64,000 nt of DNA. Origin: Desulfurobacteriaceae bacterium. GTDB lineage: Bacteria > Aquificota > Aquificia > Desulfurobacteriales > Desulfurobacteriaceae. The notes under the pieces are model-generated. The model was not told the origin of the DNA. It saw only the letters and a list, made by a program, of their open reading frames with translations, and did no database searches. The position numbers and the translations under genes are program-made. The stretch is taken from positions 90,050 to 154,049 of the forward strand of contig JAMORC010000005.1 in the NCBI GenBank assembly GCA_027063785.1. The letters are read 5' to 3'. Shown piece by piece: positions 1 to 64,000 of this stretch (the stretch's first letter is position 1; each line of letters opens with the position of its first letter).

Positions 1-50
1 AGAAGAGCGTTGATGTTCCTTCGATTGGGAGTGCGGATACTATAAACGTT

Positions 51-614
51 ATGATGGACTTTACCAAAGAGGTGGATGAACTGCCGGAAGCTGTAAAGGA
101 GCTGCTAAAGAATGATGGCAAGCTCTCGCTCCGGGAGGATGGGAATTTTCCGGTAACGGTAGATGAAAGCGCATGGGGAATTATCGTAAACGTCTGCAGG
201 GGAAGATCTATAAAAGAGATAGCTTTTTCTCTTCCGTACCCCTTTTTGGAAATTGTTCGCAGAATTGATTTTCTTATGAAGAACGGGCTGTTGGAACCTG
301 CGAAAGAGAAGGAAAGAGAGGCTGTTGTTTCTGCAAAGGCAGAAGAAAAGGAGTTTTCCTTCGTTCAGCCCGAAAAACTTGAAAAAATAAAAGAGCTTCT
401 TGTTGATACGATGGGACCGATGGGTGAATTTCTGGTGGAAGAAACCCTGGAGGAGATGGATCTATCTCAGCTTCCCGTTGACAGGATTCCCCACTTTATT
501 GAGGTTTTGGTTGATAAGATTCCGGATTCCTGCCTTATAGAAGGGGAAAGCTGTAGGGATAGAATAAGGGAACAGATAAAGACGATACTTCAAGGAGGAG
601 GAGATGTTGACTAA
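51..614 (+). CDS. hypothetical acidic cytoplasmic protein (187 aa); its last 11 nt overlap the start of the downstream heme-sensor/HAMP gene
   Basis: ORF with ATG at 51. No TM segments or family motifs recognisable by eye. Overlaps ATG of next gene at 604 (translational coupling). Confidence 0.5.
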   Translation: MMDFTKEVDELPEAVKELLKNDGKLSLREDGNFPVTVDESAWGIIVNVCRGRSIKEIAFSLPYPFLEIVRRIDFLMKNGLLEPAKEKEREAVVSAKAEEKEFSFVQPEKLEKIKELLVDTMGPMGEFLVEETLEEMDLSQLPVDRIPHFIEVLVDKIPDSCLIEGESCRDRIREQIKTILQGGGDVD

Positions 615-1584
615 AAACCTCAGTATTACCCAGAAAGTCTTCATCGTATTTGCCGTCGTAGTTCTGCTTGCGACCTTTTCTTTCATTCACCTTCTCCAGA
701 AAACTTACGAAACTGCCTTAGTTGCGCAGGGAAGGAGTATAGCCCAGCAGATTCTCATCTTCAGGAAGTGGGCGGCAGGATTTGGCGGTGTGTGGACAAA
801 GGACAAGTTCACTCCCGGCATCGGATACCTTATGGAGGTGACGGCAAATAACGCTACGGCTAAGGCTTACAGTACCGGGGAAGTTTTGTCTAACTTTGAC
901 GAGATACACTTCTACCTTCACAATCCGGCCCTTGCTACCAGGGAGCTTTCGAACCTCTCAAGCCTTTCTTACGGCTGGAGCTTCAAGGTAGTTTCTGATA
1001 GGTACATGGCAAAGGAGGATAAGCCCGATAAGTGGGAAGAAGTTGCCATCAAGAAAATAAAGAAAACGGCAAAAACGAAGGATGAGTTCTGGAGCTGGGA
1101 CGGAGATAAGTTCCGCTTTGCAAAGGCAATCTTTGTAAAGAGGGCCTGCCTTAAGTGTCACGGCACAAGGGATCAGATTCCCGATTCCATTTACAAGGCA
1201 CTTGTGGCGAAATACGGTGAAACGGCAGTTCAGAGGGCCATTAACTATAAAGAGGGAGACCTTAGGGGAATTATAAGCGTAACGATAATCCCTCCGGGAG
1301 TCCTGGCAACGGCTGTGAAACTGATTGATATCTGGAATATAGGTGCCCTCCTCCTTGCTGTTTTGATCTTCTGGTTCTTTACCAAGAAAGAAATTACTGA
1401 ACCCATTGAAAGGCTTACAAAGGCCGCTCATGACATCAGTCTCGGTAAGCTTGATGTAGACTTGGGCGTCAGGGGACTTAAAGAAGAAAGCATTAAGGAT
1501 GAGATTACAAAGCTGGCAATAGCAATTGACAGGCTGAGGGCCAGCATTCAGATTGCTATGGACAGGTTAAGGAAGAAAAAGTAA
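604..1584 (+). CDS. membrane signal-transduction protein: N-terminal TM, periplasmic DUF3365/Tll0287-like c-type heme sensor domain (single CLKCH), second TM, HAMP domain, then the protein ends (no output domain)
   Basis: RBS GGAGGAGGAG before ATG 604. Hydrophobic N-terminus (FIVFAVVVLLATFSFIHLL). CxxCH motif ACLKCHG. Second hydrophobic stretch (IGALLLAVLIFWFF) followed by an amphipathic HAMP-like segment (PIERLTKAAHDISLGKLDVDL...). Confidence 0.6.
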   Translation: MLTKNLSITQKVFIVFAVVVLLATFSFIHLLQKTYETALVAQGRSIAQQILIFRKWAAGFGGVWTKDKFTPGIGYLMEVTANNATAKAYSTGEVLSNFDEIHFYLHNPALATRELSNLSSLSYGWSFKVVSDRYMAKEDKPDKWEEVAIKKIKKTAKTKDEFWSWDGDKFRFAKAIFVKRACLKCHGTRDQIPDSIYKALVAKYGETAVQRAINYKEGDLRGIISVTIIPPGVLATAVKLIDIWNIGALLLAVLIFWFFTKKEITEPIERLTKAAHDISLGKLDVDLGVRGLKEESIKDEITKLAIAIDRLRASIQIAMDRLRKKK

Positions 1585-1610
1585 TCGATTTTTGATTGAT
1601 AGTCTTTATT

Positions 1611-1640
1611 AGGGGCCACCTTCGGGTGGCTCTTTTATTT
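1611..1640 (+). terminator. rho-independent terminator after the HAMP gene
   Basis: AGGGGCCACC-TTCG-GGTGGCTCT hairpin followed by TTTTATTTT. Confidence 0.8.
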
Positions 1641-1651
1641 TGGAGGATTTG

Positions 1652-2224
1652 ATGTTGCCCTTTGTTGAGGAGAGAAAGGAGCTGATAAGGATCGGAAGGA
1701 TAGTCTTTGAAGCCGGTTTGACCGATACTCATGGAGGGAACATTAGCTGTAGGGTTGGCGACTACATCGTTATAAAGCGTTCCGGAAAGATGTTGGGCTA
1801 TTTGAAGGAGGAGGATTTTGTCGTTACGACTCTTGATGAGAATGATAGATTCGATCGTTATGCTTCTGTAGAGCTGAAAGTTCACAGAAGCATTTACAGG
1901 AAGTTACCCCACATAAGTGTCGTTCTTCACGCCCATTCTCCTTTTGCAGTGGCCTGTTCTTTACTTTCCGAGACGATTCTGCCCCTTGATTCTGAGGGAA
2001 GATTGCTTCTTGGAGAAGTTCCCGTTCTTTCTGCCGAGAAAGTTGTTTCTTCTGAAGAAGTGGCAGAGAAGATGCCGGAACTTTTGAAGGAATCCAAAGC
2101 TGTTGTAGTTAAAGGTCACGGCCCCTTTACCGTTGGCAGAACACCCGAGGAGGCTCTGGCATACCTTTCGGCCCTTGAGAACTCCTGTAAAATAATTTCA
2201 GTTTACCGTCGCTTAAAGGAGTAG
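1652..2224 (+). CDS. class II aldolase/adducin-family protein (L-fuculose-phosphate aldolase / methylthioribulose-1-P dehydratase-like)
   Basis: GGAGGA RBS 4-5 nt before ATG 1652 (the listed ORF start 1640 is an in-frame TTG inside the terminator tail). Motifs HGGNIS and HAHSPFA typical of class II aldolases. Confidence 0.8.
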   Translation: MLPFVEERKELIRIGRIVFEAGLTDTHGGNISCRVGDYIVIKRSGKMLGYLKEEDFVVTTLDENDRFDRYASVELKVHRSIYRKLPHISVVLHAHSPFAVACSLLSETILPLDSEGRLLLGEVPVLSAEKVVSSEEVAEKMPELLKESKAVVVKGHGPFTVGRTPEEALAYLSALENSCKIISVYRRLKE

Positions 2225-2227
2225 TAA

Positions 2228-3094
2228 ATGGAGTGGGAATTTAGGGAAATCTGTATATTCGGCCTCGGCCTCATCGGAGGTTCTTTTGCCCTGAACCTGA
2301 AGCTGAAAGGGTATCCCGGCAGGATAACGGCCGTTGACATTGATCCATCGGCTATTGAAAAAGGAATTGAAATGGAACTTGTGGACGGCGGTAGCATTAA
2401 ACCTTCTCTCGTCGAATCGGCCGACCTTGTCGTTATTGCGACGCCCGTGGGAGTTTATGAAAAAGTTATAGAGGGTTTTAAGCCGTACCTTTCTGAGGGG
2501 ACTGTTGTAACTGATCTTGGAAGCGTAAAAGGCAGTCTTGTGTACAGGTGTGAGGAACTCCTTTCCGGTAAAGCTCCTTTTGTCGGCGGACATCCGATTG
2601 CAGGCACGGAGAAATCGGGAGTTGAGAACGCTGTGGAGAATCTCTTTGACGGGGCTAAGTTTATAGTTACTCCGACGGAGAGGACGGATAGGGTTGCCCT
2701 GGAAAGGGTAAAGGGGCTTTGGAAAAGGCTCGGTTCCGAAGTGATAGAGATGGATCCGTTCCACCACGATAGGGTTTTCGCCGCAGTCAGTCACCTGCCC
2801 CACGTTGTGGCTTACTCCATCGTTGATGCAATTTCTAATCTATCCCTTTCACTGGGGACAGATCTGTTTAAATTCACCGGAGGAGGATTCAGGGACTTTA
2901 CGAGAATTGCTATGAGTGATCCTGTTATGTGGAGGGACATCTGCATAGAGAACAGAGAGAATATACTGTCCTCCCTCAGAGAATTTAAGCGCTCTATTGA
3001 AAGGATGGAGGAGCTTATAAAGACTGCTGATGGCGAGGGACTCAAAGAGTTCTTTGAGAAGACGAGGGAGAAGCGCAGGGTGATTGAGAAGTGA
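2228..3094 (+). CDS. tyrA: prephenate dehydrogenase
   Basis: N-terminal Rossmann motif IFGLGLIGGSFA. Conserved GGHPIAGTE and C-terminal PDH dimerisation region. Confidence 0.85.
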   Translation: MEWEFREICIFGLGLIGGSFALNLKLKGYPGRITAVDIDPSAIEKGIEMELVDGGSIKPSLVESADLVVIATPVGVYEKVIEGFKPYLSEGTVVTDLGSVKGSLVYRCEELLSGKAPFVGGHPIAGTEKSGVENAVENLFDGAKFIVTPTERTDRVALERVKGLWKRLGSEVIEMDPFHHDRVFAAVSHLPHVVAYSIVDAISNLSLSLGTDLFKFTGGGFRDFTRIAMSDPVMWRDICIENRENILSSLREFKRSIERMEELIKTADGEGLKEFFEKTREKRRVIEK

Positions 3095-5577
3095 CGAGTT
3101 TCTACGGGGAGTTTGAAGGACTGTTATCGGATAAAAAGTTCTTCGTAACGAGGCAGTTTACTACTGCCTTCGAGCTTTGGGCGGTTCAGAACTCGGAGGT
3201 TCCTATTAGCTATTCCTTTTGCGGAACGCTTCAAAGCCTTGCCCTTGAGCTTCTTGAAAATAACCTCAAAAAGAGGCGAATTCTTTCCGACCAGGAAAGG
3301 CTCCTCCTGATTAAAGGAGTTATTCCTGAGGATGTTCACCTCAGGTATGCTGAGCTTGTTGACAAGAGGATAAGGCAGTTTAAGCAGTCGGGCGTAAGTC
3401 TTGAGGAAATTGAATTCCTTTCAAGGAGGCTTACTTCCGAGAGAAGCAGGCGAAAGATAAGCGAAGCCCTTGAAGTTTTGAAAAGGTATTCTTCTCTTCT
3501 TTTTGGCACTTCCGGCAGGGATTTGATAGATGTTGTACTTGAAGCTGTACCTTTGAGGGATGAGAGGAAAGTAATTCTTCCGGTTCCAATAACCCTGCTT
3601 CCTTTTGAGAGGCAGTTCCTTAAGGAAAGGAATACTGCAATTTACCTGTTTAAGGCTGAAGGAACTTTCTTTTCCGAACTTCAAAGTTCGAGCATTGAGG
3701 AGCGTGAAGGTTATCGCATAAGAGAACTTGAAAAAAATCCGCTGTCTGAGGTTCTTGACTTTAACTTTTACGGGAGAGTAAGCACTTTTACAGAGATTAA
3801 AGTAGTTCCCTTTTCTTCGGAAAGCGGCCGGGTGAGTTTCATCGTAAACTCTGTTCTTGATCTTCTCTCGAAAGGTCTTTCTCCCCATGAAATTGCTGTG
3901 GTCGGAGATGATATTGAGGAGAAGCTCCCCCAGCTCTACGAGGCTTTTAAGGAATACAAAATTCCCTTCAACTTTCAAAAAGGAGGAATTCCGGTAACTG
4001 CAGCTCCTGCCGTAAAACGCGTTCTTAACCGAAACAGGAATAAAAAGCTGAGCCTTAAAGAGTGGCTTGAAGAGATACTCCGAGTTCACTCCGGGCTTAC
4101 GGACACCGAAAACGGCAACGAGGTGGGTAATCAGCTTTACAAGCTACTTTCGGAAGTTGAGGGTCTTGAGAGGTTGGGAGTAGTCGGGAAAGGCAGGCTT
4201 TCACGGAGAGAAATTCTCGACTTCCTTAGAAACCGTTTCTTCCTTGTGGAAGATAACGAGCCCTTCGGAGTTCACGTCTGTTCTCCCGAATCTGCAGTAA
4301 CGCTTTTCCCGAAGGCGATTGTCTTTGATAACTTGTCGGAAGGCATTTATCCGAGGTCTTTCCCGAAGGATCCTGATTTTACCTGGAAGGAAAAGGAGGA
4401 GATTAACCGTATTCTGGGAAGGGAGAAGCCGGCACTTCAGGTCTTCCCTTTGAGAAAGACGCTGATATCTTACGACTTCCTTACCTTTTTCAACTTGCTT
4501 TCGTTAAGGCTTGACTACTTCTACGCAAGCTACAACGTTAACAGGGGAGAATCCCTTTTCGTAAGGTTTCTGAGGGAGAAAGCCCCCGTTACTATATCTG
4601 AAGAGCCTATAACAAGGGATTCCTACGTGGCCTACCTTTCCATGAAGGGCCTTGAGACCGAGTTTGGGAATAACAGGGAGAAGCGGGTTTACCAGGGGGT
4701 AAGGAGCTGGAAGCTGAAGGGAAGCAATCCCGAGTATAACTTCTTTATTAAGAAAGATGTTGTCAGGAAGTACCTTAAGGTTATTACTCCCAGCAATATT
4801 ATCGAATACCTGAACTGTCCGGCTTCGGCTTTCTTTTCCGTCTTTTTCAAGCCTGAGAGGAAGCCCCTCTTTGACCAGATTGAGGGAACTATATACCATA
4901 AAGCCCTTGAGCTGCTGTTTTCCGGAGAAGAGGATGTAAGAGAAGCTGTTCAGAAGGCAAAGGAGGAGGTTCTGAAAGATGTTTGTGATCCTGTAGTTGG
5001 GGATTTTGTAAAGATAGCCACCGATCACATTGTTGATAACCTTGAGAAGTTCTGGTTAAGGTTTAAAGGCCTTGACATATCGAAGTTTCCGAAAAAGACG
5101 GAAGAAGAGATTTCCTATAGACTGTCTGACTTAGAAGTCAGGGGAAGGGCTGACCTTGTTATTTTTAAAGAGGATGAGATCTGGATAGTTGATTTTAAGA
5201 CGGGAAGCCTTGAGAAGATGACTTCATCTGACCCGAGAACCCTTCAGCTCCTGCTCTACTACTTGAGTATCAGGAATAGGGGTAAAAGCAGGCTTATCTA
5301 CATGAGTATAACGAAGGCAAAGACGGCGAAGTCCAGGAGTGAATGGGTGAGGGAAATTCCTCCTTCGGTTGAGCTTCTGAATAGGATTAAAGTGGTAATA
5401 GGCCTTATGAAGGAGGGATGCTTTATCCCTCACGAGCCTGTTATTAAGTTTGACGGCGACTTTGTAAGGGTAACGTTCCGCAGGAATCCCTGCTACGGCG
5501 ATTATCAGCTTAATCGAGAGACACTTGAAAGAATTGAGAGTGGGCTAGTTAAGAAAGTTAAAAGGAGGAAAGCGTGA
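3091..5577 (+). CDS. PD-(D/E)XK (RecB-family) nuclease-domain protein with a large N-terminal helicase-like region lacking Walker A (AddB-like architecture)
   Basis: GTG start overlaps tyrA stop (GTGA). C-terminal motifs GRADLVIFKEDEIWIVDFKTG and LQLLLYYL (QhxxY) typical of RecB-family nucleases. No GxxxxGK[ST] seen. Confidence 0.6.
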   Translation: MTSFYGEFEGLLSDKKFFVTRQFTTAFELWAVQNSEVPISYSFCGTLQSLALELLENNLKKRRILSDQERLLLIKGVIPEDVHLRYAELVDKRIRQFKQSGVSLEEIEFLSRRLTSERSRRKISEALEVLKRYSSLLFGTSGRDLIDVVLEAVPLRDERKVILPVPITLLPFERQFLKERNTAIYLFKAEGTFFSELQSSSIEEREGYRIRELEKNPLSEVLDFNFYGRVSTFTEIKVVPFSSESGRVSFIVNSVLDLLSKGLSPHEIAVVGDDIEEKLPQLYEAFKEYKIPFNFQKGGIPVTAAPAVKRVLNRNRNKKLSLKEWLEEILRVHSGLTDTENGNEVGNQLYKLLSEVEGLERLGVVGKGRLSRREILDFLRNRFFLVEDNEPFGVHVCSPESAVTLFPKAIVFDNLSEGIYPRSFPKDPDFTWKEKEEINRILGREKPALQVFPLRKTLISYDFLTFFNLLSLRLDYFYASYNVNRGESLFVRFLREKAPVTISEEPITRDSYVAYLSMKGLETEFGNNREKRVYQGVRSWKLKGSNPEYNFFIKKDVVRKYLKVITPSNIIEYLNCPASAFFSVFFKPERKPLFDQIEGTIYHKALELLFSGEEDVREAVQKAKEEVLKDVCDPVVGDFVKIATDHIVDNLEKFWLRFKGLDISKFPKKTEEEISYRLSDLEVRGRADLVIFKEDEIWIVDFKTGSLEKMTSSDPRTLQLLLYYLSIRNRGKSRLIYMSITKAKTAKSRSEWVREIPPSVELLNRIKVVIGLMKEGCFIPHEPVIKFDGDFVRVTFRRNPCYGDYQLNRETLERIESGLVKKVKRRKA

Positions 5578-6827
5578 AGGAGCTGTTTCCCTTTATCGGG
5601 TACGAATCCGGAGAACTTTTGGTGGAGGAAGTTCCGGTAAAACGCCTTGTTCAGGAGCTGGGAACTCCCCTTTACGTTTACAGCAGAAAAGCCTTGGAGT
5701 TCTGGTTTCGGGAATTCGATGATGCTTTTTCCGATGTGGAACACCTGACCTGTTTTGCCGTAAAGGCAAACTCGAACGTAAATATCCTCAAGCTACTGAA
5801 AGACCTGGGTGCCGGAGCTGACACGGTATCTATGGGAGAGATATTCAGGGCATTAACGGCGGGGATTCCTCCGGAAAAGATTGTTTTTGCCGGCGTCGGA
5901 AAGAGAAAGGAAGAGGTGGAGTACGCCCTTGAGAGGGGCATACTTATGTTCAACGTTGAGTCTGAAGGAGAGTTGGAGCTTATAGAGAGTGTGGCTTCGA
6001 GGTTGGGGGTGGAAGCTCCCGTGGCAGTGCGGGTAAATCCCGATGTTGATCCTAAGACGCATCCTTACATTTCTACGGGGCTTAAGGCAGCCAAGTTCGG
6101 AGTAACCCTTGAAGAGGCCGAAAGGCTTTACCTCTTTGCAAAGGAGAGTAAGTACCTCAGACCTGTGGGTGTTCACTTCCACATAGGTTCTCAGATTACC
6201 GATGTTTCTGCCTTTGGAGAAGCGGCAGGGAAAGTTTCGGAGCTTGTGAAAGTTCTCCGGGATCGGGGCGTGGAGCTTGAGTTCTTTGATGCCGGCGGGG
6301 GACTTGGCATTAACTACCACCCCGAGGAAGAGGTAGTTCCGGCAGAAAGGCTTGCCCGGGAGCTGATTCCGATAGTTAAAGAGCTTGGTTTAAAGCTGAT
6401 CCTCGAACCCGGAAGGAGAGTTACGGGGAATGCCGGCCTTCTCCTGACGGAAGTTCTATACGTGAAAGAGAGGGGAGATAAGACTTTCTACGTAGTTGAT
6501 GCCGGAATGAACGACATTGCAAGGCCTGCCCTCTACGGAGCCTACCATCACGTTGTTCCGGTTGTCGGGAGAGAAGGGAAGAAAAGAAGGGTGGATGTAG
6601 TAGGTCCCATATGTGAGACCGGTGATATCATCGCCAGGGATAGAGAGCTTCCAGAAGTGAAGCCGGGAGATTACCTGGCCGTTCTCAGCGCCGGAGCCTA
6701 TGGGTTTTCCATGTCTTCAAACTACAACTCAAGGCCCAGACCGGCCGAGGTACTCGTTGACGGTGCGTCATACAGGGTTATAAGGCAGAGGGAGAGCTTA
6801 GCAGATCTCATCAGCAGAGAGTTCTGA
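5574..6827 (+). CDS. lysA: diaminopimelate decarboxylase
   Basis: PLP fold-III decarboxylase motifs (CFAVKANSN, HFHIGSQ, EPGR). 417 aa. GTG start overlapping the previous stop. Confidence 0.85.
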   Translation: MKELFPFIGYESGELLVEEVPVKRLVQELGTPLYVYSRKALEFWFREFDDAFSDVEHLTCFAVKANSNVNILKLLKDLGAGADTVSMGEIFRALTAGIPPEKIVFAGVGKRKEEVEYALERGILMFNVESEGELELIESVASRLGVEAPVAVRVNPDVDPKTHPYISTGLKAAKFGVTLEEAERLYLFAKESKYLRPVGVHFHIGSQITDVSAFGEAAGKVSELVKVLRDRGVELEFFDAGGGLGINYHPEEEVVPAERLARELIPIVKELGLKLILEPGRRVTGNAGLLLTEVLYVKERGDKTFYVVDAGMNDIARPALYGAYHHVVPVVGREGKKRRVDVVGPICETGDIIARDRELPEVKPGDYLAVLSAGAYGFSMSSNYNSRPRPAEVLVDGASYRVIRQRESLADLISREF

Positions 6828-6845
6828 AGCTCTCCCTTTTTGAGT

Positions 6846-7079
6846 TTATCTGCCCCAGCAAAACCAACCGCGGCCTTTACCCCATCCTCTTCCGCAGCCT
6901 CTTCCGTAACCTCTCCAACCCCGGCCGTATCCTCTGCCTGCTCCGGGGCGGTCAACCCTTACTATGTTTTCGCTTCCGCACTTGGGACACTTAAGCATCC
7001 ATCTGGGTTTTCCGAATGGTTCTTCGAACTCGTTGCCACAGTCGAGGCACTGAAACTTCCTTTTTGGTATTACTTCCAT
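6846..7079 (-). CDS. small zinc-ribbon protein (2x CxxC) with a C-terminal Gly/Arg/Trp-rich RGG-like tail
   Basis: RBS AGGGGGT 7 nt before ATG. CLDCG...CPKCG zinc ribbon. Tail GRGYGRGWRGYGRGCGRGWGKGRGW. Confidence 0.6.
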   Translation of the reverse strand: MEVIPKRKFQCLDCGNEFEEPFGKPRWMLKCPKCGSENIVRVDRPGAGRGYGRGWRGYGRGCGRGWGKGRGWFCWGR

Positions 7080-7196
7080 TGTTAGTACCCCCTAATAAGG
7101 TTCTGACTTAAATTTAGGTTCTCGGCTTTCCGGGAGCAAGTTGTTATCCCGGGAATTGAATTTTGCATAATTAGGTTAGCGTTTTTTTGGGAGTGT

Positions 7197-8342
7197 TTGT
7201 TGAAGCTTCAAACGGAAAGTTTAATAGTCAGTATCCTGATAATACTTGCAGGTGTCGGCGCTTTAGAGATAGGTTTTTCTTCTTCCATATTTGAGATACT
7301 TGCAGGTGTTTTCGCCTCGAACTTCCTGGAACTTGGCGAGCTCAGCTGGATCGATTTCCTGTCAAACCTCGGCCTCCTGGGGCTTATGTTCTTTGCCGGC
7401 CTTGAGACCGATCCTGAACTCATGAGGAAGAACCTGCTCAAAAGTCTCTTTATAGGCTTTTCTTCCTATTTCTTTCCGCTGGTCAGTATTTTTTACTTTG
7501 CCCACTACGTTCTCCACTACCCCTTTGAGGCTTCACTCCTTATAGGAATTGCCCTATCCACGACTTCCCTTGCCCTTGTGTATCCGCTCTTAAAGGAAAA
7601 AGGCCTTCTTCAGCACTCTACGGGACAGGTTCTTCTGGCCGCAGCGATGATAGTTGATATATCGAGTATGTTGACGATGAGTTTCCTCTTTGAGGGGATA
7701 AACCTTTACAACTTTATTTTTTCCGTTGCCCTTATCCTCCTTCTCTTCAGGCTTCCCAAGTGGGGGGAGATGCTTTTTGACAGGTATGAGGGAAATCAGA
7801 TTGAGTTTAAGACCAGGTTCATAATTCTCGTTCTCGTCGCTCTCGGATTCCTGTCGGAAACTGTTCACATAAATGAGGCCGTTTTGGCTTTTACAGCAGG
7901 GATATTCTTTGCCGAGTTTTTTAGGAAGGATGAGCTTACAGAGAAAAAGGTAAGGGCAGTAATCTTCGGCTTCCTTGCTCCCTTTTTCTTCTTTAAAGCG
8001 GGTTACTCGGTCAAGCTTTCGGTTCTTTCCTGGAAGGTCGTTTTCCTTGCCCTATTCCTGGGCACTATAGCCTTTGTAACTAAATACATAGGGACAGTTT
8101 ACGCAACCTCTAACCTATTTAAGGGGGCTGTTTATAAGCTTGCCGGTCTTTTCTTCAACATGAGGCTGACCTTCGGCATAGTTGCTTCGGTATTTGGTTT
8201 GAAGTCGGGGCTGATAGACGAGGAGACTTACGTTGCCCTTTTAATTATCGTCGTTGCTACTTCCCTCGTATCGTCTATTATTTCAAATAGGATGCCCCAT
8301 GAGGCTGAGAGAGATCTTCTTGAGGACATATTTAAGATTTAG
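7197..8342 (+). CDS. cation:proton antiporter (CPA/Na+-H+ exchanger family) membrane protein
   Basis: ~11 predicted TM helices. TTG start (7197 or 7200) after GGGAG. General Na_H_Exchanger-like topology. Confidence 0.7.
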   Translation: MLKLQTESLIVSILIILAGVGALEIGFSSSIFEILAGVFASNFLELGELSWIDFLSNLGLLGLMFFAGLETDPELMRKNLLKSLFIGFSSYFFPLVSIFYFAHYVLHYPFEASLLIGIALSTTSLALVYPLLKEKGLLQHSTGQVLLAAAMIVDISSMLTMSFLFEGINLYNFIFSVALILLLFRLPKWGEMLFDRYEGNQIEFKTRFIILVLVALGFLSETVHINEAVLAFTAGIFFAEFFRKDELTEKKVRAVIFGFLAPFFFFKAGYSVKLSVLSWKVVFLALFLGTIAFVTKYIGTVYATSNLFKGAVYKLAGLFFNMRLTFGIVASVFGLKSGLIDEETYVALLIIVVATSLVSSIISNRMPHEAERDLLEDIFKI

Positions 8343-8350
8343 GAGAAGTT

Positions 8351-9415
8351 TTGAGGTTTAGGGGATCAGAGCCTTTCACTGTCGGTATTGAGCTTGAAGT
8401 TCAGATTGTTGATTCGTCTGCCTTTTACCTTGTACCCAAGTCTGAAGAGGTCTTTGCGTCTATCAGTTCTCCCCTCCTCCACAAGGAGTTCCTCCGGTCG
8501 ATGATAGAGTTTGTTTCTTCGGTTCATGACCATCCCGCTTCTGCAGTTGAAGAAGTTAAAGAGATAGCCCGCAGGGTGGTTTTGTTGGGCAGAGAGAAAG
8601 GTTTTTTTATTTCTGCTTCTGGCACTCATCCCTTTGCGGATCCTGATTCTGTAAGGGTTACCGATGATAAAAGGTACTTGAAGCTCCTTGATGAGTTTCA
8701 AGAGGTGCTGAGGAACTTCCTCATATACGGACTTCACATTCACGTCGGCTTTCCCGATGAAGTGAGCGCTGTAAATGCTTATAACGCTTTGGTTAAGTTT
8801 TCTCCCCTCTTCCTGGCTCTCTCTGCTTCATCTCCCTTCTTCAAGGGAAGGTATACCGGGCTTTATTCATATAGGAGTAAGATATTTGAGCAACTTCCGA
8901 GGGCCGGGATTCCTCAGCAGTTCGGGAGTTTTGAGGAGTTTTCCGAGCTTTTTAATCTCCTTAAAGAGACTGGAGTTGTGGAGAGTTTAAAAGATATCTG
9001 GTGGGATGTCAGGATAAGACCCGACTTTGGAACGGTTGAGCTGAGGGTTTGTGATTCTACCTCGGATTTTAACAGAATTCTGGCCCTTGTATCCCTTGCA
9101 GTAGTTGTTGGAGAGCTTTTTATGGAAGGAGGTGTTGTTCCCGAGTTTCACCAGCTTCACCTTCAGAACAAATGGTACGCCGCAAGGTACGGTCTTAACG
9201 CTCCCTTCATAGACAGGAACGGGAGGAGAAAAGTCGGTTCCGTTATTCTTTCCCTGGTTGAAAGTTACAGGAAAAGGTTTAATAGATTTTCTTCGGAGCT
9301 GAAAGTTCTCGAAAGTTACCTTTCGAAGCCTACCCATGCTGAGGTTCAATTTGCCGCTTTTTCATCTTCCGGTGATTTGAGGGAAGCTGTCAGGAGTTCC
9401 CTTTTGGAGGTTTGA
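8351..9415 (+). CDS. ybdK: carboxylate-amine ligase, glutamate-cysteine ligase family 2 (YbdK-like)
   Basis: N-terminal GIELEVQIVD motif and length are typical of the GCS2 family. Confidence 0.75.
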   Translation: MRFRGSEPFTVGIELEVQIVDSSAFYLVPKSEEVFASISSPLLHKEFLRSMIEFVSSVHDHPASAVEEVKEIARRVVLLGREKGFFISASGTHPFADPDSVRVTDDKRYLKLLDEFQEVLRNFLIYGLHIHVGFPDEVSAVNAYNALVKFSPLFLALSASSPFFKGRYTGLYSYRSKIFEQLPRAGIPQQFGSFEEFSELFNLLKETGVVESLKDIWWDVRIRPDFGTVELRVCDSTSDFNRILALVSLAVVVGELFMEGGVVPEFHQLHLQNKWYAARYGLNAPFIDRNGRRKVGSVILSLVESYRKRFNRFSSELKVLESYLSKPTHAEVQFAAFSSSGDLREAVRSSLLEV

Positions 9416-9416
9416 G

Positions 9417-10931
9417 TTGAAAGGAGTTGTTGCTGCCGGAGATAGGCTTACGGCTGAAGCTGCCGCTGAAATTTTGAGGGCGGGCGGGAATGCCTTTGAT
9501 GCTGCTGTTTCTGCCTGCTTTGCTGCTCCGATGGCCGAGCCTGCTCTTACTTCTGTCGGAGGCGGGGGATTTTTGCTGGCAGTTTCCCCCGATTTACCGC
9601 CGCTTCTTTACGATTTTTTCGTTGACGTTCCCCCGAAGCGGCTTGAGTCTCCCGAATTTTATCCAGTTTACGTTGATTTCGGGGATACCGTTCAAGAGTT
9701 TCACATAGGAGCGGGTTCCGCCGCCGTTCCCGGGTTTGTGGCCGGACTCCTCCGCCTTCACGAAGAAAGGGGAAGAATGCCTTTAAGGGAAGTCCTTTCT
9801 ATGGCTGTAAACTATGCCAGGAACGGCGTTGTGCTTTCTCCCCTGCAGGCTTTGTTTGTGAAGCTCCTTGAGCCGATATTTACGGCTACCGAGGAGTCGC
9901 GAAAGGTTTTTGCTCCCGATGGTCGTTTAATTGATTCCGAAAGGCCTTTTAAGAATCCCGACTATGCTCGGTTTCTGGAACTCCTTTCAGAGGAAGGACA
10001 GCGGGTTTTCTATGAAGGAGAGATTGCAGATAGGATTGATGAGGTCTTGAGGGAGAGGGGCGGCCTTTTGAGGAAGGAAGACCTTTCCCGTTATAGAGTG
10101 GTTGAAAGGCCTCCGATTTCTTTCTCTTTTAGAGGTATGAAAATCTTCACCAATCCTCCTCCCTCTTCCGGCGGAATACTTATTGCCTTTACTCTAAAAC
10201 TTTTGGATTCGGTAGATTTTGGAGAGTGGGGGAGTTTAGAGCACGTTTCAGCCCTCGTGGAGGCTCTCGGCGTTACGTCAAAGTTCAGGAAGCAGTTCGT
10301 GAACGGAAAGCTTCACGATGAGGGGCTTTCGGATCTCCTCCGGGATGAGGATTTGATTTCCAGCTTTACCGGTCTTTTTAAAGCCAGGCTAAACCTTTGG
10401 GGAAATACTACCCACATCTCGATAGTTGACAGGTGGGGAAATGGCGTTGCTGTAACAACTACAAACGGAGAAGGGTCGGGCGTAGTAATTCCGGGTACCG
10501 GAATAATGCTTAACAACATGCTCGGTGAAGAGGACTTAAATCCCCTCGGTTTCTTTAAGTGGTCTCCTTACGTAAGGCTTCCTTCGATGATGTCCCCTAC
10601 TGCCGTTTTTGACGAAGGAGAGCTTAAGCTCCTCCTGGGCAGTGCCGGTAGTAACAGGATAAGAAGTGCCATCGTTCAGGTAATTCTCAACTGCACCGTT
10701 TTCGGTAAAAGCGTTAAAGAGGCTGTAGAGCTTCCCAGGCTTCACTTTGAAAAGGATAAGGTCTTCCTTGAGCCGGGATTCCCTGAGGAGGTTGTTGAAG
10801 AGGTTCAGAAGCATTACAGAACAGTGCTTTTTTCGGAAAAGAGCCTGTTTTTCGGGGGCGTTCAGGCTGTTACGGGGAATTTCGACGGGGCAGGTGACGG
10901 CAGGCGAGGAGGAGTTGTAGTCAGGCTATAA
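9417..10931 (+). CDS. ggt: gamma-glutamyltransferase
   Basis: TTG start 2 nt after the ybdK stop. Autoprocessing/active-site region TTHISIVDRWGNGVAVTTTNG. Confidence 0.85.
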   Translation: MKGVVAAGDRLTAEAAAEILRAGGNAFDAAVSACFAAPMAEPALTSVGGGGFLLAVSPDLPPLLYDFFVDVPPKRLESPEFYPVYVDFGDTVQEFHIGAGSAAVPGFVAGLLRLHEERGRMPLREVLSMAVNYARNGVVLSPLQALFVKLLEPIFTATEESRKVFAPDGRLIDSERPFKNPDYARFLELLSEEGQRVFYEGEIADRIDEVLRERGGLLRKEDLSRYRVVERPPISFSFRGMKIFTNPPPSSGGILIAFTLKLLDSVDFGEWGSLEHVSALVEALGVTSKFRKQFVNGKLHDEGLSDLLRDEDLISSFTGLFKARLNLWGNTTHISIVDRWGNGVAVTTTNGEGSGVVIPGTGIMLNNMLGEEDLNPLGFFKWSPYVRLPSMMSPTAVFDEGELKLLLGSAGSNRIRSAIVQVILNCTVFGKSVKEAVELPRLHFEKDKVFLEPGFPEEVVEEVQKHYRTVLFSEKSLFFGGVQAVTGNFDGAGDGRRGGVVVRL

Positions 10932-13560
10932 CTTTCAGAATTTTTTCTTTCAGTTTTTCGAGCCTTTCACTGTCGGTTATTTTCCTGTACTCCATGTCCG
11001 TTATGTAGAAGCTGTCGATTACCCTGTTTCCCTCAGTGGTTATTATCGCCCTTCTCAGCCTCGTTTTCTCTTCCAGGAGTACCTTCGTTATTGCATAGAG
11101 AATCCCGAGCCTGTCGTAAGTTGAGACTTCTACTATTGTATGCCTTTCGGAGGTTTCATTGTCTACCTTGACTTTACTTTCCGGGAGGGGCACGTTTCTC
11201 CTGAAGCTCTTTGGTTTTATAAGCTCTCCCAGCTCCTCGACGTTTAACTTTTCTCTGTAGAGCTTCTCCATGTATTCGGAGAATTTTTCGAGCTTTTCAC
11301 AGGGAACGGCCTCTCCTGCCACCGTTGAAAGGTGTATTGTGTATACCATACAGTCACATTCGTCCTCGATTGCCCTGTTTATCGTTGCTCCCTTTATGTT
11401 TATTCCAAGGTAGGAAAGGATTCCGGAAATTTTGTTGAATAGTCCCCTCCTGTATCTCGTAACTATTACAAGTTTTGTGAAGCCCATATCCGGGAAGCTC
11501 TCGTGGTAGAGGTCGTAGTCGAGGTTTTCTCTTTTTACCTTCTTCATTGTTAATAGGTGTTTGGCTATCTCTTGGGAAGAATAGGAGATTAGGTAATCTT
11601 TATCGGCGTTTGAAAAGAATTTTTCTATGGATTCAGCCTTTATTTTGCCCTTTAGAAGTTTCTTTACTTTTTCTTTTCTCCTTCTCAGCTTTTCCTCTAT
11701 CAGTTCCTCTGCTGTTTTGTTTTCTTGAAATAGGGCCAGTGTGGATTCGTAAAGCTTCCAGAGGAGGGTGCTTTTCCAGTTGTCCCAGGCTCCCGGCCCG
11801 ACGGCTTTTATGTCTGCATAGGTCAGCAGAAATAGCTTCTTCAGCCTTTCCTCGCTTCCGCATTCATCCTTGAACTGCTGTATAAGCTCCGGATCAGAAA
11901 TGTCACGCCGGAAGGCCAGGTGGGACATTACCAGATGGTTCTTTACGAGCCACACTACTTCTTCTATTTCCTCCTTCGAAAATCCCATTTCCGAAAGGTA
12001 TTTTCTCGCTATTCCTGCCCCTACGTATTCGTGCCTTCCCGGCTTTCCTTTTCCTATGTCGTGGAACAGGGCGGCTATGAATAGTGTATGAGGAGATTCA
12101 AGGTCCTGGAAAACTTGTGAAAGCTTCTGTTTTTCTTTAACGGGAGTTTCAGATGTCCCTTTTTCCTCAATCTTTTCAATCTCCCTTACCGTAAGTATGG
12201 AGTGGATATCTGTCGTGAACTTGTGGTAAGTGTCAAACTGGAAGTGTCCCCTCAGCCTGTCAAAGTCCGGAATCAGCGCTCCCAGGACTTTCGTTTCGTG
12301 CATAACTTCCAGAGTGTATGAGAGCCTGTTCGGTGATGTAAGGATTTCCTTAAACTTCCTCAGGACTTCTTTTTTCCTGAACTTTTCCCTGTTGCTTTCT
12401 GCTGCCAGCTTGAAGATGGAGAAAAGCCCTGCGGAGAGTTCTACCCCCCTTTCCTGGACGATTCTGAAACCGTCGAGGATCCTGGTCGGTTTTTTGAGAA
12501 GTTCGCTCTCCTTTCCTTCGATAAAAAGGGCGTTTCCTTCTATGTAAAACACTTCTCCGACTTTTTCCCTGCGGGAGAGGAGCTTCTTTATTGAGAAGCG
12601 TTCAGAGCTTTTTTCAAGTTCTTCTTTTGCGGCTTTTATTATCTCCTTGGTGATAACGGAAAGGTCTGTGGCAGCGTTAAAGTAGTTCTTCATAAACAGC
12701 TCTACTCCCTTCCTGTCGGAAGAGAAGCCGAAGAACTCTGCTGCTATTCTCTGCATCTCAAAGGAGAGTATGTCGCTTTTCCTTCCCGCCGTTATGTGAA
12801 GCTGGTTCCTGACCCTCAGGAGGAAATCGTAGGCCGATATCACGTCCCTGAAGTTTTTCCTGTCGAGGATTTTCCTGTCCAAGAAGCCGGAGTAGTTCTC
12901 TATTCCGAAAACGATTTTCCCTATCCAGAAAGCTTCGTGGAGATCCCTTAATCCTCCCTTGCTTTCCTTTACGTTGGGTTCCTGATAGTAAACGGTTCCG
13001 TAATACCTCTTATACCTGTCGCTTCTGGCAACTGTGATTTCTGTTACCAGGTGGTTTTTGTTGTTCTTTACAAAATCGAAAAACAGCTTTGAGAATGTTT
13101 GGTCAAGTTCGGTGCTTCCCCTCAGGAATCTCCTCTGAAGAAAATTTGTAAATACGGAAAGGTCTTCTTTTGAAAGTTCAATTGCCTCGTTTAAACTTCT
13201 CGGTGAGAAGCCGAGGTCCCTCTTGAGGGAGAGCAGGAAGTAGTAAAAGGCTTCAATATCTTCCAGGTGGGATTCTGTTAGGTTTCCTGTGTAGATTAGG
13301 TTTACGTCTATATCTGAGTGGAAGTTAAGCTCTCCTCTGCCGTATCCCCCGAGGGCGTAGAGGGTGGCCGGAAGCTCCCACCTTCCGAAAAAATGATCAA
13401 ATGCGGGCTTTAGTATTCTATCTAAGGCTTTTTTGAGCCTGTCTGCGACTTCGAATCCCGTTTCTTTCCTTAAGTGGAGCTTCTCAACCTCTTCCTGTTC
13501 CTTAAAGAATTTCTCCTTTAAAGCTTCAAGGTTCAATTCGACAGCTCCGCAAGCCGCCAC
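10921..13560 (-). CDS. glnD: [protein-PII] uridylyltransferase/uridylyl-removing enzyme
   Basis: Nucleotidyltransferase N-terminus (GGYGRGELNFHSDIDV). HD domain (HDIGKG). Two C-terminal ACT-like domains. 879 aa. GTG start. Confidence 0.85.
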   Translation of the reverse strand: MAACGAVELNLEALKEKFFKEQEEVEKLHLRKETGFEVADRLKKALDRILKPAFDHFFGRWELPATLYALGGYGRGELNFHSDIDVNLIYTGNLTESHLEDIEAFYYFLLSLKRDLGFSPRSLNEAIELSKEDLSVFTNFLQRRFLRGSTELDQTFSKLFFDFVKNNKNHLVTEITVARSDRYKRYYGTVYYQEPNVKESKGGLRDLHEAFWIGKIVFGIENYSGFLDRKILDRKNFRDVISAYDFLLRVRNQLHITAGRKSDILSFEMQRIAAEFFGFSSDRKGVELFMKNYFNAATDLSVITKEIIKAAKEELEKSSERFSIKKLLSRREKVGEVFYIEGNALFIEGKESELLKKPTRILDGFRIVQERGVELSAGLFSIFKLAAESNREKFRKKEVLRKFKEILTSPNRLSYTLEVMHETKVLGALIPDFDRLRGHFQFDTYHKFTTDIHSILTVREIEKIEEKGTSETPVKEKQKLSQVFQDLESPHTLFIAALFHDIGKGKPGRHEYVGAGIARKYLSEMGFSKEEIEEVVWLVKNHLVMSHLAFRRDISDPELIQQFKDECGSEERLKKLFLLTYADIKAVGPGAWDNWKSTLLWKLYESTLALFQENKTAEELIEEKLRRRKEKVKKLLKGKIKAESIEKFFSNADKDYLISYSSQEIAKHLLTMKKVKRENLDYDLYHESFPDMGFTKLVIVTRYRRGLFNKISGILSYLGINIKGATINRAIEDECDCMVYTIHLSTVAGEAVPCEKLEKFSEYMEKLYREKLNVEELGELIKPKSFRRNVPLPESKVKVDNETSERHTIVEVSTYDRLGILYAITKVLLEEKTRLRRAIITTEGNRVIDSFYITDMEYRKITDSERLEKLKEKILKVIA

Positions 13561-14072
13561 AGTTTCTCAAAGTTCCTTTCATACCTTTTTGCAGTGGCCG
13601 GACTGTTCGTTATTACAACGAGGTTCTCGTCGTTCCTTTTCTCCGCGCTATTTGTCCAGTTAAAGCTTCCTGTAACTACTGTTCTGCCGTCTATAACGGC
13701 ATATTTATTGTGCATAAGCCCTCCGCCGCTTCCTTTTTTATACCTTACCGGAATTCCTGCCCTTTCAAGGAGAGGGCCCATACAGTGCTTTGACCTTGCG
13801 GTTCCGATATCAATGATTACCCTTACCTTTACTCCCCTATTCTTGGCATCTATCAGGGCTTTGGCGATTTTTCTGCTCGTAAAAGCGTAGATGGCTGCAT
13901 CAATCGATTTTTCGGCCTTGTTGAAGGCTCTGATTAAAGCCTTCGTGCAGCCTCCTCTTGGGGAGAAGTAAACGGATATCCCGGCCGAATCAGGAGCGCC
14001 GACCGGGTGGTTTTCAAGGCAGCCGAGCGGTAACAGGAGGAGGATCAGGATTAGAGGAAAGAGCCTTTTCAT
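13533..14072 (-). CDS. secreted phospholipase D-family (HKD) nuclease/phospholipase, Nuc-like
   Basis: Signal peptide MKRLFPLILILLLLPLGC. HKD motif HNKYAVIDGRTVVTGSFNWT. Confidence 0.7.
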   Translation of the reverse strand: MKRLFPLILILLLLPLGCLENHPVGAPDSAGISVYFSPRGGCTKALIRAFNKAEKSIDAAIYAFTSRKIAKALIDAKNRGVKVRVIIDIGTARSKHCMGPLLERAGIPVRYKKGSGGGLMHNKYAVIDGRTVVTGSFNWTNSAEKRNDENLVVITNSPATAKRYERNFEKLWRLAELSN

Positions 14073-14383
14073 TTTTTCTGCTCTTTACCCTTTTCGGCTT
14101 TAACCGGCTGTGTTATCGGTGTTTTTGTTTTTTCTACGACCGACGATGTTCCCAGGAACTTTGCTCCGAATATTGACAGCAGAAGGGAGTTAATCATGAA
14201 AATTGCTCCGAGTACGGCGGTTGTTTTTGTAAGAACTGCTCCGGTTTCGGCACCGAAGGCAGATCCCGTGGAGCTTCCTCCCATTATTGCCATACCGCCC
14301 TCTTCCTGCCCCGGCTGAATAATAACTACCAGTATGAGAAGCAGGGCTATCAGTGCGTGGAATATGAGAAGTGCCGTAAACAT
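14069..14383 (-). CDS. secG: preprotein translocase subunit SecG
   Basis: Two TM segments with a Gly-rich loop. Conserved position downstream of tpiA. Confidence 0.8.
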   Translation of the reverse strand: MFTALLIFHALIALLLILVVIIQPGQEEGGMAIMGGSSTGSAFGAETGAVLTKTTAVLGAIFMINSLLLSIFGAKFLGTSSVVEKTKTPITQPVKAEKGKEQKK

Positions 14384-15138
14384 TATCCCTCCGCATCAAA
14401 CTTTACGATTTTCTCAAAGGAATCGGCCTTAAGGCTTGCTCCTCCTACAAGGGCGCCGTCTACGTTTTCCATTTTGAGGAGTTCCCCTGCGTTTTCGGGC
14501 TTTACGCTTCCTCCGTAAAGGATTCTGGTAAGTTCTGCTTTCTCCCTGCCGAAAAGGTCTGAAAGGAGTTCCCTTATGAAAGAGTGAACTTCCTCTGCCT
14601 GTTCGGGAGTTGCAGTTTTCCCCGTACCTATTGCCCAGACGGGCTCATAAGCAATAACGAACTCGTCTAATGGAGTTAGTCCTTTAAGTCCCTCTAATAC
14701 CTGATTCTTTACGACTTCCTTTGTCCTTCCGGCTTCCCTCTCTTCGAGAAGCTCTCCGACGCAGAGGATCGGAATAAGGTCGTGTTTTACTGCCGAGAGG
14801 ACTTTTTTGTTTATAAGGTCGTCTGTCTCACCGAAAATGTGTCTCCTTTCGGAGTGTCCCAGTATTACGTATGAACAGCCGACGTCCCTGAGCATGACGG
14901 GAGAAATTTCTCCTGTAAATGCGCCTTGCTCCTCAAAGTACATGTTCTGTCCGCCGAGTTTTACATTGCTTCCTTCAAGCTCTTTACCGACGGCGTAGAG
15001 TGCTGTAAACGGAGGGCAGATGAGAATATCCCTGTCGCTTATACCGTCTAATCTCCTTTTAAGTTCTCCGGCCAGTTCCAGGGCTTCCGGGACGGTTTTA
15101 TTCATTTTCCAGTTTCCGGCTATCAGGAGCTTCCTCAA
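14383..15138 (-). CDS. tpiA: triosephosphate isomerase
   Basis: Motifs IAGNWKMN, GHSERR, AYEPVWAIGTG. Confidence 0.9.
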   Translation of the reverse strand: MRKLLIAGNWKMNKTVPEALELAGELKRRLDGISDRDILICPPFTALYAVGKELEGSNVKLGGQNMYFEEQGAFTGEISPVMLRDVGCSYVILGHSERRHIFGETDDLINKKVLSAVKHDLIPILCVGELLEEREAGRTKEVVKNQVLEGLKGLTPLDEFVIAYEPVWAIGTGKTATPEQAEEVHSFIRELLSDLFGREKAELTRILYGGSVKPENAGELLKMENVDGALVGGASLKADSFEKIVKFDAEG

Positions 15139-15165
15139 CGTTTTCCTCCTTCTCCGATAAAAGAG

Positions 15166-16404
15166 TTAAGATGCCTTTGCAACCTCGTACTTCGGCTTTC
15201 CGGTTTTAACAGCTTTTTTGTCTATTATAACTTTCTTTATCTCCTTCCTGTGTGGGACTTCAAACATAACATCCATCATTATCTTCTCCATTATGGCCCT
15301 CAGCCCCCTTGCTCCCGTCTTCCTCCTGATTGCCTCCCTGGCAATCTCCCTCAGGGCATCATCGGTAAATACAAGCTCTACCCCTTCTAACTCCAGGAGC
15401 TTTTGATACTGCTTGACGAGGGCATTTTTCGGTTCTTTCAGTATCCTCACGAGATCTTCTTCTTTAAGTTCGCTCAACGTTGCAACTACGGGAAGCCTTC
15501 CTATAAGTTCCGGGATGAGGCCGAACTTAACGAGGTCGTCCGGCTCGACGTACTTGAGGAGTTGATCCCTGTCCATCTTTATCTTGTCGACGTCTGCTGT
15601 AAAGCCCATTGTTCCCTTTCCGATCCTTCTTGCGATTATCTCTTCAAGCCCTACAAAAGCTCCCCCGCATATGAAGAGGATGTTGCTTGTGTCTATCTGG
15701 ATATACTGTTGATGGGGGTGCTTCCTTCCGCCCTGAGGAGGGACGTTTGCTATTGTTCCCTCCAGGATTTTCAGCAGTGCCTGCTGGACGCCTTCCCCGG
15801 ATACGTCCCTTGTGATTGACGGGTTTTCGCTCTTCCTGGAAATCTTGTCGATCTCATCGATGTAAATTATTCCCCTTTCGGCCTTTTCTATATCGTAGTC
15901 TGCAGCCTGGATGAGCCTAAGGAGGATGTTCTCAACGTCCTCTCCGACGTAACCGGCTTCCGTCAGCGTTGTTGCGTCTGCTATGGCAAAAGGAACGTCA
16001 AGGAGCTTTGCAAGGGAGCGGGCAAGGAGTGTCTTTCCGGAGCCTGTAGGTCCAATGAGGAGGATGTTGCTCTTCTCAAGTTCTACCTCGTCTTCCCCTT
16101 TCTCCCGGCTGATTATCCTTTTGTAATGGTTGTAAACAGCGACGGACAGTACTTTCTTTGCCTCCTCCTGACCTATCACGTACTGATCCAGGAACTCCTT
16201 AATTTCCTTGGGTGTCGGGAGCTTTCCTATTTCAACGGGGGACTTACCCTTTTCCCCTTCTTTCTGGTGAATCATCTCGTAGCACTCATCGACGCAAACG
16301 TTGCATATTGCAACGCCGTTAGGTCCGGTTATGAGAGCTTCCACTTCGTTCTGTCCCTTTCCGCAGAAGGAGCATCTTCTGATGGGTATTTTTGTTTCAA
16401 ACAT
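15166..16404 (-). CDS. clpX: ATP-dependent Clp protease ATP-binding subunit ClpX
   Basis: N-terminal C4 zinc finger CSFCGK...CNVC. Walker [12 protein letters not shown]+ architecture. 412 aa. Confidence 0.9.
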
Positions 16405-16479
16405 TTTTCTCCTCGTTGCCTTTTGGTTTGTAGACTAAAATATAGCGTGTGTTTTACTTTTATCCAGCAGGAGGAAAGT

Positions 16480-17109
16480 ATGGTAAAGGTGAAGATTTGT
16501 GGAATTACAAACGTGGAGGACGCTCTCTTCTCGATTTCTGCCGGTGCGGATGCTGTCGGGTTTATACTCTATCCCGGCAGTAAGCGCTTCATTAAGGCCA
16601 AGGAAGTCAGGAAAATAACTGTTCAGCTTCCTCCTTTTGTGAGTAAAGTCGGCGTCTTTGTTAACCAGGATCCCAGGGATGTCCTTGAAATAATGAGTTA
16701 CGCTCACCTTGACTTTGCCCAGCTTCACGGGGATGAGACTCCCGATGAGTGTGAGTACATAGGAAGTAGCAGGGTTATAAAGGTTTTCAGGCTTTCATCT
16801 ATCGATGAAGTCGAGAGTATAGCTCCTTTTGTAGGAAAGGTGAGGGCTGTTTTACTTGATACCTATTCTAAAGGGAGTTACGGAGGAACCGGCAGGACTT
16901 TTGACTGGAATATAGCGAGGAAAGTAAAAGAGCTTTATCCGGAGCTTCCTTTAATACTTTCGGGAGGACTGAACCCGGAAAACGTTTCTGAGGCTGTTGA
17001 AGCGGTTTCTCCTTACTGTGTTGATGTATCAAGCGGAGTTGAGAGGGAGGTCGGTAAGAAAGACCCTGAGAAAGTAGTGGCCTTTGTGAGAGCTGCGAAG
17101 TGTAGGTAG
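16480..17109 (+). CDS. trpF: phosphoribosylanthranilate isomerase
   Basis: RBS GGAGGAAAG before ATG 16480 (MVKVKICGIT...). The listed ORF start 16126 is an upstream in-frame extension overlapping clpX and is rejected. Confidence 0.85.
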   Translation: MVKVKICGITNVEDALFSISAGADAVGFILYPGSKRFIKAKEVRKITVQLPPFVSKVGVFVNQDPRDVLEIMSYAHLDFAQLHGDETPDECEYIGSSRVIKVFRLSSIDEVESIAPFVGKVRAVLLDTYSKGSYGGTGRTFDWNIARKVKELYPELPLILSGGLNPENVSEAVEAVSPYCVDVSSGVEREVGKKDPEKVVAFVRAAKCR

Positions 17110-17176
17110 TTGCGGGTCTTTTTCGATGCCTTAACTTGAGGGTAAGAGTTTAATTCCCTTAAAGAAGGAGGAAAGT

Positions 17177-17677
17177 GTGGGAACGAAAGCAAGGGAGCTT
17201 GTCGGAGAACACGCCGAGAAAATTCTGGAACTCCTCAACAGGGCACTTGCCGATGAGTGGTTGGCATACTACCAGTACTGGATAGGCTCCAAAGTGATTA
17301 AAGGGCCCATGAAGGGTGCAGTTGAGGCCGAGCTGGTTCAGCATGCCGGTGATGAGCTTCGCCATGCGGAAATGCTCGTAAGGAGAATTCTGGAGCTTGG
17401 AGGAACTCCCATTTTAACTCCGAAAAAGTGGTTTGAGCTTTCCGGCTGTGGTTATGAAGCTCCGGAAAATCCCTTTGTGAAAAACATTCTTAAGCAGAAT
17501 ATAAAGGGAGAGCAGTGTGCCATAGAAGTGTACAATCGGATAATCCAATACACCAAGGATATAGACCCGGTTACCTACAACATTGCCCTTCAGATAATGA
17601 CGGATGAGATGGAACACGAGGAGGACCTCCAGTCGCTCCTCGAAGACCTGGAGAACTTAAAGTTTCTCGGAAATTAA
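17177..17677 (+). CDS. ferritin-like (bacterioferritin/Dps-family) di-iron protein
   Basis: Four-helix ferritin-like pattern with paired E...ExxH motifs (ELRHAEML, DEMEHEED). GTG start after AAGGAGGAAAG. Confidence 0.65.
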   Translation: MGTKARELVGEHAEKILELLNRALADEWLAYYQYWIGSKVIKGPMKGAVEAELVQHAGDELRHAEMLVRRILELGGTPILTPKKWFELSGCGYEAPENPFVKNILKQNIKGEQCAIEVYNRIIQYTKDIDPVTYNIALQIMTDEMEHEEDLQSLLEDLENLKFLGN

Positions 17678-17680
17678 CTT

Positions 17681-19465
17681 TTAGTCCTCCGGATTTTTAA
17701 CTTCTATATGAAGCTCCTCTAACTGCTCCTTCCTGACGGTGTCGGGTGCTCCCGTAAGGAGACACTGTCCCCTCTGGGTTTTCGGGAAGGCGATAACGTC
17801 CCTTATCGATTCCTCTCCCCTCATTATGGCGCAGAGCCTGTCAAGGCCGAAAGCCATTCCTCCGTGGGGAGGAGCGCCGTACCTGAGGGCTTCTAAGAGA
17901 AAGCCGAACCTCTCCTGGGCTTCCTCTTCGGATAGGCCGATAACTTTAAAGACTTTTTCCTGAATGTCTTCCCTGTGAATACGTATACTTCCTCCCCCTA
18001 TTTCTACACCGTTAAGAACCATATCATAAGCCCTTGCCCTGACGCTTCCCGGATCGGTAAGGAGCTTTTCGACGTCCTCTTCCCTCGGGCTTGTGAAGGG
18101 GTGGTGCAGGGCTTCCCACCTTTCCTCTTCTTCGTTCCACTCGAACATGGGGAAGTCGACAATCCAGAGAACGTTAACTTTACTGTCGTCGATGAGGCCT
18201 GCCATCCTGGCGAGCTTTAACCTCAGGTTTGCAAGGGCGCTGTTGACTACCTCTTTCGAATCTGCGACGAGGAAGAGAATATCCCCGACTTCTGCTTCAA
18301 GTCTCCTCAGGATCTCGTTCATTTCTCCTTCGGAGAAGAACTTGACTATCGGTGATTGGAGGCCGTTTTCGGTTATTTTTATCCAGGCAAGTCCCTTTGC
18401 CCCGTAAATTCCGACAAACTTTGTTAAGTCGTCAATTTCCTTGCGGGAAAGTTTCGCCCCGCCTTTAAAGTTCAAAGCTTTGACTATGCCACCTTTCTCT
18501 GCAACGCTTCTGAAAACTTTGAAATTACACCTTTCGGCAATGTCGGTTATTTCCTTAAGTTCCAGTCCGAACCTGGTGTCCGGCCTGTCCGTTCCGAACC
18601 TGTTCATTGCTTCATCGTAGGTCATTATCGGAATTTCTCCTATCTCAACGTCAAGGAGTTCCTTGTAGAGGGACCTCAGTAGCTTTTCTGCAACGTCCAT
18701 AACGTCCCTTTCGGCGACGAAGGACATCTCAAAGTCTATTTGAGTAAACTCCGGCTGTCTGTCGGCCCTTAAGTCTTCATCCCTGAAGCACCTTGCTATC
18801 TGGTAGTACCTGTCGAATCCCGCGACCATGAGTATCTGTTTAAAGAGCTGAGGAGACTGCGGAAGGGCGTAGAACTTGCCCGGGTAAATCCTGCTTGGGA
18901 CTAAGAAGTCCCTGGCGCCTTCCGGTGTGCTTTTGGTCAGGTACGGGGTTTCTATCTCTATGAACCCTTCCCTGTTAAAGACTTCCCTCGTTACCTGGTA
19001 AAGTCTGTGGCGGAAAATTATGTTCTCCGCCATTTTCTTTCGTCTGAGGTCGAGGAACCTGAACTTCAGCCGCGTTTCCTCGCCGACTTTTACTTCGTCC
19101 TCAACTGGGAAAGGAAGTGGAAGGGACTTGTTGAGTATCTGAAGCTTCTCGGCGTATATTTCCACCTCTCCGGTCTTGAGCTTCGGGTTTTCCGTTCCTT
19201 CCGGCCTTCTCCTTACTTCTCCTTCTACGGCTATTACAAACTCGTGTTTTAGCTTCTTCGCTTTCTCTACGAGTTCTTCACTAATTTCCGGAGAAAAAAC
19301 TACCTGAACTTTCCCCGTCCTGTCCCTCAGGTCTGTAAAGACCACGCCTCCGTGATCCCTCGTTGTATCGACCCAACCTGCAACCCTTACACGCTTTCCT
19401 ATATCTTTTGTAGAAACCTCTCCGCAGTAGTGTGTTCTTTTAAAGCTTCCCAGGTGTTCAAGCAT
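17681..19465 (-). CDS. aspS: aspartate--tRNA ligase
   Basis: OB-fold N-terminus. Class II aaRS motifs (FRDEDLRADRQPEFTQID, GGGSIRIH, GLDRL). 594 aa. Confidence 0.9.
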   Translation of the reverse strand: MLEHLGSFKRTHYCGEVSTKDIGKRVRVAGWVDTTRDHGGVVFTDLRDRTGKVQVVFSPEISEELVEKAKKLKHEFVIAVEGEVRRRPEGTENPKLKTGEVEIYAEKLQILNKSLPLPFPVEDEVKVGEETRLKFRFLDLRRKKMAENIIFRHRLYQVTREVFNREGFIEIETPYLTKSTPEGARDFLVPSRIYPGKFYALPQSPQLFKQILMVAGFDRYYQIARCFRDEDLRADRQPEFTQIDFEMSFVAERDVMDVAEKLLRSLYKELLDVEIGEIPIMTYDEAMNRFGTDRPDTRFGLELKEITDIAERCNFKVFRSVAEKGGIVKALNFKGGAKLSRKEIDDLTKFVGIYGAKGLAWIKITENGLQSPIVKFFSEGEMNEILRRLEAEVGDILFLVADSKEVVNSALANLRLKLARMAGLIDDSKVNVLWIVDFPMFEWNEEEERWEALHHPFTSPREEDVEKLLTDPGSVRARAYDMVLNGVEIGGGSIRIHREDIQEKVFKVIGLSEEEAQERFGFLLEALRYGAPPHGGMAFGLDRLCAIMRGEESIRDVIAFPKTQRGQCLLTGAPDTVRKEQLEELHIEVKNPED

Positions 19466-19498
19466 TTTTTCTACCTCGCTTATTTTTTGACGGCTGAA

Positions 19499-22400
19499 TT
19501 ATACAGCTACCTCTTTCTCTTTCTCCTTTTCGAGCCTCTCTTTCAGGAAGTAATCGATAGTTTCCACTCTGATTTTGATGGAACCGGAGGGGCGGTTTTC
19601 ATCTATTTCGTGGAATGTAAAGTGAGGAGTTCCGCTCTTTTCCGCTATCTCCTCTATTAAGGAGTAAATGGGAGCATCGTGGCCGCACCGGAAGGAGGAG
19701 AGGTCTAAAAGGGCGATGTTCGGATGTCTCGAACCGTAAAGGGCTGCCCAGACCTTTCTGTTTGTGTTTTCGCTGTATGCCTTTTTCCAGATGTCCCTTA
19801 TGGAAAACGGATCGCGGTCTGGGAAGAGTTTCTTGAGCGTTTCGTCGTCTACCGGGAGGGAGTCGATGGTTAGTATGGGGTAGCCTTTTTTCTGAAGCTC
19901 CTCGGTTATTCCGTGATTTATTCCCGGATCGTTGTGGTACGGTCGACCGAGGGCGAGGATTACAAATCTTCCTTCTGCTTCCGCCTTTTTGAGTACTTTC
20001 CTGCCGATATTTCTCATTTTTTCAATGTAGGCTTCTAAAGCCCTGAATCCCTCCTTGACGGCCTTTCTGTTTTCATCCCTTTTTAGGGATAGAAGTTCCT
20101 TAAAAGCTTCAAATAGCTCCCACTCCAATATCTCTTCATCGTCAAAGTGGAGTATGGGGTCAATCAGCTCTATTCCGAACTTTTTAAAAACGTCCTCTTC
20201 CTTTGTTAGGACTGCCTTTACCGATATGGGGGTTCCGGTAACCGTTGGGCAAGCGTGGGATCCCTCTGCATCCCGGAACATTCCTTTAAGCGTTGCTATT
20301 TTTGGAAACAGGATAAAGTCCGGTTTTTTCTTTATCAGGTCCCTTACGTGAGCTAAGGCCACCTTGCTGGGGAAGCACGGGTCTATTGCTCCTCCCCTTA
20401 ACTCCTCCCTCACCATCTTTTCTGACGTGTAGTCTGAGAACACGAATCTTTCGACTCCCAGGGACTCCAGGTAACCCCTGAAGAAAGGGGCAAGGGAGTA
20501 AAAGTTCAAAACTCTCGGTATTCCGGCTGTGAGTTTTTTTCTCCTCTCGATGACCTTCTTCCTGCTCAGAATACCGAAGGTTTTTTCTTGATAGACCTTA
20601 TTTACCGGGTAGCTTTCAAATACGGCCTTGGCGGCTATCTCCTGAAGATTGGGGTTTTCTTCCTTTAACCTGTTGAGTTTTTTTACTACCTCTTTTACCT
20701 CCGATGCGTCGGTTACTGTTCCTTTCTCGCAAGGGGCTATGATGTAGAGCCTTTTTCCTTCAGGAAGATTGACGGTTATGAAAGTCCTCTGACACCGGTT
20801 TGTGCAAAACTTGCACCTTGTCGTTTCATCGCTCTTTACTTCGAAGTCCAGTGATAGGAGCTTCTCGATACCTATGAAGTTGGAAGTTTCCCTGTAGTTT
20901 CTCATTGCTTCAACTGCCGCTCCGAAGGCTCCGGCCTCTCCCGTTATGGGGTGAACGAAAACTTCGGCATCGGGTACTCTTTCTTTTATAAAGTCGTATT
21001 GAGCCTTTACTGCTGCAAGGTTCCTCTGAGTTCCTCCTTGTAGCAGGAATCTCCTTCCGAGCCTTTTCAGGTTTGGTTCTTTTACAACGTAGAGCCATAC
21101 GTTTTTGGGAAGGACTTTTGCAAGGCCTGCCATAATCTCGTGAGGTTCCCACCCAAGTCGCTGGAAGTTAACGATATCCTGTTCCAGGAAAACCGCACAG
21201 CCGAAGTTGAACTTAGGAGCAAACTCCGCTTTAAAGGCGACGTCTGCAAACTCCTCGACCCTGTAACCAAACCGCTCAGCTGTTGACTGGAGGAAGTATC
21301 CATTTCCCGCCGAGCACTGAGTGTTGAGCTTGAAATCCTTTACCTCTCCGTTCCTAAGCACCATAACCTTTATGTCTTGTCCCCCGACGTCGACGATTAC
21401 ATCGATCTCTTTAAAGAAGTGCTTTGCCGATATCGTGTGGGCAACGGTTTCAACAACGGCCACATCTGCCCCTATCGTTTCCTTAAGCATTTCTTTTGCA
21501 TAGCCCGTAACCCCTACAGAAAGGATGGAAAGTTTCCCTCCCCTCTTTTCAACCTGATTCTTGAGATCCTCTACGACGCTCTTGGCGTCCTCAAGGGGAT
21601 TTCCCCTTGATAGGGTATAGCTGGTGGCCAGTAATCTTCCTTCAGGACTTATCAGGACAGCTTTTGTGGATGTTGATCCCCCGTCTATTCCGAGAAAGGC
21701 TTTTACTTCTCCGTTAAATTGCGGAGGTTTAAAAGGTTTTACACCGAACTTTTCCTTAAATTTGTCGAGGGATTCCCCTTTCTTCAGAAGTCCGGGCTCT
21801 CCTGTTTTTGCTTTAAGGTAGATTAACGACCTTTCCCTAAACTTCAGAAGCCCTTCTTTTCCTCTATAGGGGCTTTCCTCGTACTTGGAAAAGAGGGCTG
21901 TGCCGAGGGCGGCATAGAGCTGGGAATTCTCTGGAATTAATAGCGAGGAATCATCAAAGACTATTCCTTTCTCTTTCCAGAGTTTTTCAAGGTGATATTT
22001 CCAGGCTTGTTGGAGGGCCGGGAAGAAAGTATTTGGGCCTCCGAGTAAGAGAACTACCGGTCTTAGCGTGTAACCTCTCGTTAGGACTGCGAGGTTCTGA
22101 ACGACAATTGCGTCAAATAGGGAAATTAACAGTTCCTCTGCAGGAACTCCGGCCTTTTGAAGCCCGTTTATGTCGGTTTCTGCAAACACTCCGCACTTGG
22201 CCGCTACAGGGTGAACCTTTTCAGGGTCGTAAGAGACGGTGGTTGCGATATCTAAGGGGAGCTTCAACTTTGAAATTATCCTGTCGATAGTCGCCCCCGT
22301 TCCACCTGCGCACTTATCGTTCATCGTTGTTACTTTTCTCCTAACTCCGCTCCTTTCTATCCAGAAGATCATCTTTGCATCCTGACCCCCAAGCTCTACT

Positions 22401-22687
22401 ACAGAGTTAACTTCCGGATGGAGGCTTTCGACCGCGAGGCTTACTGCATTAACTTCCTGAACAAACTTTACTCCGAGGGCTGAAGCTATATCGCTTCCTC
22501 CACTTCCCGTTAGCAGAAGGTGAAAGTCCTTCCCTGCTATTCTCTCGAATTCCTCAAGGAGTTCTACAACCCGTTCGGACTGTCTTGCTTCATGGCGCTT
22601 ATAGCTCTTAAACAGTATGCGTCCTTTCTCGTCCAGAAGGACTCCCTTTACAGTTGTTGAACCTACATCTATTCCGGCTCTTAGCAT
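19499..22687 (-). CDS. large fusion protein: two BadF/BadG/BcrA/BcrD-type ATPase (CoA-substrate-specific enzyme activase) domains plus a C-terminal 2-hydroxyglutaryl-CoA dehydratase (HgdB/D-component)-like domain
   Basis: GIDVGSTTVKGVLLD and LGIDGGSTSTKAVLIS ATPase N-motifs. Long Cys-containing C-terminal domain. 1062 aa. Confidence 0.7.
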   Translation of the reverse strand: MLRAGIDVGSTTVKGVLLDEKGRILFKSYKRHEARQSERVVELLEEFERIAGKDFHLLLTGSGGSDIASALGVKFVQEVNAVSLAVESLHPEVNSVVELGGQDAKMIFWIERSGVRRKVTTMNDKCAGGTGATIDRIISKLKLPLDIATTVSYDPEKVHPVAAKCGVFAETDINGLQKAGVPAEELLISLFDAIVVQNLAVLTRGYTLRPVVLLLGGPNTFFPALQQAWKYHLEKLWKEKGIVFDDSSLLIPENSQLYAALGTALFSKYEESPYRGKEGLLKFRERSLIYLKAKTGEPGLLKKGESLDKFKEKFGVKPFKPPQFNGEVKAFLGIDGGSTSTKAVLISPEGRLLATSYTLSRGNPLEDAKSVVEDLKNQVEKRGGKLSILSVGVTGYAKEMLKETIGADVAVVETVAHTISAKHFFKEIDVIVDVGGQDIKVMVLRNGEVKDFKLNTQCSAGNGYFLQSTAERFGYRVEEFADVAFKAEFAPKFNFGCAVFLEQDIVNFQRLGWEPHEIMAGLAKVLPKNVWLYVVKEPNLKRLGRRFLLQGGTQRNLAAVKAQYDFIKERVPDAEVFVHPITGEAGAFGAAVEAMRNYRETSNFIGIEKLLSLDFEVKSDETTRCKFCTNRCQRTFITVNLPEGKRLYIIAPCEKGTVTDASEVKEVVKKLNRLKEENPNLQEIAAKAVFESYPVNKVYQEKTFGILSRKKVIERRKKLTAGIPRVLNFYSLAPFFRGYLESLGVERFVFSDYTSEKMVREELRGGAIDPCFPSKVALAHVRDLIKKKPDFILFPKIATLKGMFRDAEGSHACPTVTGTPISVKAVLTKEEDVFKKFGIELIDPILHFDDEEILEWELFEAFKELLSLKRDENRKAVKEGFRALEAYIEKMRNIGRKVLKKAEAEGRFVILALGRPYHNDPGINHGITEELQKKGYPILTIDSLPVDDETLKKLFPDRDPFSIRDIWKKAYSENTNRKVWAALYGSRHPNIALLDLSSFRCGHDAPIYSLIEEIAEKSGTPHFTFHEIDENRPSGSIKIRVETIDYFLKERLEKEKEKEVAV

Positions 22688-22754
22688 CTTTCCCCCCGGG
22701 CTTGGTAAAAATCTATTCCGGGGTGGTAGAATTTCTACGCTGCGGGAGGTTGGG

Positions 22755-23285
22755 ATGAGGAAATTGTTAATTCTGGTTGCTTTCCTGGCCTCAGGCTGTG
22801 CTACTGTGGATCGGTCGGATCCGAGGCTTAATAGCCTCGAGGCAAGGGTTGATGTTCTTGAGGTTAAGGAAGATCAGACAAGGAAAGAGATTGTTTCCCT
22901 GCAGAAAAAACTTCATCCCCTCCGGGAAAGACTTTCTAAGCTGGAAGTGCAGGTAAGAAATCTTCAAGGGGAAGTTGACAGAATTTCGAAACTTTTGAAA
23001 AGTATTGAATCTTCTCAGCGTAGGGTTTTAAGCGATTTAAAGCAGGTTGAAAAGCGGATAAGGGAGAGTCTAAAAGAAGAAAAACTTGAGAGAAACGGGA
23101 AAGTTGAGCTGTTAAAAAGGCAGATTTCGGCTCTCAGGTCGGAAGTTTCTGCCAAGCAAGCTGAAATAGATGTTCTAAAGAAGAAAATAACTTTGCTTGA
23201 AGAAAGGCTGAAAACTTTAAGGATACCGTCCGTTAAGGTTGAAAGGATTACTCCCGGGAAGGATTTAGAGAAAGGATCGAAGTAG
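22755..23285 (+). CDS. coiled-coil lipoprotein
   Basis: ATG 22755 after GGGAGG. Lipobox LASGC. Remainder heptad-rich (LKKKITLLEERLKTL). Confidence 0.55.
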   Translation: MRKLLILVAFLASGCATVDRSDPRLNSLEARVDVLEVKEDQTRKEIVSLQKKLHPLRERLSKLEVQVRNLQGEVDRISKLLKSIESSQRRVLSDLKQVEKRIRESLKEEKLERNGKVELLKRQISALRSEVSAKQAEIDVLKKKITLLEERLKTLRIPSVKVERITPGKDLEKGSK

Positions 23286-23777
23286 CAAAAAGAGAAGAAC
23301 CAGGGCAGCGGTAAGAATTAACGCCTGTGAGCCGTAGCTCTTTTTGTAGTTTTTGAGAGCTTCTCTGTAATTTTCGGAGAGCTTCTCCTCAGGAACCCGT
23401 TTCCCGACTTCTTCCATTATTCGCTTGAAGTCTTCGGTTGAGTCATCTATGACAATTAGCTTCCCTTCCTTAGTAGAGATAAAAAGGAAATTTCTCCTTC
23501 CGGGAACGGCCGAGACTTCGGAGATCTCTTCCCACTTTACCCTCTTTTTTCCCGTAATTCCGACAACTTCAAGGCCTTCCTCACTTATAACAACCTTTTT
23601 TACCGAAAGGAATAAAAAGTAAGCGAGGACGGGGAGTGCGAACAGGATAAGGATTATGGCCGAGAAATTCACTCCGCCGCTCTTTTTCAGGAGAAGGAAG
23701 AAGAAGAGAGCGTAAGCTACAACCAGGAGGCCGTAGCTGATGAAAGTTAGCTTTTCTGTTTTAAAGGTTTCTTTCAT
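23265..23777 (-). CDS. small membrane protein (2 TM helices + cytoplasmic PH-like domain)
   Basis: Hydrophobic segments at the N-terminal third. Overlaps the aminotransferase stop. Confidence 0.45.
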   Translation of the reverse strand: MKETFKTEKLTFISYGLLVVAYALFFFLLLKKSGGVNFSAIILILFALPVLAYFLFLSVKKVVISEEGLEVVGITGKKRVKWEEISEVSAVPGRRNFLFISTKEGKLIVIDDSTEDFKRIMEEVGKRVPEEKLSENYREALKNYKKSYGSQALILTAALVLLFLLLRSFL

Positions 23778-24973
23778 CCGATAAGCTCCTCGGCTGCTTC
23801 TTTAAATCTCTTGAGGCCCTCTACGATGTTTTCCATAGATGTTGCGTAAGAAAGCCTCAGGTATCCGGGATAACCAAAAGCCGTTCCCGGAACAACTGCG
23901 ATTTTTGCCTTTTCAAGGAGGTAGTCGGCAAGTTCGAAGTCGTTCTTTAGTCCTCCTTTTTCTATTAATTCTTTAACGTTTGGGAAGGCGTAGAAAGCTC
24001 CTGACGGCATGAGGCACCTTACGCCCGGAATCTCGTTGAGTTTCTCTACCATGTATCGGCGCCTCTCATCAAAGGCCTCAAGCCATTCCTTAAGGAAGTC
24101 TTTCGGCTTTACCAGCGCTGCGACTGCTGCCTTCTGTGCTATCGAGTTAACGTTGGAAATTGACTGGGAGTTAATCTTGATCATTGCATCGATGATTTCT
24201 TTCGGTCCTGCGGCGTAGCCAACTCTCCAGCCGGTCATCGAAAATGCCTTGGATAGTGCATTAATAGTTACCGTGACGGATTTTATCTCTTCGGAAATGG
24301 AGGCGATGCTGACGTGTTTAACTCCGTCGTAGGTCAGTTTTTCATAACATTCGTCGGATGCTATTAGAATTCCCCTTTCGGCACAGAACTTTCCTATCCT
24401 TTCGAGTTCTTCCTTCGGAATTACGGCTCCCGTCGGGTTGTTCGGGGAACAGAGTATCAGCATTTTTGTCTTTTCGGAAACTGCAGGTTCTATATCTTCC
24501 AGTGTAAGGGTGAAGTGCTTTACTTCTTTTGTCTCTACAAAGACGGGCTTTCCGCCGGCAAACTTTACCTGTTCAGGGTAGGTAACCCAGTAAGGAGCGG
24601 GGATTATAACTTCGTCTCCTTCCTCGATTACAGAGAGCATGAGGTTGAATAGGGCCTGCTTTGCTCCGTCGGTTATTACTACTTCCTCCGGTTCGTACTC
24701 TATACCGTTTTCTTCCCTTAACTTGTCGGCAACAGCCCGCCTGAGTTCCGGTATCCCGGCAGGTGGAGTGTATTTGGTAAACCCCATATCAATGGCTTCT
24801 TTCGCGGCCTCCTTTATGTGTTCGGGGGTGTCGAAGTCGGGCTCTCCCGCTCCAAAGCCTATGACGTCTATTCCCTTTGCCCTTAGCTCCTTTGCCTTGC
24901 TCGTAATGGCCATTGTAGGAGAAGGTGACATGTTGAGAACTCTTTTGGAAAGTTTCATTTCTACCTCCCTCAA
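23774..24973 (-). CDS. class I/II PLP-dependent aminotransferase (aspartate aminotransferase-like)
   Basis: PLP-Lys region SKAFSMTGWRVGY. N-terminal LSKRVLNMSPSPT. 399 aa. Confidence 0.85.
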   Translation of the reverse strand: MREVEMKLSKRVLNMSPSPTMAITSKAKELRAKGIDVIGFGAGEPDFDTPEHIKEAAKEAIDMGFTKYTPPAGIPELRRAVADKLREENGIEYEPEEVVITDGAKQALFNLMLSVIEEGDEVIIPAPYWVTYPEQVKFAGGKPVFVETKEVKHFTLTLEDIEPAVSEKTKMLILCSPNNPTGAVIPKEELERIGKFCAERGILIASDECYEKLTYDGVKHVSIASISEEIKSVTVTINALSKAFSMTGWRVGYAAGPKEIIDAMIKINSQSISNVNSIAQKAAVAALVKPKDFLKEWLEAFDERRRYMVEKLNEIPGVRCLMPSGAFYAFPNVKELIEKGGLKNDFELADYLLEKAKIAVVPGTAFGYPGYLRLSYATSMENIVEGLKRFKEAAEELIG

Positions 24974-24980
24974 ATTGTCG

Positions 24981-25009
24981 TTGACATTTTACCTCTTTAC
25001 TGTTACTTT
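24981..25009 (+). promoter_or_regulatory. candidate sigma70-type promoter for the dksA/traR-like gene
   Basis: Perfect TTGACA, 17-nt spacer, weak -10 TACTTT, about 20 nt upstream of the RBS. Confidence 0.3.
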
Positions 25010-25030
25010 TGCCCCTGAAAAAGAGAGGAG

Positions 25031-25420
25031 GTGAAGATGAAAGGGAACAGGTGCCTTACTCCCGAGCAAATCAAAGAGTTAAAAGAGATTCTTGAGAGAA
25101 GGAGGAAAGAAGTTCTTGAAGACATAAAGAGAGGGCTTGAGGAGAACGCCCATGCGGAAAGGGAAGTCGGTGACATAGTTGATATGTCCACTGACGAAAT
25201 ACTAAGAACGTTTGAGATGAGGATAAGGGACAGGGAAGCCAAGTACCTTAAGAAGATTGAGAAAGCTCTGAGGAAGATAGAGGAAGGAACTTACGGTATC
25301 TGTGAAAAGTGCGGAGCCTGCATAAAGTACGAAAGGCTCAAGCTGAGACCGGTTGCAGAGCTTTGTATAAAGTGCAAGCTCGAGCAGGAGAACTACGAGA
25401 GAAAGTTTGGAGAAGAGTAG
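25031..25420 (+). CDS. DksA/TraR-family C4 zinc-finger transcription factor
   Basis: C-terminal CEKCGACI...CIKCK. Acidic coiled-coil N-terminus. Start GTG 25031 or ATG 25037 after AGGAGG. Confidence 0.75.
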   Translation: MKMKGNRCLTPEQIKELKEILERRRKEVLEDIKRGLEENAHAEREVGDIVDMSTDEILRTFEMRIRDREAKYLKKIEKALRKIEEGTYGICEKCGACIKYERLKLRPVAELCIKCKLEQENYERKFGEE

Positions 25421-25426
25421 TTGAGA

Positions 25427-25450
25427 GGGGGAGGAACTCCTCCCCCTTTA
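25427..25450. terminator. bidirectional rho-independent terminator between convergent dksA-like gene and speH
   Basis: GGGGGAGG-AACT-CCTCCCCC 8-bp hairpin followed by TTTAT. Confidence 0.7.
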
Positions 25451-25455
25451 TAAAC

Positions 25456-25845
25456 TCAGCCGACGCTTGCGCAGAAAGTAACTTCTTCTTCCTCGCTTAC
25501 AACCCCTCTGAAATGAACGTCTTTTTCGACCCTTTCCGGAGAGAGCTTTTCAACTATGTAGTCAAAAGCCTTGAAGGCGTTTTCATGATCCCCGCAGGTG
25601 TAAACATCAATGGCAACGTAGCCGTGTTCGGGCCACGTGTGGAATGAAAGGTGAGATTCTGATATTACAACAACCCCCGTCGCCCCGAAGGGCTCGAACT
25701 GGTGGTAGTAGGAAGAGAGCTTGTTGAGGTTGGCGTGCTTTACGGCTCCTTCGAAAACTTCTGCCATCCTTTCGGCAGATTTGAGGATTTCCGGGTCGCA
25801 CCCGTAAAGGTCGGCAACGATGTGGACGCCGAGGGTCTTGGCCAT
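25456..25845 (-). CDS. speH: S-adenosylmethionine decarboxylase proenzyme (small pyruvoyl-dependent type)
   Basis: Self-cleavage site region VVISESHLSFHTWPE. 129 aa. Confidence 0.85.
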   Translation of the reverse strand: MAKTLGVHIVADLYGCDPEILKSAERMAEVFEGAVKHANLNKLSSYYHQFEPFGATGVVVISESHLSFHTWPEHGYVAIDVYTCGDHENAFKAFDYIVEKLSPERVEKDVHFRGVVSEEEEVTFCASVG

Positions 25846-25978
25846 TTTCCTTCCTCCTCTATAAGAAGTTAAATAACACTCAAGGTCGGTTTCCTCCCCG
25901 GAGGACTTTTTATCGGGAATTATACATCTTAACAGGTTTAAAATTTAAAAATCGCAGTTTGAGAAAATAGGAATAAAA

Positions 25979-27445
25979 ATGGAAAGGGCAACTGCTTTAG
26001 AAAAGCATACCCTTTACATTTTCTTCGTAGCTTTCCTTCTCCTTTTCTTAACATCCTTTGAAGCGGACTACTCTTTCTTTTTCTTGCTTGCAGCTTTTCT
26101 TGTTGCGCTCTTTTACACCCTGAGGTTTAAGGCAGTCGAGCTTCTAACGGCATTTCCCGCCGTCTTTATCCTGTTTTTTATTTCCCTTCTGATTCACGGT
26201 AAACCTGAAAGCGGGAAGGTTGTGTGGATTAGAGTTTGTGGAGATGACTGTAAAGTTGTACTGACGGAAAATCGCAGGAGTATTAAGGTTTGCGACAATT
26301 CTGTTGAAATCGGGGATACGGTGGATGAAAAGGGTAACGTTGTGAAGAAGGGTAATCCACTGCTTTCTTTCATTCCTCGCCTCCGATACAGCTTTTACAG
26401 GAAAGTCGAAGAGAACCTTGACTATCCGATTTCGGCCGTTGTCGGAGCTGTTACACTCGGTGTCAGGTATGAAATCCCTTACGGTGTTAAAGGTTACGTC
26501 CTCCTTTCCGGAAATTACCCTTACCTGGCCATATCCGGGCTTCACGTTGGCATAGTGGTTGGTTTTCTGGGCCTGATTTTAAAAGTCTTTCGAGTTAGGA
26601 GACCTTTAACAAAGGCTTCCGTTGCCGTCCTTCCCCTTATGCCTTTAACCGGATTTCCTCCTTCTGCCGTCAGGGCTTACGTTTTTATGTTCTTAATTGC
26701 ACTCGGTCTGGAAAATTACAGAAGGGTTGATCCGATTTACCTGCTGGGCGTTGTTTTGGTGATTACGACAGTTTTCCAGGGAGTTTCCCTCTCTTCTGCC
26801 CTTTCCTTTTCCGCTGTTTGCGGAATACTTCTCTTTCTCAGGGGAAGTGAACCGGTATGGAAAAGGACGTTTGCAGCTGCCGTTGCTTCTTTCTTCTATA
26901 CACTTCCCCTCGTCCTTGCAAACTTCGGAACTGTAAATGTCCTTTCATTCCTGACCTCTGCCGTTACGGGGTTTTTCTTTGTGCCTTTCCTGATCCTTTC
27001 GTTTGTTTCCGCTTTAACTCAGTTTAAGGTAGAACTGCTGAACCGGATTACTGATTGGTCTGGCTACATCTTTCTATACCTGAACAGAGAACTCTTTTTC
27101 CTAACGAGGTTTGCCGTTTTCCACTTTGAGGCCGGGAAGGTTCTTACGGCGATAACGCTTCTTTCTATGCTTTTCCTTATTCTTTTGGGTTACAGGAGGC
27201 TTACCCTTTTGCCTCCGGTTCTTATGTTAATCTTTGGTTTCCTTAATCCGATAGAAGTTGTCGGAAAGAAGCTGGAAGTTGAGGGATGGCGTTTAAATTC
27301 ATTTTCTTTTGTTTCTACCGATGGGCAGAAATACAGGGGCTGTAAAATTTACGGGGACTATGTTTTTCCCGTAACCAGGGAATTCCTTTTTAGGAATAAA
27401 GTAATTGATAAAAGGGCTATAATTGATTACCCTCTGAGGAGGTGA
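25979..27445 (+). CDS. comEC: ComEC/Rec2-family membrane protein (competence domain only, no metallo-beta-lactamase domain)
   Basis: Polytopic membrane protein with the ComEC signature LAISGLHVGIVVGF. Confidence 0.7.
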   Translation: MERATALEKHTLYIFFVAFLLLFLTSFEADYSFFFLLAAFLVALFYTLRFKAVELLTAFPAVFILFFISLLIHGKPESGKVVWIRVCGDDCKVVLTENRRSIKVCDNSVEIGDTVDEKGNVVKKGNPLLSFIPRLRYSFYRKVEENLDYPISAVVGAVTLGVRYEIPYGVKGYVLLSGNYPYLAISGLHVGIVVGFLGLILKVFRVRRPLTKASVAVLPLMPLTGFPPSAVRAYVFMFLIALGLENYRRVDPIYLLGVVLVITTVFQGVSLSSALSFSAVCGILLFLRGSEPVWKRTFAAAVASFFYTLPLVLANFGTVNVLSFLTSAVTGFFFVPFLILSFVSALTQFKVELLNRITDWSGYIFLYLNRELFFLTRFAVFHFEAGKVLTAITLLSMLFLILLGYRRLTLLPPVLMLIFGFLNPIEVVGKKLEVEGWRLNSFSFVSTDGQKYRGCKIYGDYVFPVTREFLFRNKVIDKRAIIDYPLRR

Positions 27446-29113
27446 GTGATGGTTACTCTGATATTCCTCTTTGCTGTTGCTGTTCTTTTCTTTGCCTACA
27501 GGATTTACGGTTACTTTCTGAGAGATAGAGTTTTTGAGCTTGACAATAGTCGCAAAACGCCCGCCCATGAAATGAGGGACGGAGTTGACTACGTTCCTGC
27601 TCCTGCCCCCGTCCTGCTGGGACATCACTTCTCCTCTATTGCAGGAGCGGGACCGATAGTTGGGCCGATAACGGCAGCTTCGTCCTGGGGCTGGCTTCCT
27701 GCTTACATCTGGGTCTTAATAGGTAACGTCTTTATAGGCGGTGTTCATGATATGAGTTCCCTCGTCGCCTCGGTGAGGAACAAGGCAAGGTCGATTGCCG
27801 AAATCGGAGGGATGTACCTTTCGAAAAGGGCAGGTTTTCTTTTTAAACTTTTTATCTGGCTTGCCCTGCTCTACGTTGTTGCCGTCTTTATAAATGTTGC
27901 CCAGATAACGTTTAATGCGAAAGTTCCCGTTCTTGAAGGGGGGACTGTAAAGGTACTTGACATAGGCGGAGGGGTGGCCACCTCCGCCGTGATCTACATA
28001 ATTTTGGCCGTCCTCTTTGGGCTTTTGGTCTACAACTATAAGGTGAGCTTGAAGGTTGCTACGGCCGTTTTCGTCGTTCTGGTTTACCTGGCCGTTTACG
28101 TCGGGCAGTTGATTCCTATCCACCTGTCTCCTACTACCTGGAACTTTATATTGATTGCTTACGTTGCTGTTGCTTCGGTTACTCCCGTCTGGATTCTCCT
28201 GCAGCCCAGGGATTACCTGTCGAGCTTCCTCCTTTACGGAGCCGTTCTTGGTGCCGGAGTGGGGATACTTCTTTCTTTCGGTAAAGTTTCCCCGAATATC
28301 CCGGCCTTTACGGGATTTATGAGTGACATAGGGCCCCTCGTTCCCCTCCTTTTCGTCGTTATAGCCTGCGGTTCGATTTCCGGTTTTCACTCATTGGTCG
28401 GTTCCGGGACAACCTCCAAACAGCTTGACAAAGAAAGGGATGCCCTCCCCGTTGGCTACGGTGCCATGTTGCTTGAGGGAGTTGTAGCCGTTATGTCAAT
28501 AATTTTTGTTATTGTCCTTTCAAGCTCGGAGTTTGAGGTTCTTAAGAAGAACGTGGCTGCCATTTACGGTGCGGGAATAGGGAAGTTTCTCTCCTTCCTT
28601 GGAGTTCCCCAGCAGGTCGGCGTTGCTTTCGGAATGCTTGCGCTTTCTTCCTTCGTCCTTACCAGCACCGATACCGGAACCAGGCTTGCAAGATACGTCT
28701 TTACCGAGCTTACCGGTATAAGGAACAGGTTTTTTGCTACTGCCGTTTCACTGCTCATACCTGCTTTCCTTGTCTTCCTGAAGTACAGGGATCCTGCCAC
28801 CGGGAAGTTACTTCCCGTCTGGAAAGCCCTCTGGCCTGTATTCGGGGCCACAAACCAGCTGATTGCAGCCCTTGCCCTCTTTGTTGTTATGGTGTGGCTC
28901 ATAAAAACGGGAAAGGAGAAGTACTGGTTTGTTCCCGGAGTCCCGGCTCTATTCATGGCAGTTATAACTCTCTGGTCGCTTATTATGCTCTTTATCAAGT
29001 GGAAGTTTACCGTTATCGGAATTGCTGCCCTTATTCAGGTTTTCCTTGCCCTTTGGATATTCTACGAAGGGGCTTTGGCCCTTAAAAAGCTGAAAGAGGA
29101 GAGGAATGGCTGA
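27446..29113 (+). CDS. cstA: carbon starvation protein A (peptide/pyruvate transporter)
   Basis: N-terminal CstA motif VDYVPAPAPVLLGHHFSSIAGAGPIVGPI. ~16 TM helices. Confidence 0.85.
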   Translation: MMVTLIFLFAVAVLFFAYRIYGYFLRDRVFELDNSRKTPAHEMRDGVDYVPAPAPVLLGHHFSSIAGAGPIVGPITAASSWGWLPAYIWVLIGNVFIGGVHDMSSLVASVRNKARSIAEIGGMYLSKRAGFLFKLFIWLALLYVVAVFINVAQITFNAKVPVLEGGTVKVLDIGGGVATSAVIYIILAVLFGLLVYNYKVSLKVATAVFVVLVYLAVYVGQLIPIHLSPTTWNFILIAYVAVASVTPVWILLQPRDYLSSFLLYGAVLGAGVGILLSFGKVSPNIPAFTGFMSDIGPLVPLLFVVIACGSISGFHSLVGSGTTSKQLDKERDALPVGYGAMLLEGVVAVMSIIFVIVLSSSEFEVLKKNVAAIYGAGIGKFLSFLGVPQQVGVAFGMLALSSFVLTSTDTGTRLARYVFTELTGIRNRFFATAVSLLIPAFLVFLKYRDPATGKLLPVWKALWPVFGATNQLIAALALFVVMVWLIKTGKEKYWFVPGVPALFMAVITLWSLIMLFIKWKFTVIGIAALIQVFLALWIFYEGALALKKLKEERNG

Positions 29114-29450
29114 AGCTAAGGACTGGAAGGAGAAACTCTACTTCATAGTTACCGGAGTAAGGCTTCACGCGAAAGAGTTCCTGATAAGGAAAACGGGACG
29201 TTTTAAGAAATACGATTACTGTATATCCTTTCCGTCTATACCCGAAGGTTTGAAGGCTGAAAAGTTTCTTGAAGGGTTTGATGCCGTTTCGATTCCTATT
29301 CCCGATGAGATTTTTGAAGGGTGCGGTGTCGGTGTTCTTGTTTCGGAGAAAGACCTTGACAGGTTGCTTTCTCACTTTAGAGAGAAAGGCGTATTAATTT
29401 CGGGGATTTTTAAGAGGAAAGGAGATCGTTTTGTTGAGGTGGAGAAGTGA
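29106..29450 (+). CDS. small DUF3343-like protein downstream of cstA
   Basis: ATG overlaps cstA end. RBS GAGGAGAGGA. ~114 aa alpha/beta protein. Confidence 0.5.
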   Translation: MAEAKDWKEKLYFIVTGVRLHAKEFLIRKTGRFKKYDYCISFPSIPEGLKAEKFLEGFDAVSIPIPDEIFEGCGVGVLVSEKDLDRLLSHFREKGVLISGIFKRKGDRFVEVEK

Positions 29451-30421
29451 AGGTCGCCGTTCTGGGTTCTGGAAGCTGGGGATCTGCCCTCTCGATTTAC
29501 CTTGGGAAGACCGGTTTTGAGGTGTTTCAGTGGTGCCTTGAGGAAGACGTTGCATTTTCTATTAATGAGAAGAGGGAGAATTCGGTTTACCTTCCCGGGT
29601 TTTTCTACCCTGAAACGGTCAGGGCAACGTCTTCTGTTGAGGAAGCTGTTAGTAGTGCCGACTTTCTCTTTTCTGTTATTCCGGTTCAGCATACGGGGGG
29701 GTTCTGGAAGAGTAACAGGAAGTTTCTGTTGGGAAAGCCTCTGATATGTGCTTCAAAGGGTATAGAAATTGAGTCCCTTAGAAGGCTTTCCGAAGTTTAC
29801 CGGGAAGTTTTCGGAAGTATTGAAAACTACTACGTGCTTTCGGGGCCTACCTTTGCAAAGGAAGTTGCTGCCGGACTCCCTGCCGCAGCCGTTGTGGCCG
29901 GGATAAGTAAAAGTGATGAAGTGGCGAAACTTTTCTCGACCAGAAGTTTCCGCCTTTACAGCTCTGACGATGTTGTCGGAGTGGAGCTTGGTGGGGCTTT
30001 GAAAAACGTTATAGCTATAGCTACCGGCATTTCGGATGGAATGGGACTCGGTAGTAATGCGAGAGCTGCCCTCATAACCAGGGGGCTTCATGAAATAAAG
30101 AGACTTGGTATCAAGATGGGCGCCAGAGAGGAAACTTTTTACGGGCTTTCCGGGGTCGGTGATCTTGTTCTTACTTGTACTGGAGATCTTTCGAGAAACA
30201 GGCAGTTCGGACTTTCCATCGGTAGGGGGGAAAGACCCGGGAAGGGGAAAGTTGTAGTTGAGGGAGTTTATACCGTTAGGGCCGCTGTGAAACTTTCGGA
30301 GAAGCTCGGTGTCGAGATGCCGATATCCAGGGCCGTATTTGCGGTTATTTACGAGGGTAAAAGTCCTGAATCAGTTATGGAAGAGCTTCTCTCGCGCCCC
30401 GTGAAGTGGGAGAAAGAGTAA
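29447..30421 (+). CDS. gpsA: NAD(P)H-dependent glycerol-3-phosphate dehydrogenase
   Basis: VAVLGSGSWGSAL NAD-binding motif. GTG start overlapping the previous stop. Confidence 0.9.
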   Translation: MKVAVLGSGSWGSALSIYLGKTGFEVFQWCLEEDVAFSINEKRENSVYLPGFFYPETVRATSSVEEAVSSADFLFSVIPVQHTGGFWKSNRKFLLGKPLICASKGIEIESLRRLSEVYREVFGSIENYYVLSGPTFAKEVAAGLPAAAVVAGISKSDEVAKLFSTRSFRLYSSDDVVGVELGGALKNVIAIATGISDGMGLGSNARAALITRGLHEIKRLGIKMGAREETFYGLSGVGDLVLTCTGDLSRNRQFGLSIGRGERPGKGKVVVEGVYTVRAAVKLSEKLGVEMPISRAVFAVIYEGKSPESVMEELLSRPVKWEKE

Positions 30422-30441
30422 GGAGATTTGAAGAGGTTTTT

Positions 30442-30900
30442 ATGGGTTGTTGCGAGTTCGGCAGGGAAGATGAACTTTTCCCTTTTGAAGAGAAGGCGAG
30501 GAGGTTTATTGAAGGCCTCGTTCCCGATTGGAAAGCCGGCAGGAATTACTCTATTCCTTCCAGGAGAAAAGAGATAGAGAATAGGCTACTGAAAATTAAA
30601 AATACCTTTTTGGGAAGTGAAGAGGAGGAAAAGCTTGACTACTTGCTGAACCTTAACAGAAGGGCGAACCTGACGCCGGCTTACCTTTACATTCTGGAAA
30701 GCTATCTCTTTCCATTCCTTGAAAGGCTCGCTTTTTACAGGGCTAATGCTCCCGAAGGTTTTGATTCCTTGAAATCTATGGCGGAGGAGATTGTCAGGGA
30801 ATTTGGCTTTCGGCGGAAATTCCCGGATAATGTTTTAATCGAAGTTGCTATAGATTCCCTTATATCTGCACTCTACTGTTGTGGAGGAGAAGATGATTGA
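30442..30900 (+). CDS. hypothetical protein (152 aa)
   Basis: ORF with ATG 30442 (MGCCEFG...). The listed start 30406 overlaps the gpsA 3' end. No family recognised. Confidence 0.4.
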   Translation: MGCCEFGREDELFPFEEKARRFIEGLVPDWKAGRNYSIPSRRKEIENRLLKIKNTFLGSEEEEKLDYLLNLNRRANLTPAYLYILESYLFPFLERLAFYRANAPEGFDSLKSMAEEIVREFGFRRKFPDNVLIEVAIDSLISALYCCGGEDD

Positions 30901-31600
30901 ACGTTACGTGGAAGATCTTGACGAGCTTAAGCGGAACTTCATAGAGATGGCCGATATGGCCAGGAAAATTATCGTTGAAGCAATGGAATCCCTTATGAAA
31001 AGGGATAAAGAAAGGGCTGAAATTACTTATCAGTACGACAGGCTTATAGACCTTAAAGAGATAGAGATTGAGGAGAAGTGCATCAGGGTTCTTGCCCTTT
31101 ACTCCCCGGAGGCGAAGGATCTGAGGTTTGTCGTTTCTATACTGAAAAGTATCGTTGATCTTGAAAGGGTCGGTGACCTCGCCCGGGATATCTGCGAGAC
31201 GGCTATTCACCTTTCGAAAGTTCCTCCCATAAAACCTTACGTTGATCTTCCGAGGATGTTGAAGATCGTTGAGGAGATGCTGAAGGACAGTGTTATGTCG
31301 CTCCTCAGAGGAGATGTTGAGCTTGCAAAGGAAGTAATAAACAGGGACGATATAGTTGACAGCTTCTACAACAGGCTTTTTGAGGAGCTTGTTGAGGTAT
31401 CCCAGAAGAACCCTGAACACGCCTCCGTTGCCGTCAGGCTTATACTTGTTGTTAAGTCCCTTGAAAGGGTCGGTGATCACGCTACAAACATTGCCGAGTA
31501 TGCCATCTATTACAAAACAGGGGATGTTGTAAAGCACAAAAAGGCAAGGGAATATCTTAAAAAACTCATGGGTGAGGCGGATGAGAACAAGCGGGAGTGA
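30881..31600 (+). CDS. phoU: phosphate signalling complex protein PhoU
   Basis: Two PhoU repeats with the LERVGD signature (DLERVGDLARDI and SLERVGDHATNIAEYAIY). Confidence 0.85.
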   Translation: MEEKMIERYVEDLDELKRNFIEMADMARKIIVEAMESLMKRDKERAEITYQYDRLIDLKEIEIEEKCIRVLALYSPEAKDLRFVVSILKSIVDLERVGDLARDICETAIHLSKVPPIKPYVDLPRMLKIVEEMLKDSVMSLLRGDVELAKEVINRDDIVDSFYNRLFEELVEVSQKNPEHASVAVRLILVVKSLERVGDHATNIAEYAIYYKTGDVVKHKKAREYLKKLMGEADENKRE

Positions 31601-32420
31601 TGCTCCGAAAGTTATTTTCTTCGGGATCTTCGTTGCGGTTCTGATCTTTGTCTTCCTTCAGGCTGTGAAAGTTATTGATGCCGGGGAAGTTGGAGTGAAG
31701 TTGAGGCTCGGTAAAGTTTCTGAGGAGGAGCTTTATCCCGGTGTTCACTTTGTGATTCCCGGGATTGAAAGGATTGTCGTCTTTTCGACCAGGGTTGAGA
31801 AGATCGATATGACTGCGGCAAGGGGAAATCCCATAACGGCTTTAAGCGTTGAAGGACTTCCGGTAAGGCTCGACGTTACCGTTCTTTACAGAATAGTTCC
31901 GGAAAAAGCCGATGTCATCTACAAGACCTATGGGGTTAACTATGCCGATAAAGTTATCGTTCCCATAGTCAGGGAAGCTGTAAGGAATGTGATAGCAAGG
32001 TATAGGATTGAGGACCTCTACTCCACAAAGAGGGCGGAACTCCAGAAGAGAATATACGATGCTGTCAGGAGTAGGCTGAAGGAGGCGAATATTGAGGTAG
32101 TTGACGTTCTCCTGAGGAACGTCGCGCTTCCCTCAAAGGTGATTGAGAAGATTGAGGAGAAGCTCAGGGCGAAAGAAGAAGCCGAGAAGATGAAGTTTGT
32201 CATAGAAAAGGAAAAGCTCGAGGCCGAGAGAAAGATAACGGAGGCCAGGGGAATTGCGGAGTCGAACAGGATAATATCCGATTCCCTTTCCGATAGATAC
32301 CTGCAATGGTACTATCTCCAGACTCTTAAGAAGCTCTCCGAAGGGCCGAACAACACCTTCATAATTACACCTTACGATAACAAGCTCATTCCTATGCTAA
32401 ACTTGGAAAAAGGTAAGTAA
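31572..32420 (+). CDS. SPFH/band-7 (prohibitin/HflK-C-like) membrane protein
   Basis: N-terminal TM then SPFH core (VGVKLRLGKV...PGVHFVIPGIE). C-terminal coiled coil. Confidence 0.8.
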   Translation: MRRMRTSGSDAPKVIFFGIFVAVLIFVFLQAVKVIDAGEVGVKLRLGKVSEEELYPGVHFVIPGIERIVVFSTRVEKIDMTAARGNPITALSVEGLPVRLDVTVLYRIVPEKADVIYKTYGVNYADKVIVPIVREAVRNVIARYRIEDLYSTKRAELQKRIYDAVRSRLKEANIEVVDVLLRNVALPSKVIEKIEEKLRAKEEAEKMKFVIEKEKLEAERKITEARGIAESNRIISDSLSDRYLQWYYLQTLKKLSEGPNNTFIITPYDNKLIPMLNLEKGK

Positions 32421-33223
32421 TGCTCCACAACCCTTTTGACTACCTTCAGTACGACTTCGGTGTAAAGGGAGTGCTCTCTGCCCTTTTAGCGGGAATAACT
32501 TGTTCTGCTCTTGGTACTTCGATTGTTCTCAGAAAGATGGCCTTTGCGGGTGCCGGGATTTCCCACGTTGCCTTTGCAGGAGTTGCATTGGGTTTTCTTC
32601 TCGGGATATCCCCGATTTTCTCAGCCCTCCTGCTCTCCCTCCTTGTCTCCGTTGTTCTCTGGTACTTTCAAGTTAAAAAGGGGCTTCACTTCGACGTTAC
32701 TATGGGGGTTCTCTTTTCTGCAAGTATGGGACTTGCCGTTATAGCCCTGAGCCTTTCGGGAGCTTACGGTTCTCAAGCCCTTTCGTACCTGTTCGGAAGT
32801 CCTCTGCTTGTTTCGGGCATTGATATCGCCATGCTCCTTTTATCATTTATTGCCGTTTCCCTTTTCTTTTCCTTCTTTTGGAGGGACATTTACCTGGTAA
32901 CCTTTAGTTCTGAGATAGCCAAAGCTTCCGGTTACAAGGTTGAGCTTATTACCTTCCTGCTTAACTTTCTCGTCGGGGCTGTTGTTGCTCTTTCCATAAA
33001 GGCTGTAGGAGCACTTCTGGTCTTTTCTCTCCTTGTGGTTCCTTCGGCTGCTGCTTACAGGGTTTCAAAGAGCTACGGCCGTTTTTTCTTCCTGTCTGTA
33101 TTCTTCGGGATTGTTTCCTCCCTGGGAGGGATTTTCCTATCCTTTGCCCTTGATGCCCCCTCCGGTGCTACGATAACTGTTGTTTCATTTCTTCTTTTCC
33201 TCTTGACCTCTATTCTCGGCTGA
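32420..33223 (+). CDS. ABC-3 family metal (Zn/Mn) ABC transporter permease
   Basis: 8 TM helices. ZnuB/MntB-like conserved segments. No adjacent ATPase or substrate-binding gene. Confidence 0.75.
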   Translation: MLHNPFDYLQYDFGVKGVLSALLAGITCSALGTSIVLRKMAFAGAGISHVAFAGVALGFLLGISPIFSALLLSLLVSVVLWYFQVKKGLHFDVTMGVLFSASMGLAVIALSLSGAYGSQALSYLFGSPLLVSGIDIAMLLLSFIAVSLFFSFFWRDIYLVTFSSEIAKASGYKVELITFLLNFLVGAVVALSIKAVGALLVFSLLVVPSAAAYRVSKSYGRFFFLSVFFGIVSSLGGIFLSFALDAPSGATITVVSFLLFLLTSILG

Positions 33224-33521
33224 ATAAGGACTCTATTACTTCTTCCAGCGTTTTAAATTCGGAATCAATTACTTCCATCTTCAGCGACTCAAATCCCAGC
33301 TTTACCCTTTCGTTGGCCTTTGGATAAACCACTTTTTTAACTCCATAAGCTAAGAGTACCTGAGCCACTTCACTTTCGGTTTCAGAAACGTTCTTGAATA
33401 GGTTAACCTCTACTCCCTCTTCTGTCTGCCTGAGGACTGCAAAGAGGGGAGCTGTTTTAAAATTCTCGTTGATAGGACTTTTAAGTCCCTTTTCTTCCTT
33501 TAGCGGGACGGCTACTTTCAT
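33210..33521 (-). CDS. NifX/NafY-like dinitrogenase FeMo-cofactor-binding domain protein
   Basis: ATG 33521 after GGAGGAGAAA (MKVAVPLKEEKG...). ~104 aa. The longer listed ORF start 33671 is rejected. Confidence 0.55.
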   Translation of the reverse strand: MKVAVPLKEEKGLKSPINENFKTAPLFAVLRQTEEGVEVNLFKNVSETESEVAQVLLAYGVKKVVYPKANERVKLGFESLKMEVIDSEFKTLEEVIESLFSRE

Positions 33522-33540
33522 TTTCTCCTCCGGAGGTCGT

Positions 33541-34203
33541 TTGTTTAGGAGGTGGCAAAACTTAGGTGAAATTCTACCCGACTGGCTGGAGTTCTTCATA
33601 GACGGCTTTAACGATAGGCCGGCTCTTTTGCGTGAAGTTGAGGAGTTTGCCAAAAGGGAAAAAGTTCCCATTCTTCTCCCCTCTGCCGCCAGCTTTCTGA
33701 GGTTTCTCTCTTCTGTCTTAAGGCCTGAGAAGGTTCTTGAGATCGGGACGGGGATCGGCTACAGCACTTTGAGCATCCTTATGGGGTATCCGCCTGCAAA
33801 GGTTATTACGGTGGACTCCAACAGGAAAAGGGCTGAGGTTGCCGATAGTTTCTTTAGGAAGGGCGGTTTTGAAGTCGATCTCATCGTTTCGGACGGTCTT
33901 GACCTGATGAGGAGCTTGATCTGCAGGGAGGAGGAGTTTGACTTAGTCTTTGTGGATGCCGTTAAGTCTGAGTACCCGTTTTACAACTTTAAGGTTCAGT
34001 CTCTCCTTTCCGAAAGGGGCGTTGCCGTATTTGATAACGTTCTTTTCAGGGGTTATGTTGCCGGCAGGCCTTTTAATTCGCGTTACACGAGGACTGTTAG
34101 GTTGCTCAAACTTTTCCTGGAGAGCGTGAAGGAATACCCCGGTTTCTCCTCTACCATTCTTCCTGTTGGAGACGGGCTTTTGCTTCTATACCGTTTAGTA
34201 TAA
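33541..34203 (+). CDS. class I SAM-dependent O-methyltransferase (family 3, YrrM/TrmR-like)
   Basis: SAM-binding motif VLEIGTGIGYSTL. Likely TTG start 33541 just after the palindromic CCTCCGGAGG. Confidence 0.6.
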   Translation: MFRRWQNLGEILPDWLEFFIDGFNDRPALLREVEEFAKREKVPILLPSAASFLRFLSSVLRPEKVLEIGTGIGYSTLSILMGYPPAKVITVDSNRKRAEVADSFFRKGGFEVDLIVSDGLDLMRSLICREEEFDLVFVDAVKSEYPFYNFKVQSLLSERGVAVFDNVLFRGYVAGRPFNSRYTRTVRLLKLFLESVKEYPGFSSTILPVGDGLLLLYRLV

Positions 34204-34209
34204 TTTCCG

Positions 34210-34366
34210 TTGGGTTCCGAGTCTGGCCGCCTAAGGGGCAATGCCCTATGGGGCCAGACCGATAGGGTGTGTCTGGAAACGGGCACGCCTCCCGGACTTG
34301 GAAAGGAACCCGCCTTTAGGGGTCAGTTCCGGTCCGGGGCTGACCCCTAAAGCATTTTAGGGGAGG
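34210..34366 (+). promoter_or_regulatory. structured 5' leader RNA upstream of modA: candidate cofactor (Moco/Wco-type) riboswitch or other cis-regulatory element
   Basis: GC-rich 160-nt noncoding stretch with nested stems: GTCTGGCC 34221-28 with GGCCAGAC 34252-59, enclosing GGGCA-a-TGCCC; CCAGAC 34254-59 can alternatively pair with GTCTGG 34271-76. A 3' hairpin AGGGGTCAG/CTGACCCCT 34319-48 has a 3' arm that can instead pair with the RBS region AGGGG 34359-63. Confidence 0.4.
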
Positions 34367-34372
34367 TGTATT

Positions 34373-35113
34373 GTGAGGATTTTGCTGTTTCTCTTATTTT
34401 TCCAATTTTTCTTTTGTGTTTCTTCTTTAGCTGACGTTATTAGACTAAGTGCTGCTATGGGAACGAAAGATTTTATTAGTTATGAGGTTAAACAGTTTAA
34501 CGCCTCTCGTAGTTCTGATAAAGTGGTTTGTAACTTTTCTTCTTCGGGTAAATTGGCTATGCAGATAGAGGCGGGAGCGCCTGCTGATGTTTACGTCTCT
34601 GCTTCTAAATTCTGGATGAATTATCTGATAGAGAAAGGATTTATTGTTCCTGATTCTGCTAAACCTTTTGCTTCTACGGACTTGGTTTTGGTTGTTCCGT
34701 TAAATTCACATATTAGTTCAATTATGGAGGCTAAAAAAATTGCAGTAGGTAATAGATTGGCACCTGTCGGTAAGTATGCGATAGAGACGCTTGAGAATTT
34801 GGGTGTTTATGAAAAGTTAAAGAATAGGTTTATCTATGCGCCTACTGTAAGGCAGATTAGCGTTTGGGTTATGACAGGAAATGCAGATGCTGGTATTATC
34901 TATTACTCCGACTACGTGAAATTTAAGGATAAGTTAAAGTTGTTGAAAGTTTTTCCTGAGAGTCTTCACAGACCTATTACTTTCTGGATAGGTGTTGTTA
35001 AGGGAACGAAAAATTCCCCCTCTGCTAAAGCCTTTGAGCAATTTATCCTTAACACGGACAACAGCGTCTTCAAAAAGTTTGGCTTTAAGAAAGTAACTGA
35101 GGGTCTAAAATGA
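34373..35113 (+). CDS. modA: molybdate/tungstate ABC transporter periplasmic substrate-binding protein
   Basis: Signal peptide, ModA-like fold length (246 aa). GTG start after GGGAGG. Followed by modB. Confidence 0.8.
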
Positions 35114-35790
35114 TTTCTCTTGACCCGGAAGCTCTCTTTTCCATAAAACTCTCTTTAAAAGTTTCAACCATTTCTGTGCTTTTAGTTACACTGCTTGGAC
35201 TTCCTGTTGCTTACTTTTTAGCGTTAAAGAAGTTTCCGTTTAAGAACCTGTTAGACGCTTTGATAACTCTACCTTTAGTTTTTCCCCCTACCGTTACCGG
35301 TTATCTTCTGCTTTTACTTTTGGGCAAAAACGGGGTTATCGGTTCTTTGATTTATAAGCTTTTCAAAACAGGAATAGTATTTACCTGGTATGCTGCTGTT
35401 GTTGCTTCTTCCGTTGCTGCTTTCCCGATTTTCGTTAAAGGGGCAAGAGCTGCAATGGAATCGGTTGACAGAAACCTTATATACGTTTCTTATACTTTGG
35501 GCAAAGGTGAGCTGAAGACCTTTTTTAAGGTTGTTTTACCCCTTGCTAAAAGAGGAATAATTGCGGCAGTTGTCCTCTCTTTTGCAAGGGCGATGGGTGA
35601 GTTCGGCGCCACTCTTATGCTTGCAGGCAATATTCCTTTTCAAACGAATACGATACCGATAGAGATTTACAGTGCAGTGTCGGGTGGAGATTTTGAAAAA
35701 GCCAATCTATTGTCTGCAGTTACGGCTGTGATTTCTCTAACTATTCTTTACCTGATAAACCGATTAACTAACAGAGGTGAGAAATGGTAG
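35110..35790 (+). CDS. modB: molybdate ABC transporter permease
   Basis: CysTW-type permease with the EAA-like loop [19 protein letters not shown] overlap with modA. Confidence 0.85.
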
Positions 35791-36629
35791 TGTTTTCTGA
35801 AGAAGAAATAGATGCCCTTTTAAAGGAAGACGTTCCTTATTTTGATCTGACTACCTATCTGCTTGGAATAGGGAATGAAAGAGGAAAAATGGAGTTTTCT
35901 GCCAGACACGACATTGTTGTGTGCGGGACAGAGGAGTGTTGTAGGTTATTTAAAAAAGCAGGACTGGAGATTAAAAAGTGTCTTCCAAGTGGTAGTGAGG
36001 TAAGCGCTGATGAAGTGTTTTTGGAAGTTGAAGGTTTGGCTGAAGGTTTGCATTTAACCTGGAAGGTTGCTCAGAACGTTCTTGAATACGCTTCGGGGAT
36101 TGCTACAAGAACAAAAAGGTTAGTAGACCTTGCAAAAGAAGTTAACGAGAACGTTGAAGTTGTTACTACTAGGAAGACCTTTCCCTTTGCTAAAAAGCTA
36201 TGCATAAAGGCGATACTTGCTGGAGGAGCTTTGCCCCATAGATTGGGACTTTCTGAAAGCGTTCTCGTTTTTGAGAACCATACGAAGTTCCTTGGTGGTT
36301 TGGATAAGTTGTTAGAGATAATACCCGAGTTGAAGAAGCGCGTTCCTGAAAAAAAGATAGTTGTTGAAGTTAACTTTATTGAGGATGCTTTTCTGGCTTT
36401 AAGTTCAGGAGTTGAAGTGGTTCAGTTGGATAAATTTTCTATTGAGGATGTTGTTGAAGTGGTGAATTTTAGAAATCAGAAGTTTCCTAACGCTAAAGTT
36501 GCTGCTGCAGGTGGTATAAACGAAACCAATATAAAGAGTTACGCTGCTACCGGTGTTGACATAATTGTTCTAACGTGCGCTTACTTTGGAAAACCTGCCG
36601 ATGTTAAGGTAAGGATGGATAAGTGTTAG
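35784..36629 (+). CDS. modD: ModD protein (quinolinate/nicotinate-nucleotide pyrophosphorylase-fold, molybdenum-transport associated)
   Basis: N-terminal [19 protein letters not shown]. QPRTase type II-like TIM barrel length (281 aa). Sits between modB and modC. Confidence 0.7.
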
Positions 36630-37684
36630 AGGTTTTTGTAAAGAAAGAACTTAAAGGATTTTCTTTGGATGTTTGCTTTGTTTCTGAAGCTAAAGCTGTT
36701 TCTCTTTTTGCTCCTTCGGGATCGGGAAAGAGCCTTACACTTCAAGCGATAGCTGGTTTGCTGAAGCCTGATAAGGGGAAGATAAAAGTTCTCGATAGGG
36801 TGTTTTTTGATTCAAGTAGAGGAATTTTCTTACCTCCGCAGCAGAGAAGAGTGGGTTATCTGTTCCAGGATTATGCTCTGTTTCCACATATGACGGTTTG
36901 GGAAAACGTTTTTTATGGTTGTAAAGATAAACAGCGAGTAGAAGAAGTTTTAAGAATGCTTGAAATTCAGGATATAAAAGATCGATTTCCGAAAGAAATT
37001 TCTGGGGGGCAGAAACAGAGAGTTGCTCTTGCAAGAGCTTTAGCTTTTGAACCTAAGGTTTTGCTTTTAGATGAACCTTTCTCCGCTCTTCATAAAAGTT
37101 TGAAGATGGATTTGTATGAAAGACTTGGAGAAGTTGTAAATAAGTTTCGCATTCCTATGGTTTTGGTAACTCATGATTTTGATGAAGTCCTTAAACTTAC
37201 TGATTATGTTGTAATTATGGAAAAGGGAAGAGTAAGACAAACAGGAAATCCGGAAAAGGTATTTTTAAATCCGATAGATGAGAAGATAGCTAAATTATTG
37301 GGGCATCGAACTTTCCTTCCAGGTAAGGTTGTTTCCGTAAGAGAAAGATGGGCGAAGGTGAAGTTAAGAAAAGGGCAACTTTTGGTAGCTAAAAACTTTC
37401 CAGAGGATTTAAGGGAAGGTGAGGATGTGATCATTTCTGTTTTACCGTTTGCTGTTGCATTTAATCCTTCAGAAGACTTTGTGAGAGTTTCTGCAACGGT
37501 TAAGGATATCTTTAAGGAGAAAGATAAAATTGTGGTGATTTTAGACTTAGGAAATGATGTAATTTTACATTTTCCGTTTTCTCTCTCTCCAAACTACATC
37601 CTAGAAAGAGGAAGGGAAGTGGATTTTTATCTTTCTCCTTCCTGTATTTCTGTTTTTAGGAGGAGGTATGAAGAGGAAGGTTAA
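36623..37684 (+). CDS. modC: molybdate ABC transporter ATP-binding protein with C-terminal MOP/TOBE domain
   Basis: Walker A APSGSGKS. Signature [16 protein letters not shown]-terminal beta-rich TOBE-like ~120 aa. Confidence 0.85.
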
Positions 37685-38690
37685 GGTTGAAAATGCTGTA
37701 GGAATGGTTCTTGTTCATGATGTTACAGAGGTTGACCTGGGGAGGAATTATAAGGGAAGGGCGTTTAAGAAGGGGCATGTAATAAGGCCTGAGGATGTTG
37801 AGAAGTTAAAAAGGCTCGGTAAGGACTACGTTTACGTCCTTGAGCTTTCTCCGGATGAGATCCACGAGGATGAAGCGGCTGTTCTCTTGGCGGAAGCCAT
37901 TATGGGGGAAAACACTTATAGGGATGAGGAGCCGAGAGAGGGGAAGATTAATATTTACTCTTCCGTTTTCGGAGTTGTAAAGGTTGATGTTGAAAAGCTC
38001 TTTCGATTTAACATGGTAGGGGAGCCTTCATGTCCGACTATTCATTCTGATATGTACGTAAAACCCGGTGAGAAGATTGCTGCTGTTCGGATTATTTCCC
38101 TTGTTGCTCCGAGGAAGGAGGTAAAAGAAGCTGTAAGGATTGCCGGTGACGGCATTGTCAGGGTTGTTCCCTTTGAGGAAAAAAGGGCTGGAATAATCAT
38201 TACGGGTAATGAGGTGTACTACGGGAGAATTGAAGATAAGTTCTATGAACGCCTGAAGCCAAAGCTTGAGTTTTTCAAGTGCCGAGTTGAGGAAAAAGTT
38301 GTTCTCCCCGATGATAAGGAGAGGATAAAACAGAAAATTCTCGAGTTTGCAAACCGGTACGATATTGTGGTTCTTACCGGCGGAACATCTGTTGATCCCG
38401 ATGACGTTACTTACAAGGCGGTTAGGGAAGCCGGGGTTAAGAACTTCATTAGGGGCAATCCCATTCAGCCCGGTAACATGCTGAGTATGGGCTGGCTCGG
38501 TAAAGTCCCCGTTGTTGCCGTCCCGGCCGCTGCTCTCTTCTTTAAAGCAACCTCTTTTGATATCTGGCTTCCGAGGCTTCTTATAGGGGATGTTATTACG
38601 AAGGAAGAAGTTGCCAGAAAGTCCCACGGGGGTCTCTGCCACGGCTGTTCCGTTTGTGTATTTCCAGTTTGTCCCTTTGGGAGGCCGTAA
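37668..38690 (+). CDS. MoeA-N-like + MogA/MoaB-like molybdopterin-binding (MoCF biosynthesis) domain protein with a C-terminal Cys cluster
   Basis: [10 protein letters not shown] resembles the MoeA N-terminal region. [15 protein letters not shown] is MoCF-biosynthesis-domain-like. C-terminal [15 protein letters not shown]. Stop overlaps the moeA ATG (TAATG). Confidence 0.55.
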
Positions 38691-39889
38691 TGAAAGTGAC
38701 CAGGGAGGAAGCTCTTAACGTAATTCTTTCTTCGGTTGATCCGGTAAAGGTTGAAGAGTCGGTAACTCTGGAAAAAGCTTACGGTAGAATCCTTGCTGTT
38801 GATATCTTTTCCCCCGTTGACCTGCCCGATGGAGACAAATCGGCAGTTGACGGCTTTGCCTTTAAGTCCTCCTCTGCTCCCGGCAGGTTTAAGGTAATCG
38901 GGGAATCGCCTGCTGGGAGGCCGGATAGGCTTGCAGTTTCGAATGGAGAAGCCGTTTTTGTAATGACCGGAGGTTTAATACCTGAAGGTGCAGACGCTGT
39001 TGTTAGGATTGAAGACGTTAGTTTTGATGGGAATTACGTTACTGTTGATTTCCCCGTTCGGGAAGGGAACCTTATAAACTATGCAGGCAGCGAGATTAAG
39101 GAGGGAGAGAGGGTTCTTAAAAAAGGGGACCTTCTCGATTTTCGGAAAGTTGGGTTGCTTGCCAACCTTGGAATATACAGGGTAAAAGTTTTCAGGAAGC
39201 CGAGAGTAGGTGTTTTAGTAACCGGGGATGAAGTTCTTGAACCCTTTGAACCCTATTTCCTAGGTAGTGTTAGGAACTCTAACTACTATATCCTAAAAGG
39301 TATTCTGGAAAGAATCGGGGTTTCTGTTATTTACCTCGGTAAGTCTTTCGATTCTGTCGATGAGATGGCTTCGGTTTTCGGTGAAGCACTTGAAGGAGTC
39401 GATGTTCTCGTTACTACCGGGGGCGTTTCAAAGGGAAAGTACGACTTTGTTAAAGAAGTTGTTGAAAGGGTCGGGTTTGACGTTAGGTTCACTACAACGA
39501 ACATAAGGCCGGGCAGACCTTTGGTCTTCGGCGTAAAGGGCAGTAATCTGTTCTTTGGCCTTCCCGGCTATCCGGCGGCGATGCTTGTCAATGCTTTAGA
39601 ATTTCTCGTTCCTGCCCTCCGAAAGCTTTCAGGGAGGAAGGAATTTTTTAACCGATACCTTCCCGCGGTTGCCCTTGAAGATCTAAAGTCGAGGGAAGGC
39701 AGGGTTGATTTCGTAAGGGTTAACCTTGAAGTTTTCGACGGAAGACTCGGAGTTGTCAACGCCGGAAGCCAGCAAACCTCTAACTTCCTCTCCATGGCAA
39801 TGTGTGACGGTTTGGCCGTTATAGGAGCTGACAGAGGAACGGTTAGGAAAGGAGAGTTTGTTGACCTGCTGCTTTTTGACAGGATATAG
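38690..39889 (+). CDS. moeA: molybdopterin molybdotransferase
   Basis: ATG 38690 after GGGAGG ([13 protein letters not shown]...). Motifs SAVDGFAF, VMTGGLIPEGADAV, VLVTTGGVSKGKYDFV. Confidence 0.85.
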   Translation: MKVTREEALNVILSSVDPVKVEESVTLEKAYGRILAVDIFSPVDLPDGDKSAVDGFAFKSSSAPGRFKVIGESPAGRPDRLAVSNGEAVFVMTGGLIPEGADAVVRIEDVSFDGNYVTVDFPVREGNLINYAGSEIKEGERVLKKGDLLDFRKVGLLANLGIYRVKVFRKPRVGVLVTGDEVLEPFEPYFLGSVRNSNYYILKGILERIGVSVIYLGKSFDSVDEMASVFGEALEGVDVLVTTGGVSKGKYDFVKEVVERVGFDVRFTTTNIRPGRPLVFGVKGSNLFFGLPGYPAAMLVNALEFLVPALRKLSGRKEFFNRYLPAVALEDLKSREGRVDFVRVNLEVFDGRLGVVNAGSQQTSNFLSMAMCDGLAVIGADRGTVRKGEFVDLLLFDRI

Positions 39890-39978
39890 GAATCCGGTGT
39901 TCTATTCTGTAAAATAACATCCGAAGAATTGGGAGTCGTAATCGAATATGATTAGAAATTCTATATTATCTATAAAAC

Positions 39979-40008
39979 TTGACAAGAGATTTTTTATTAT
40001 TGTAATAT
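39979..40008 (+). promoter_or_regulatory. candidate sigma70 promoter of the cytochrome/beta-barrel operon
   Basis: TTGACA (39979-84), 18-nt AT-rich spacer, TAATAT (40003-08) with TG just upstream, in the only AT-rich intergenic stretch (39890-40040). About 30 nt upstream of GTG 40041. Confidence 0.35.
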
Positions 40009-40040
40009 CCGGAATATAGTTTCTGCAGAGAGGGACTAAC

Positions 40041-41306
40041 GTGGGGATAGATAAGAAGGCTCTGATGCTGGGAATGGGGATAGGACTCCTGGTAGCCGAT
40101 CCCGCCTTTTCTTCCGCCTCTATTCCTGCCTTCGAAGGGGAACTGAAGACGCAGGTTGAATTCAGAGAAGACATAAGGGATAGAGATTCCACTCCCTTTG
40201 ATACTTACCTGAAGTTGGATGTCAGGGATTTAAAAGGTAAGTCGGAACTTCACTTTTACGGAAAGCTCTGGAAGGATCTCGGAAGGGGAACTGATTGGGA
40301 TGCCGATCTCTTTCAACTCTACGTGGATACTCCGCTTAACAGAGAGTTTAAGCTATCTGTCGGTAGACAGTTCATATCCGAAGGCTTTGAAACTTACATT
40401 GCTGATGCTGTGAGACTAACTCGATCTTCGAAAAAGGGACTTCGCTACGTTTTCTATTTGGGTAAGCCGAGGTACTTTGAGCCGAACACGCGGAGCGGAG
40501 ATGACCTTTTAGCCGGTTTTAAGTTGGATTACAAAGGTTTCTTCTTGGGTTTTGAACATGTTAGGAAAAACGGAGATGTGAGGAAAAGTTCCTTCCTTTT
40601 CGGCGATTACAGGTATCTTACCAGGGAGCTTGCTCAGTATGCGAGACTTGAACTTGACGTTGCCCACGGAGAACTTCTTAGCTGGAACTTGGGAATTGAT
40701 TACTTCCCTACCAAGAAGTTAAGGCTTAACTCTGATCTGGAGTTTTACGACGGCAGTTATACCTATGGAGACGGAGTAAGGGAGAACGAGCTTTTCTATC
40801 TGTTCTCGAGCGGCAGGGAACTGCGATTTACTCAAAGCGTTTACTACGATTTAACGAAAGTCTGGCAGGTTTTTGGAAGCTACACGTTTACAGACCTTCA
40901 GAGGAAAGGTAAGGATAACGGTCATCTAATAAAGCTCGGACTTGTAAGGGATACTTGGTTTGATAACGGGCTGAGGAGCTACGGTTCTCTTCTTTATCAG
41001 AACAGTTGGTTTGGAATAATGAAGGGTTTTGAGGTCGGGTTTACGAAATACTTCTGCAGAAAACTCACCCTTACGGGAATGCTTGATGTTGCCCACTACG
41101 ACAAGATTACTTACGGAAGCCAGTGGTCGAATGCCCTTTACTTGAAAGGAACTTACGCAGTTACTGAGTTCTCGAACTTTGAGCTTGGAATCGACTACAG
41201 GAAGAATGAGGATTTTGATAGGGATGCCAGGGTAATACTCAGGTATAACTACCTCTTCTGGGGTGGAAGTTCATACAAAGAAAGGAGAGTCGAGGAAAGG
41301 AAATGA
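40041..41306 (+). CDS. secreted outer-membrane beta-barrel protein (porin-like), first gene of the multiheme cytochrome operon
   Basis: GTG start. Signal peptide MGIDKKALMLGMGIGLLVADPAFSSA. Alternating amphipathic beta-strand pattern, many Y/F/W. ~421 aa, no Cys motifs. Confidence 0.55.
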   Translation: MGIDKKALMLGMGIGLLVADPAFSSASIPAFEGELKTQVEFREDIRDRDSTPFDTYLKLDVRDLKGKSELHFYGKLWKDLGRGTDWDADLFQLYVDTPLNREFKLSVGRQFISEGFETYIADAVRLTRSSKKGLRYVFYLGKPRYFEPNTRSGDDLLAGFKLDYKGFFLGFEHVRKNGDVRKSSFLFGDYRYLTRELAQYARLELDVAHGELLSWNLGIDYFPTKKLRLNSDLEFYDGSYTYGDGVRENELFYLFSSGRELRFTQSVYYDLTKVWQVFGSYTFTDLQRKGKDNGHLIKLGLVRDTWFDNGLRSYGSLLYQNSWFGIMKGFEVGFTKYFCRKLTLTGMLDVAHYDKITYGSQWSNALYLKGTYAVTEFSNFELGIDYRKNEDFDRDARVILRYNYLFWGGSSYKERRVEERK

Positions 41307-41905
41307 GAGGAATTGCTGTTCTTTTGTTCTGTATAGCGGCCTTTTCCCTATTCTCCTGTGGTAAGGGAAATGTGAAGTATAAGGAGGAACTCGGCGCTAC
41401 GGCAAAGTTCCACCACAGGGATCATAAGGAATTTATCGATAGTCACGGCTGCATTCCGTGCCACAAAATGAACGTTGAAATGAGCTGGGCTGATATAGAG
41501 GCTGCAGAGAGGGGTTCAAAGAAAGTAATTATGCCTTCAAAAGTAACCTGCCATTACTGCCACAATAATCCGGGTAAGACGCCGGCTCCTAACGCTCCAA
41601 CAAAGTGTTACATATGTCACTTTAACATGAAAGAAATAGAGCCGGCCGACCATAAGACCGGGAACTGGCTGAAAACTCACAGGTTTGCCTATGAAGGGGA
41701 TCCCGAAAGGTGTGATGAGTGCCACAGACAGCGCTTCTGCATCGATTGCCATGCCAAGCGGGATGTTATCCAGCATTTCGTTCATCCGAGGAACTACGAT
41801 TATACCCACAGCATAGAGGCTGCTGCGGATCCTGCCAAGTGCGGCAGGTGTCACCGACCGGGTTTCTGTATGGAATGTCATACAAAGGGGATGTGGACGA
41901 GATGA
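41303..41905 (+). CDS. heptaheme c-type cytochrome lipoprotein (doubled-CxxCH type)
   Basis: ATGA overlap with the previous gene. Lipobox LFSC. 7 CxxCH (CIPCH, CHYCH, CYICH, CDECH, CIDCH, CGRCH, CMECH) in 200 aa. Confidence 0.8.
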   Translation: MRGIAVLLFCIAAFSLFSCGKGNVKYKEELGATAKFHHRDHKEFIDSHGCIPCHKMNVEMSWADIEAAERGSKKVIMPSKVTCHYCHNNPGKTPAPNAPTKCYICHFNMKEIEPADHKTGNWLKTHRFAYEGDPERCDECHRQRFCIDCHAKRDVIQHFVHPRNYDYTHSIEAAADPAKCGRCHRPGFCMECHTKGMWTR

Positions 41906-42774
41906 GAAAGGGAATGGCTTTACTTTTGTTCTTGGTTACCGGTTTGACGGTTAACTCTTACGGAAAAGAGTGCGGTGGAGTTGGCTATACCGGCAAGGAG
42001 GACGGCTTCTGCCTAAAATGTCACTCTTCCGGCTGCCCGATTGTTCACCCTCTTTCCTGTAAAGTTGAAGAGACCGATTGTATAAAGCTTCCTTCCCGAT
42101 TTCCCTTGAAAGACGGCAGGATGGCCTGTACCACATGTCATGATATGGCTTCAAAAAACCGCTATTTTCTGAGATCCAGAAAACCTATTAAAAAGAGGTT
42201 TGACTTCTGCTTCCAGTGCCACAATCCGGAATGCTATAGGAAGTTTAACCCTCACGAAGCGATAGGAAAAGATTTACCGTGGCAGGAGAAGAAGAAGGCC
42301 TGTATTTACTGTCACGGTGTCGGGGCAAGACTTGAGGCTTACAAGGCCTGTGTGGGGTGCCATACGGAAACTCCTCACGTCGGCGCTCCCGAGCATATGC
42401 TGGCTTCGGAAGATAAGGTTAAGAAGCTTACTGAGGGTAAGAAGGGAGTCTTTGAGATAAGTTCAATGAAAGAGCTGAAACCGAAGATTTCCCTGGAAGA
42501 GTTAAAAGGAAGGAAAGCGAAAGTGATACTCGTTAAAGGCAGGATAGAGTGTATAACCTGTCACAATCCTCATCCCCAGATAGCCTATGAAGCCGAAGCA
42601 CTTTCCGGAGATTGGGCAAAAGTGGTGTTGGGAGATATCGAGTATAAGCTTAAAAAGCTGGAACTTTCTCTTAACAGGTTTTCGGTTAATAAAGAAGCTG
42701 TCAAGCTTATGAGCCGGCCTGTGGAAGCCGGAAAACTGTGTACCGTTTGTCACTCTATTAATTCGTTGAAGTAG
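41902..42774 (+). CDS. heptaheme periplasmic c-type cytochrome
   Basis: ATG 41902 overlapping the previous stop (ATGA). Signal peptide MRKGMALLLFLVTGLTVNSYG. 7 CxxCH (CLKCH, CTTCH, CFQCH, CIYCH, CVGCH, CITCH, CTVCH). Confidence 0.8.
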   Translation: MRKGMALLLFLVTGLTVNSYGKECGGVGYTGKEDGFCLKCHSSGCPIVHPLSCKVEETDCIKLPSRFPLKDGRMACTTCHDMASKNRYFLRSRKPIKKRFDFCFQCHNPECYRKFNPHEAIGKDLPWQEKKKACIYCHGVGARLEAYKACVGCHTETPHVGAPEHMLASEDKVKKLTEGKKGVFEISSMKELKPKISLEELKGRKAKVILVKGRIECITCHNPHPQIAYEAEALSGDWAKVVLGDIEYKLKKLELSLNRFSVNKEAVKLMSRPVEAGKLCTVCHSINSLK

Positions 42775-42784
42775 GGGGTAGAGA

Positions 42785-43879
42785 GTGAAAGCCTTTATAG
42801 TTGGACTGACGGGAGCTTTCCTTCTGGCGGGAACTGCTCTTGGCGGCGGGATATCCGACGACGGGTGCTTGGTCTGTCATAGGCTTAAGGGACTTTCGGT
42901 CGTTGATGAGGATAATAGAGTAAGGGACTGTAGTATTAACGATGCCCTTTACGCTCACTCAATTCACAGAAATGTCGGTTGTACTGAGTGTCATGACAGA
43001 ATAGAACAGTATCCCCATAAACCTGAGAATGTGGCGGCAAACTGTGCAAATAAGTGTCACGTCGCTGATCCTTCGACGAAAAAGCCCTTTTCTCACGGGG
43101 AAGTTTTTAAAACGTGGAAGGAAAGCGTTCACGGTAAGAATTATGAGAAGGCTCCAGATATCTATCCTTACTGTAGCTACTGTCATACGAACGACCTCCT
43201 CATAGACGTTAAGAAATTTGAAGCCCTAGAGGGGAGCTTTGGCCGTTGTTCGATCTGCCATCAGAACAGAGAGTGGGCAGAAGACAGGCTGGCTCACGTT
43301 GCTTCAAGAGAACCTCTTCCGATTATAAAGAACGGTTTTGTCCACCAATTTATCAAGACAAGGAGGGACGGCTGGGAGATTGTTGAATTGTGTGCATCCT
43401 GTCATGAGGATGAAGAGAAGATGGAGAAAGCTATTGAGATAGAGGGTATTCACAATAAGTACGAAAAGGAAAGGATACTTACGGCCGTTGAGTCCTATAA
43501 GGTGACTATGCACTCAAAGATGCTGTACCTTGATAGGAATGATACGAGGGCTGCTGATTGTTTGGATTGTCATACCAACAAGGGAGGGAATTTCCACGAT
43601 ATATTCCATAAGAGTGATCCGAGATCTTCCGTTAACGTGAAGAACATAGAGTTGACCTGTGGCAGATCAACTGAATGTCATCCCCTTGCTCCTGCCAAGG
43701 ATATGAAGAATTTCGCCACTACTAAGTGGGTTCATATGCATCCGGTTCCGGATACTCTCGGTCAGAAGATAGTGAAAATTGTTGAGGAGTTTATGTTCTG
43801 GCTTACTACGGGAACGCTACTTTTTGCCGTTACAATTGTTGGACTTGACCTACTTAAAAACTTGAGGAGGAAGCACTAA
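42785..43879 (+). CDS. multiheme c-type cytochrome with C-terminal transmembrane anchor (partner of the downstream cytochrome b)
   Basis: GTG start after GGGGGT. Signal peptide. Six canonical CxxCH (CLVCH, CTECH, CSYCH, CSICH, CASCH, CLDCH) plus CANKCH (Cx3CH) and CGRSTECH. C-terminal helix FMFWLTTGTLLFAVTIVGLDLL. Confidence 0.8.
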   Translation: MKAFIVGLTGAFLLAGTALGGGISDDGCLVCHRLKGLSVVDEDNRVRDCSINDALYAHSIHRNVGCTECHDRIEQYPHKPENVAANCANKCHVADPSTKKPFSHGEVFKTWKESVHGKNYEKAPDIYPYCSYCHTNDLLIDVKKFEALEGSFGRCSICHQNREWAEDRLAHVASREPLPIIKNGFVHQFIKTRRDGWEIVELCASCHEDEEKMEKAIEIEGIHNKYEKERILTAVESYKVTMHSKMLYLDRNDTRAADCLDCHTNKGGNFHDIFHKSDPRSSVNVKNIELTCGRSTECHPLAPAKDMKNFATTKWVHMHPVPDTLGQKIVKIVEEFMFWLTTGTLLFAVTIVGLDLLKNLRRKH

Positions 43880-44811
43880 TGGGACTCTGGGAGGCATTTA
43901 AAGAGAGGTTTAGGATAAGGCCGGACCAGGATAAACTCCTTATCGTCGATGGAGAGAGAATTCTTATACAGAAATTTACTCTGTTCCAAAGGCTTCTTCA
44001 CGTTGGAATATTTTCCACCTTTATCTGGCAGATAATCACCGGATATCCCCTAAAGTTCTACAACACGGAGTGGGCTAAGCCGTTGATTGCTCTTCTCGGC
44101 GGAATTACCGGAGAAATGACCATTCACAGAATATCGGGATTTATAATGTTCGCCGACTTCCTCCTTACTGTTCTGTATATGATCCTTATACTTATAGCTA
44201 ACTGGGATCTTGCTAAAAAGGACTTTTTCGGGTATTTCAGAATCGTTCCCGGGCCTTCCGACGTAACTTTTGTTCATTATGTAAAGTACCTGCTCGGTTT
44301 CAGAAAAGTGCCTCCGGATTGGGACGAGTACATCTGGGTTGACAAGTTTGATTTCTGGGCGGTTGGTTGGGGTATGCTGGCCATTGGTATTACGGGATGG
44401 ATGCTTTGGCTTCCCGAAGTTTTTACCGGCTTTCTCCACCTTCCGCCGGAGACGATACAGATTGCTTACTTAATGCACTCGGATGAGGCTGTACTGGCGC
44501 TGGGTTGGATTGCCCTTGTTCACATGTACGTTGTTCACTACGGTCCCAATAAATTCCCTATGGACTGGATTTGGCTTACCGGAACGGCTTCAGAGGTTGA
44601 GTGGATAGAAGAGCGCCCCAGGAGTTACAGGAGGATTATCAAGGCTGTTGCTGAGAATGAACCCCATCTCCTCGAGAAGTACCCGTTCCTCAAGGAGCGT
44701 TATCAATTTGTCCTGGAGGTGGAAAAGCTTCCTGAGGAGGAGATGATAGAGAAGATGCACGAGTATGCCCATTACCTTCTTGAGAAGGAAGTGGAAGGGA
44801 GGAATGGATAA
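43879..44811 (+). CDS. integral-membrane b-type cytochrome (Ni/Fe-hydrogenase/formate dehydrogenase gamma / PhsC-like di-heme cytochrome b family), putative quinol-oxidising subunit
   Basis: TAATG overlap with the previous gene. 4-5 TM helices with conserved His (LLHVGIFSTF, IHRISGF, LVHMYVVHYG). Confidence 0.65.
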   Translation: MGLWEAFKERFRIRPDQDKLLIVDGERILIQKFTLFQRLLHVGIFSTFIWQIITGYPLKFYNTEWAKPLIALLGGITGEMTIHRISGFIMFADFLLTVLYMILILIANWDLAKKDFFGYFRIVPGPSDVTFVHYVKYLLGFRKVPPDWDEYIWVDKFDFWAVGWGMLAIGITGWMLWLPEVFTGFLHLPPETIQIAYLMHSDEAVLALGWIALVHMYVVHYGPNKFPMDWIWLTGTASEVEWIEERPRSYRRIIKAVAENEPHLLEKYPFLKERYQFVLEVEKLPEEEMIEKMHEYAHYLLEKEVEGRNG

Positions 44812-45524
44812 TGAAGAGGTTGATCCTTGCTCTTTTCGTTCTGCCGATAGCCGTTCAGGGAGCTGAGAACCCGCTTCTCTCCGCTCCTGCCAAGGACATT
44901 TCTAAATGGGAGAATAAACTGAAGGAGTTTGAAAGACCGGAGCTGCCCAGGAAGGAAGGTTATCCGAGGCCGTTTCACTTGCCTAACGGCTATAAGTACT
45001 CCCTTGATGATGTCTGTTTGGCCTGTCACACCTTTGCTGCCCATAAGAAGGATAAGAAGTACGCTCCTTTTTACAACGCCCACGGAACCTTCTTGAGCTG
45101 CACAACGTGCCATTTTGTTAAATCCGGTCTCTCGTACAGCTGGGTTGAAATCGATGGTGATAGAGCCGTTGGAAAGGAAGGAGGAGATTTTTACGGTCTT
45201 CGTTATATAAGGAACGGTAATAGGGTTATCCTTTCCGGAGGAGATAGCAGAGCAAGGATAACTCCTGTTTATGATGGAGCTCCTCTTGTTATCCCTCTTA
45301 AAGGTAATGAGTCTCTTCTGAAAGACGTTAAGGCCGTTTCAAAGATGCACTCTGCTCTTACTGAGAAGGTTTTGAAGTGTGAGGATTGCCACAGGGAGAA
45401 AGGTGTTCTTGACTTTCGCGCTTTAGGTTTTAGTGATGAAAGGGTAAAGGATCTTGAGGAAAACGAGGTAGTGAAAGGATTAAAAGAGTATAAGACGATT
45501 CACTTCCCCAAATTTATCTGGTAA
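44811..45524 (+). CDS. triheme periplasmic c-type cytochrome
   Basis: TAATG overlap. Signal peptide MKRLILALFVLPIAVQGA. CLACH, CTTCH, CEDCH. Confidence 0.75.
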   Translation: MKRLILALFVLPIAVQGAENPLLSAPAKDISKWENKLKEFERPELPRKEGYPRPFHLPNGYKYSLDDVCLACHTFAAHKKDKKYAPFYNAHGTFLSCTTCHFVKSGLSYSWVEIDGDRAVGKEGGDFYGLRYIRNGNRVILSGGDSRARITPVYDGAPLVIPLKGNESLLKDVKAVSKMHSALTEKVLKCEDCHREKGVLDFRALGFSDERVKDLEENEVVKGLKEYKTIHFPKFIW

Positions 45525-45535
45525 GGGGTCAGAGA

Positions 45536-46339
45536 ATGAGGTTTATAGTTGCTGCTTTGCTTGCGATCCTGTTTTCCGTAAGAGCTGTAGCGGGAGAGGT
45601 TATAAAAGGTGACTGGAAGTTTCCTTCGGATATTGCAGTTAGTAACGGCAAACTTTACGTTGTTGACGGGCTGAACAACAGGATTGCCGTTTACGACTTG
45701 TACGGGGAGCACCTTATTGACCTTAAGGTTGATTCTCCTTACGGGATATTCGTTGATAACGGATTGGTATATGCCGTCAGTCAGAAGGGAAGACTTTACG
45801 TCCTTGATGAGTACGGGGAGCTTCTGAAGAGCTTCCCGCTGAAAGGACGGCCTATTGATGTTGTTAAGTTAAAAGACAGACTTTTCGTTAGCAACGGTGA
45901 AGGAAATACGGTGGATGTCTATACCCTTGACGGAAAGCTTGTTAAGAGGATCGGCGGAAAGGGGACTGTTCCTGGTAACTTTGTCGGTGTATTTCTGATG
46001 GACAGGGGGAAAAATCTTATTTATGTTGTTGATTCTGTTAACGCCAGGATTCAGGAGTTTGATGAGGACGGCAGGTTTGTCAGATCATTCGGGGTTTTCG
46101 GTATAGAGGAAGGGGATCTCTTCAGGCCTAAAGGGATTGCAGTCTGTAATGGTTACGTTGCTGTAAGTGACGGTATTACCGGAGCTGTTCAGCTTTTTGA
46201 TCCTTACGGCGGATTTGAGAACGTGATTGCTGAAGGTCTTTACTACCCTACAGCCCTTAGCTGCTATGACGGAGAGGTTTTTGTCCTTGAACCTCTGAAG
46301 AACAGAGTTTCTACATTTAGACTTCGGGGAGTCAAGTAA
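45536..46339 (+). CDS. secreted NHL-repeat beta-propeller protein
   Basis: Signal peptide MRFIVAALLAILFSVRAVAG. Repeated Y(V/A)VD..N.RI..(F/Y)D..G blades (LYVVDGLNNRIAVYDLYGE, YVVDSVNARIQEFDEDGRF, etc.). Confidence 0.75.
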   Translation: MRFIVAALLAILFSVRAVAGEVIKGDWKFPSDIAVSNGKLYVVDGLNNRIAVYDLYGEHLIDLKVDSPYGIFVDNGLVYAVSQKGRLYVLDEYGELLKSFPLKGRPIDVVKLKDRLFVSNGEGNTVDVYTLDGKLVKRIGGKGTVPGNFVGVFLMDRGKNLIYVVDSVNARIQEFDEDGRFVRSFGVFGIEEGDLFRPKGIAVCNGYVAVSDGITGAVQLFDPYGGFENVIAEGLYYPTALSCYDGEVFVLEPLKNRVSTFRLRGVK

Positions 46340-49011
46340 TGAGGAAATCGTTACTGGTTCTTTTAACGGTTCTTGTTTTGCCCGGTGTTTCTGAAGCGAA
46401 GTTGAAAAAGAGTATGAAGAAGGAGTGCCTTGTTTGTCACCAGAACTGGCTCCTTGAGTCGAAGATTAAGTCCCCGACTCTTTTAACCAAGAATTCTTTT
46501 CAGGCTGCTGACAAGTTGATGTGCCTTTCCTGTCACGACGGCTCAATGGCTGACGATAGGCTTACGTTTCTGGGTTTTGATCATTTTTCCCATCCGGTTG
46601 ATAAGGAGGTTCCAGAGGACTTTAAAATGCCTGAGGGCTTCCCGCTGAAGGACGGGAAGCTTTACTGTGGAACTTGTCACACTCCTCATACTGAGACGGG
46701 AAGTGAGAAAAAGCTTGACTACACGTTTATGAGGAAGCCTAACGTTAATTCGGCCCTCTGTATTGAATGCCACAAGGATAACGCAGAGCACGATCTCAAC
46801 CACCCACTTCTCGAGGAAACCGAAGGAAAGCTTTCGCTGGATGAATCCCTGAGAATAAGGAAGCTTGGGGGAAAGGTTACGATTTCTGGAGAGGTTCAGT
46901 GCGAATCGTGTCACTCTTCCCACAAGGGAAGGGCGAAGAAGGCTCTTATAGAGGGGTTTGAGAAATCCCAACTCTGTATTCTCTGTCACAAAGAAAACCT
47001 GAACAGCAAGAAACATCCCAACTGGCGCAACCATCCCATTCACAAGAAATTTCCGAAAGGTGCTCGGGTTTCCTTCTTTGAAAGTAAAAAGGCGGTTACC
47101 GAATCGGTCGAGTGTATGACCTGTCACAGGGTTCACAAAGAGGAGAATAAGCATTTAGTTGTTGCAAAAGAAGAAAAGCTGTGCTCCCTCTGCCACGTTA
47201 AAGAGAGGAAGGTTGAGAGCACCGATCACAACATAGCCGGTAAATCCTGTAAGAGCTGTCATGTGCCTCACGAGGCGAAAGCTCCCAAGCTTTGGGGCAG
47301 GAAGATTCCGGAAGAGGCTTTTGAGTATGCCTCTTTAATAGGAGCTAAAGGGAAAGAGGATATTCTCTGCCTTTCCTGTCACTATCCTCAGCATAAGGTG
47401 AACGGTAAAGAAGTTAAGACTGTCGGTGTTCTTACGCATCCGACGGGGAAAGTTGTTAAAGAAAAGATTGAACTGCCCCTTACCGGTAAAAGGTTAAGCT
47501 GTATCACTTGCCACGATCCCCATCATGCTTACGACGACAGCCCGAAAGGAAAGTTCTTGAGGAAAGAGAGACTGGAACTTTGTTACACATGTCACAAGGA
47601 AGAGGCCGATGTTAGGAAAGGGCCTCACGGTAAGGTAGACGAGAGGAGATGGAAGAAAGGGGACTGTGCTGCGTGCCACAGCGTGCATAACGCCAAGGAC
47701 GGTTACCTGTCCAGGGTAGTTTACGGCGAAATTTCCCCTATGGAGCCGCCGGTTGACGGTTTCTGCCTGGCTTGCCATGACCCTGAAGGGATGGCGGAGC
47801 ATAAGGTTAAACAGTCTGTATTTAATGAACACCCTGTTGGGGTGAGGAATCCGAGTGAGGAGCTGCCCGGGAAGAAAATTTCCTGTGCAACCTGCCACGA
47901 TCCCCATACTCATAAAGAGGAGCTTCTGAGGCTACCCGTGAAGGGGGATTCGAAGCTCTGTATGACCTGCCATATTGATCAGGATCTTAAGGGAAGTTCC
48001 CATAACCTTTTAACTAACCCGGAAGTCAACTTCCCCGATAAGGAAAAGAAGAGACTCAAGGAAAAGGGAATCTGTTCTGTTTGCCATACTCCTCACAATC
48101 CAGAGTTTAAGGTTCTTTGGAGCAGGAAGCCCGGAAAAGGGAATACGATAGGCGAAAAGTTGTGTAACAGCTGTCACTCGAAAGGAGGTCTTGCAGAGGA
48201 GAAGACTGTAGGTAAGCATTCTCACCCGATCGGCAGGGAGGTTACCGATAAGAACTTAGAGGTTATAGAGCGTTCAAGGCTTCCTCTGATTAATCAGATG
48301 ACAGGTCATCCTGTAAAAAGAGGAGAAGTGGGAGTCTTTGACTGTATGACCTGTCATGAGCCCCACAACGGTGCAGATAGGGAAAGGCTTACCAGATATA
48401 CCGTTAAAGGGGACAGTGCTCTCTGTACCTCCTGCCACACCGAGGAGGCCAAGGTAATTGGAACGGATCACGATATGAGGGTTGTTAATAAGGACTTTAA
48501 GAACCTGATGGGTAAGAGCGTCCTTGAGTCTGGAGTGTGTTCTTCCTGTCACGTGCCTCACAGGGCTTTTGATGAGAAGCTGTGGGCTATGAAGGTAGAA
48601 GAGGTTACTGATAACAGAGCTTCCAATTACTGCCTGACTTGCCATAAGGAAAACGGTATCGGGCAGGATAAGGTTGTTAAATATTACTACCATCCGAAGA
48701 AGGATGTTATAGTTAGAAACCTCGACAGGCCGGGCAGGGCCGGAGATTGGCCTATTTTTGATAGCAGGGGTAAAAAGGTTTCTGTTGGCGGAGAGATAGC
48801 CTGTGAAACCTGTCATGATCCTCATGTCTGGAGCAAGTGGAGTGATAAAGTTCCGGGTAAACCGACGGAGGGTAACGCTCTTAATAGCTTCTTAAGGAAT
48901 AAGGATTTAAGGGGAAGTATCTGTGTTGACTGCCACGGCCTCGATGCTCTTTACAGGTATAAGCTCTTCCACACCGAGAAGGTTCACCAAGAGAAACCCT
49001 CTTACAAGTAA
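46339..49011 (+). CDS. 24-heme c-type cytochrome (890 aa), secreted
   Basis: TAATG overlap with the NHL gene. Signal peptide MRKSLLVLLTVLVLPGVSEA. 24 CxxCH motifs, many as CxxCHxPH (e.g. CGTCHTPH, CITCHDPH, CETCHDPH). Confidence 0.85.
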   Translation: MRKSLLVLLTVLVLPGVSEAKLKKSMKKECLVCHQNWLLESKIKSPTLLTKNSFQAADKLMCLSCHDGSMADDRLTFLGFDHFSHPVDKEVPEDFKMPEGFPLKDGKLYCGTCHTPHTETGSEKKLDYTFMRKPNVNSALCIECHKDNAEHDLNHPLLEETEGKLSLDESLRIRKLGGKVTISGEVQCESCHSSHKGRAKKALIEGFEKSQLCILCHKENLNSKKHPNWRNHPIHKKFPKGARVSFFESKKAVTESVECMTCHRVHKEENKHLVVAKEEKLCSLCHVKERKVESTDHNIAGKSCKSCHVPHEAKAPKLWGRKIPEEAFEYASLIGAKGKEDILCLSCHYPQHKVNGKEVKTVGVLTHPTGKVVKEKIELPLTGKRLSCITCHDPHHAYDDSPKGKFLRKERLELCYTCHKEEADVRKGPHGKVDERRWKKGDCAACHSVHNAKDGYLSRVVYGEISPMEPPVDGFCLACHDPEGMAEHKVKQSVFNEHPVGVRNPSEELPGKKISCATCHDPHTHKEELLRLPVKGDSKLCMTCHIDQDLKGSSHNLLTNPEVNFPDKEKKRLKEKGICSVCHTPHNPEFKVLWSRKPGKGNTIGEKLCNSCHSKGGLAEEKTVGKHSHPIGREVTDKNLEVIERSRLPLINQMTGHPVKRGEVGVFDCMTCHEPHNGADRERLTRYTVKGDSALCTSCHTEEAKVIGTDHDMRVVNKDFKNLMGKSVLESGVCSSCHVPHRAFDEKLWAMKVEEVTDNRASNYCLTCHKENGIGQDKVVKYYYHPKKDVIVRNLDRPGRAGDWPIFDSRGKKVSVGGEIACETCHDPHVWSKWSDKVPGKPTEGNALNSFLRNKDLRGSICVDCHGLDALYRYKLFHTEKVHQEKPSYK

Positions 49012-49029
49012 TTTTGAGGAGGAAAGGAA

Positions 49030-49179
49030 ATGGCCAGGGAAGTTAGTTCAAGGGATATAGAGAAAGAGGCCTGGATAGTTCTTGCGGCCGTCCTGTGTAT
49101 CCTTCTCCTTCCGATACTCGGAGTTTGGTTTGTTAAGTTCGTCCACTGGTACTCCCACTCCATCTTTATGTGGCTCTAA
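49030..49179 (+). CDS. unannotated small membrane protein (49 aa) immediately after the 24-heme cytochrome
   Basis: Strong RBS GAGGAGGAAAGG 6 nt before ATG 49030. Single TM (WIVLAAVLCILLLPILGVWFV). Below the ORF-track size cut-off. Confidence 0.35.
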   Translation: MAREVSSRDIEKEAWIVLAAVLCILLLPILGVWFVKFVHWYSHSIFMWL

Positions 49180-49193
49180 ATCGGGAGGTAGTT

Positions 49194-49328
49194 ATGGCGA
49201 AAGCTTTAAAGCAGATATTTTTCTTCCGGAAGTGGATCGCATCGGTAGAGATTATTCTATACATATTTATGTTCCTTACTCTTCTGCTGACTGCCTATCA
49301 GCACTTGTTCGGCGGAGGCCACCACTAA
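49194..49328 (+). CDS. unannotated small membrane protein (44 aa), coupled to dCMP deaminase
   Basis: RBS GGGAGGT before ATG 49194. TM IILYIFMFLTLLLTAY. Stop 3 nt before the dCMP deaminase ATG. Confidence 0.35.
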   Translation: MAKALKQIFFFRKWIASVEIILYIFMFLTLLLTAYQHLFGGGHH

Positions 49329-49331
49329 AGG

Positions 49332-49796
49332 ATGGGTAGACCTTCGTGGGACGAGTACTTTATGTCCATTGCCGAGATGGTCTCCACCCGTTCTACCTGC
49401 CTCCGCAGGAAGGTAGGGGCTGTCCTCGTTAAGGATAAAAGGATAATCTCAACGGGCTACAACGGGCCTCCTTCCGGTCTGAAACATCCGGAGGAGGTTG
49501 GCTGTCTGCGGGAAAAACTGGGCGTTCCCAGCGGACAGAGGCACGAGCTTTGTAGGGGCTTACACGCGGAGCAGAACGCAATTATCCAGGCAGCCCTTCA
49601 CGGCGTATCCACTAAAGGTTCTGTACTCTACTGTACCCATTCTCCCTGCTCCCTCTGCGTAAAGATGCTCATCAACGCCGGAGTTGAAAAAGTAATATAT
49701 AAGGAGGGATATCCCGACTGGCTTGCTAAGGAAATCGCAGCAGAGGCCAACTTGCCGTTGATTCCGTTTTCGGAGGTTAAGTCTGATTCTACATAA
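49332..49796 (+). CDS. comEB: dCMP deaminase (ComEB-type cytidine/deoxycytidylate deaminase)
   Basis: Zinc motifs HAEQNAI and CTHSPCSLC. Confidence 0.85.
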
Positions 49797-49847
49797 TATT
49801 TCCGTTTCGCTTTCCCGCCCGGGTATAATTTTCAGACTACTCTTGTT

Positions 49848-50471
49848 GTGGGAGGCCTTTTGAGGGTTGTTTTAATCGCTAAGAACCTGCCGCCTTTAAA
49901 TGACGAGAAAGAACTTCTCAAACACTCCTTTTTTACTTTTCTTGTTGACGGCATCTCGAGGGCCTGCTCTCACCAGCTTGTCAGGCACAGGCCGGCTTCC
50001 TATAGCCAGCAGTCTCAGCGCTACGTTGCTATGGTCAATTTTCCCTACGTTACTCCCGACTCAGTTAAGGGGAAATCGGTTTATATCGAGGGGAAAAGGC
50101 TTTCGTATGAGAAGTTAATGGCTTTGGTAGGGAAATTTTATGAAGGTCTTGTAGAACAGGGAGTTCCAAAAGAAGATGCCCGCTTTGTTCTGCCGAACGC
50201 TTGTGCGACGAGGATCGTCTTTACTATGAACGGGGAGGAATTGGTTCATTTCCTGAGGCTCAGGACTTGCTCCAGGGCTCAGTGGGAGATAAGGGATTTG
50301 GCTGTAAGTGTTTTAAAGCTGTTGAGAAGGGAAGTTTCGGGGCTTTTTGATAGAGTTGGTCCTAACTGCTACTACCTCGGTTACTGTACCGAGGGAAAGA
50401 AGAGCTGTGGACGTCCGGATGAAGTTCGCCGTTATTTTTCTACACTGAACGAGGAGGAAGAGAATGCTTAA
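49848..50471 (+). CDS. thyX: flavin-dependent thymidylate synthase
   Basis: ThyX signature RHRPASYSQQSQRY. GTG start only ~19 nt downstream of a TATAAT (49824-29). Confidence 0.8.
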   Translation: MGGLLRVVLIAKNLPPLNDEKELLKHSFFTFLVDGISRACSHQLVRHRPASYSQQSQRYVAMVNFPYVTPDSVKGKSVYIEGKRLSYEKLMALVGKFYEGLVEQGVPKEDARFVLPNACATRIVFTMNGEELVHFLRLRTCSRAQWEIRDLAVSVLKLLRREVSGLFDRVGPNCYYLGYCTEGKKSCGRPDEVRRYFSTLNEEEENA

Positions 50472-51792
50472 ACTCATAGAGACATCTGCCGAACTTTTGA
50501 GGAAGCAGGGGATAGATAGCTTTGACATTTACGGAGTGGATTCGGCGGGGTTTAGCGTGGAGGTAAAGGAGGGTAAGGTTGAGAAGATAAAAGTGCCGCA
50601 GAGAAAAGGATTAGCTATTCGGGTTGTTGTTGAAGATAAGCTGGGGTTTTCCTATACCAACGACGTATCCGAAGACGGTATAAGGGTTGCAATAGAGTGT
50701 GCCAGGGAAAATGCCAGGAATTCATCTCCCGATGAATACAGTTTCTCTATGCCTTCGGAAAGTTCGCTGGATTTCCCCCTTTACGATGACACTTACCCGT
50801 CCATTCCTGTCGAAAGGAAGGTTGAAGTAGCTCTGGAACTTGAGGACAAGTGCAGGAGTTTGGACAGGAGGGTGGATAGGGTAAGGAAGGCTTCTTACAG
50901 CGATTCCTTCTCGACTGTTTACTACTGTAACTCTAACGATCACCTGTTTTCTTACACTGTTTCTAACTATTCCCTTTCTGTTCTGCTTGCCGCGAAGGAG
51001 GGAGATGACTCTCAGGTTGGTTGGGATTACGATGTTCGGCGCTTTTTTACAGAGCTGAATCCCGATCTCGTTGCTGCAAGGGCTGTTGAGAGTGCAGTTG
51101 AACTGCTCGGAGCTTCTCCCATGGAAACGAAGAGGATACCTGTGATTTTCAAGAACGTCGTATTTGCTGAGCTTGTTGAAGCACTTTCTGGTGCTTTCCT
51201 CGGTCATAACGTTATGAGGGGAAAGTCCCTTTTTGCCGATAAGCTTTCGAGGGAAGTTGCCAGCCACGTTCTTAACATTTACGACGATCCGTTTCAGAGG
51301 GAAGGAATGGGCAGCTTCCCCTTTGACGACGAGGGTGTTCCTGCAAAGAGAACTGCTATTATAGAAAGAGGTGTTTTAAAGAACTTCCTCGTTGATATGT
51401 ACTCCGCTAAAAAGCTCGGACTTCCGCTGACCGGTAACGGTATAAGGTCATCCCTTGCTTCGTTGCCACAGCCCGGAATTTCGAACCTTGTGATAGAGAG
51501 GGGGGCTTTGGGTCTGGAGGAGCTTGTGAAGACTCCCGAAGAAGTCCTGATCGTTACTGATGCGATGGGAATACATACTGTTAACGCAATTACTGGGGAG
51601 TTTTCCGTAGGAGTTAGCGGCGTCTACTACAAGGATGGCCGCAGAGTTCAGCCCGTTACCGGGATGACTGTTGCGGGTAATCTTAAGGATCTTCTGATGA
51701 ACATTACCGAAGTCGGAAGGGATCAGAGATGGGTGGGAAATATTTGTAGTCCTTCCGTTCTCGTTAAAGAGCTTACCGTGGGCGGTGAGTGA
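50464..51792 (+). CDS. TldD/PmbA-family metallopeptidase
   Basis: Peptidase U62 architecture. C-terminal GxC...V motif region. Confidence 0.8.
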   Translation: MLKLIETSAELLRKQGIDSFDIYGVDSAGFSVEVKEGKVEKIKVPQRKGLAIRVVVEDKLGFSYTNDVSEDGIRVAIECARENARNSSPDEYSFSMPSESSLDFPLYDDTYPSIPVERKVEVALELEDKCRSLDRRVDRVRKASYSDSFSTVYYCNSNDHLFSYTVSNYSLSVLLAAKEGDDSQVGWDYDVRRFFTELNPDLVAARAVESAVELLGASPMETKRIPVIFKNVVFAELVEALSGAFLGHNVMRGKSLFADKLSREVASHVLNIYDDPFQREGMGSFPFDDEGVPAKRTAIIERGVLKNFLVDMYSAKKLGLPLTGNGIRSSLASLPQPGISNLVIERGALGLEELVKTPEEVLIVTDAMGIHTVNAITGEFSVGVSGVYYKDGRRVQPVTGMTVAGNLKDLLMNITEVGRDQRWVGNICSPSVLVKELTVGGE

Positions 51793-52091
51793 TGAGGGGA
51801 GTTAGAAGGGAGAGGTTAAAATCGCTGCTTTTGAGGGAGATTTCGGATATCGTGAGGTTTGAGGTTGACCTTCCTGAAGGTTTGTTTATAACCATTTCGG
51901 CTGTTGAACTTAACAAAGACGCCACTAAAGCTACCGTTTTCGTTTCGGGGCTGAAACCGGAAGATGTTGCCCTTGCAGTTGAAAGGCTTAATAGGGCTTC
52001 CGGGTTTATTCACCGGCTTCTCGGCAAAAGGTTGAGGCTTAAAGTTGTTCCCCGCCCAGAGTTTGTTATTGCTCCAGAGGTGATGTCGTGA
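51789..52091 (+). CDS. rbfA: ribosome-binding factor A
   Basis: KH-like RbfA pattern RERLKSLLLREISDIV...VSGLKPED. 100 aa. Confidence 0.8.
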   Translation: MMRGVRRERLKSLLLREISDIVRFEVDLPEGLFITISAVELNKDATKATVFVSGLKPEDVALAVERLNRASGFIHRLLGKRLRLKVVPRPEFVIAPEVMS

Positions 52092-53098
52092 GGCTTAACA
52101 GAGAAGAGATGGCTGAACTTATAGAGGGACTTGAAGGAAGAATTCTTATAACGACCCATAAAAATCCGGATGGGGATGCTGTTGGAAGTTCTTTAGCCTG
52201 GTACAACTTCCTCAAAAAGTTGGATAAGGACGTAACGGTTATTTACCGGGATAGAATTCCCTACTTCTTCGACTTCCTTCCCGGTGTCTACGATGTAAAG
52301 GTTCTTCAGGAGATAAAGGATAAGTTTGACTGGGTAATTATTACTGACGTTTCTGATCCGAAAAGGACGGGGTTTGATGCAATCCCTGCCGAAAAGTCGA
52401 TAGTTATTGATCACCACGTAACGGCGGAACCTTTTACGGATTATTCCATTGTAGAGCCGGAAATTTCAAGTACTTGTGAGCTTTCCTACTACCTGATGAA
52501 GCTGATAAATGCTGATTTTATAGACATTTCCGTAGCCCTACCCATCTATACGGGAATCTACACGGATACGGGGAGCTTCAGCTACAGTAATACTTCTCCC
52601 GAGACATTTGAAGTTGCGGCTGAGCTTGTAAGGAAAGGAGTTAATCCTTACTTTGTAATGTCCAACATCTTTGAAAGGAACAGGCTTAACAAGTTTAAAC
52701 TGCTTGAACTTGTCCTTAGAACGCTTTCCTTTGCCCTCGGTGGAAAGGTTGCCCATATAACCCTTTTCAGGAGCTTTTTAGAGGAGACGGGAGCTTACCC
52801 GGAAGAATCAGAAGGTTTTATAAACTATCCCCGTTCAATAGCCGGGGTTGAAGTTGCCGTTTTCTTTAAGGAAATTGAAAAGGGAAGCTGGAAAGTTTCC
52901 CTCCGCTCAAAAGGTAAAGTTGACGTCGCTTCAGTTGCGAAGCGGCTCGGCGGCGGCGGACACAGGATGGCGGCAGGCTTTGAAGCTGAAGGGGAATTAA
53001 CGGAGATAAAGGAAAGGCTATTTAAGGAACTTGAGGTTGCCCTGGAAGACGCTTACTACGAAGGTCTTTCTCAGAAGGGAAATCCGAAAGAAATGTGA
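52088..53098 (+). CDS. nrnA: DHH/DHHA1 phosphoesterase, NrnA-type oligoribonuclease / pAp phosphatase
   Basis: DHH motifs HKNPDGDAVGS and DHH at ~100. DHHA1 GGGGHRMAAGF. Confidence 0.8.
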   Translation: MRLNREEMAELIEGLEGRILITTHKNPDGDAVGSSLAWYNFLKKLDKDVTVIYRDRIPYFFDFLPGVYDVKVLQEIKDKFDWVIITDVSDPKRTGFDAIPAEKSIVIDHHVTAEPFTDYSIVEPEISSTCELSYYLMKLINADFIDISVALPIYTGIYTDTGSFSYSNTSPETFEVAAELVRKGVNPYFVMSNIFERNRLNKFKLLELVLRTLSFALGGKVAHITLFRSFLEETGAYPEESEGFINYPRSIAGVEVAVFFKEIEKGSWKVSLRSKGKVDVASVAKRLGGGGHRMAAGFEAEGELTEIKERLFKELEVALEDAYYEGLSQKGNPKEM

Positions 53099-55662
53099 AC
53101 CCTTCCTCTTCCCTGCCCCGGTACGCTCTTCAGCTTATACCCGTAGTCAAGCCTTAGTGGACCGACGGGTGTAAGGTACCTGATTCCCATACCTACGGAG
53201 GAGTACCAGCCGCCCAGTTTAAACTCTTGAGGCCTTCTAAAGACGTTTCCCGAATCGTAGAAGACGGCCAGCTGAAGGTTCTTCCGGATATCCTGTCTTA
53301 ACTCAAGGCTCACCAGTCCGTAAGCTTCCCCTCCTATGAAGTTTCCTTTTTCGTCTGTCGGTGAAATAGTTCCGTACTTGTATCCCCTGACGCTTTCCGC
53401 ACCGCCCAGGAAAAACCTGTCCTGAATGGGGACTCCCCTGTTTCCTATCTTCTGAACTACTCCTCCGTGAAGCCGGACGGCAATTGTCCTCTTTTCCGTC
53501 AGCGGAACAAGGTATAGGAACTTTTCTTCAAGTTTATAAAAGTCGGTGTTTCCGCCTAAGAGAAATCCGGCCACCGAAAATTTCAGCTCCGCCAACCATC
53601 CCTTCCTGGGGTTGGTACTGGAATCCCGCCTGTCGTAGGTTTGTATTAGGTTGACGTTTCTCTTCAGGAAATGCCTTTCGGTTTTTATGTTCGTGTCCTT
53701 TACCTTTTCCCTGGAGACCTGAAATTGGAACTCTTGGGTAAAATTTTTGGAGGCTTTCCTTTTTAAGGAAAAGGTGTACAGCGTCTTATCTGTTTTAAAG
53801 CTTTCAAAAATCTGTTCTTTCTTGACTATTGAGTAAGACGTGTCGTAGTGCCTTTTCGGGAATGCAGGTTTCATTGCCTTAAACACGGCATCGTAGCCCT
53901 CTTTCTGCCTGTAGTTTCCGAATAGGAAGAATTTCATCCCCAGTCCGAAAGGCGAACTTGAGGAAATGAAACCGTTGGAAACTATACCGCTGTCCGTTCC
54001 GTATCCGAGGAATCCCCTTACGCTTAAGTAAGGGCCTTCCGACAGTTCTATTACCTCGTTGATACAGCTTGCGGACTTTACATCCCTTACTGTTATTGAA
54101 GAGAAAAGCCTGCTGTCCGTTAGCCTGGAGTACTGGTTTAGAACTTTCTCTTTTGAATAAATTTCCCCCGGTTGTAGAAAGAATAGGTTTTTTATCCATT
54201 TGATATCTGTCCTTTTCAGACCTCTTACCACTACATAGCCGAATCGGTATTGTTTCCCCGGATTTACATTGATTCTTAATAGCACTTCTACGCGGTCGGG
54301 TAATTCTTTCTTTTCTTCTTTTATGTCGATTTTTACGTCGGGATACCCTTTAGTTCCGTAGCAGTCGGCCAGAAGTCCGGATATTTCCTGCTTTACCTCA
54401 GGCTTGTAGATCACGGGGAGCTTAAAATGGCTTTTTTTGAAGCATAGCTCTTTGTCACCTGTAACTTCTATTCCTGTTAGGATGGACTGCTTTCCTTTCT
54501 TAACGGCGATTTTGACGGAAGAACCGGAAACGCTGTAGGAAATCTCCGGATTGAGAAAGCCGTTTTTCTTTAGTTTTGCTTTTATTAGATTTAGAAGCTC
54601 TGTAATTTTTTCCAGTGAAAACGGTCTATTGATAATGAGTTTTTTGAGGTCTTTGATATCCTCGTCTTCTTTAAATCCCGAGATGGAAACCTGCTTTACG
54701 ATAACTTTTGGCCCTTCATTTATGATGAAAACCAGTTCGACAGTGTTTTCTTTGTTTACTTCTTTTACCTTCACTTTTACAAAGGGGAATCCGTTGTTGC
54801 GATAAAACTTCTCTATTTCTCTCCTTGAATTTTCTATTTCAAACTCATCTACCGAGCGGTTTTTCTTGAAGGTGAGTAGTTCGTGGAGTTTTTTATCTTT
54901 AAAAGATTTGTTACCGGAAAACTTTATTAGGTAGCGCTTACCCGGTTCAACTTTTATCAGTATCTTTACCGGTTTCCAGCGGAGAATAGAGAATTTTTTT
55001 CTTCTGATTGGGATTATTGAGATTTTTACCTCGCCGTTGTAGTATCCTTTTTCTATTAACGTGTTTTCAAGCTTTTCCCTGATTTTTTCGAGAAGTTCAA
55101 CATCTAAAGGTTTTCCTGTCAACTTTTCCGTTTCTTTTTCAAAATTTTTCCTGAACCCGGAGGGGCAGATAAGCTCTACTTTCTCGATTTTTGACTGTTC
55201 TCCCAGTTCAAGTTTGAGTTTTACAAAATATCCGCATCCCCTTTTAATTTTTTCCGCTTTTACGCTTGCCCTGCTGTAACCCACGGCCTTGAGCCGTAGC
55301 TCTACCATCTTAACAGCGCTTTTTATAAGCCTGTCATTTAGTTTCCTTCCTGTAAGCATTACCTTAACGGCTTTTAACGTTTCCTCTATGGCCGGAACGG
55401 GATTTTCCACAATCACTTCTTCAATTTTCTGGTAGTCCTTTACCAGGAGCTTCCCCTTTTCCTCTTCAACCTCGTAGCCCAAGGACTCCAGAAGATCCTC
55501 TGCTGCTTTGAAGCAGTCAGAGAAACGGCAGACCGATTCCGATTCCTTTTCAATCTGCTCCTTTAAGCTCTTGTCGAAGCAAACGCCTTCCTCTACTTTA
55601 AGCTCGAAGGATTCTGCCGGAACCCACAGGAGAATGAGGAAAAGGAGTATTATTAACCGCAA
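53071..55662 (-). CDS. bamA: outer membrane protein assembly factor BamA
   Basis: Signal peptide. Multiple POTRA repeats. C-terminal 16-strand barrel ending ...HISFGFPF. 863 aa. Confidence 0.85.
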   Translation of the reverse strand: MRLIILLFLILLWVPAESFELKVEEGVCFDKSLKEQIEKESESVCRFSDCFKAAEDLLESLGYEVEEEKGKLLVKDYQKIEEVIVENPVPAIEETLKAVKVMLTGRKLNDRLIKSAVKMVELRLKAVGYSRASVKAEKIKRGCGYFVKLKLELGEQSKIEKVELICPSGFRKNFEKETEKLTGKPLDVELLEKIREKLENTLIEKGYYNGEVKISIIPIRRKKFSILRWKPVKILIKVEPGKRYLIKFSGNKSFKDKKLHELLTFKKNRSVDEFEIENSRREIEKFYRNNGFPFVKVKVKEVNKENTVELVFIINEGPKVIVKQVSISGFKEDEDIKDLKKLIINRPFSLEKITELLNLIKAKLKKNGFLNPEISYSVSGSSVKIAVKKGKQSILTGIEVTGDKELCFKKSHFKLPVIYKPEVKQEISGLLADCYGTKGYPDVKIDIKEEKKELPDRVEVLLRINVNPGKQYRFGYVVVRGLKRTDIKWIKNLFFLQPGEIYSKEKVLNQYSRLTDSRLFSSITVRDVKSASCINEVIELSEGPYLSVRGFLGYGTDSGIVSNGFISSSSPFGLGMKFFLFGNYRQKEGYDAVFKAMKPAFPKRHYDTSYSIVKKEQIFESFKTDKTLYTFSLKRKASKNFTQEFQFQVSREKVKDTNIKTERHFLKRNVNLIQTYDRRDSSTNPRKGWLAELKFSVAGFLLGGNTDFYKLEEKFLYLVPLTEKRTIAVRLHGGVVQKIGNRGVPIQDRFFLGGAESVRGYKYGTISPTDEKGNFIGGEAYGLVSLELRQDIRKNLQLAVFYDSGNVFRRPQEFKLGGWYSSVGMGIRYLTPVGPLRLDYGYKLKSVPGQGRGRVHISFGFPF

Positions 55663-56582
55663 ATGCCCTTTACGTATGGCTCTCCTCCGAAGAGAACTTC
55701 TTGGACTTTACCTTCAGATTTAAGTTCTTCAACTGCTTTCATAACTTCGTCGGTTGAGATACCGAGGGCATCGGCTATCTCTTCAACGGGGCAGGGCCTG
55801 CGGGAAACGAGACTTAATATCTCTTCCTTTAACTCCTTAAACGGCAAATTTACCTCTTTTCCCTTTTTGTGGGCGATAATTTCTGTTCGGGGGAATTCCA
55901 CCTGTTCCTTTATCCTGTTGAGTTCTTCAAAGCTTAGTCCTTCTACTCCGAAAGCAGGAGGCCTTACCACAGTGTTAAGCTGCCACCTGTCCGGGTTGAG
56001 TCTTTTTATGATTTCTCCTATTTTCTCTACCTCCTCCTCGGAGTCGTTTATTCCTTTGACAAAGAGCGTTTCGATCCAGACTTTTCCCTTTTTCCTCTCC
56101 ATCAGTTTCTCGATTCCTTCCAGAATGTTTTTCAGGCTTAGCCCTTCTGCCGGTCTGTTAAGCTTTTTGAAGGTTTCTTCTCTTCCGGCATCGAGAGAAG
56201 GCAGTACTACATCGATGGGCAATATTTCTTCCAGAACATTGTCCCTGTGAAGCAGAGAGGCATTTGTAAGCAGGGCAAGTTGGTACTCGGGGTGTTCGCT
56301 CTTAAGGTAGCTGACAAGCTCGCCGAGTCTTGAGTAGAGGGTGGGTTCTCCGTAGCCGGAGAAGGTTATAAAGTCTATTTCGGGTTTAAAAGAGAGGTAT
56401 TCTTCAAGCTCTGACTTTACTCCCTCAATGGGGACGTACTCGGCCCTTTTAAGGGTCTTTTCTGTGGTTGCTCCTACTTCGCAGTAGAGGCAGTCCATGC
56501 TGCATACCTTGTAAGGGACGAGGTCCACTCCCAAGGAGAGTCCCAGCCTTCGGGAGAAGACGGGGCCGAAAATGTACTTCAT
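55653..56582 (-). CDS. radical SAM protein with C-terminal winged-helix domain
   Basis: ATG 56582 after AGGAGGAAGC. CSMDCLYCE (Cx3Cx2C). C-terminal PCPVEEIADALGISTDEVMKAVEELKSEGKV. The listed longer ORF start 57023 is rejected. Confidence 0.7.
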   Translation of the reverse strand: MKYIFGPVFSRRLGLSLGVDLVPYKVCSMDCLYCEVGATTEKTLKRAEYVPIEGVKSELEEYLSFKPEIDFITFSGYGEPTLYSRLGELVSYLKSEHPEYQLALLTNASLLHRDNVLEEILPIDVVLPSLDAGREETFKKLNRPAEGLSLKNILEGIEKLMERKKGKVWIETLFVKGINDSEEEVEKIGEIIKRLNPDRWQLNTVVRPPAFGVEGLSFEELNRIKEQVEFPRTEIIAHKKGKEVNLPFKELKEEILSLVSRRPCPVEEIADALGISTDEVMKAVEELKSEGKVQEVLFGGEPYVKGICG

Positions 56583-56642
56583 GCTTCCTCCTTGTTTTAA
56601 AATAACTCGATACCAATTTATACAAAATCCGGAGGGGAGGAT

Positions 56643-58145
56643 ATGGAAAGAGAGCACTGGGGTTCCAAGCTCGGCCTCATCCTTGCCATGGCCGGTAACG
56701 CTGTGGGGCTCGGTAACTTTCTCCGCTTTCCTACTCAGGCAGCGGATAACGGCGGCGGGGCTTTTATGATTCCTTACATGATAGCTATGCTGGTTGTTGC
56801 CATACCTTTGATGTGGACTGAGTGGGCGATGGGACGTTACGGAGGGGCGAAGGGGCACGGGACGACTCCGGCAATTTTCCAGCTTCTCTGGAGAAACCCC
56901 GTGGCGAAGTACATCGGTTCGCTCGGCCTGTTTGTTCCCTTTGTTGTCCTGTGTTACTACATCTACATTGAATCCTGGACTCTCGGTTACTCCTTTTTCT
57001 CCCTTTTTGGGATGCTGCCCCACCCCGATCCCAACCTTCCGCAGGATCAGTTCTTGAAGCCCTTTAGTCAGTTTCTTTCTGACTACATCCGTCCTTCATT
57101 TACGGCATACCTCTTTTTCCTCCTGACTGTGGCTTTCAATGCCTACATACTCTACAGGGGAGTGAAGGGGGGTATTGAGAAGTTTGCAAAGCTGGCGATG
57201 CCGACCCTTTTTATCCTCGCCCTCATTTTGATGGTCAGGGTTATACTGATTGAGACTCCCCACGGAACTGCTGTTGAGGGTCTTGATTTCCTCTGGCATC
57301 CCGACTTTTCGCAGCTTTCAAATCCGAAGGTTTGGCTTGCTGCCGCAGGTCAGGTCTTCTTTACTCTTAGCCTGGGCTTTGGGGCCATTATTACTTATGC
57401 TTCCTATATAAAGAAGGACGAAGATATAGTTGCATCAGGACTTTCGGCCGCATCCCTCAATGAGCTGGCAGAGGTTATACTCGGCGGTTCCATAGCCATT
57501 CCGGCTGCTGTTGCCTTTTTCGGCGTTATGAACGCAAAGGAGGTTGCAGGGAGCGGTGCATTTAACCTTGCCTTTGTAAGCCTGCCGGCCATTTTTTCTA
57601 ACCTTCCCGGGGGTGATGTTATTGGCTTTTTCTGGTTCTTCCTCCTCTTCTTTGCCGGTGCTACCTCTTCAGTTGCCATTTGTATGCCTGTTGTGGCGTT
57701 TCTTCAGGATGAGTTCGGATTTTCAAGGAAGCTGGCCGTTACTGTAACGGTTATATTCACTTTCCTCGTTGCCCAGATTCCCATTTTTATGCCGAAGGCA
57801 CTTGATGAAATGGACTTTTGGGCAGGGACTTTCTTTGTAGTTCTCTTCGCTCTTCTTGAGGTTGTTGTTTTCTTCTGGTTCTTCGGAGGAAAGAGGGCTT
57901 GGGAGGAGATAAACAGGGGTTCTCTCTTCAGGGTTCCTCGTGTCTACTACTTTATTATGAAGTACTTGACTCCCGTAGTTCTCTTTATCATCCTGGCAAC
58001 CTGGACTGTTACAACGCTTCCGAAGGTTCTCGTTTCTGGTGACGTTGAGGCGTGGGTGGCTCGGTTTGTAATGATATTTATCCTTTCCCTTCAAATGTTC
58101 CTCGTTTACCTTGCCGATAGAAGGAGGAAGAACTATGAGGGGTAG
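56643..58145 (+). CDS. sodium-dependent transporter, neurotransmitter:sodium symporter (NSS/SNF) family
   Basis: N-terminal NSS signature [25 protein letters not shown]. 12 TM helices. Confidence 0.85.
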
Positions 58146-58287
58146 TTCTCTGCTTTTTATGATCCTATCCTGGATGACTGTCTTCGGGTTTGTCGTTTTC
58201 TGCTTTACGGTTATATTGAGGGAAGGGGAGAAGCCTAAGGCGGTCGGAATGGAGGAAGTGGAGTTTGAGGAAGAGGAGATTACTTAA
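58135..58287 (+). CDS. unannotated small single-TM protein (50 aa) overlapping the NSS transporter 3' end; candidate small auxiliary subunit
   Basis: ATG 58135 inside the last codons of the NSS gene. [25 protein letters not shown] followed by an acidic tail. Stop 3 nt before sbcC. Confidence 0.4.
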
Positions 58288-58290
58288 GGA

Positions 58291-60996
58291 ATGGTAAGGC
58301 TCAGACGCCTTGAGCTTGAGAACTTCCTTTCCCACAGAGAAACCGAGCTGGATTTCGAGGACAGAACTTACGTTATAGTAGGGGAAAACGCTTCCGGTAA
58401 AACCTCAATTCTCAGGGGTATATTTTTTGCCCTGTTTGGACAGGATCTCTTTGCCTCTTCCGCCCAGCTGATTAACAGGTCTTCTAATCAGGCAAGGGTA
58501 TGCCTTCAGTTTGTTCACGGCGGTAGGAGCTACACCGTTGAGAGGGAACTGGGTAAAAGAAGGAGCAGCGCCCTACTTCTCAGGGACGGTTCTTTGGTTG
58601 CTGAAGGGGTGAGGAACGTTTCCCGGTATATTTCCGAACATTTAGGACTTGAACCTACGATATTCAAGAATACCGTTTTCGTCCCTCAGGGTGAAGTGTT
58701 GAACCTGTTGCAGGGACGTCCTTCCGATAAGAGGAGAATTCTCAACAGGCTTCTGGGGCTTGATGAGCTTGAAAAGAGGCACGAGGCCCTCAGGGCTTTT
58801 TTAAAGGAGCTTAAAGGAATTGAGGAAAGGTACTTGGATAGGCTGACGTTTTACGAAGAGCTTCGAAGCGAGCTTGAGGAGCTTGAAAGGAGACTTTCTT
58901 CTATTAAAGAAGAGTTGAAAGAAAAAGAGAAACTTCGGAAGAAACTTGAGGAGATTGTAGAGCTTAAAGAAAAAAGCTTAAGAGAGCTTGAGGAAAAAAA
59001 GGAGCGCTACTTGAAGCTCTCCGAAGAGTTAAAGCACCTACGTAGGGAACTTTCAAGGCTTCAGGCCGATGTTGATTCCCTTAAAAAGGAAATTTCCAGG
59101 TTGGAGGAGCTTGAGGAGAAGCTTCCCGAAATGGAAAAGGAGCTTTCGATCCTGCCCTTTGTCGAAGAGATCTACAACCTTCTCGTGGAGCTTCAACCCC
59201 TTTCCAAGGAGATTGATTCCGTATCCAAGGAAATTGACCGCTTGAAAAAGCTTGAGGAAGAATTGGTTTCCCTTAAAAAAGATATAGCTCAAAAAGAAAA
59301 GGAGCTTGAGGGACTCAAGTCGGAAGAGACAGCCCTTTCCGGAGACCTTGAACTTCTGAACAGGAAGTTAAAGGAACTTTCCGATAGGGAAAGAGAATTT
59401 CTGAGGTTGTCGAAGCTAAGAGAAGAGATTGAGAGGGAGCTGAGAAACTTAGAGAGTGAAAGGGGAAGCCTTAAGCCCGAGTCCGTAGAACGGATAAGGA
59501 AAGAGTTAAAGTCGATTGAAAGGGAATTTAAGGAGAAGGAGGAAAGGCTTTCTTTCCTCAAGAGGGAGAAGGAGGAGCTTGAGGAAAAGCTCAGGGTTCT
59601 CTCCTTCGGCGGCGGAGAGTGTCCCGTCTGCGGAACGTCCCTCGGAGAAGAGGAGCTGAATAGGCTTAAGGAGGAATACGGGACGAAGCTCAAGGGTGTA
59701 ACGGAGGAGCTTTCCCGCCTCGAAGCCCTTCTTCCTGAGCTGAAAAGGGAGCTTGATAGGAAGGCCGCCGAACTTGAGCAGGCCATAAAAGAGGCAGAAC
59801 TTCTCTCAAGGCTTGAGAGGGAAATTTCTGAAAAGTCCAGAAAGCTTACCGAGGTTGACGAAAAGCTAAGTTCCCTTTCTTTCTCTTCGGAAGAGAAGGA
59901 AGAACTTGAAAAGAGGAAAGAGGGGCTTGAAAAGAGGCTTCTTGAGGTTGGGAAGAGGAGTTCTGCCGTTAGGGCTTCTCTCTCTTCCCTTGAGAATAGG
60001 TTGAAACAGGTTGAAAAGGAGCTTGGAGAAAAGGACAGGATATCTCTTGAGAAGAAAGAAAGGGAGCTTAAGGAGAAATTCGAATCGATCAGGTCGAGGG
60101 CTTCGGAGCTTAGGGATCGCTACTCTCTTCCCTTCAAGAACCTGAAGGAACTCAAGGCGAAGAGAGAAAATCTTCTTTCCCTTAAGAGTCGCCTTGACAG
60201 GTTGAAGGGTGAGCTTGGAAAGCTCCCGAAGCTTAAGGAAGAGCTTTTAAAGAAGGAGAAAGAACTTGAAGATAAAAGAGTTGAGATCTCTCGCCTCTCG
60301 CCCGAGCTTAAGGAGCTTGAGGGGGCTTATAAAGAGTATTCCCACCTTAGCTCTCAGCTGAATGCGGATCGGAAGGAGAGAGAAGCGGTTCTGAAGTCGG
60401 CGGAGAGGCTTTCGGGAGAACTGAAGGCTGTTGAAGGTGAGCTTGAGAGGAAGAGGGAAAAGCTAAAGGAGGAAGTTAAGGTAAGGTCTGCGCTTGCGAA
60501 GCTCAGAGATTCTATTAGGTCTCTTTCTCTCATTGAGGAAGGAATTCATCCTCAGAAAGGATTTCTCCAAGACGTTAGAAGTTCCCTTCTTCCCGCCGTC
60601 TCTTTCTACTGTAAGGAGTTCTTCTCAAAGTTTGAATTTGAGTTCGGGGAAATAGAGATATCCGAGGACTTCACCGTTTCGGTCGGTGTTCCCGGCAGGG
60701 GGACTATGACCCTTGAAGAGCTTTCCGGCGGACAGCAGATAGCTTTTGCAATAGCCCTCAGGTTTGCCCTTGCCAGACATTTTTCACAATCCTTTGATCT
60801 GCTTGTTCTTGATGAGCCGACAATTCACCTTGATCAGCAGAGGAGGTTGGGACTTACGGAGCTGATTTCCTCCTTGAAGGAGCTGATTCCTCAAATGCTT
60901 ATAGTTACTCACGACCACGAGATTGAGATAGTGGCAGATGAAGTTATAAGAGTTCGTAACGTTGGCGGCTATTCTGAGGTAAAAAGTGAGGGGTAA
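58291..60996 (+). CDS. sbcC: SbcC/Rad50-family SMC-like ATPase with zinc hook
   Basis: Walker A GENASGKTS. Long coiled coils with central CPVCG hook. C-terminal LSGGQQ signature, Walker B LLVLDEP and D-loop/H-loop (VTHDHE). Confidence 0.8.
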   Translation: MVRLRRLELENFLSHRETELDFEDRTYVIVGENASGKTSILRGIFFALFGQDLFASSAQLINRSSNQARVCLQFVHGGRSYTVERELGKRRSSALLLRDGSLVAEGVRNVSRYISEHLGLEPTIFKNTVFVPQGEVLNLLQGRPSDKRRILNRLLGLDELEKRHEALRAFLKELKGIEERYLDRLTFYEELRSELEELERRLSSIKEELKEKEKLRKKLEEIVELKEKSLRELEEKKERYLKLSEELKHLRRELSRLQADVDSLKKEISRLEELEEKLPEMEKELSILPFVEEIYNLLVELQPLSKEIDSVSKEIDRLKKLEEELVSLKKDIAQKEKELEGLKSEETALSGDLELLNRKLKELSDREREFLRLSKLREEIERELRNLESERGSLKPESVERIRKELKSIEREFKEKEERLSFLKREKEELEEKLRVLSFGGGECPVCGTSLGEEELNRLKEEYGTKLKGVTEELSRLEALLPELKRELDRKAAELEQAIKEAELLSRLEREISEKSRKLTEVDEKLSSLSFSSEEKEELEKRKEGLEKRLLEVGKRSSAVRASLSSLENRLKQVEKELGEKDRISLEKKERELKEKFESIRSRASELRDRYSLPFKNLKELKAKRENLLSLKSRLDRLKGELGKLPKLKEELLKKEKELEDKRVEISRLSPELKELEGAYKEYSHLSSQLNADRKEREAVLKSAERLSGELKAVEGELERKREKLKEEVKVRSALAKLRDSIRSLSLIEEGIHPQKGFLQDVRSSLLPAVSFYCKEFFSKFEFEFGEIEISEDFTVSVGVPGRGTMTLEELSGGQQIAFAIALRFALARHFSQSFDLLVLDEPTIHLDQQRRLGLTELISSLKELIPQMLIVTHDHEIEIVADEVIRVRNVGGYSEVKSEG

Positions 60997-62662
60997 CGAG
61001 GAGTTTTTTTACCTTCTGTTTCTTGTTTCCCTCTTCCTTCTCTCCTTCCCTGTGGAGATGGCCTTTTTTAAGTTTTTCAAATTCGGGAAAGACAGGGTTT
61101 TTCGCTCTTTACTGCTGCTCTTTTTCGGCGGTCTCGTGCTCTTCCTCGGCTGGTTTTTCTCCCTGAACGTTAAGGAGTGGGCATCCCGGGAACTTGTCAG
61201 GTACACGGCAATCTACCTTTCGTCCTTTTTTACGGTCAGGGCTGTTTACGTTCTCGGAGGGACAACCTCCCGGCTCAGGTTTGTCCCCTACCTTTCTTTT
61301 ACTGTGGCTTACGTCTTGAGCCTTTTCTTTGTTTTTCCTGTAGCTAAAGGGTTCGGAGAGCTTTACTTTAAGCTGATTCTGATTTTTAAGAAATTCTTTA
61401 TCTACCTGGGTGTTCTCTCTCTCTTTTTCGAGCTGTCCTCTGTGCTTCGCTCAGGCGGTATCAGGAGAACGGTTAGGTACCTTTCGTTTCTCGTTATTAC
61501 TTCGGTTTTTCTCCTCTGGTTCTTTGATTACCTGCAGTTTGACGTTTTTACTCTTACTTCCCTCCTCGTTGTAGTCTTGGTTACGGCAGTCTATGCCTAT
61601 TTCTACAGTTTTGCTGTTCAGAAAGTCGGAGAACTCCTTCAGGACAGGCTCCTTCCCTCCGATGTTTCCGTTGTAGTTTCAAACCTTAAGGTTCTGGCGA
61701 CCCTTTTTTACCTCCTTATCGTTTTCAGGGTGCTCCTTTCGGCAACCGGTCTCGGAACGGTTTACCGTAAGCTTTCCGAACTTTACCTCCTGAAAGGGGA
61801 TTTGGTTCAGATATCTTTGGCAAACATAGTTACGGTTCTTGTGGCGGGATTTCTGTTGTTTTCGCTTTTGAATGTGGTTAAAAAGCTGGTGAAGCTGGCT
61901 TTTCCTCCGGAACGTAGGGACGTTGAAGGAGGGTCTGCCGAAGCTCTCGTGTTTAACCTGGGTGTTCTTTTTAACGTTATTGTTCTTTTGTCGACTCTCG
62001 GGATAACGTGGAAAGTGCTTCTCCCGATAGCCGGTACTCTCGGTGTCGGATTGGGTTTCGGTCTTCAGACGATAATGAACAATTACGTTAGCGGTTTTAT
62101 CCTGCTCTTCAGCAAGAAGCTGAAGGTGGGCGACATCATAGAACTTCCTTCGATTTCCGTTACAACCTTGGGAGGGACTTCTCCCAGCGTTTTTGGGAAA
62201 ATAGAGAACATCGGAATTCTTTCAACCATAGTGAGAACAAACGACGGAGTGGAGATTTCAATTCCCAATTCAAATTTCATAAGTTCTCCGATAGTTAACT
62301 TTTCCCTGAGGGATCCCTACGTTCGTTTAAAGATTCCTGTCGGAGTTGCCTATTCTTCTGATCCTGAGAAAGTGAGGGAGGTTTTACTCTCCGTTGTGGA
62401 AGAACTCCCCTACGCGGTTCGCTTTTTGCCGAAAGTTGTCAGGTTTGAAGAACTGGGGGACAGCGCTTTAATTTTCAGGGTTCTTTTCTGGATAGATGTC
62501 AGGAAAAACCTCTGGATTCGGAATGTCATAAGTGACTTTTACTATAAGGCCTGGTATAAGTTGAAAGAAGCAGGAATAGAAATACCTTTCCCTCAGAACG
62601 ACGTATGGTTCAGGAACAGCCTCAAAGTTGAGATAGAAAAACCGGATAAGGAGGAAGCTTGA
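60986..62662 (+). CDS. MscS-family mechanosensitive channel with extended N-terminal multi-TM region
   Basis: MscS signature region GFGLQTIMNNYVSGFILLFSKKLKVGDIIEL and beta-domain. GTG start overlapping the sbcC end. Confidence 0.8.
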   Translation: MRGNEEFFYLLFLVSLFLLSFPVEMAFFKFFKFGKDRVFRSLLLLFFGGLVLFLGWFFSLNVKEWASRELVRYTAIYLSSFFTVRAVYVLGGTTSRLRFVPYLSFTVAYVLSLFFVFPVAKGFGELYFKLILIFKKFFIYLGVLSLFFELSSVLRSGGIRRTVRYLSFLVITSVFLLWFFDYLQFDVFTLTSLLVVVLVTAVYAYFYSFAVQKVGELLQDRLLPSDVSVVVSNLKVLATLFYLLIVFRVLLSATGLGTVYRKLSELYLLKGDLVQISLANIVTVLVAGFLLFSLLNVVKKLVKLAFPPERRDVEGGSAEALVFNLGVLFNVIVLLSTLGITWKVLLPIAGTLGVGLGFGLQTIMNNYVSGFILLFSKKLKVGDIIELPSISVTTLGGTSPSVFGKIENIGILSTIVRTNDGVEISIPNSNFISSPIVNFSLRDPYVRLKIPVGVAYSSDPEKVREVLLSVVEELPYAVRFLPKVVRFEELGDSALIFRVLFWIDVRKNLWIRNVISDFYYKAWYKLKEAGIEIPFPQNDVWFRNSLKVEIEKPDKEEA

Positions 62663-63609
62663 TAAAAGTAACTCTTGAGCTTAGTCCTGAGGACTTTTAT
62701 ACAATCGTGGGGCATCATGAGGAGAACCTTAAGAAGCTTGCCGAAATACTGAACGTTCGGCTCGGATCTCGGGGAAACGAAATAATGATCAGCGGTTCTG
62801 AGGAGGATGAAGAAAAGGCCAGGCAATTCCTGAAGGATCTTGAAGACCTTGCTAAGTCCGGTCATAAGCTTACCAAGGCCGATGTTGATATGTACCTTAC
62901 TCAGCTTTCTGCCAGGAAGCGCTCTTCTGTAAAGGAGTCAACGGGGGACGTTATAGTTACAACTTATAGGGGAAAGAGGATAATAGCCAAGACGCCGACC
63001 CAGAAAAGGTACGTCGAAGCAATAAAGGAGAATGACATCGTCTTCGGTATAGGTCCGGCCGGAACGGGCAAAACTTACCTTGCCGTTGCAACGGCCGTTG
63101 CCGCTTTTAAAAAGGGGAAGGTAAACAGGATAATTCTTACAAGGCCGGCCGTTGAAGCGGGTGAGAAGCTGGGATTCCTTCCCGGAACGCTTCAGGAAAA
63201 GATAGATCCCTACCTCAAGCCCCTCTATGATGCCCTTTTTGAGATGATAGAGCCGGAAAAGGTAAATTCCTTTCTTGAGAGAAACGTTTTTGAAATAGCT
63301 CCCCTTGCCTACATGAGGGGCAGGACTCTCAACGATGCGTTTATAATCCTTGACGAGGCTCAGAATACTACCAAGGAGCAGATGAAGATGTTTCTTACCA
63401 GGCTCGGTTTCGGCTCAAAGGTGGTTATAACGGGTGATGTTACGCAGATAGACCTGCCTTCTAAAGAAAGGTCGGGCCTCGTTGAGGCTGTTAGGATTTT
63501 GAGGGGTATAAAGGGAATAGAGATCGTTGAATTTTCCAGGGAAGACGTGGTTAGGCATAGACTTGTTCAGGAGATAATAAGGGCCTATGAAGAGCATGAA
63601 GGAGAATAG
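62659..63609 (+). CDS. phoH: PhoH-family ATPase (YbeZ-like) with N-terminal KH-like domain
   Basis: Walker A GPAGTGKTYLA. Walker B FIILDEAQN. TTG start. Confidence 0.85.
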   Translation: MIKVTLELSPEDFYTIVGHHEENLKKLAEILNVRLGSRGNEIMISGSEEDEEKARQFLKDLEDLAKSGHKLTKADVDMYLTQLSARKRSSVKESTGDVIVTTYRGKRIIAKTPTQKRYVEAIKENDIVFGIGPAGTGKTYLAVATAVAAFKKGKVNRIILTRPAVEAGEKLGFLPGTLQEKIDPYLKPLYDALFEMIEPEKVNSFLERNVFEIAPLAYMRGRTLNDAFIILDEAQNTTKEQMKMFLTRLGFGSKVVITGDVTQIDLPSKERSGLVEAVRILRGIKGIEIVEFSREDVVRHRLVQEIIRAYEEHEGE

Positions 63610-64000
63610 GTTTAAAGACTGGTATATATACGGCACGCTTTTCCTCTTCAGCTTCCTTGTAACTTTCTTTATGCTCCCTTTCGGCTTTGTTAATCTTCCG
63701 GAGCTGAAGCCGGGACAGATCAGCCCTGTTGACATCAGGTCTCCGGTTACTGTAACCGTTGAAGATAGGGCTGCAACGAGAAAGCTTAAGGAGACGGCGA
63801 GGAAGGGAGTTGTTCCCAGGGTAAGGATTGAGAAGAAGGCGGAGAGAGAGGCCCTGAAGTCGCTGAAATCCTTAAGAGGGCTTTCTGAGGAGGAGAAGAA
63901 GCTTGCAGAAAAGGTTGTTTCCTCTTACTACAGGAGGGGGATAATCTCTTCTATCCCGGAAGGTTACACTAAGGTTCAACTTCCTTCGGGTAAGAAAGTT
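63596..64000 (+). CDS. 7TM-receptor-with-HD-hydrolase (YqfF-like) protein, N-terminal part (truncated by window end)
   Basis: ATG 63596 overlapping the phoH end. N-terminal TM then extracellular domain. Conserved phoH-yqfF-ybeY-type gene order. Confidence 0.55.
   Translation, partial: MKENRFKDWYIYGTLFLFSFLVTFFMLPFGFVNLPELKPGQISPVDIRSPVTVTVEDRAATRKLKETARKGVVPRVRIEKKAEREALKSLKSLRGLSEEEKKLAEKVVSSYYRRGIISSIPEGYTKVQLPSGKKV

Follow-up and report, generated by a model that had tools for sequence, protein, structure and literature searches.

A P3-lacking Moco/Tuco (RF01055) riboswitch with a covarying alternative helix in the modA leader of a Desulfurobacteriaceae bacterium

The RNA element described here is of a known kind: its family has been described since 2007-2008, is curated in Rfam and is experimentally supported. 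Moco RNAs followed by intrinsic terminators have been reported together with a class that lacks the P3 hairpin (Regulski 2008, PMC2408646). Representatives without P3 correlate with tungsten-cofactor metabolism, and Tuco sensing was proposed for them (Regulski 2008, PMC2408646), with an exception in Pelobacter carbinolicus, where a P3-less RNA stands before a predicted molybdate transporter (PMC2408646). In E. limosum, P3-less RF01055 elements are regarded as Tuco riboswitches, of which some use a terminator as platform, and the genes behind a P3-less RF01055 element with a terminator hairpin rise when W is limiting (PMC11725836). Lechner et al. (2014, PMC4227106) also list a MOCO riboswitch for Thermovibrio ammonificans. 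The instance analysed here, in the leader of modA, is a typical member of the family, of the sort that routine annotation identifies as RF01055. It lies in a window of 64,000 nucleotides, by which we mean the whole stretch of DNA under study.

The RF01055 aptamer upstream of modA

The region before modA had been predicted, from the letters of the DNA alone, to be a GC-rich noncoding stretch of about 160 nt holding a candidate riboswitch for the molybdenum or tungsten cofactor. The intergenic gap (34204-34372) measures 169 nt and has a GC content of 59.8%, compared with 46.3% for the whole window. Searching the 64 kb against Rfam 15 returned RF01055, the Moco/Tuco riboswitch aptamer and the very model named as a check in the original prediction, as the sole gathering-level match, at 34203-34324 on the forward strand. 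It scores 75.8 bits, with a gathering score of 36 (E = 1.6e-16), and its alignment runs untruncated over model positions 1-135 of 135, the positions of the P3 hairpin being deleted. Energetically, the leader folds with an MFE of -91.8 kcal/mol, compared with -68.1 +/- 4.3 kcal/mol in dinucleotide shuffles (z = -5.5, with 0 of 200 shuffles as good), and the unconstrained MFE fold is the Rfam consensus fold. We therefore regard it as close to certain that the modA leader is an ordinary RF01055 member of the P3-lacking structural type.

The aptamer, as delimited by the Rfam match, the MFE fold and covariation in 22 homologs, extends from the 5' strand of P1 to its 3' strand (34211-34312, forward strand) and ends 61 nt upstream of modA, on the same strand. 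P1 pairs UGGGUUCC (34211-34218) with GGAACCCG (34305-34312), both in the model alignment and in the MFE. P2 (34221-34259), assigned from the model alignment and covariation, consists of GUCUGGCC/GGCCAGAC with a tetraloop receptor and a distal GGGGC/GCCCU hairpin. Its outer strands in the DNA, GTCTGGCC (34221-28) and GGCCAGAC (34252-59), flank the inner hairpin GGGGC/GCCCT, and correspond to the helix around a small hairpin that had been noticed before any search. The 11-nt tetraloop receptor inside P2 is recognised from its sequence, CCUAAG at 34230-35 and UAUGG at 34247-51. In place of P3 there is only the 5-nt junction J2/4, CGAUA (34260-34264), with the P3 model positions deleted, and this short J2/4, where P3 would be expected, places the RNA in the P3-lacking class. 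P4 (34265-34290; model alignment, covariation) has 11 bp and carries a GAAA tetraloop at 34276-34279; this GNRA-type loop and the receptor in the P2 bulge are both present, and they are predicted to dock. P5 (CC/GG with the loop CGGACUU; 34291-301) and J5/1 (AAA) together occupy 34291-34304 in the model alignment, and the conserved aptamer core around P5 reads CCUCCC...UGGAAAGG. The junction nucleotides UCCGAG, AGGG, CCUCCC and UGGAAAGG are all present, and they are invariant in 22 leaders.

Immediately before P1, at 34199-34204 on the forward strand, lies a probable -10 element, TATAAT. A TATAAT-like hexamer is common to the homologous leaders: in all 19 inspected it lies 6-8 nt before the first G of P1, often with a preceding TG. 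From this conserved position just before P1 it follows that the transcript would begin at the foot of P1, probably at about 34210-34212, some 7 nt past TATAAT. A consensus promoter scan did not call the leader promoter, missing TATAAT at 34199-34204 because there is no good -35 element at 16-18 nt. The -10 box overlaps the stop codon TAA (34201-34203) of the upstream O-methyltransferase gene, whose C-terminal coding sequence (GGAGACGG..., 34162-34203) is kept upstream of the leader in several relatives, so that synteny reaches upstream of the RNA as well.

The regulated operon and the homologous leaders

The operon behind the leader (34373-39889, forward strand) contains modA, modB, modD, modC, a gene for a 340-aa protein with a MoCF_biosynth domain, and moeA, as assigned from open reading frames, NCBIfam and Pfam; the modABC and moeA context on which the original prediction leaned is thus real. 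Its reading frames overlap or abut, and the gene order is identical in D. pacificum. NCBIfam models match modA (TIGR01256, 167.6 bits), modB (TIGR02141, 235.7) and modD (TIGR01334, 257.7), while those for modC (TIGR02142) and MoeA (NF007960) are the best matches of their proteins, yet below the curated cutoffs. Taken together, the content of the operon is Mo/W uptake and metal insertion into the cofactor. Translation of modA starts at a GTG codon (34373-34375) behind the ribosome-binding site AGGGGAGGTG (= AGGGGAGGUG; 34359-34368), the two spanning 34359-34375 on the forward strand, as read from the sequence and the open reading frames.

Two members of the operon deserve a comment of their own. 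The modD product, quinolinate-phosphoribosyltransferase-like, is encoded at 35784-36629 (forward strand) between modB and modC, and the reading frames overlap at their stop and start codons. The 340-aa protein (37668-38690, forward strand), located between modC and moeA, matches MoCF_biosynth (molybdopterin-binding) only in its central region, has a cysteine-rich C-terminus and is kept at the same position in D. pacificum.

Directly 3' of the mod/moe operon is a cluster of multihaem c-type cytochrome genes (40041-49011, forward strand). It encodes an 890-aa protein with Paired_CXXCH, cytochrome c7/c3 and MtrC/MtrF-like domains, with two smaller CXXCH proteins beside it, a cytochrome b561-type membrane protein, an NHL beta-propeller protein, and a 421-aa protein that has no Pfam match and could be an outer-membrane component. 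The cluster looks like an extracellular or periplasmic electron-transfer module. Two of its haem-motif reading frames, 41303-41905 and 41719-42774 (forward strand), overlap by about 190 nt in different frames, and the second one probably starts at an internal codon further downstream. Elsewhere in the window, on the reverse strand, 19499-22687 encodes a large activase-like protein of 1062 aa in which a BadF/BcrA-type ATPase is fused with a DUF2229 'CoA enzyme activase' domain.

The window ModA is 85% identical to the protein of Desulfurobacterium pacificum and more distantly related to those of Thermovibrio and other Desulfurobacteriaceae; the locus itself also occurs in identical copies on three metagenome-derived contigs. 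Accordingly, the host belongs to the Aquificota and is Desulfurobacterium-like. Scanning genome contigs with a single ModA protein found no relatives, and the related loci were gathered using an alignment of 29 ModA homologs as the query, D. pacificum being added separately. The alignment scan yielded 15 Desulfurobacteriaceae genome loci and 11 metagenome loci. RF01055 precedes modA, with or without an intervening porin gene, in 13 of the 15 genome loci (36-84 bits), and the loci from Thermovibrio MAGs carry the orthologous leader upstream of modA.

For the comparative analysis we built a covariance model of the aptamer and the downstream hairpin, and used it for realignment. A MAFFT alignment had misplaced three sequences in which the P5 loop is 1 nt shorter, and the covariance-model alignment was used in its stead. 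The search cut-off was set at E <= 1e-15, as the palindromic hairpin otherwise draws matches on the reverse strand. The model matches 22 distinct leaders, the window and 21 other Desulfurobacteriaceae, with 89-173 bits.

In this 22-leader alignment of orthologous mod leaders, 95.9% of the cells are standard pairs and 23 of the 54 pairs have changed on both sides; none of 500 shuffles reaches the observed pairing and covariation values, and slid controls are 25-56% paired. Both-side changes affect 2 of the 8 pairs of P1 (95% of cells paired), 8 of the 15 of P2 (96-99%) and 4 of the 11 of P4 (99.6%). The 2-bp stem of P5 is invariant across the 22 sequences, and every other stem has compensatory changes. 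P3 is absent from all 22 leaders, J2/4 being 4-5 nt long.

Two further features of the related loci were observed. Four of them (L005, at 1803-2996, L027, L014 and L009) have a Porin_O_P gene between the riboswitch and modA; the product, of about 400 aa, is secreted and belongs to the phosphate-selective porin O/P family, which hints at co-regulation of modA with an anion channel through which molybdate or tungstate would cross the outer membrane. Thermovibrio-like leaders (L006, L008, L010, L013, L007, L030, L031, L011, L012, L015, L028, L034 and L035) have a second conserved hairpin between the terminator and the ribosome-binding site, for example GGAGACCCC...GGGGUCUCC (L006, 1179-1250). Its loop, CACCUCC, is an anti-Shine-Dalgarno sequence complementary to the GGAGGUG ribosome-binding site downstream, and it may add a second, translational control layer to Thermovibrio-like leaders. 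The window leader has no such second hairpin with a CACCUCC loop. A leader peptide in the homologous leaders can be dismissed, since the distance from P1 to the hairpin ranges over 5-26 nt and does not change by multiples of three.

The downstream hairpin and the competing helix

Downstream of the aptamer, the MFE contains a terminator-like hairpin of 18 bp (34314-34352, forward strand) that is conserved in all 22 homologs, 9 of its 18 pairs having changed on both sides. Its core, AGGGGTCAG (34318-26) with CTGACCCCT (34340-48), or AGGGGUCAG/CUGACCCCU as RNA, is the 34319-48 pairing that the original prediction had picked out. The hairpin is followed by GCAUUUUAG, with a U-tract at 34355-34358, and by the ribosome-binding site, which in the window begins 7 nt past the hairpin. 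Tails in the relatives are rich in U (5-8 of 10 nt), as in CCCTTTTCTTTT and CCCCTTTTGTTTTG (CCCUUUUCUUUU and CCCCUUUUGUUUUG); that of the window, UAAAGCAUUUUAG (UAAAGCAUUUU), is the poorest of the family, with 4 U in the first 10 nt. The window hairpin fails a simple terminator rule and is missed by a consensus terminator scan. In the surrounding 20 kb, canonical terminator-like sites show no enrichment over shuffles (32 sites, compared with 27.5 +/- 6.2). Overall, the promoter and terminator consensus scans neither favour nor contradict termination at the leader hairpin. Since the hairpin is conserved family-wide, we infer termination for the window copy too, yet its own U-tail is weak.

The leader had been predicted to form mutually exclusive helices, but neither of the two pairings originally named bears this out, and the competing helix is a different one. 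One of the two pairings was the pairing of CCAGAC (34254-59), the 3' strand of P2, with GTCTGG (34271-76), part of the 5' strand of P4. The complementarity is there, as is every complementary segment named at the time, in place or displaced by no more than 1 nt, but it does not behave as a switching helix: the 22 homologs have no both-side changes in it, and in 9-11 of 21 sequences its two outer pairs cannot form. It is a chance by-product of conserved sequence.

The true competing helix, which had gone unnoticed, is an antiterminator in which the P5 region pairs with the upper part of the hairpin. Its first strand, X (UCCCGGACUUGGAA; 34290-34303, forward strand), comprises the last nucleotide of P4, P5 and J5/1, and the second, Y (UUCCGGUCCGGGG; 34327-34339, forward strand), comprises the hairpin loop and the upper 3' stem. 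The X:Y duplex of the window has 11-13 bp and -20.2 kcal/mol. Among the leaders there are 11 distinct X/Y haplotypes, each of which forms 11-12 bp (-17.7 to -24.2 kcal/mol). Cognate X and Y strands average -21.3 kcal/mol compared with -17.9 kcal/mol for non-cognate ones, a difference matched by 13 of 20,000 permutations. Compensatory switches are found at three adjacent positions (G-C/G-U/A-U, A-U/G-C and C-G/U-G/U-A), namely 34295-97 with 34332-34, in the P5 loop and the hairpin loop, and in L028 one extra A pairs with a U that is bulged in the other leaders. A column-wise count in the hairpin-registered alignment gives merely 2 X:Y pairs changed on both sides, because 9 sequences sit one column off in the hairpin loop; the covariation was accordingly scored by per-sequence duplex folding with a permutation test. 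All of this covariation comes from a single bacterial family and may amount to 2-3 independent events.

The nucleotides of Y that vary are located in the hairpin loop, where the hairpin imposes no constraint. In turn, the invariant flanks of Y, UUCC and GGGG, contain G-U wobbles in the hairpin that become Watson-Crick pairs with the aptamer strand; U327 and U328, for instance, form only G-U wobbles inside the hairpin, and Watson-Crick pairs with A303 and A302. This pattern is as expected for a strand that would be under dual constraint. Thermodynamically, the preferred fold depends on how far transcription has proceeded. For a transcript ending at 34339, the MFE contains X:Y and lacks P1, at -75.4 kcal/mol, compared with -61.0 kcal/mol for the closed aptamer. 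For the full leader, the aptamer with the hairpin reaches -90.1 kcal/mol, compared with -79.5 kcal/mol when the antiterminator is enforced. The ranking of the folds is unchanged at 70 C, and the homologs are bistable in the same sense, with X:Y in the unconstrained nascent MFE of 20 out of 20 and the aptamer plus hairpin in the full-length MFE of 18 out of 20.

A coupled expression platform is therefore present, made of a conserved hairpin that would serve as terminator, a U-containing tail and a covarying antiterminator. Starting from what is observed directly, which is the family membership, the structure, the gene context and the covariation seen in aptamer, hairpin and antiterminator, we put at roughly 0.7 the probability that the leader is a Moco/Tuco riboswitch acting in cis as a kinetic transcription-termination OFF switch for modA-modB-modD-modC-MoCF-moeA. 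Mechanistically, when no ligand is present, the emerging segment 34327-34339 would invade the P5/J5-1 core (34290-34303) to form the antiterminator of 11-13 bp, which would exclude P1/P5 and the downstream hairpin and let transcription enter modA. With the pterin cofactor bound, the aptamer core would be locked and the antiterminator blocked; the 18-bp hairpin (34314-34352) would subsequently form beside the U-containing tail and transcription would stop. As an outcome, cofactor sufficiency would feed back on oxyanion uptake and metal insertion. Cofactor binding, termination and the OFF direction are the steps that we infer, and a termination/antitermination OFF switch built on them is in our view reasonably probable.

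The alternative that survives best is translational control. As originally predicted, the layout would be an aptamer plus a platform sequestering the ribosome-binding site, in which CCCCT pairs with the AGGGG of that site (34359-63). More precisely, the 3' arm of the hairpin, CCCCUAAA (34344-51), would pair with UUUAGGGG (34356-63) and hide the Shine-Dalgarno sequence whenever the hairpin is unformed, so that the ligand state would gate ribosome access instead of, or besides, termination. In the window this pairing is real and perfect, with 8 bp between CCCCTAAA (34344-51) and TTTAGGGG (34356-63) and -11.5 kcal/mol, compared with -5.2 +/- 2.0 kcal/mol in shuffles; the weak U-tail, the ribosome-binding site merely 7 nt past the hairpin and the occurrence of such platforms in the RF01055 family (PMC2408646, PMC11725836) point the same way. 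However, the equivalent segment of the closest relatives has -2.8 to -6.4 kcal/mol, no better than shuffles, and in 12 homologs the ribosome-binding site lies 35-85 nt past the hairpin while hairpin and antiterminator are unchanged. The logic would also be inverted: the ligand-bound fold would free the ribosome-binding site, giving an ON switch, the opposite of the feedback expected for a transporter. In addition, the full-length MFE keeps the 18-bp hairpin and leaves the ribosome-binding site essentially open. The aptamer of the predicted layout thus stands, while the platform conserved in the family is the terminator-like hairpin with the antiterminator of the P5 region. The pairing of the ribosome-binding site with the 3' arm is specific to the window, is rejected as the conserved mechanism, and alone would give an ON switch. 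We consider translational control unlikely as the explanation, and the window-specific hairpin may make a translational contribution.

The covariation between X and Y could alternatively reflect a tertiary contact, a kissing or pseudoknot interaction between the P5 loop and the hairpin loop that would form together with the ligand-bound aptamer and might make up for the absence of P3, with no antiterminator at all. The three covarying positions do sit in these two loops, and covariation alone cannot separate a tertiary contact from an alternative one. The complementarity, however, continues for 11-13 bp through the stem of P5 (C291, C292, G300 and G301) and J5/1, where pairing with both partners at once is impossible. 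The exchange of wobbles for Watson-Crick pairs at U327 and U328 marks Y as a strand under dual constraint, and X:Y is what all 20 nascent homologs form in their unconstrained MFE. A contact of this kind in place of the antiterminator seems to us decidedly improbable. It is likewise quite improbable, in our estimate, that either such a contact makes the 'terminator' hairpin part of the sensor or the loss of P3 does not mean Tuco specificity.

The E. coli modABC operon is controlled by ModE, whose operator of the E. coli type consists of inverted TATAT/TAYAT half-sites in the promoter region. It is scarcely credible that the leader is no riboswitch, the region being instead an operator bound by a protein such as ModE, or no more than a stable, GC-rich 5' UTR or thermostable spacer of a thermophile. 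In favour of this reading, E. coli modABC has ModE as its classical regulator, and the non-coding RNAs of thermophiles commonly form stable GC-rich structures. Against it, the leader matches RF01055 over its full length at twice the gathering score, contains every signature element of the family and has compensatory changes in its stems across 22 leaders (P5 being invariant), while the ModE-type pattern TATAT-N6-8-TAYAT of the E. coli-type consensus has no match in the whole window.

Ligand and comparison with known systems

By the published P3 correlation, the ligand could be Tuco rather than Moco, a reading to which we give about even odds. The binding protein of the operon is of ModA type (TIGR01256, 167.6 bits), the TupA and WtpA models do not match it, and ModB and ModC best match Mo models. 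No genes for molybdo- or tungstoenzymes were found within the window, and the literature searched held no statement on tungsten use in Desulfurobacteriaceae. With a ModA-type protein and no tungstoenzyme gene in the window, equating the lack of P3 with Tuco sensing is locally unsupported.

Beyond its correct annotation, the element has little significance. What the locus adds is a clean, covariation-backed case of an antiterminator built from the P5/J5-1 core of the aptamer, evidence for family-wide regulation of modABC-modD-moeA by RF01055 in Desulfurobacteriaceae, sometimes with an anion porin, and another P3-less RNA before a ModA-type transporter, which bears on the idea that P3-less RNAs sense the tungsten cofactor. 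If a P3-less aptamer indeed guards a ModA-type transporter in a lineage without documented tungsten use, loss of P3 would not be equivalent to Tuco specificity.

Among described systems, the MOCO riboswitch of T. ammonificans (PMC4227106) belongs to the same bacterial family, Desulfurobacteriaceae, and to the same Rfam family as the window element. That report is a bare listing of a hit that may be the modA leader, and the P3-less type, the hairpin and the antiterminator are undescribed there. The E. coli moaA riboswitch (PMC2408646) shares the RNA family, the conserved junction nucleotides and an OFF-type response in which the completed cofactor turns down Mo-cofactor genes. It differs in having P3, in carrying the ribosome-binding site in P1 (translational control), in responding to Moco and not to Tuco, and in controlling moaABCDE and not a transporter.

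The P3-lacking members of Clostridia and delta-proteobacteria (PMC2408646) and those of E. limosum focA and fetABC1 (PMC11725836) share the aptamer parts P1, P2 with its receptor, P4 with GAAA, and P5, and likewise lie 5' of Mo/W-related genes. In some of them, too, a hairpin with a U-tract follows that has been interpreted as an intrinsic terminator, and the complementary regions overlap a conserved aptamer helix. In contrast to these members, the window element controls a ModA-type transporter together with modD and moeA, instead of tupABC or tungstoenzymes, in a thermophilic host of the Aquificota, and its antiterminator strand is the P5/J5-1 core.

What the first reader, a model, noticed from the sequence alone, without database searches (positions are those of the whole stretch)
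40041..49011. Eight-gene, translationally coupled beta-barrel + multiheme-cytochrome operon: candidate complete trans-envelope electron conduit
The operon opens with an outer-membrane beta-barrel gene of ~420 aa with a signal peptide. It is followed by a 7-heme lipoprotein cytochrome c, a 7-heme periplasmic cytochrome c, and a multiheme cytochrome c with a C-terminal membrane anchor. Next come a di-heme cytochrome b membrane subunit, a 3-heme cytochrome c, a secreted NHL beta-propeller, and a 24-heme secreted cytochrome. All junctions are ATGA/TAATG overlaps or gaps of <=12 nt, and a TTGACA-18-TAATAT promoter sits in the only AT-rich intergenic stretch upstream. The architecture matches Geobacter-type systems: an inner-membrane quinol oxidase of cytochrome b plus multiheme c (Cbc-like), periplasmic carriers, and an OmbB-sized porin with an outer cytochrome. 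The gene order and the embedded NHL propeller are not those of any characterised Pcc/Mtr cluster, and the host looks like a vent thermophile. No molybdopterin, FeS or other catalytic subunit is present, so the operon reads as a pure electron conduit (metal or mineral reduction, or extracellular/interspecies electron transfer).
Basis: partly seen in the sequence, partly recalled or inferred. Interest (0 to 1): 0.85.

Follow-up and report, generated by a model that had tools for sequence, protein, structure and literature searches.

The report
Ten-gene porin–multihaem cytochrome respiratory operon
This operon from a hot-vent bacterium (family Desulfurobacteriaceae) encodes an outer-membrane barrel, six cytochromes carrying 48 haems, a membrane cytochrome b and a propeller protein, which look like a wire from the cell's quinone pool to its surface; the gene cluster was already listed in related species in 2014, but nobody has tested what it does.

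Summary
Eight intact + strand genes lie at 40041-49011, with haem-motif counts of 7, 7, 6+1, 3 and 24. They also include a PF01292 cytochrome b, an NHL propeller and a 421-aa protein modelled as a 22-strand barrel. Gene junctions are overlaps or gaps of at most 11 nt. The promoter is invariant in nine genomes.

- The unit has ten genes. Two conserved small membrane-protein genes follow at 49030-49328.
- The cluster is orthologous to the "pcc" clusters already catalogued in Desulfurobacterium thermolithotrophum and Thermovibrio ammonificans (Shi 2014).
- NHL propellers are already known from other electron-transfer clusters.

New here: the operon is a composite of two modules.
- Genes 3-8 form a core that recurs in Desulfobulbaceae and Myxococcota, and in a variant form in Methylococcales.
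- Natural fusions tie the parts together: cytochrome c + b, b + trihaem, and NHL + multihaem.
- The barrel and its adjacent 7-haem lipoprotein form a separate pair, also seen in Nitrospirota.

Orthologues of genes 1-6 are detected as proteins in H2/thiosulfate cultures.

The most likely function is a quinol-to-surface electron conduit. The substrate and the direction of flow are unknown. I rate it a new variant of a known kind, of moderate interest.

The parts
39979..40008 (+). Sigma-70-type promoter, TTGACA-18-TAATAT. It is followed by the GAGAGGG ribosome-binding site and the GTG start of g1.
   Evidence: It is the best + strand match in the region. CTTGACA and TGTAATAT are invariant or nearly so in nine Desulfurobacteriaceae genomes while the spacer varies. 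The ribosome-binding site and GTG start are conserved.
40041..41306 (+). g1: a 421-aa outer-membrane beta-barrel with 22 strands and no plug domain.
41303..41905 (+). g2: a 200-aa lipoprotein cytochrome c with 7 haems, always next to the barrel.
   Evidence: 7 CXXCH. The lipobox Cys is conserved in 13 orthologues. Homologues directly follow the barrel in Nitrospirota and in the Methylococcales-type loci (L023, L025).
41902..42774 (+). g3: a 290-aa periplasmic cytochrome c with 7 haems.
   Evidence: 7 CXXCH. PF09699 doubled CXXCH, 50.8 bits. It has a signal peptide without a lipobox. Homologues precede g4 in barrel-less clusters of Desulfobulbaceae and Myxococcota.
42785..43879 (+). g4: a 364-aa cytochrome c with 6 CXXCH + 1 CX3CH and a C-terminal membrane anchor. 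It has the CbcA-like architecture.
   Evidence: A phmmer search found 168 representative clusters at E<=1e-10. Relatives are fused to PF01292 cytochrome b or to a Fer4_5 NapH-like protein. The match to Dester_0351 of Shi 2014 rests on locus-tag numbering and the published description.
43879..44811 (+). g5: a 310-aa membrane cytochrome b of the FdnI/HydC type, PF01292.
   Evidence: PF01292, E 2.4e-13, above its cut-off. It is the most conserved protein of the operon, about 90-93% identical among the closest genomes. It is fused to a g6-like trihaem domain in Myxococcota.
44811..45524 (+). g6: a 237-aa trihaem cytochrome c from an uncharacterised family.
   Evidence: 3 CXXCH. All Pfam matches fall below their cut-offs. 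The AlphaFold2 model has pLDDT 78 and no Foldseek match in the PDB. Orthologue P0076 is Dester_0353. Distant homologues keep the same position before the NHL and multihaem genes.
45536..46339 (+). g7: a 267-aa secreted NHL-repeat beta-propeller.
   Evidence: PF01436, 40.4 bits; PF17170 six-bladed propeller. Only the scaffold residues of the repeat are conserved and there is a single His. It is fused to the multihaem cytochrome in Methylococcales-type clusters.
46339..49011 (+). g8: an 890-aa cytochrome c with 24 haems and a Sec signal peptide.
   Evidence: 24 CXXCH and 59 His. PF09699 in 9 stretches, 206 bits. TIGR03508 (the MtrA/DmsE family), 146 bits in 7 stretches, below its cut-off. The best PDB sequence match is chain 6r2q_A, at E 3.6e-7. 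The count is 24 in nine complete orthologues and 22 in L011 (two more loci are cut short). It is 13-20 in the barrel-less or distant clusters.
49030..49179 (+). s1: a 49-aa protein with a single transmembrane helix.
   Evidence: A GGAGGA ribosome-binding site lies upstream. It is 69-96% identical in 11 loci, including loci whose flanks differ. A homologue also follows the reduced cluster in L021.
49194..49328 (+). s2: a 44-aa protein with a single transmembrane helix.
   Evidence: It is 54-81% identical in 11 loci and has a hydrophobic helix.

Best explanation
This is a ten-gene respiratory operon of an uncultured Desulfurobacteriaceae bacterium (Aquificota). It joins two modules into one haem path from the quinone pool to the outer membrane.

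Module A (g3-g8, with s1 and s2):
- The di-haem cytochrome b (g5) exchanges electrons with menaquinol in the inner membrane.
- It passes them to the anchored 7-haem g4 and the trihaem g6. Together these form a CbcBA-like quinol:cytochrome c oxidoreductase.
- The NHL propeller g7 is a non-catalytic scaffold for the 24-haem g8.
- g8, together with the 7-haem g3, carries electrons across the periplasm.

Module B (g1 and g2):
- A plug-less 22-strand barrel holds or docks the 7-haem lipoprotein g2. This is a porin-cytochrome (Pcc-type) unit that carries electrons through the outer membrane.

What is shown: the gene content, the haem counts, the barrel fold, synteny, the fusions, promoter conservation, and protein expression of the orthologues of g1-g6.

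What is inferred: the physical contacts, the direction of electron flow, which cytochrome sits in the barrel, and the external partner. The family's physiology suggests elemental sulfur, polysulfide or a mineral as that partner.
For: - Anatomy.
- Barrel: 22 strands, with best structural matches to barrels that enclose a protein domain, namely TonB-receptor barrels and usher pores. It is homologous to the barrel of a Nitrospirota cluster. That cluster has a 9-haem periplasmic cytochrome and two large lipoprotein cytochromes, next to genes resembling type II secretion genes (my reading of the translated ORFs; not scanned against any family library).
- Unit conservation: the whole block is syntenic in 12 of the 13 further Desulfurobacteriaceae loci (the other is a 2.6-kb contig), some cut short by a contig end. 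Haem counts are fixed even where the flanking genes differ.
- Fusions: g4-like + cytochrome b and NapH-like + g4-like; g5 + g6; g7 + g8. These argue for physical complexes.
- Core recurrence: the g3-g8 order recurs in Desulfobulbaceae and Myxococcota. In the Myxococcota locus it lies next to a sigma-54 response regulator, as cbcBA does in Geobacter.
- Architecture: CbcA is a 7-haem cytochrome with a C-terminal anchor and CbcB is a di-haem b.
- Literature: Shi 2014 placed the orthologous barrel and cytochromes in Pcc Group III.
- No catalytic signature: no CXXCK motif, and enough His for bis-His ligation in g2, g4, g6 and g8.
- Expression: GFV12_01150, the g1 orthologue, through GFV12_01175 were detected by proteomics.
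Against: - No member of the family is reported to reduce metals or electrodes. In the searchable library only the 2014 genomic survey links the family to extracellular electron transfer.
- The orthologues are produced with soluble thiosulfate as the acceptor. GFV12_01180 and 01185, presumably g7 and g8, were not found in the protein tables.
- A lineage of the same family keeps g4-g8, an s1 homologue and a second small ORF without a barrel at the locus. The Myxococcota cluster also has no adjacent barrel. So the core works without module B.
- Surface exposure of g2 is unknown. Its homologues in the Nitrospirota loci and in L023 have no lipobox Cys; the L025 homologue is ambiguous.
- There is no dedicated large extracellular cytochrome unless g8 is exported.
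- Deleting cytochrome genes from the NHL-containing multihaem clusters of D. ferrophilus gave no Fe(III)-oxide phenotype.
- Sequence homology to Geobacter OmbB/OmaB/OmcB and to CbcA/CbcB could not be tested here.
Confidence: 0.55

Rival explanations
1. This is a periplasmic respiratory system with a substrate pore. The core g3-g8 reduces a soluble or colloidal substrate inside the periplasm, for example polysulfide, thiosulfate-derived sulfur or nitrite. The barrel g1 is a channel that admits that substrate, and g2 is an ordinary periplasm-facing lipoprotein cytochrome.
For: - The core occurs without a barrel in a sister lineage and in Myxococcota.
- The orthologues are expressed on H2/thiosulfate with no solid acceptor. 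The authors of that study suggest membrane cytochromes may pass electrons to polysulfide.
- Structural matches to g1 include 18-strand Occ-type substrate porins.
- The family respires S0, thiosulfate and nitrate.
Against: - A 22-strand plug-less barrel is far wider than a small-solute pore needs to be.
- In three phyla the barrel is invariably followed by a multihaem cytochrome gene, often overlapping it.
- No catalytic haem motif or cofactor subunit is present.
- The conserved residues of the propeller are structural only.
Confidence: 0.2
2. The hardware is the same but runs inward. The system takes electrons from an external donor and delivers them to the quinone pool through g4/g5. Candidate donors are conductive sulfide chimney minerals, Fe(II), reduced sulfur particles or a partner cell. 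This would supplement H2 oxidation.
For: - Porin-cytochrome systems are known to work in either direction, as with the mtr-type clusters involved in Fe(II) oxidation (MtoA) described in Shi 2014.
- The NHL-containing Uet cluster is proposed for electron uptake.
- The core also occurs in Methylococcales-type and Desulfobulbaceae MAGs.
- The host is an autotroph living in mineral chimneys; this point is background knowledge.
Against: - In the chemostat study the orthologues of g1, g4 and g5 fell 3.4- to 6.3-fold when H2 was limiting. An alternative donor system would be expected to rise.
- No physiological report of electrotrophy in the family was found.
Confidence: 0.15
3. g8, or g8 together with g7, is an enzyme rather than a wire. 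It would be a multihaem reductase with an open-coordination catalytic haem, acting for example on nitrite, hydroxylamine, sulfite or tetrathionate. This would fill the gap left by the absence of NrfA in ammonifying members of the family.
For: - There are weak sub-threshold matches to NrfB, NrfH and octahaem families.
- g3 has only 12 His for 7 haems, so at least two of its haems cannot be bis-His.
Against: - There is no CXXCK motif, and no match reaches any catalytic family's cut-off.
- g8 has 35 His beyond the 24 in its motifs.
- The haem number of g8 homologues runs from 13 to 24 between lineages. That suits a modular wire better than an active site.
- The block is conserved across the Desulfurobacteriaceae loci recovered here. 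Whether all of those organisms reduce nitrate was not checked.
Confidence: 0.05

Closest known systems
Pcc (porin-cytochrome) gene clusters, Group III of Shi, Fredrickson & Zachara 2014 (D. thermolithotrophum Dester_0351 region, T. ammonificans Theam_0871 region). The prototype is Geobacter OmbB-OmaB-OmcB.
   Same: This is the orthologous locus: the g6 orthologue is Dester_0353. It has a porin-like barrel gene next to multihaem cytochrome genes, one of them a lipoprotein. An associated inner-membrane cytochrome has six CX2CH plus atypical motifs.
   Different: - Haem numbers are 7 and 7, against 8 and 12 in Geobacter.
- The 2014 text I could read does not mention the cytochrome b, trihaem, NHL, 24-haem or two small membrane proteins.
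- Comparative data here pair the barrel with g2 rather than g3.
- No biochemical evidence exists for this group. Sequence homology to OmbB, OmaB or OmcB was not tested here.
Geobacter sulfurreducens CbcBA (GSU0593-0594), part of the Cbc5 cluster cbcEDCBA
   Same: A 7-haem cytochrome c with a C-terminal membrane anchor is encoded directly before a di-haem PF01292-type cytochrome b. Relatives occur as c-b fusions, as reported for cbcB-cbcA. A Myxococcota relative lies next to a sigma-54 response regulator.
   Different: - The rest of Cbc5 differs: CbcC/OmcQ is a 12-haem lipoprotein, CbcD a 2-haem HAMP protein and CbcE a membrane protein. None of these corresponds to g6, g7 or g8.
- The promoter here is sigma-70-like, with no BccR-type regulator in the window.
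- No Geobacter sequence appeared among the named relatives sampled.
Shewanella MtrCAB
   Same: The principle is the same: a multihaem cytochrome sheathed by an outer-membrane barrel. g8 shows weak MtrA/DmsE-family similarity (TIGR03508, 146 bits in 7 stretches). Its best PDB sequence match is chain 6r2q_A at E 3.6e-7, which I take to be MtrA of the MtrCAB structure although the table labels it otherwise.
   Different: g1 has no match to any Pfam family, which would include an MtrB/PioB model if the library holds one. It has 22 modelled strands rather than the 26 I recall for MtrB. No decahaem protein reaches the family cut-off. MtrB is not among the top structural hits.
NHL-containing multihaem clusters: Uet of Ca. 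Tenderia (UetC porin, UetD/E/G trihaems, UetH/I NHL, UetJ undecahaem) and D. ferrophilus DFE_0448-0451 and DFE_0461-0465
   Same: An NHL propeller is encoded among trihaem and long multihaem cytochromes, and in Uet with a barrel. The propeller is interpreted as a scaffold.
   Different: Uet contains a cupredoxin and a prolyl isomerase, and has no cytochrome b or CbcA-like pair. Homology of the individual proteins was not tested. These systems are themselves uncharacterised, and the D. ferrophilus deletions had no Fe(III)-oxide phenotype.

Membership tests
Pcc porin-cytochrome cluster | A porin-like outer-membrane beta-barrel of about 20 strands encoded in the cluster | tested here: met
   The AlphaFold2 model has 22 strands and pLDDT 82. 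Only outer-membrane barrels match it.
Pcc porin-cytochrome cluster | An adjacent gene for a periplasmic multihaem cytochrome c | tested here: met
   g3 has a signal peptide without a lipobox, 7 CXXCH and PF09699. g2 homologues in the Nitrospirota loci and in L023 also have no lipobox Cys.
Pcc porin-cytochrome cluster | An outer-membrane lipoprotein multihaem cytochrome | tested here: inconclusive
   The g2 lipobox Cys is conserved in 13 orthologues. Outer-membrane sorting and surface exposure cannot be read from sequence.
Pcc porin-cytochrome cluster | Sequence relationship to OmbB, OmaB and OmcB | not tested
Shi 2014 placed the orthologues in their Pcc Group III trees.
Pcc porin-cytochrome cluster | The isolated complex transfers electrons across a lipid bilayer | not testable with these tools
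   This needs purification and a proteoliposome assay.
CbcBA-type quinol:cytochrome c oxidoreductase | A di-haem membrane cytochrome b of the HydC/FdnI type | tested here: met
   g5 matches PF01292 at 50.7 bits against a cut-off of 30.1. Its His residues at positions 41, 83, 187, 200, 215 and 220 lie in or near stretches I judge to be membrane helices by eye. The hydropathy scan itself flagged only one helix (88-106).
CbcBA-type quinol:cytochrome c oxidoreductase | A 7-haem cytochrome c with a C-terminal transmembrane anchor, encoded next to the b subunit | tested here: met
   g4 has 6 CXXCH + 1 CX3CH and a helix at residues 336-354. It overlaps g5 by 1 nt.
CbcBA-type quinol:cytochrome c oxidoreductase | Sequence homology to GSU0594 and GSU0593 | not tested
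   The phmmer search found 736 representatives at E<=1e-3. The 20 looked up by name included no Geobacter protein. There was no direct comparison.
CbcBA-type quinol:cytochrome c oxidoreductase | Sigma-54 / BccR-dependent regulation | tested here: not met
   The conserved promoter is sigma-70-like. No ORF between the upstream molybdenum genes and g1 could encode a regulator. A sigma-54 regulator is adjacent only in the Myxococcota relative.
MtrCAB | An MtrB/PioB-family 26-strand barrel and a decahaem MtrA | tested here: not met
   g1 matches no Pfam family. TIGR03508 matches lie below its cut-off of 192 bits for every protein.
Multihaem enzymes (Nrf/Hao/Otr/Mcc) | A catalytic haem motif or a family-level match | tested here: not met
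   There is no CXXCK motif. All matches to such families lie far below their cut-offs.

The most novel reading that the evidence does not exclude
Genes 3-8 define an unnamed respiratory supercomplex that spans several phyla. A CbcBA-like quinol dehydrogenase would be hard-wired, through a trihaem subunit and an NHL-propeller scaffold, to a multihaem wire of 13-24 haems long enough to cross the periplasm. In Desulfurobacteriaceae this complex has captured a porin-cytochrome pair. The result would be a continuous all-protein path of about 48 haems from menaquinol to the cell surface in a deep-branching thermophile. That would let H2-oxidising Aquificota respire solid sulfur or minerals, or exchange electrons with conductive chimney walls, without diffusible carriers.
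Probability: 0.3. Interest if true: 0.75.

Novelty: new variant of a known kind. Interest (0 to 1): 0.55.

Why it matters
Porin-cytochrome conduits have been characterised only in mesophilic Proteobacteria and Desulfuromonadota. This one is a strictly conserved, expressed version in thermophilic, deep-branching, sulfur- and nitrate-respiring Aquificota, for which no extracellular electron transfer is known.

If it works as read, three things follow:
- It would extend extracellular respiration, or electron uptake, to a major group of hydrothermal-vent primary producers.
- It would give a candidate mechanism for how these organisms reach insoluble sulfur.
- It would supply heat-stable parts for structural work.

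The comparative result also matters. It consists of a separable core (g3-g8) and a barrel+g2 pair, linked by four kinds of natural fusion. It gives concrete, testable subunit contacts for a family of clusters that is widespread in metagenomes but has no name or known function.

Tried and rejected
- Pfam and NCBIfam scans of g1: no family found, so it is not an MtrB/PioB member.
- PDB sequence searches: nothing for g5, only E 0.79 for g4, and only weak multihaem matches for g8.
- g6 structure: an AlphaFold2 model was obtained but had no Foldseek match in the PDB. Models without haems are poor queries, so this says little.
- AlphaFold-database fold search for the barrel: that library was unavailable.
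- Link to Geobacter Cbc5:
  - Papers show that only the CbcA/CbcB architecture corresponds, and that CbcC, CbcD and CbcE are different proteins.
  - Twenty g4 relatives were looked up by name and none was from Geobacter.
  - Two literature searches for Cbc5 with NHL and for GSU0591/0592 found nothing relevant.
- Catalytic role for the NHL propeller: rejected as the leading idea, because only repeat-scaffold residues are conserved across phyla.
- Functional link to the upstream molybdenum genes: not adopted, because loci L010-L013 keep the cytochrome block with different flanks.
- Internal promoters and terminators: counts equal the chance expectation.
- Rfam scan: only the upstream Moco riboswitch.

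Full report

Yes.
- Eight intact + strand ORFs occupy 40041-49011.
- Haem-motif counts are g2 7, g3 7, g4 6 CXXCH + 1 CX3CH, g6 3 and g8 24. All other long ORFs of the 64-kb window together contain one CXXCH.
- g3 begins at the ATG at 41902, in an ATGA overlap with g2. It does not begin at the first GTG of the mechanical ORF.
- Junctions are -4, -4, +10, -1, -1, +11 and -1 nt.
- Pfam places g5 in PF01292 (E 2.4e-13) and g7 in NHL, both above their cut-offs. It finds doubled-CXXCH domains in g3 and g8.
- No catalytic family is reached in NCBIfam.
- g4 has a C-terminal hydrophobic helix. g2 has a lipobox. g3, g6, g7 and g8 have plain signal peptides.

The promoter-like TTGACA-18-TAATAT at 39979-40008 is the best + strand match. 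The scan as a whole finds no more sites than shuffled sequence does. Aligning the region upstream of g1 from nine genomes settles the matter. CTTGACA and TGTAATAT are invariant or nearly so while the spacer drifts. The GAGAGGG ribosome-binding site and the GTG start are also conserved.

**2. Who owns it?**

- Relatives of g1 come almost only from Thermovibrio, Desulfurobacterium and Desulfurobacteriaceae MAGs.
- The window's own proteins are on record from a 162,661-bp contig. Their 90% clusters carry the name "Desulfurobacteriaceae bacterium".

**3. Is the barrel a barrel?**

- g1 has no Pfam or NCBIfam family.
- An AlphaFold2 model built on 33 sequences has pLDDT 82, pTM 0.72 and 22 strands. 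It has short loops and no plug domain.
- Foldseek puts the FimD and PapC usher pores first. The best-aligned targets are barrels that enclose a folded protein domain. That fits a cytochrome sheath but does not prove one.
- MtrB is not among the top hits.

**4. Conservation and the true extent of the unit**

- A genome scan returned 18 loci.
- In 12 of the 13 further Desulfurobacteriaceae loci the block is present in the same order, as far as each contig reaches. The remaining one is a 2.6-kb contig that ends just after g1.
- Haem counts are fixed at 7, 7, 6+1, 3 and 24. One genome has 22 in g8. The g2 lipobox Cys is conserved throughout.
- Among the closest genomes, the inner-membrane proteins are the most constrained: g5 about 90-93% and g4 about 82-84%. 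The barrel (63-69%) and g3 (59-66%) are the least constrained.
Each has one hydrophobic helix. They are conserved in 11 loci at 69-96% and 54-81% identity.
- In L012 the neighbouring genes are unrelated: glutamine synthetase, an FG-GAP protein and a phosphorylase. The ten-gene block is nevertheless intact there. The conserved unit is thus 40041-49328.
- The dCMP deaminase gene starts 3 nt after s2, so read-through into housekeeping genes is possible.

**5. It was already catalogued**

- The g6 orthologue P0076 is Dester_0353 of D. thermolithotrophum DSM 11699.
- Shi, Fredrickson and Zachara (2014, PMC4245776) list pcc clusters in that strain and in T. ammonificans HB-1.
- They describe the associated inner-membrane cytochromes Dester_0351 and Theam_0871. 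These have six CX2CH plus atypical motifs and weak similarity to formate-dehydrogenase cytochrome b. They place the barrel and the periplasmic cytochrome in "Group III".
- That description fits g4, which lies two locus tags before g6.
- The passages I could read do not mention the cytochrome b, trihaem, NHL or 24-haem genes. I could not see their figure.

**6. Expression**

- P0018, 65% identical to g1, is GFV12_01150 of D. thermolithotrophum HR11.
- The supplementary proteome tables of a 2025 chemostat study (PMC12724263) list GFV12_01150, 01155, 01160 ("cytochrome c3 family"), 01165, 01170 and 01175. All were detected during growth on H2 and thiosulfate.
- At 2 µM H2, relative to 43 µM, 01150 was about 6.3-fold lower and 01165 and 01170 about 3.4-fold lower. 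Tags 01180 and 01185 were not found.
- Assigning 01155-01185 to g2-g8 is an inference from consecutive numbering and the invariant synteny.
- So the system is made without any solid acceptor. Its abundance follows the supply of electron donor.

**7. The operon is a composite: the most informative result**

(a) A reduced cluster occurs in the same family.
- A low-GC member of the family carries a 116-aa membrane protein, then g4 (49% identical), g5 (53%), g6 (44%), g7 (33%) and a 13-haem, 364-aa relative of g8. An s1 homologue and a 60-aa ORF follow. There is no barrel, g2 or g3 at the locus.
- The family assignment rests on its ATP synthase alpha subunit, which shares a 90% cluster with a named MAG.

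(b) The g4 family is large and forms natural fusions.
- A full phmmer search with g4 found 736 representatives at E<=1e-3 and 168 at E<=1e-10.
- Some are fusions of a g4-like domain to a C-terminal PF01292 cytochrome b.
- Others are fusions of an N-terminal Fer4_5 (NapH-like) membrane iron-sulfur protein to a g4-like domain.
- Named relatives come from Myxococcota, Desulfobulbaceae/Desulfocapsaceae, Thiohalomonadales, Poribacteria and Thermodesulfobacteriota.

(c) The core recurs in other phyla.
- In a Desulfobulbaceae contig the order is g3-like (7 haems), g4, g5, g6-like (3 haems), NHL, then a 17-haem g8 relative.
- In a Myxococcota contig it is g3-like, g4, a single 545-aa protein fusing g5 to g6, NHL, then a 20-haem g8 relative. 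A histidine kinase and a sigma-54 response regulator follow.
- No barrel is adjacent in the Myxococcota locus. The Desulfobulbaceae contig ends just upstream of the cluster, so that case is open.

(d) A variant with a barrel occurs in Methylococcales-type MAGs.
- The order starts with a large cytochrome that has weak matches to the MtrC/MtrF domain, then a small ORF and a 395-427-aa barrel (hhalign 94% to the g1 profile).
- A g2 homologue, an extra 8- or 16-haem cytochrome and a g3 homologue follow.
- A Fer4_5 NapH-like protein stands in place of cytochrome b, followed by a g4 homologue (30-32% identical) and a g6 homologue.
- One protein of about 890-990 aa then fuses the NHL propeller to 14-16 haems.

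(e) The barrel family also occurs in Nitrospirota.
- A 420-aa barrel (hhalign 98%, E 2.6e-13) is followed by a 9-haem g2 relative and two 9-haem lipoproteins of about 750 aa. Upstream genes on the opposite strand look like type II secretion genes. That is my reading of their translations; they were not scanned.

What follows from these comparisons:
- g4, g5 and g6 form one membrane complex. g7 and g8 form another unit.
- The membrane quinone-interacting subunit is exchangeable: cytochrome b or NapH-like.
- g3 travels with the core.
- The barrel travels with g2. The usual assignment makes the lipoprotein the outer cytochrome and g3 the barrel insert. That assignment is therefore uncertain.

**8. 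Mechanism**

The best-supported reading (confidence 0.55) is a haem relay:
1. Menaquinol passes electrons to the b haems of g5.
2. They move to g4 and g6.
3. They move to g8 (held by g7) and g3.
4. They reach g2 in or at the barrel g1.
5. They leave to an external partner.

- g8 has one haem per 37 residues and weak MtrA/DmsE-family similarity. It also has 35 His beyond those in its motifs. This is consistent with an all-bis-His wire.
- Twenty-four haems in a line could span a periplasm. That is an inference from typical haem spacing, not a result.
- The propeller conserves only its repeat scaffold.
- Nothing here fixes the direction of flow or the substrate.
- The rivals are given in the Rival explanations section with their evidence: periplasmic chemistry with g1 as a substrate pore, inward electron flow, and a hidden enzyme.

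**9. Comparison with known systems**

- In architecture the operon is a Pcc-type cluster joined to a CbcBA-like quinol dehydrogenase. CbcA is a 7-haem cytochrome with a C-terminal anchor and CbcB is a di-haem b.
- The remaining Cbc5 genes (OmcQ/CbcC, CbcD, CbcE) do not correspond to g6-g8.
- It is not an Mtr system.
- NHL propellers are known in Uet and in D. ferrophilus clusters. In D. ferrophilus, deleting the cytochrome genes of those clusters left Fe(III)-oxide reduction intact.
- Direct homology to the Geobacter proteins could not be tested.

**10. Verdict**

- The locus type is already in the literature as a genomic prediction. "Categorically new" is therefore excluded.
- Several features are not described in anything I could find. 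These are the ten-gene extent, the separable g3-g8 core across at least four phyla, the four fusion types and the barrel-g2 pairing.
- The system has not been tested experimentally.
- I rate it a new variant of a known kind, interest 0.55.

Noticed in passing
window 49030-49179 and 49194-49328: Two conserved genes for small single-helix membrane proteins (49 and 44 aa) directly follow the 24-haem gene. They are kept even where the flanking genes differ. They probably belong to the inner-membrane complex.
   Followed up: yes
window 34203-39889; L016 16993-18246; L018 16959-18212: A Moco (molybdenum cofactor) riboswitch (75.8 bits) is followed by ORFs that I read as molybdate-transporter genes and two MoeA-like genes, running up to the cytochrome promoter. 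These labels were not checked against a family library. This neighbourhood is kept in most Desulfurobacteriaceae loci. A MoeA homologue also directly follows the related barrel-cytochrome cluster in two Nitrospirota loci. It may be coincidence; no link between MoeA and cytochromes is known to me.
   Followed up: partly
window 49328-51792: The ORF I read as a dCMP deaminase gene starts 3 nt after s2, and ORFs resembling thyX and tldD follow closely. No convincing terminator lies between. The respiratory operon may therefore be co-transcribed with housekeeping genes.
   Followed up: no
L019-L021, about 8524-13969: A low-GC member of the same family has a reduced cluster. It runs from a 116-aa membrane protein through g4, g5, g6 and g7 to a 13-haem, 364-aa cytochrome. 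An s1 homologue and a 60-aa ORF follow. It lacks the barrel, g2 and g3.
   Followed up: yes
L023-L026, about 2500-12800: Methylococcales-type MAGs carry a related cluster. A NapH-like Fer4_5 membrane protein replaces cytochrome b, and the NHL propeller is fused to a 14-16-haem cytochrome. A large cytochrome (up to about 910 aa) with weak MtrC/MtrF-domain matches lies upstream. I found no description of this cluster in the literature.
   Followed up: partly
L028 9143-10780 and 14647-17146: A Myxococcota contig fuses the cytochrome b and the trihaem cytochrome into one 545-aa protein. It places a histidine kinase and a sigma-54 response regulator after the cluster, which recalls BccR next to Geobacter cbcBA.
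   Followed up: partly
window 41902-42774: g3 has only 12 His for 7 CXXCH motifs, plus 5 extra Cys and 7 Met. At least two of its haems cannot be bis-His ligated.
   Followed up: no
L011 16244-18649: One Desulfurobacteriaceae lineage has a diverged g8 that is 38% identical, 802 aa long and carries 22 haems. The rest of its cluster is 47-73% identical.
   Followed up: no

Follow-up and report, generated by a model that had tools for sequence, protein, structure and literature searches.

Introduction

The last gene of an eight-gene operon in 64,000 nt of DNA from a Desulfurobacteriaceae bacterium (the window; all coordinates refer to it) encodes a cytochrome with 24 heme motifs, and the question raised by this locus is where in the cell these hemes lie and what they connect. 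OmcS, OmcE and OmcZ are non-covalent extracellular polymers, for which filament start, stop and mounting are still a question. The main genome study of the Desulfurobacteriaceae left the pathways of sulfur and nitrite reduction unsettled and c-type cytochromes unmentioned; a trans-envelope operon of 47–49 hemes is therefore a concrete candidate for insoluble-acceptor respiration at hydrothermal vents.

Results

24-Heme cytochrome: The ORF 46339..49011 (+) encodes a secreted protein of 890 aa. Regex counting gave exactly 24 CxxCH motifs (start residues in the lines below), and all 48 Cys fall inside them; neither CxxCK nor CX3–4CH was found over the 890 aa. The protein has 59 His and one heme per 37 aa; CxxCHxxH accounts for 11 of the 24 motifs, 8 of these 11 being CxxCHxPH. 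As chance control, the protein's own composition, in itself rich in Cys and His, was shuffled 2000 times; the mean was 0.16 CxxCH and the maximum 3, and 24 is therefore far above chance. In the N-terminus (MRKSLLVLLTVLVLPGVSEA, then KLKK) the n, h and c regions are arranged as in a type-I signal peptide, and small residues occupy −3 and −1. The heme count, the density of ~37 residues per heme, the recurring CxxCHxPH unit and the cleavable signal peptide of the original prediction were thus all reproduced, the last as read from the sequence.

46339..49011 (+): 890-aa 24-heme cytochrome, last gene of the eight-gene operon
46339..46398 (+): signal peptide (residues 1–20), read from sequence; no lipobox
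46399..46773 (+): OmcE-like tetraheme unit I, residues 21–145, hemes (CxxCH start residues) 30/62/110/141; without N-terminal donor His
46426..46449 (+): heme-1 motif C30-L-V-C-H34-Q-N-W37, Trp in place of the second His of CxxCHxxH
46774..47196 (+): OmcE-like tetraheme unit II, residues 146–286, hemes 188/213/259/282
47197..47595 (+): OmcE-like tetraheme unit III, residues 287–419, hemes 304/344/388/415
47596..47973 (+): OmcE-like tetraheme unit IV, residues 420–545, hemes 443/476/516/541
47974..48438 (+): OmcE-like tetraheme unit V, residues 546–700, hemes 579/609/669/696
48439..48936 (+): OmcE-like tetraheme unit VI, residues 701–866, hemes 734/765/822/862; best OmcE alignment of all regions
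48937..49008 (+): 24-aa C-terminal tail with invariant His878 (codon 48970–48972), putative built-in capping ligand

Heme number in the family: The heme count had been called rare, and this was not borne out; 24 is the commonest count among the nearest 120 homologs (65/120), and clustering of the family at 50% identity (E ≤ 1e-30) gives 313 clusters or more. Heme number has its mode at 20 and 24; counts of 16–28 are common and reach 48, and since lengths vary in this way the length is not a strict ruler. Judged by their sequences, the members are chains of fixed length, with 4–7 OmcE-like units. Across 65 homologs of the 24-heme protein 48/48 Cys are invariant.

Six-unit architecture: The sequence reads as six fused copies of the OmcE-type tetraheme unit, placed head to tail. 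Four CxxCH and four distal His in conserved order, the feature by which OmcE was tested for, are present in the units. OmcE itself (G. sulfurreducens 7TFS; D. soudanensis 9YUQ) is a chain of ~200–230 aa that forms a non-covalent extracellular polymer via inter-subunit His–heme ligation; here, in contrast, six units are fused in one 890-aa chain, which has no N-terminal donor His and a capping His878, and assignment as an OmcE-style single tetraheme chain was rejected.

Heme ligands: In the 24-heme family 47 His are invariant (24 proximal, 11 of CxxCHxxH, 6 'HP-type' and 6 'HD-type' including H878); the pairing of each 'HD' His with a given heme is assumed by analogy. By this bookkeeping one distal ligand is missing, at heme 1 of unit I (CxxCHxxW); W37 is invariant in 65/65 homologs, Met61 is conserved in only 85%, and no Met is invariant in the 24-heme homologs. 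At the other end OmcE chains stop, in the alignment, right after the fourth CxxCH, whereas here the tail follows; His878, invariant in homologs, falls where the 'HD' His of a next unit would be, and its spacing from CxxCH is 11 residues against 10–11 at the internal unit junctions. The AF2 confidence is below 50 over most of residues 14–130, the proposed docking end; continuity of the heme chain and its end-to-end length would follow by extrapolation from OmcE.

Operon: The other genes and flanking signals were as follows.

39979..40008 (+): promoter-like site TTGACA-18-TAATAT, 10/12, consensus match only, in the 151-nt gap before the first operon gene
40041..41306 (+): 421-aa secreted outer-membrane β-barrel, ~22 strands, porin-like part in a conduit of Pcc type
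41303..41905 (+): 200-aa lipoprotein heptaheme c-type cytochrome, 7 CxxCH, lipobox LFSC, Cys19; ATGA overlap with the barrel gene
41902..42774 (+): 290-aa secreted heptaheme, doubled-CXXCH domain (Paired_CXXCH_1, E 5.6e-10)
42785..43879 (+): 364-aa CbcA-like octaheme, 6 CX2CH + CX3CH + CX5CH, C-terminal transmembrane helix (residues 336–354)
43879..44811 (+): 310-aa membrane cytochrome b, Ni_hydr_CYTB/FdnI type (PF01292, E 2.4e-13), putative quinol/quinone site
44811..45524 (+): 237-aa triheme cytochrome (h3), subunit of the cytochrome b complex, 3 CxxCH + invariant H56, H78, H91
45536..46339 (+): 267-aa secreted NHL-repeat six-bladed β-propeller (PF01436, PF17170)
49109..49123 (+): terminator-like hairpin, then T-run, consensus match only, 3' of the operon

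The order of the genes is 22-strand barrel, lipoprotein heptaheme, heptaheme, octaheme, cytochrome b, triheme, NHL and 24-heme, with junctions of −4, −4, +10, −1, −1, +11 and −1 nt; promoter-like sites in the region are no more numerous than in shuffles. The start ATG of the 24-heme gene shares 1 nt with the stop of the NHL gene and the genes 3' of the operon are housekeeping, in line with its earlier placing as the last coupled gene. The start of the 290-aa heptaheme was moved from 41719 to ATG 41902, which gives the ATGA overlap with the previous stop, followed by a signal peptide; the DmsE and GSU2203 decaheme models stayed under cutoff for this protein, which is a candidate for the barrel-inserted periplasmic cytochrome in an OmaB/MtrA-like role. 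The 200-aa lipoprotein is a candidate outer-membrane or cell-surface cytochrome. All 8 motifs of the octaheme are invariant across 10 homologs from 4 phyla, and the protein fits the published description of Theam_0871/Dester_0351 (PMC4245776); the front half of the operon has been named a pcc cluster in cultured relatives. Cytochrome b is the most conserved operon gene (up to 93% identity among relatives; invariant His H41, H83, H200, H215, H220). Triheme h3 is fused to its C-terminus at two loci (L022, L023), and CbcA-like/cytochrome b/h3 triplets were seen standing alone in L018 and L020. The NHL propeller lacks a lipobox, and none of its His, Met or Cys residues is invariant; the NHL proteins of the examined loci are not lipoproteins in 7/8 cases.

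Conservation of the locus: The operon is syntenic at 11 Desulfurobacteriaceae loci. The NHL gene lies directly 5' of the giant multiheme cytochrome (MHC) gene at every locus examined, in at least four phyla, and the pair adjoins CbcA-like/cytochrome b/h3 in Aquificota (window, L001–L011, L019), Desulfobacterota (L018, L023), Gammaproteobacteria/Pseudomonadota (L020, L013), a Schekmanbacteria MAG (L021) and two unclassified contigs (L022, L024). At 8 loci (L013 and L018–L024, including cultured Desulfurobacterium sp. TC5-1) no barrel was found up to 10 kb from the pair. All detected members of the 22-strand barrel family belong to Desulfurobacteriaceae, and a porin with a lipoprotein MHC stands beside the giant cytochrome in this clade only.

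Comparison with known systems

OmcE clusters: These hold β-propeller lipoproteins, two MHCs and a large barrel (Petersen et al. 2025); here the barrel and MHCs are likewise present, but the NHL protein has no lipobox, and in most phyla the giant-cytochrome gene comes without a barrel.

MtrA/DmsE/MtoA: The decaheme of this type (6R2Q chain A) carries its 10 hemes inside a sheath formed by the 26-strand MtrB, as against 24 hemes here. The 24-heme protein is homologous to MtrA as well as OmcE; its score with TIGR03508 (MtrA/DmsE), 146.5 bits spread over six separate stretches, falls short of the 192.2 cutoff, and it is therefore not a member. The MtrA-like role in the operon belongs more plausibly to the 290-aa heptaheme.

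c7-type polymers: The protein had been likened to doubled-CxxCH/c7 'nanowire-like' cytochromes; homology to the OmcE nanowire subunit was found, and assignment to the c7 type was rejected. The repeat is tetraheme, TIGR04257 (nanowire_3heme; GSU1996/GSU0592/GSU2210) gave no match at E ≤ 0.01, and the invariant residues include no Met; Pfam Cytochrome_C7 matches of the protein overlap doubled-CXXCH stretches.

PCC3 and Pcc group III: PCC3 cytochromes (He et al. 2017, PMC5566968; Gallionellaceae cluster 20, PMC10734462) have 21–27 hemes and are predicted to lie in the periplasm, with a length sufficient to span it. The 24-heme protein fits the description of the PCC3 MHC (21–27 hemes, few aa per heme, internal repeats, Sec signal without lipobox) by its 24 hemes in six repeats, its 37 aa per heme and its type-I signal peptide, and the cluster context (porin, surface MHC, inner-membrane b-type protein) is likewise similar. 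The inner-membrane protein of PCC3, however, has 5 TM segments, two WX3HX13H and no annotation, whereas here a PF01292-type cytochrome b with HX14H and two single His is encoded, and the anchored octaheme, triheme and NHL propeller of this operon are absent from PCC3; assignment of the operon as a PCC3 cluster was rejected. No Gallionellaceae or Leptothrix names occur among the 24-heme homolog matches. The operon contains the elements of Pcc group III (Shi et al. 2014), namely a barrel, lipoprotein and secreted heptahemes and an anchored octaheme; the 24-heme gene is not part of that definition.

Geobacter CbcBA: This inner-membrane electron exit was shown genetically. The likeness to CbcBA (Cbc5) is one of architecture only: in both, a four-helix diheme cytochrome b comes directly after a multiheme c that bears a TM helix at its C-terminus; the octaheme has 8 heme motifs against 7 in CbcA, and the triheme and NHL propeller are extra here. 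The search with the operon cytochrome b returned 19 close relatives and no Geobacter entry, GSU0593/GSU0594 being likened by layout alone. The Geobacter cbc5 region also holds a gene for a 12-heme polymer cytochrome, GSU0592.

Uet and D. ferrophilus IS5 clusters: In the Uet cluster (Ca. Tenderia) and the D. ferrophilus IS5 clusters NHL propellers likewise stand beside doubled-CXXCH MHCs, trihemes and a barrel, and a role as scaffold or stabiliser has been proposed for the propellers. UetJ, however, has 11 hemes, the trihemes are c7-type, and no cytochrome b/CbcA-like unit is described in these clusters.

Proposed role and alternatives

Probable periplasmic wire: The 24-heme protein is probably a self-terminated periplasmic wire of ~18 nm that connects an inner-membrane quinol oxidoreductase with an outer-membrane conduit. 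Once exported by Sec and loaded with heme, it would stay in the periplasm. The fused chain would keep the OmcE 'HD' His inside the inter-unit linkers, the last unit would be completed by His878 in the short tail and unit I has no donor, so that no partner would be needed at the C-terminal end and no His would be donated N-terminally. Wire and co-translated NHL propeller would dock on an inner-membrane quinol:cytochrome c oxidoreductase made up of cytochrome b, the membrane-anchored CbcA-like octaheme and the triheme; electrons of menaquinol would pass over the b hemes to octaheme and triheme and on to the 24 hemes, whose predicted span (~6 × 30 Å = ~18 nm; OmcE rise ~29–31 Å per subunit) is about the width of the periplasm (average quoted as ~170 Å). 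In Desulfurobacteriaceae the route may continue over the barrel-inserted heptaheme and the surface lipoprotein heptaheme to an insoluble or extracellular acceptor, S0/polysulfide or metal oxide; electron flow would be equally possible in reverse. A periplasm-spanning chain was proposed earlier for the 21–27-heme PCC3 cytochromes.

Alternatives: The extracellular or terminal donor of the original prediction keeps part of its support. The six-unit chain may pass through or sit on the 22-strand barrel with NHL help, reach ~18 nm out as terminal element and perhaps polymerise end to end; this is unlikely beside the periplasmic wire. Its units share homology with the subunit of an extracellular nanowire, and OmcE, OmcS and OmcZ carry plain Sec signal peptides too, OmcE being itself extracellular with one of type I, a point against the periplasmic wire. 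β-Propeller proteins, two MHCs and a large barrel are always found in OmcE clusters, OmcE homologs are reported in Aquificota, and in Geoalkalibacter the OmcE propellers are NHL proteins beside MtoA-like and quinol-oxidising cytochromes; that NHL/β-propeller, MtoA-like MHC, quinol-oxidising cytochrome and large barrel all recur in this operon likewise speaks against a periplasmic wire. The barrel lumen is usher- or TonB-receptor-sized, a 27-heme wire of Desulfuromonadia is predicted to be extracellular, and the unit I heme without intrachain ligand might in principle be completed by the His of a second molecule. Export is opposed by the restriction of the barrel family to Desulfurobacteriaceae and its absence up to 10 kb from the NHL/giant-MHC pair at eight other loci, while the inner-membrane link is constant, and by the non-lipoprotein NHL, unlike the propellers of OmcE clusters. 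The missing N-terminal donor His and the chain's own C-terminal cap argue against OmcE-style polymerisation, and the outer-membrane roles are already filled by the operon's barrel, surface lipoprotein heptaheme and barrel-sized periplasmic heptaheme, which supports the periplasmic wire. Deletions of NHL-associated cytochrome clusters in D. ferrophilus left Fe(III) oxide reduction unimpaired, which counts against that wire.

Still more doubtful is a reading in which the family is the single-chain counterpart, possibly the evolutionary source or a derivative, of OmcE nanowires, length-defined and with a partner completing the N-terminal heme, NHL and barrel serving as mount in Desulfurobacteriaceae. 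There is a slimmer chance again that the protein is a periplasmic reservoir, storing as many as 24 electrons close to the inner-membrane oxidoreductase and buffering an intermittent external acceptor; the heme density, the same suggestion for large PCC3 cytochromes, a length that differs between lineages and the many family members (most of them) without an outer-membrane partner encoded nearby are in its favour, but insulated hemes in a linear chain of OmcE/MtrA type, with both ends defined, have the geometry of a wire, and strict pairing with the propeller and membrane complex suggests a fixed assembly. As storage and conduction are not mutually exclusive, reservoir and wire differ in emphasis and are not distinct mechanisms. 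Very improbable is a terminal reductase, in which the N-terminal CxxCHxxW heme would be five-coordinate and bind polysulfide, sulfite or nitrite while the other 23 hemes feed it. The missing distal ligand with an invariant Trp instead, the variable Met61, the unsettled sulfur- and nitrite-reduction enzymes of T. ammonificans and weak profile matches to NrfA, MccA and ONR point that way; the features of catalytic multiheme families (CxxCK, active-site Tyr/Cys, family-level homology) were not found.

Implications

A fused family with a donor-less end, a capped end and an always adjacent NHL protein serves as a natural model of how filaments end and of what the propeller does, and suggests that periplasmic heme wires and extracellular nanowires are linked in evolution. 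Were the doubtful mounted form true, deep-branching thermophiles would possess a covalently fused nanowire wired to a quinol oxidoreductase and could use it for respiring S0 or minerals, or for electron uptake from conductive chimney walls. The five-gene module, present in at least four phyla, could mark a widespread path by which electrons leave or enter; this module of CbcA-like octaheme, cytochrome b, triheme, NHL and giant cytochrome is annotated merely as "cytochrome c3 family protein".

Heme content, signal peptide and distribution of heme counts

The ORF 46339-49011 (+) translates into 890 aa, and direct counting gave the 24 CxxCH motifs claimed in the original prediction; all 48 Cys are consumed by them (ca. 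37 residues per heme; 59 His), and no CxxCK or extended motif occurs in the whole 890 aa. Shuffles of the protein's own composition contained 0.16 motifs on average and 3 at the maximum; chance is thus ruled out for the count of 24. The recurring CxxCHxPH unit was likewise recovered (11 of the 24 motifs are CxxCHxxH; 8 of these 11 are CxxCHxPH), and the cleavable signal peptide that had been proposed was read from the N-terminal sequence as a type-I layout (…PGVSEA before the cut, KLKK after it), without lipobox. Three antisense ORFs within 46339-49011 were without support.

The supposed rarity of the heme count was not borne out: the family is sizeable (clusters at 50% identity: 313 with E ≤ 1e-30; 605 with E ≤ 1e-10), so that 24 hemes are not rare in themselves. 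Among the 120 nearest homologs the mode is 24, with 22 hemes (22 proteins) and 28 hemes (15 proteins) next in frequency. Family heme counts favour multiples of four, which were found in 81 of the 150 best representatives, with peaks at 20, 24, 28 and 16 hemes.

The operon

Eight same-strand genes, joined at -4, -4, +10, -1, -1, +11 and -1 nt, end with the 24-heme gene, in agreement with its predicted place as the last coupled gene:

Genes of the operon
40041-41306, +, secreted 421-aa protein without family match; barrel
41303-41905, +, lipoprotein with 7 hemes
41902-42774, +, secreted 7-heme doubled-CXXCH protein
42785-43879, +, protein with 6 CX2CH, one CX3CH and one CX5CH and a C-terminal TM helix (CbcA-like octaheme)
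43879-44811, +, PF01292 cytochrome b
44811-45524, +, triheme
45536-46339, +, secreted NHL six-bladed propeller
46339-49011, +, 24-heme protein

The true start of the 7-heme doubled-CXXCH gene is ATG 41902 (ATGA overlap), the signal peptide coming next; the start at 41719 given by the ORF finder was rejected as too early, since its first 61 codons fall, out of frame, within the gene of the lipoprotein heptaheme. The gap upstream of the operon contains a promoter-like site, and a terminator-like hairpin lies downstream, both as consensus matches only; dCMP deaminase, ThyX, PmbA, RbfA and other housekeeping genes follow on the 3' side. The nearest homologs of the 24-heme protein (59-75% identity) belong to Thermovibrio, Phorcysia and Desulfurobacteriaceae MAGs, which places the window in an uncultured member of the Desulfurobacteriaceae (Aquificota), and 11 Desulfurobacteriaceae loci are syntenic for the whole operon. 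Cultured carriers are Phorcysia thermohydrogeniphila, D. thermolithotrophum DSM 11699 and Desulfurobacterium sp. TC5-1. Base composition gave no sign of recent transfer (GC 0.464 in the operon vs 0.463 in the window).

Repeat architecture

Pfam returned nine doubled-CXXCH stretches (E 3e-62). In 65 aligned 24-heme homologs from several phyla, 48 of 48 Cys and 47 His are invariant. The best matches of the family profile were two solved subunits of OmcE, the tetraheme of extracellular nanowires: 9yuq (6e-13) and 7tfs (5.5e-11). Residue-level alignments gave the OmcE order T/K-H-D, CxxCHxPH…LW.R, C(L/M)SCH, CxxCHxxH…FL and, at the chain end, LCxxCH; in this register the window protein is split into exactly six units and a 24-aa tail, with all landmarks aligned. 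An alternative parse of 2 + 5 × 4 + 2 hemes was dropped in favour of 6 × 4, since the unit ends of the latter coincide with OmcE chain ends.

OmcE-like units of the 24-heme protein
Unit I, residues 21-145
Unit II, residues 146-286
Unit III, residues 287-419
Unit IV, residues 420-545
Unit V, residues 546-700
Unit VI, residues 701-866

The AF2 model (mean pLDDT 78.8; pTM 0.61) consists mainly of loops and short helices, with pLDDT <50 over most of residues 14-130.

Heme ligands and chain ends

The 23 invariant distal His of the 24-heme protein fall into three groups (11 + 6 + 6): 11 occupy the second His position of a CxxCHxxH motif; six, of HP type, come after heme 2 of every unit (85, 232, 367, 498, 629, 785); six, of HD type, stand 10-11 residues past the final heme motif of every unit (155, 297, 430, 555, 711, 878). 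In OmcE and OmcS filaments a heme is completed by the His of the neighbouring subunit, and one extra His would be needed by a filament 'stopper' (Petersen et al.). By analogy, the inter-subunit His of OmcE would be represented in the 24-heme protein by an inter-unit linker residue, and His878 in the tail, being exactly at the position of the next unit's donor, looks like a putative built-in stopper. The donor His is absent from unit I; the 24-heme chain therefore cannot extend another chain.

One distal ligand is missing, at the first heme motif C30xxCH34xxW37 (residues 30-37, window 46426-46449), where an invariant Trp37 (CxxCHxxW) takes the place of the second His of other B-type motifs. The sole candidate ligand nearby is Met61, conserved in 55 of 65 sequences (85%); no spare invariant His, Met or Cys was found in the NHL propeller or the triheme. 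The CbcA-like octaheme (window 42785-43879) has 7 invariant distal His vs 8 heme motifs in 10 homologs of 4 phyla, a one-ligand deficit like that of the 24-heme protein.

Relation to known systems

The 24-heme protein probably belongs among the multiheme electron wires, a known kind. It shares its unit with OmcE but not the single-subunit polymerising architecture by which OmcE is defined; it is alike in size and proposed role to the PCC3 periplasmic cytochromes, from which it differs in its inner-membrane partners. Membership in c7/GSU1996-type proteins, raised in the original prediction, was rejected on family-model search, as was that in MtrA/DmsE, the model score being below the cutoff. 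Orthology to a catalytic multiheme reductase had been named as the refuting case; the protein was found in no catalytic family. The '24-heme' protein of Geoalkalibacter is a different one, with FN3 domains. Geobacter CbcBA, an inner-membrane electron exit, is mirrored, in architecture only, by the TM-anchored octaheme followed by cytochrome b; a search with the cytochrome b gave close relatives only, and neither CbcB by name nor homology to CbcBA was seen there. Public records list the 24-heme protein only as 'cytochrome c3 family protein', and a literature search of incomplete coverage gave no paper on either an OmcE concatemer of this kind or the module of five genes.

The front half of the operon corresponds to a type of outer-membrane conduit that is already known. 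For T. ammonificans and D. thermolithotrophum, 'group III' pcc clusters were described by Shi, Fredrickson and Zachara 2014 (PMC4245776), who noted with them a cytoplasmic-membrane cytochrome, Theam_0871/Dester_0351, carrying two atypical motifs besides six CX2CH, and who suggested that the clusters serve to reduce S0 outside the cell; cytochrome b, triheme, NHL and giant cytochrome are not discussed there. The window octaheme fits this description exactly, and D. thermolithotrophum is among the members of the barrel family. Neither cytochrome c nor heme is mentioned in the genome and proteome paper on T. ammonificans, in which the pathways of sulfur and nitrite reduction were left unsettled; when the literature was searched for electroactive or metal-reducing Desulfurobacteriaceae, nothing came up.

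The module in other lineages

Neighbourhoods of distant homologs of the 24-heme protein (27-48% identity) were compared. Desulfurobacterium sp. TC5-1 (L019): c7-like, CbcA-like, cytochrome b, triheme, NHL, then 24-heme protein, with neither barrel nor lipoprotein cytochrome within 10 kb; a gammaproteobacterial MAG (L020) and a Pseudomonadota MAG (L013): module in the same order; a Schekmanbacteria MAG (L021) and a similarly organised unclassified contig (L024): CbcA-like, triheme, NHL, then giant cytochrome; a Desulfobacterales MAG (L018): triheme-like, NHL and giant cytochrome beside three CbcA-like-then-cytochrome b pairs. A single protein of 522-532 aa combines cytochrome b with the triheme in an unclassified metagenome contig (L022, 7378-8976) and a Deltaproteobacteria MAG (L023, 7384-8952), a Rosetta-stone fusion that marks the two as subunits of a single complex.

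No barrel was found within 10 kb in these eight loci, the inner-membrane unit being kept; the constant link is therefore that of the NHL and giant-cytochrome pair with CbcA-like protein, cytochrome b and triheme, with the barrel module as a lineage-specific addition. Suspect ORFs proved to be something else: the 427-aa ORFs of L021 and L024, suspected porins, are TPR proteins, and the unassigned ones of L013 are further multiheme cytochromes, a YncE-like propeller and a PPIase.

CbcA-like-then-cytochrome b pairs are multicopy in L018 (1-7530, -) and L020 (1220-4880, -); in L018 two of the three pairs have a triheme-like gene after them in the locus. This multiplicity suggests that the quinol oxidoreductases form a modular, duplicated family, of which one copy only pairs with NHL and giant cytochrome.

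Beside the module in L013 (8436-16678, -) are three further doubled-CXXCH cytochromes, one of which has 13 such stretches within its 657 aa, together with a seven-bladed propeller of YncE type and a PPIase resembling SurA; this neighbourhood recalls the Uet cluster of Ca. Tenderia. A NosD-like beta-helix, a NapC/NirT-type cytochrome and the 427-aa TPR protein stand 3' of the giant cytochrome in L021 (14190-18625) and L024 (8441-12920).

Proposed mechanism and alternatives

The 24-heme protein is probably a closed single-chain OmcE-type wire, periplasmic, docked together with NHL on a cytochrome b/octaheme/triheme quinol oxidoreductase. With the OmcE axial rise of ~29-31 Å per subunit, six units would extend over roughly 18 nm, as extrapolated from OmcE, and the 28-heme ortholog of D. 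thermolithotrophum over about 21 nm; the 18 nm are comparable with the periplasm width quoted as ~17 nm, and a periplasm-spanning argument was made earlier for the 21-27-heme PCC3 cytochromes. Going beyond the operon, architecture, ligand and neighbourhood data, we infer the following steps: the wire would be located in the periplasm together with its NHL partner and attached to the cytochrome b/octaheme/triheme quinol oxidoreductase; in this lineage electrons would pass to the barrel-embedded heptaheme, the surface lipoprotein heptaheme and an insoluble acceptor, or, alternatively, flow in reverse along the same route.

OmcE itself is extracellular, and the components encoded in its clusters match those of this operon (NHL or beta-propellers, MtoA-like multiheme cytochrome, quinol-oxidising cytochrome, large barrel), as would suit a fused nanowire, exported and mounted on the barrel. 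This reading is nevertheless unlikely: the NHL and giant-cytochrome pair is without barrel in the eight other loci, the NHL propellers are not lipoproteins in 7 of 8 cases, the chain is capped at its C-terminal end and donor-less at its N-terminal end, and a surface cytochrome is already encoded by the operon. A periplasmic capacitor, differing from the periplasmic wire in emphasis and not in mechanism, is rated lower still. Terminal reduction at the ligand-deficient heme is very improbable; the 24-heme protein is devoid of a catalytic signature, for which a catalytic reductase was rejected as the main explanation.

Neighbouring genes

Directly 5' of the operon (window 34373-39889) are genes for Mo/W uptake (ModA-like binding protein, permease, ModD-like protein, ATPase) and two MoeA-type genes; in seven related loci, too, a MoeA gene precedes the barrel gene. 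These genes may point to a partner enzyme with Mo or W that is encoded elsewhere, e.g., polysulfide or thiosulfate reductase. Two unrelated genes of the window encode a 1062-aa BcrAD/BadFG-type activase with DUF2229 (19499-22687, -) and a BamA/Omp85 homolog (53071-55662, -).
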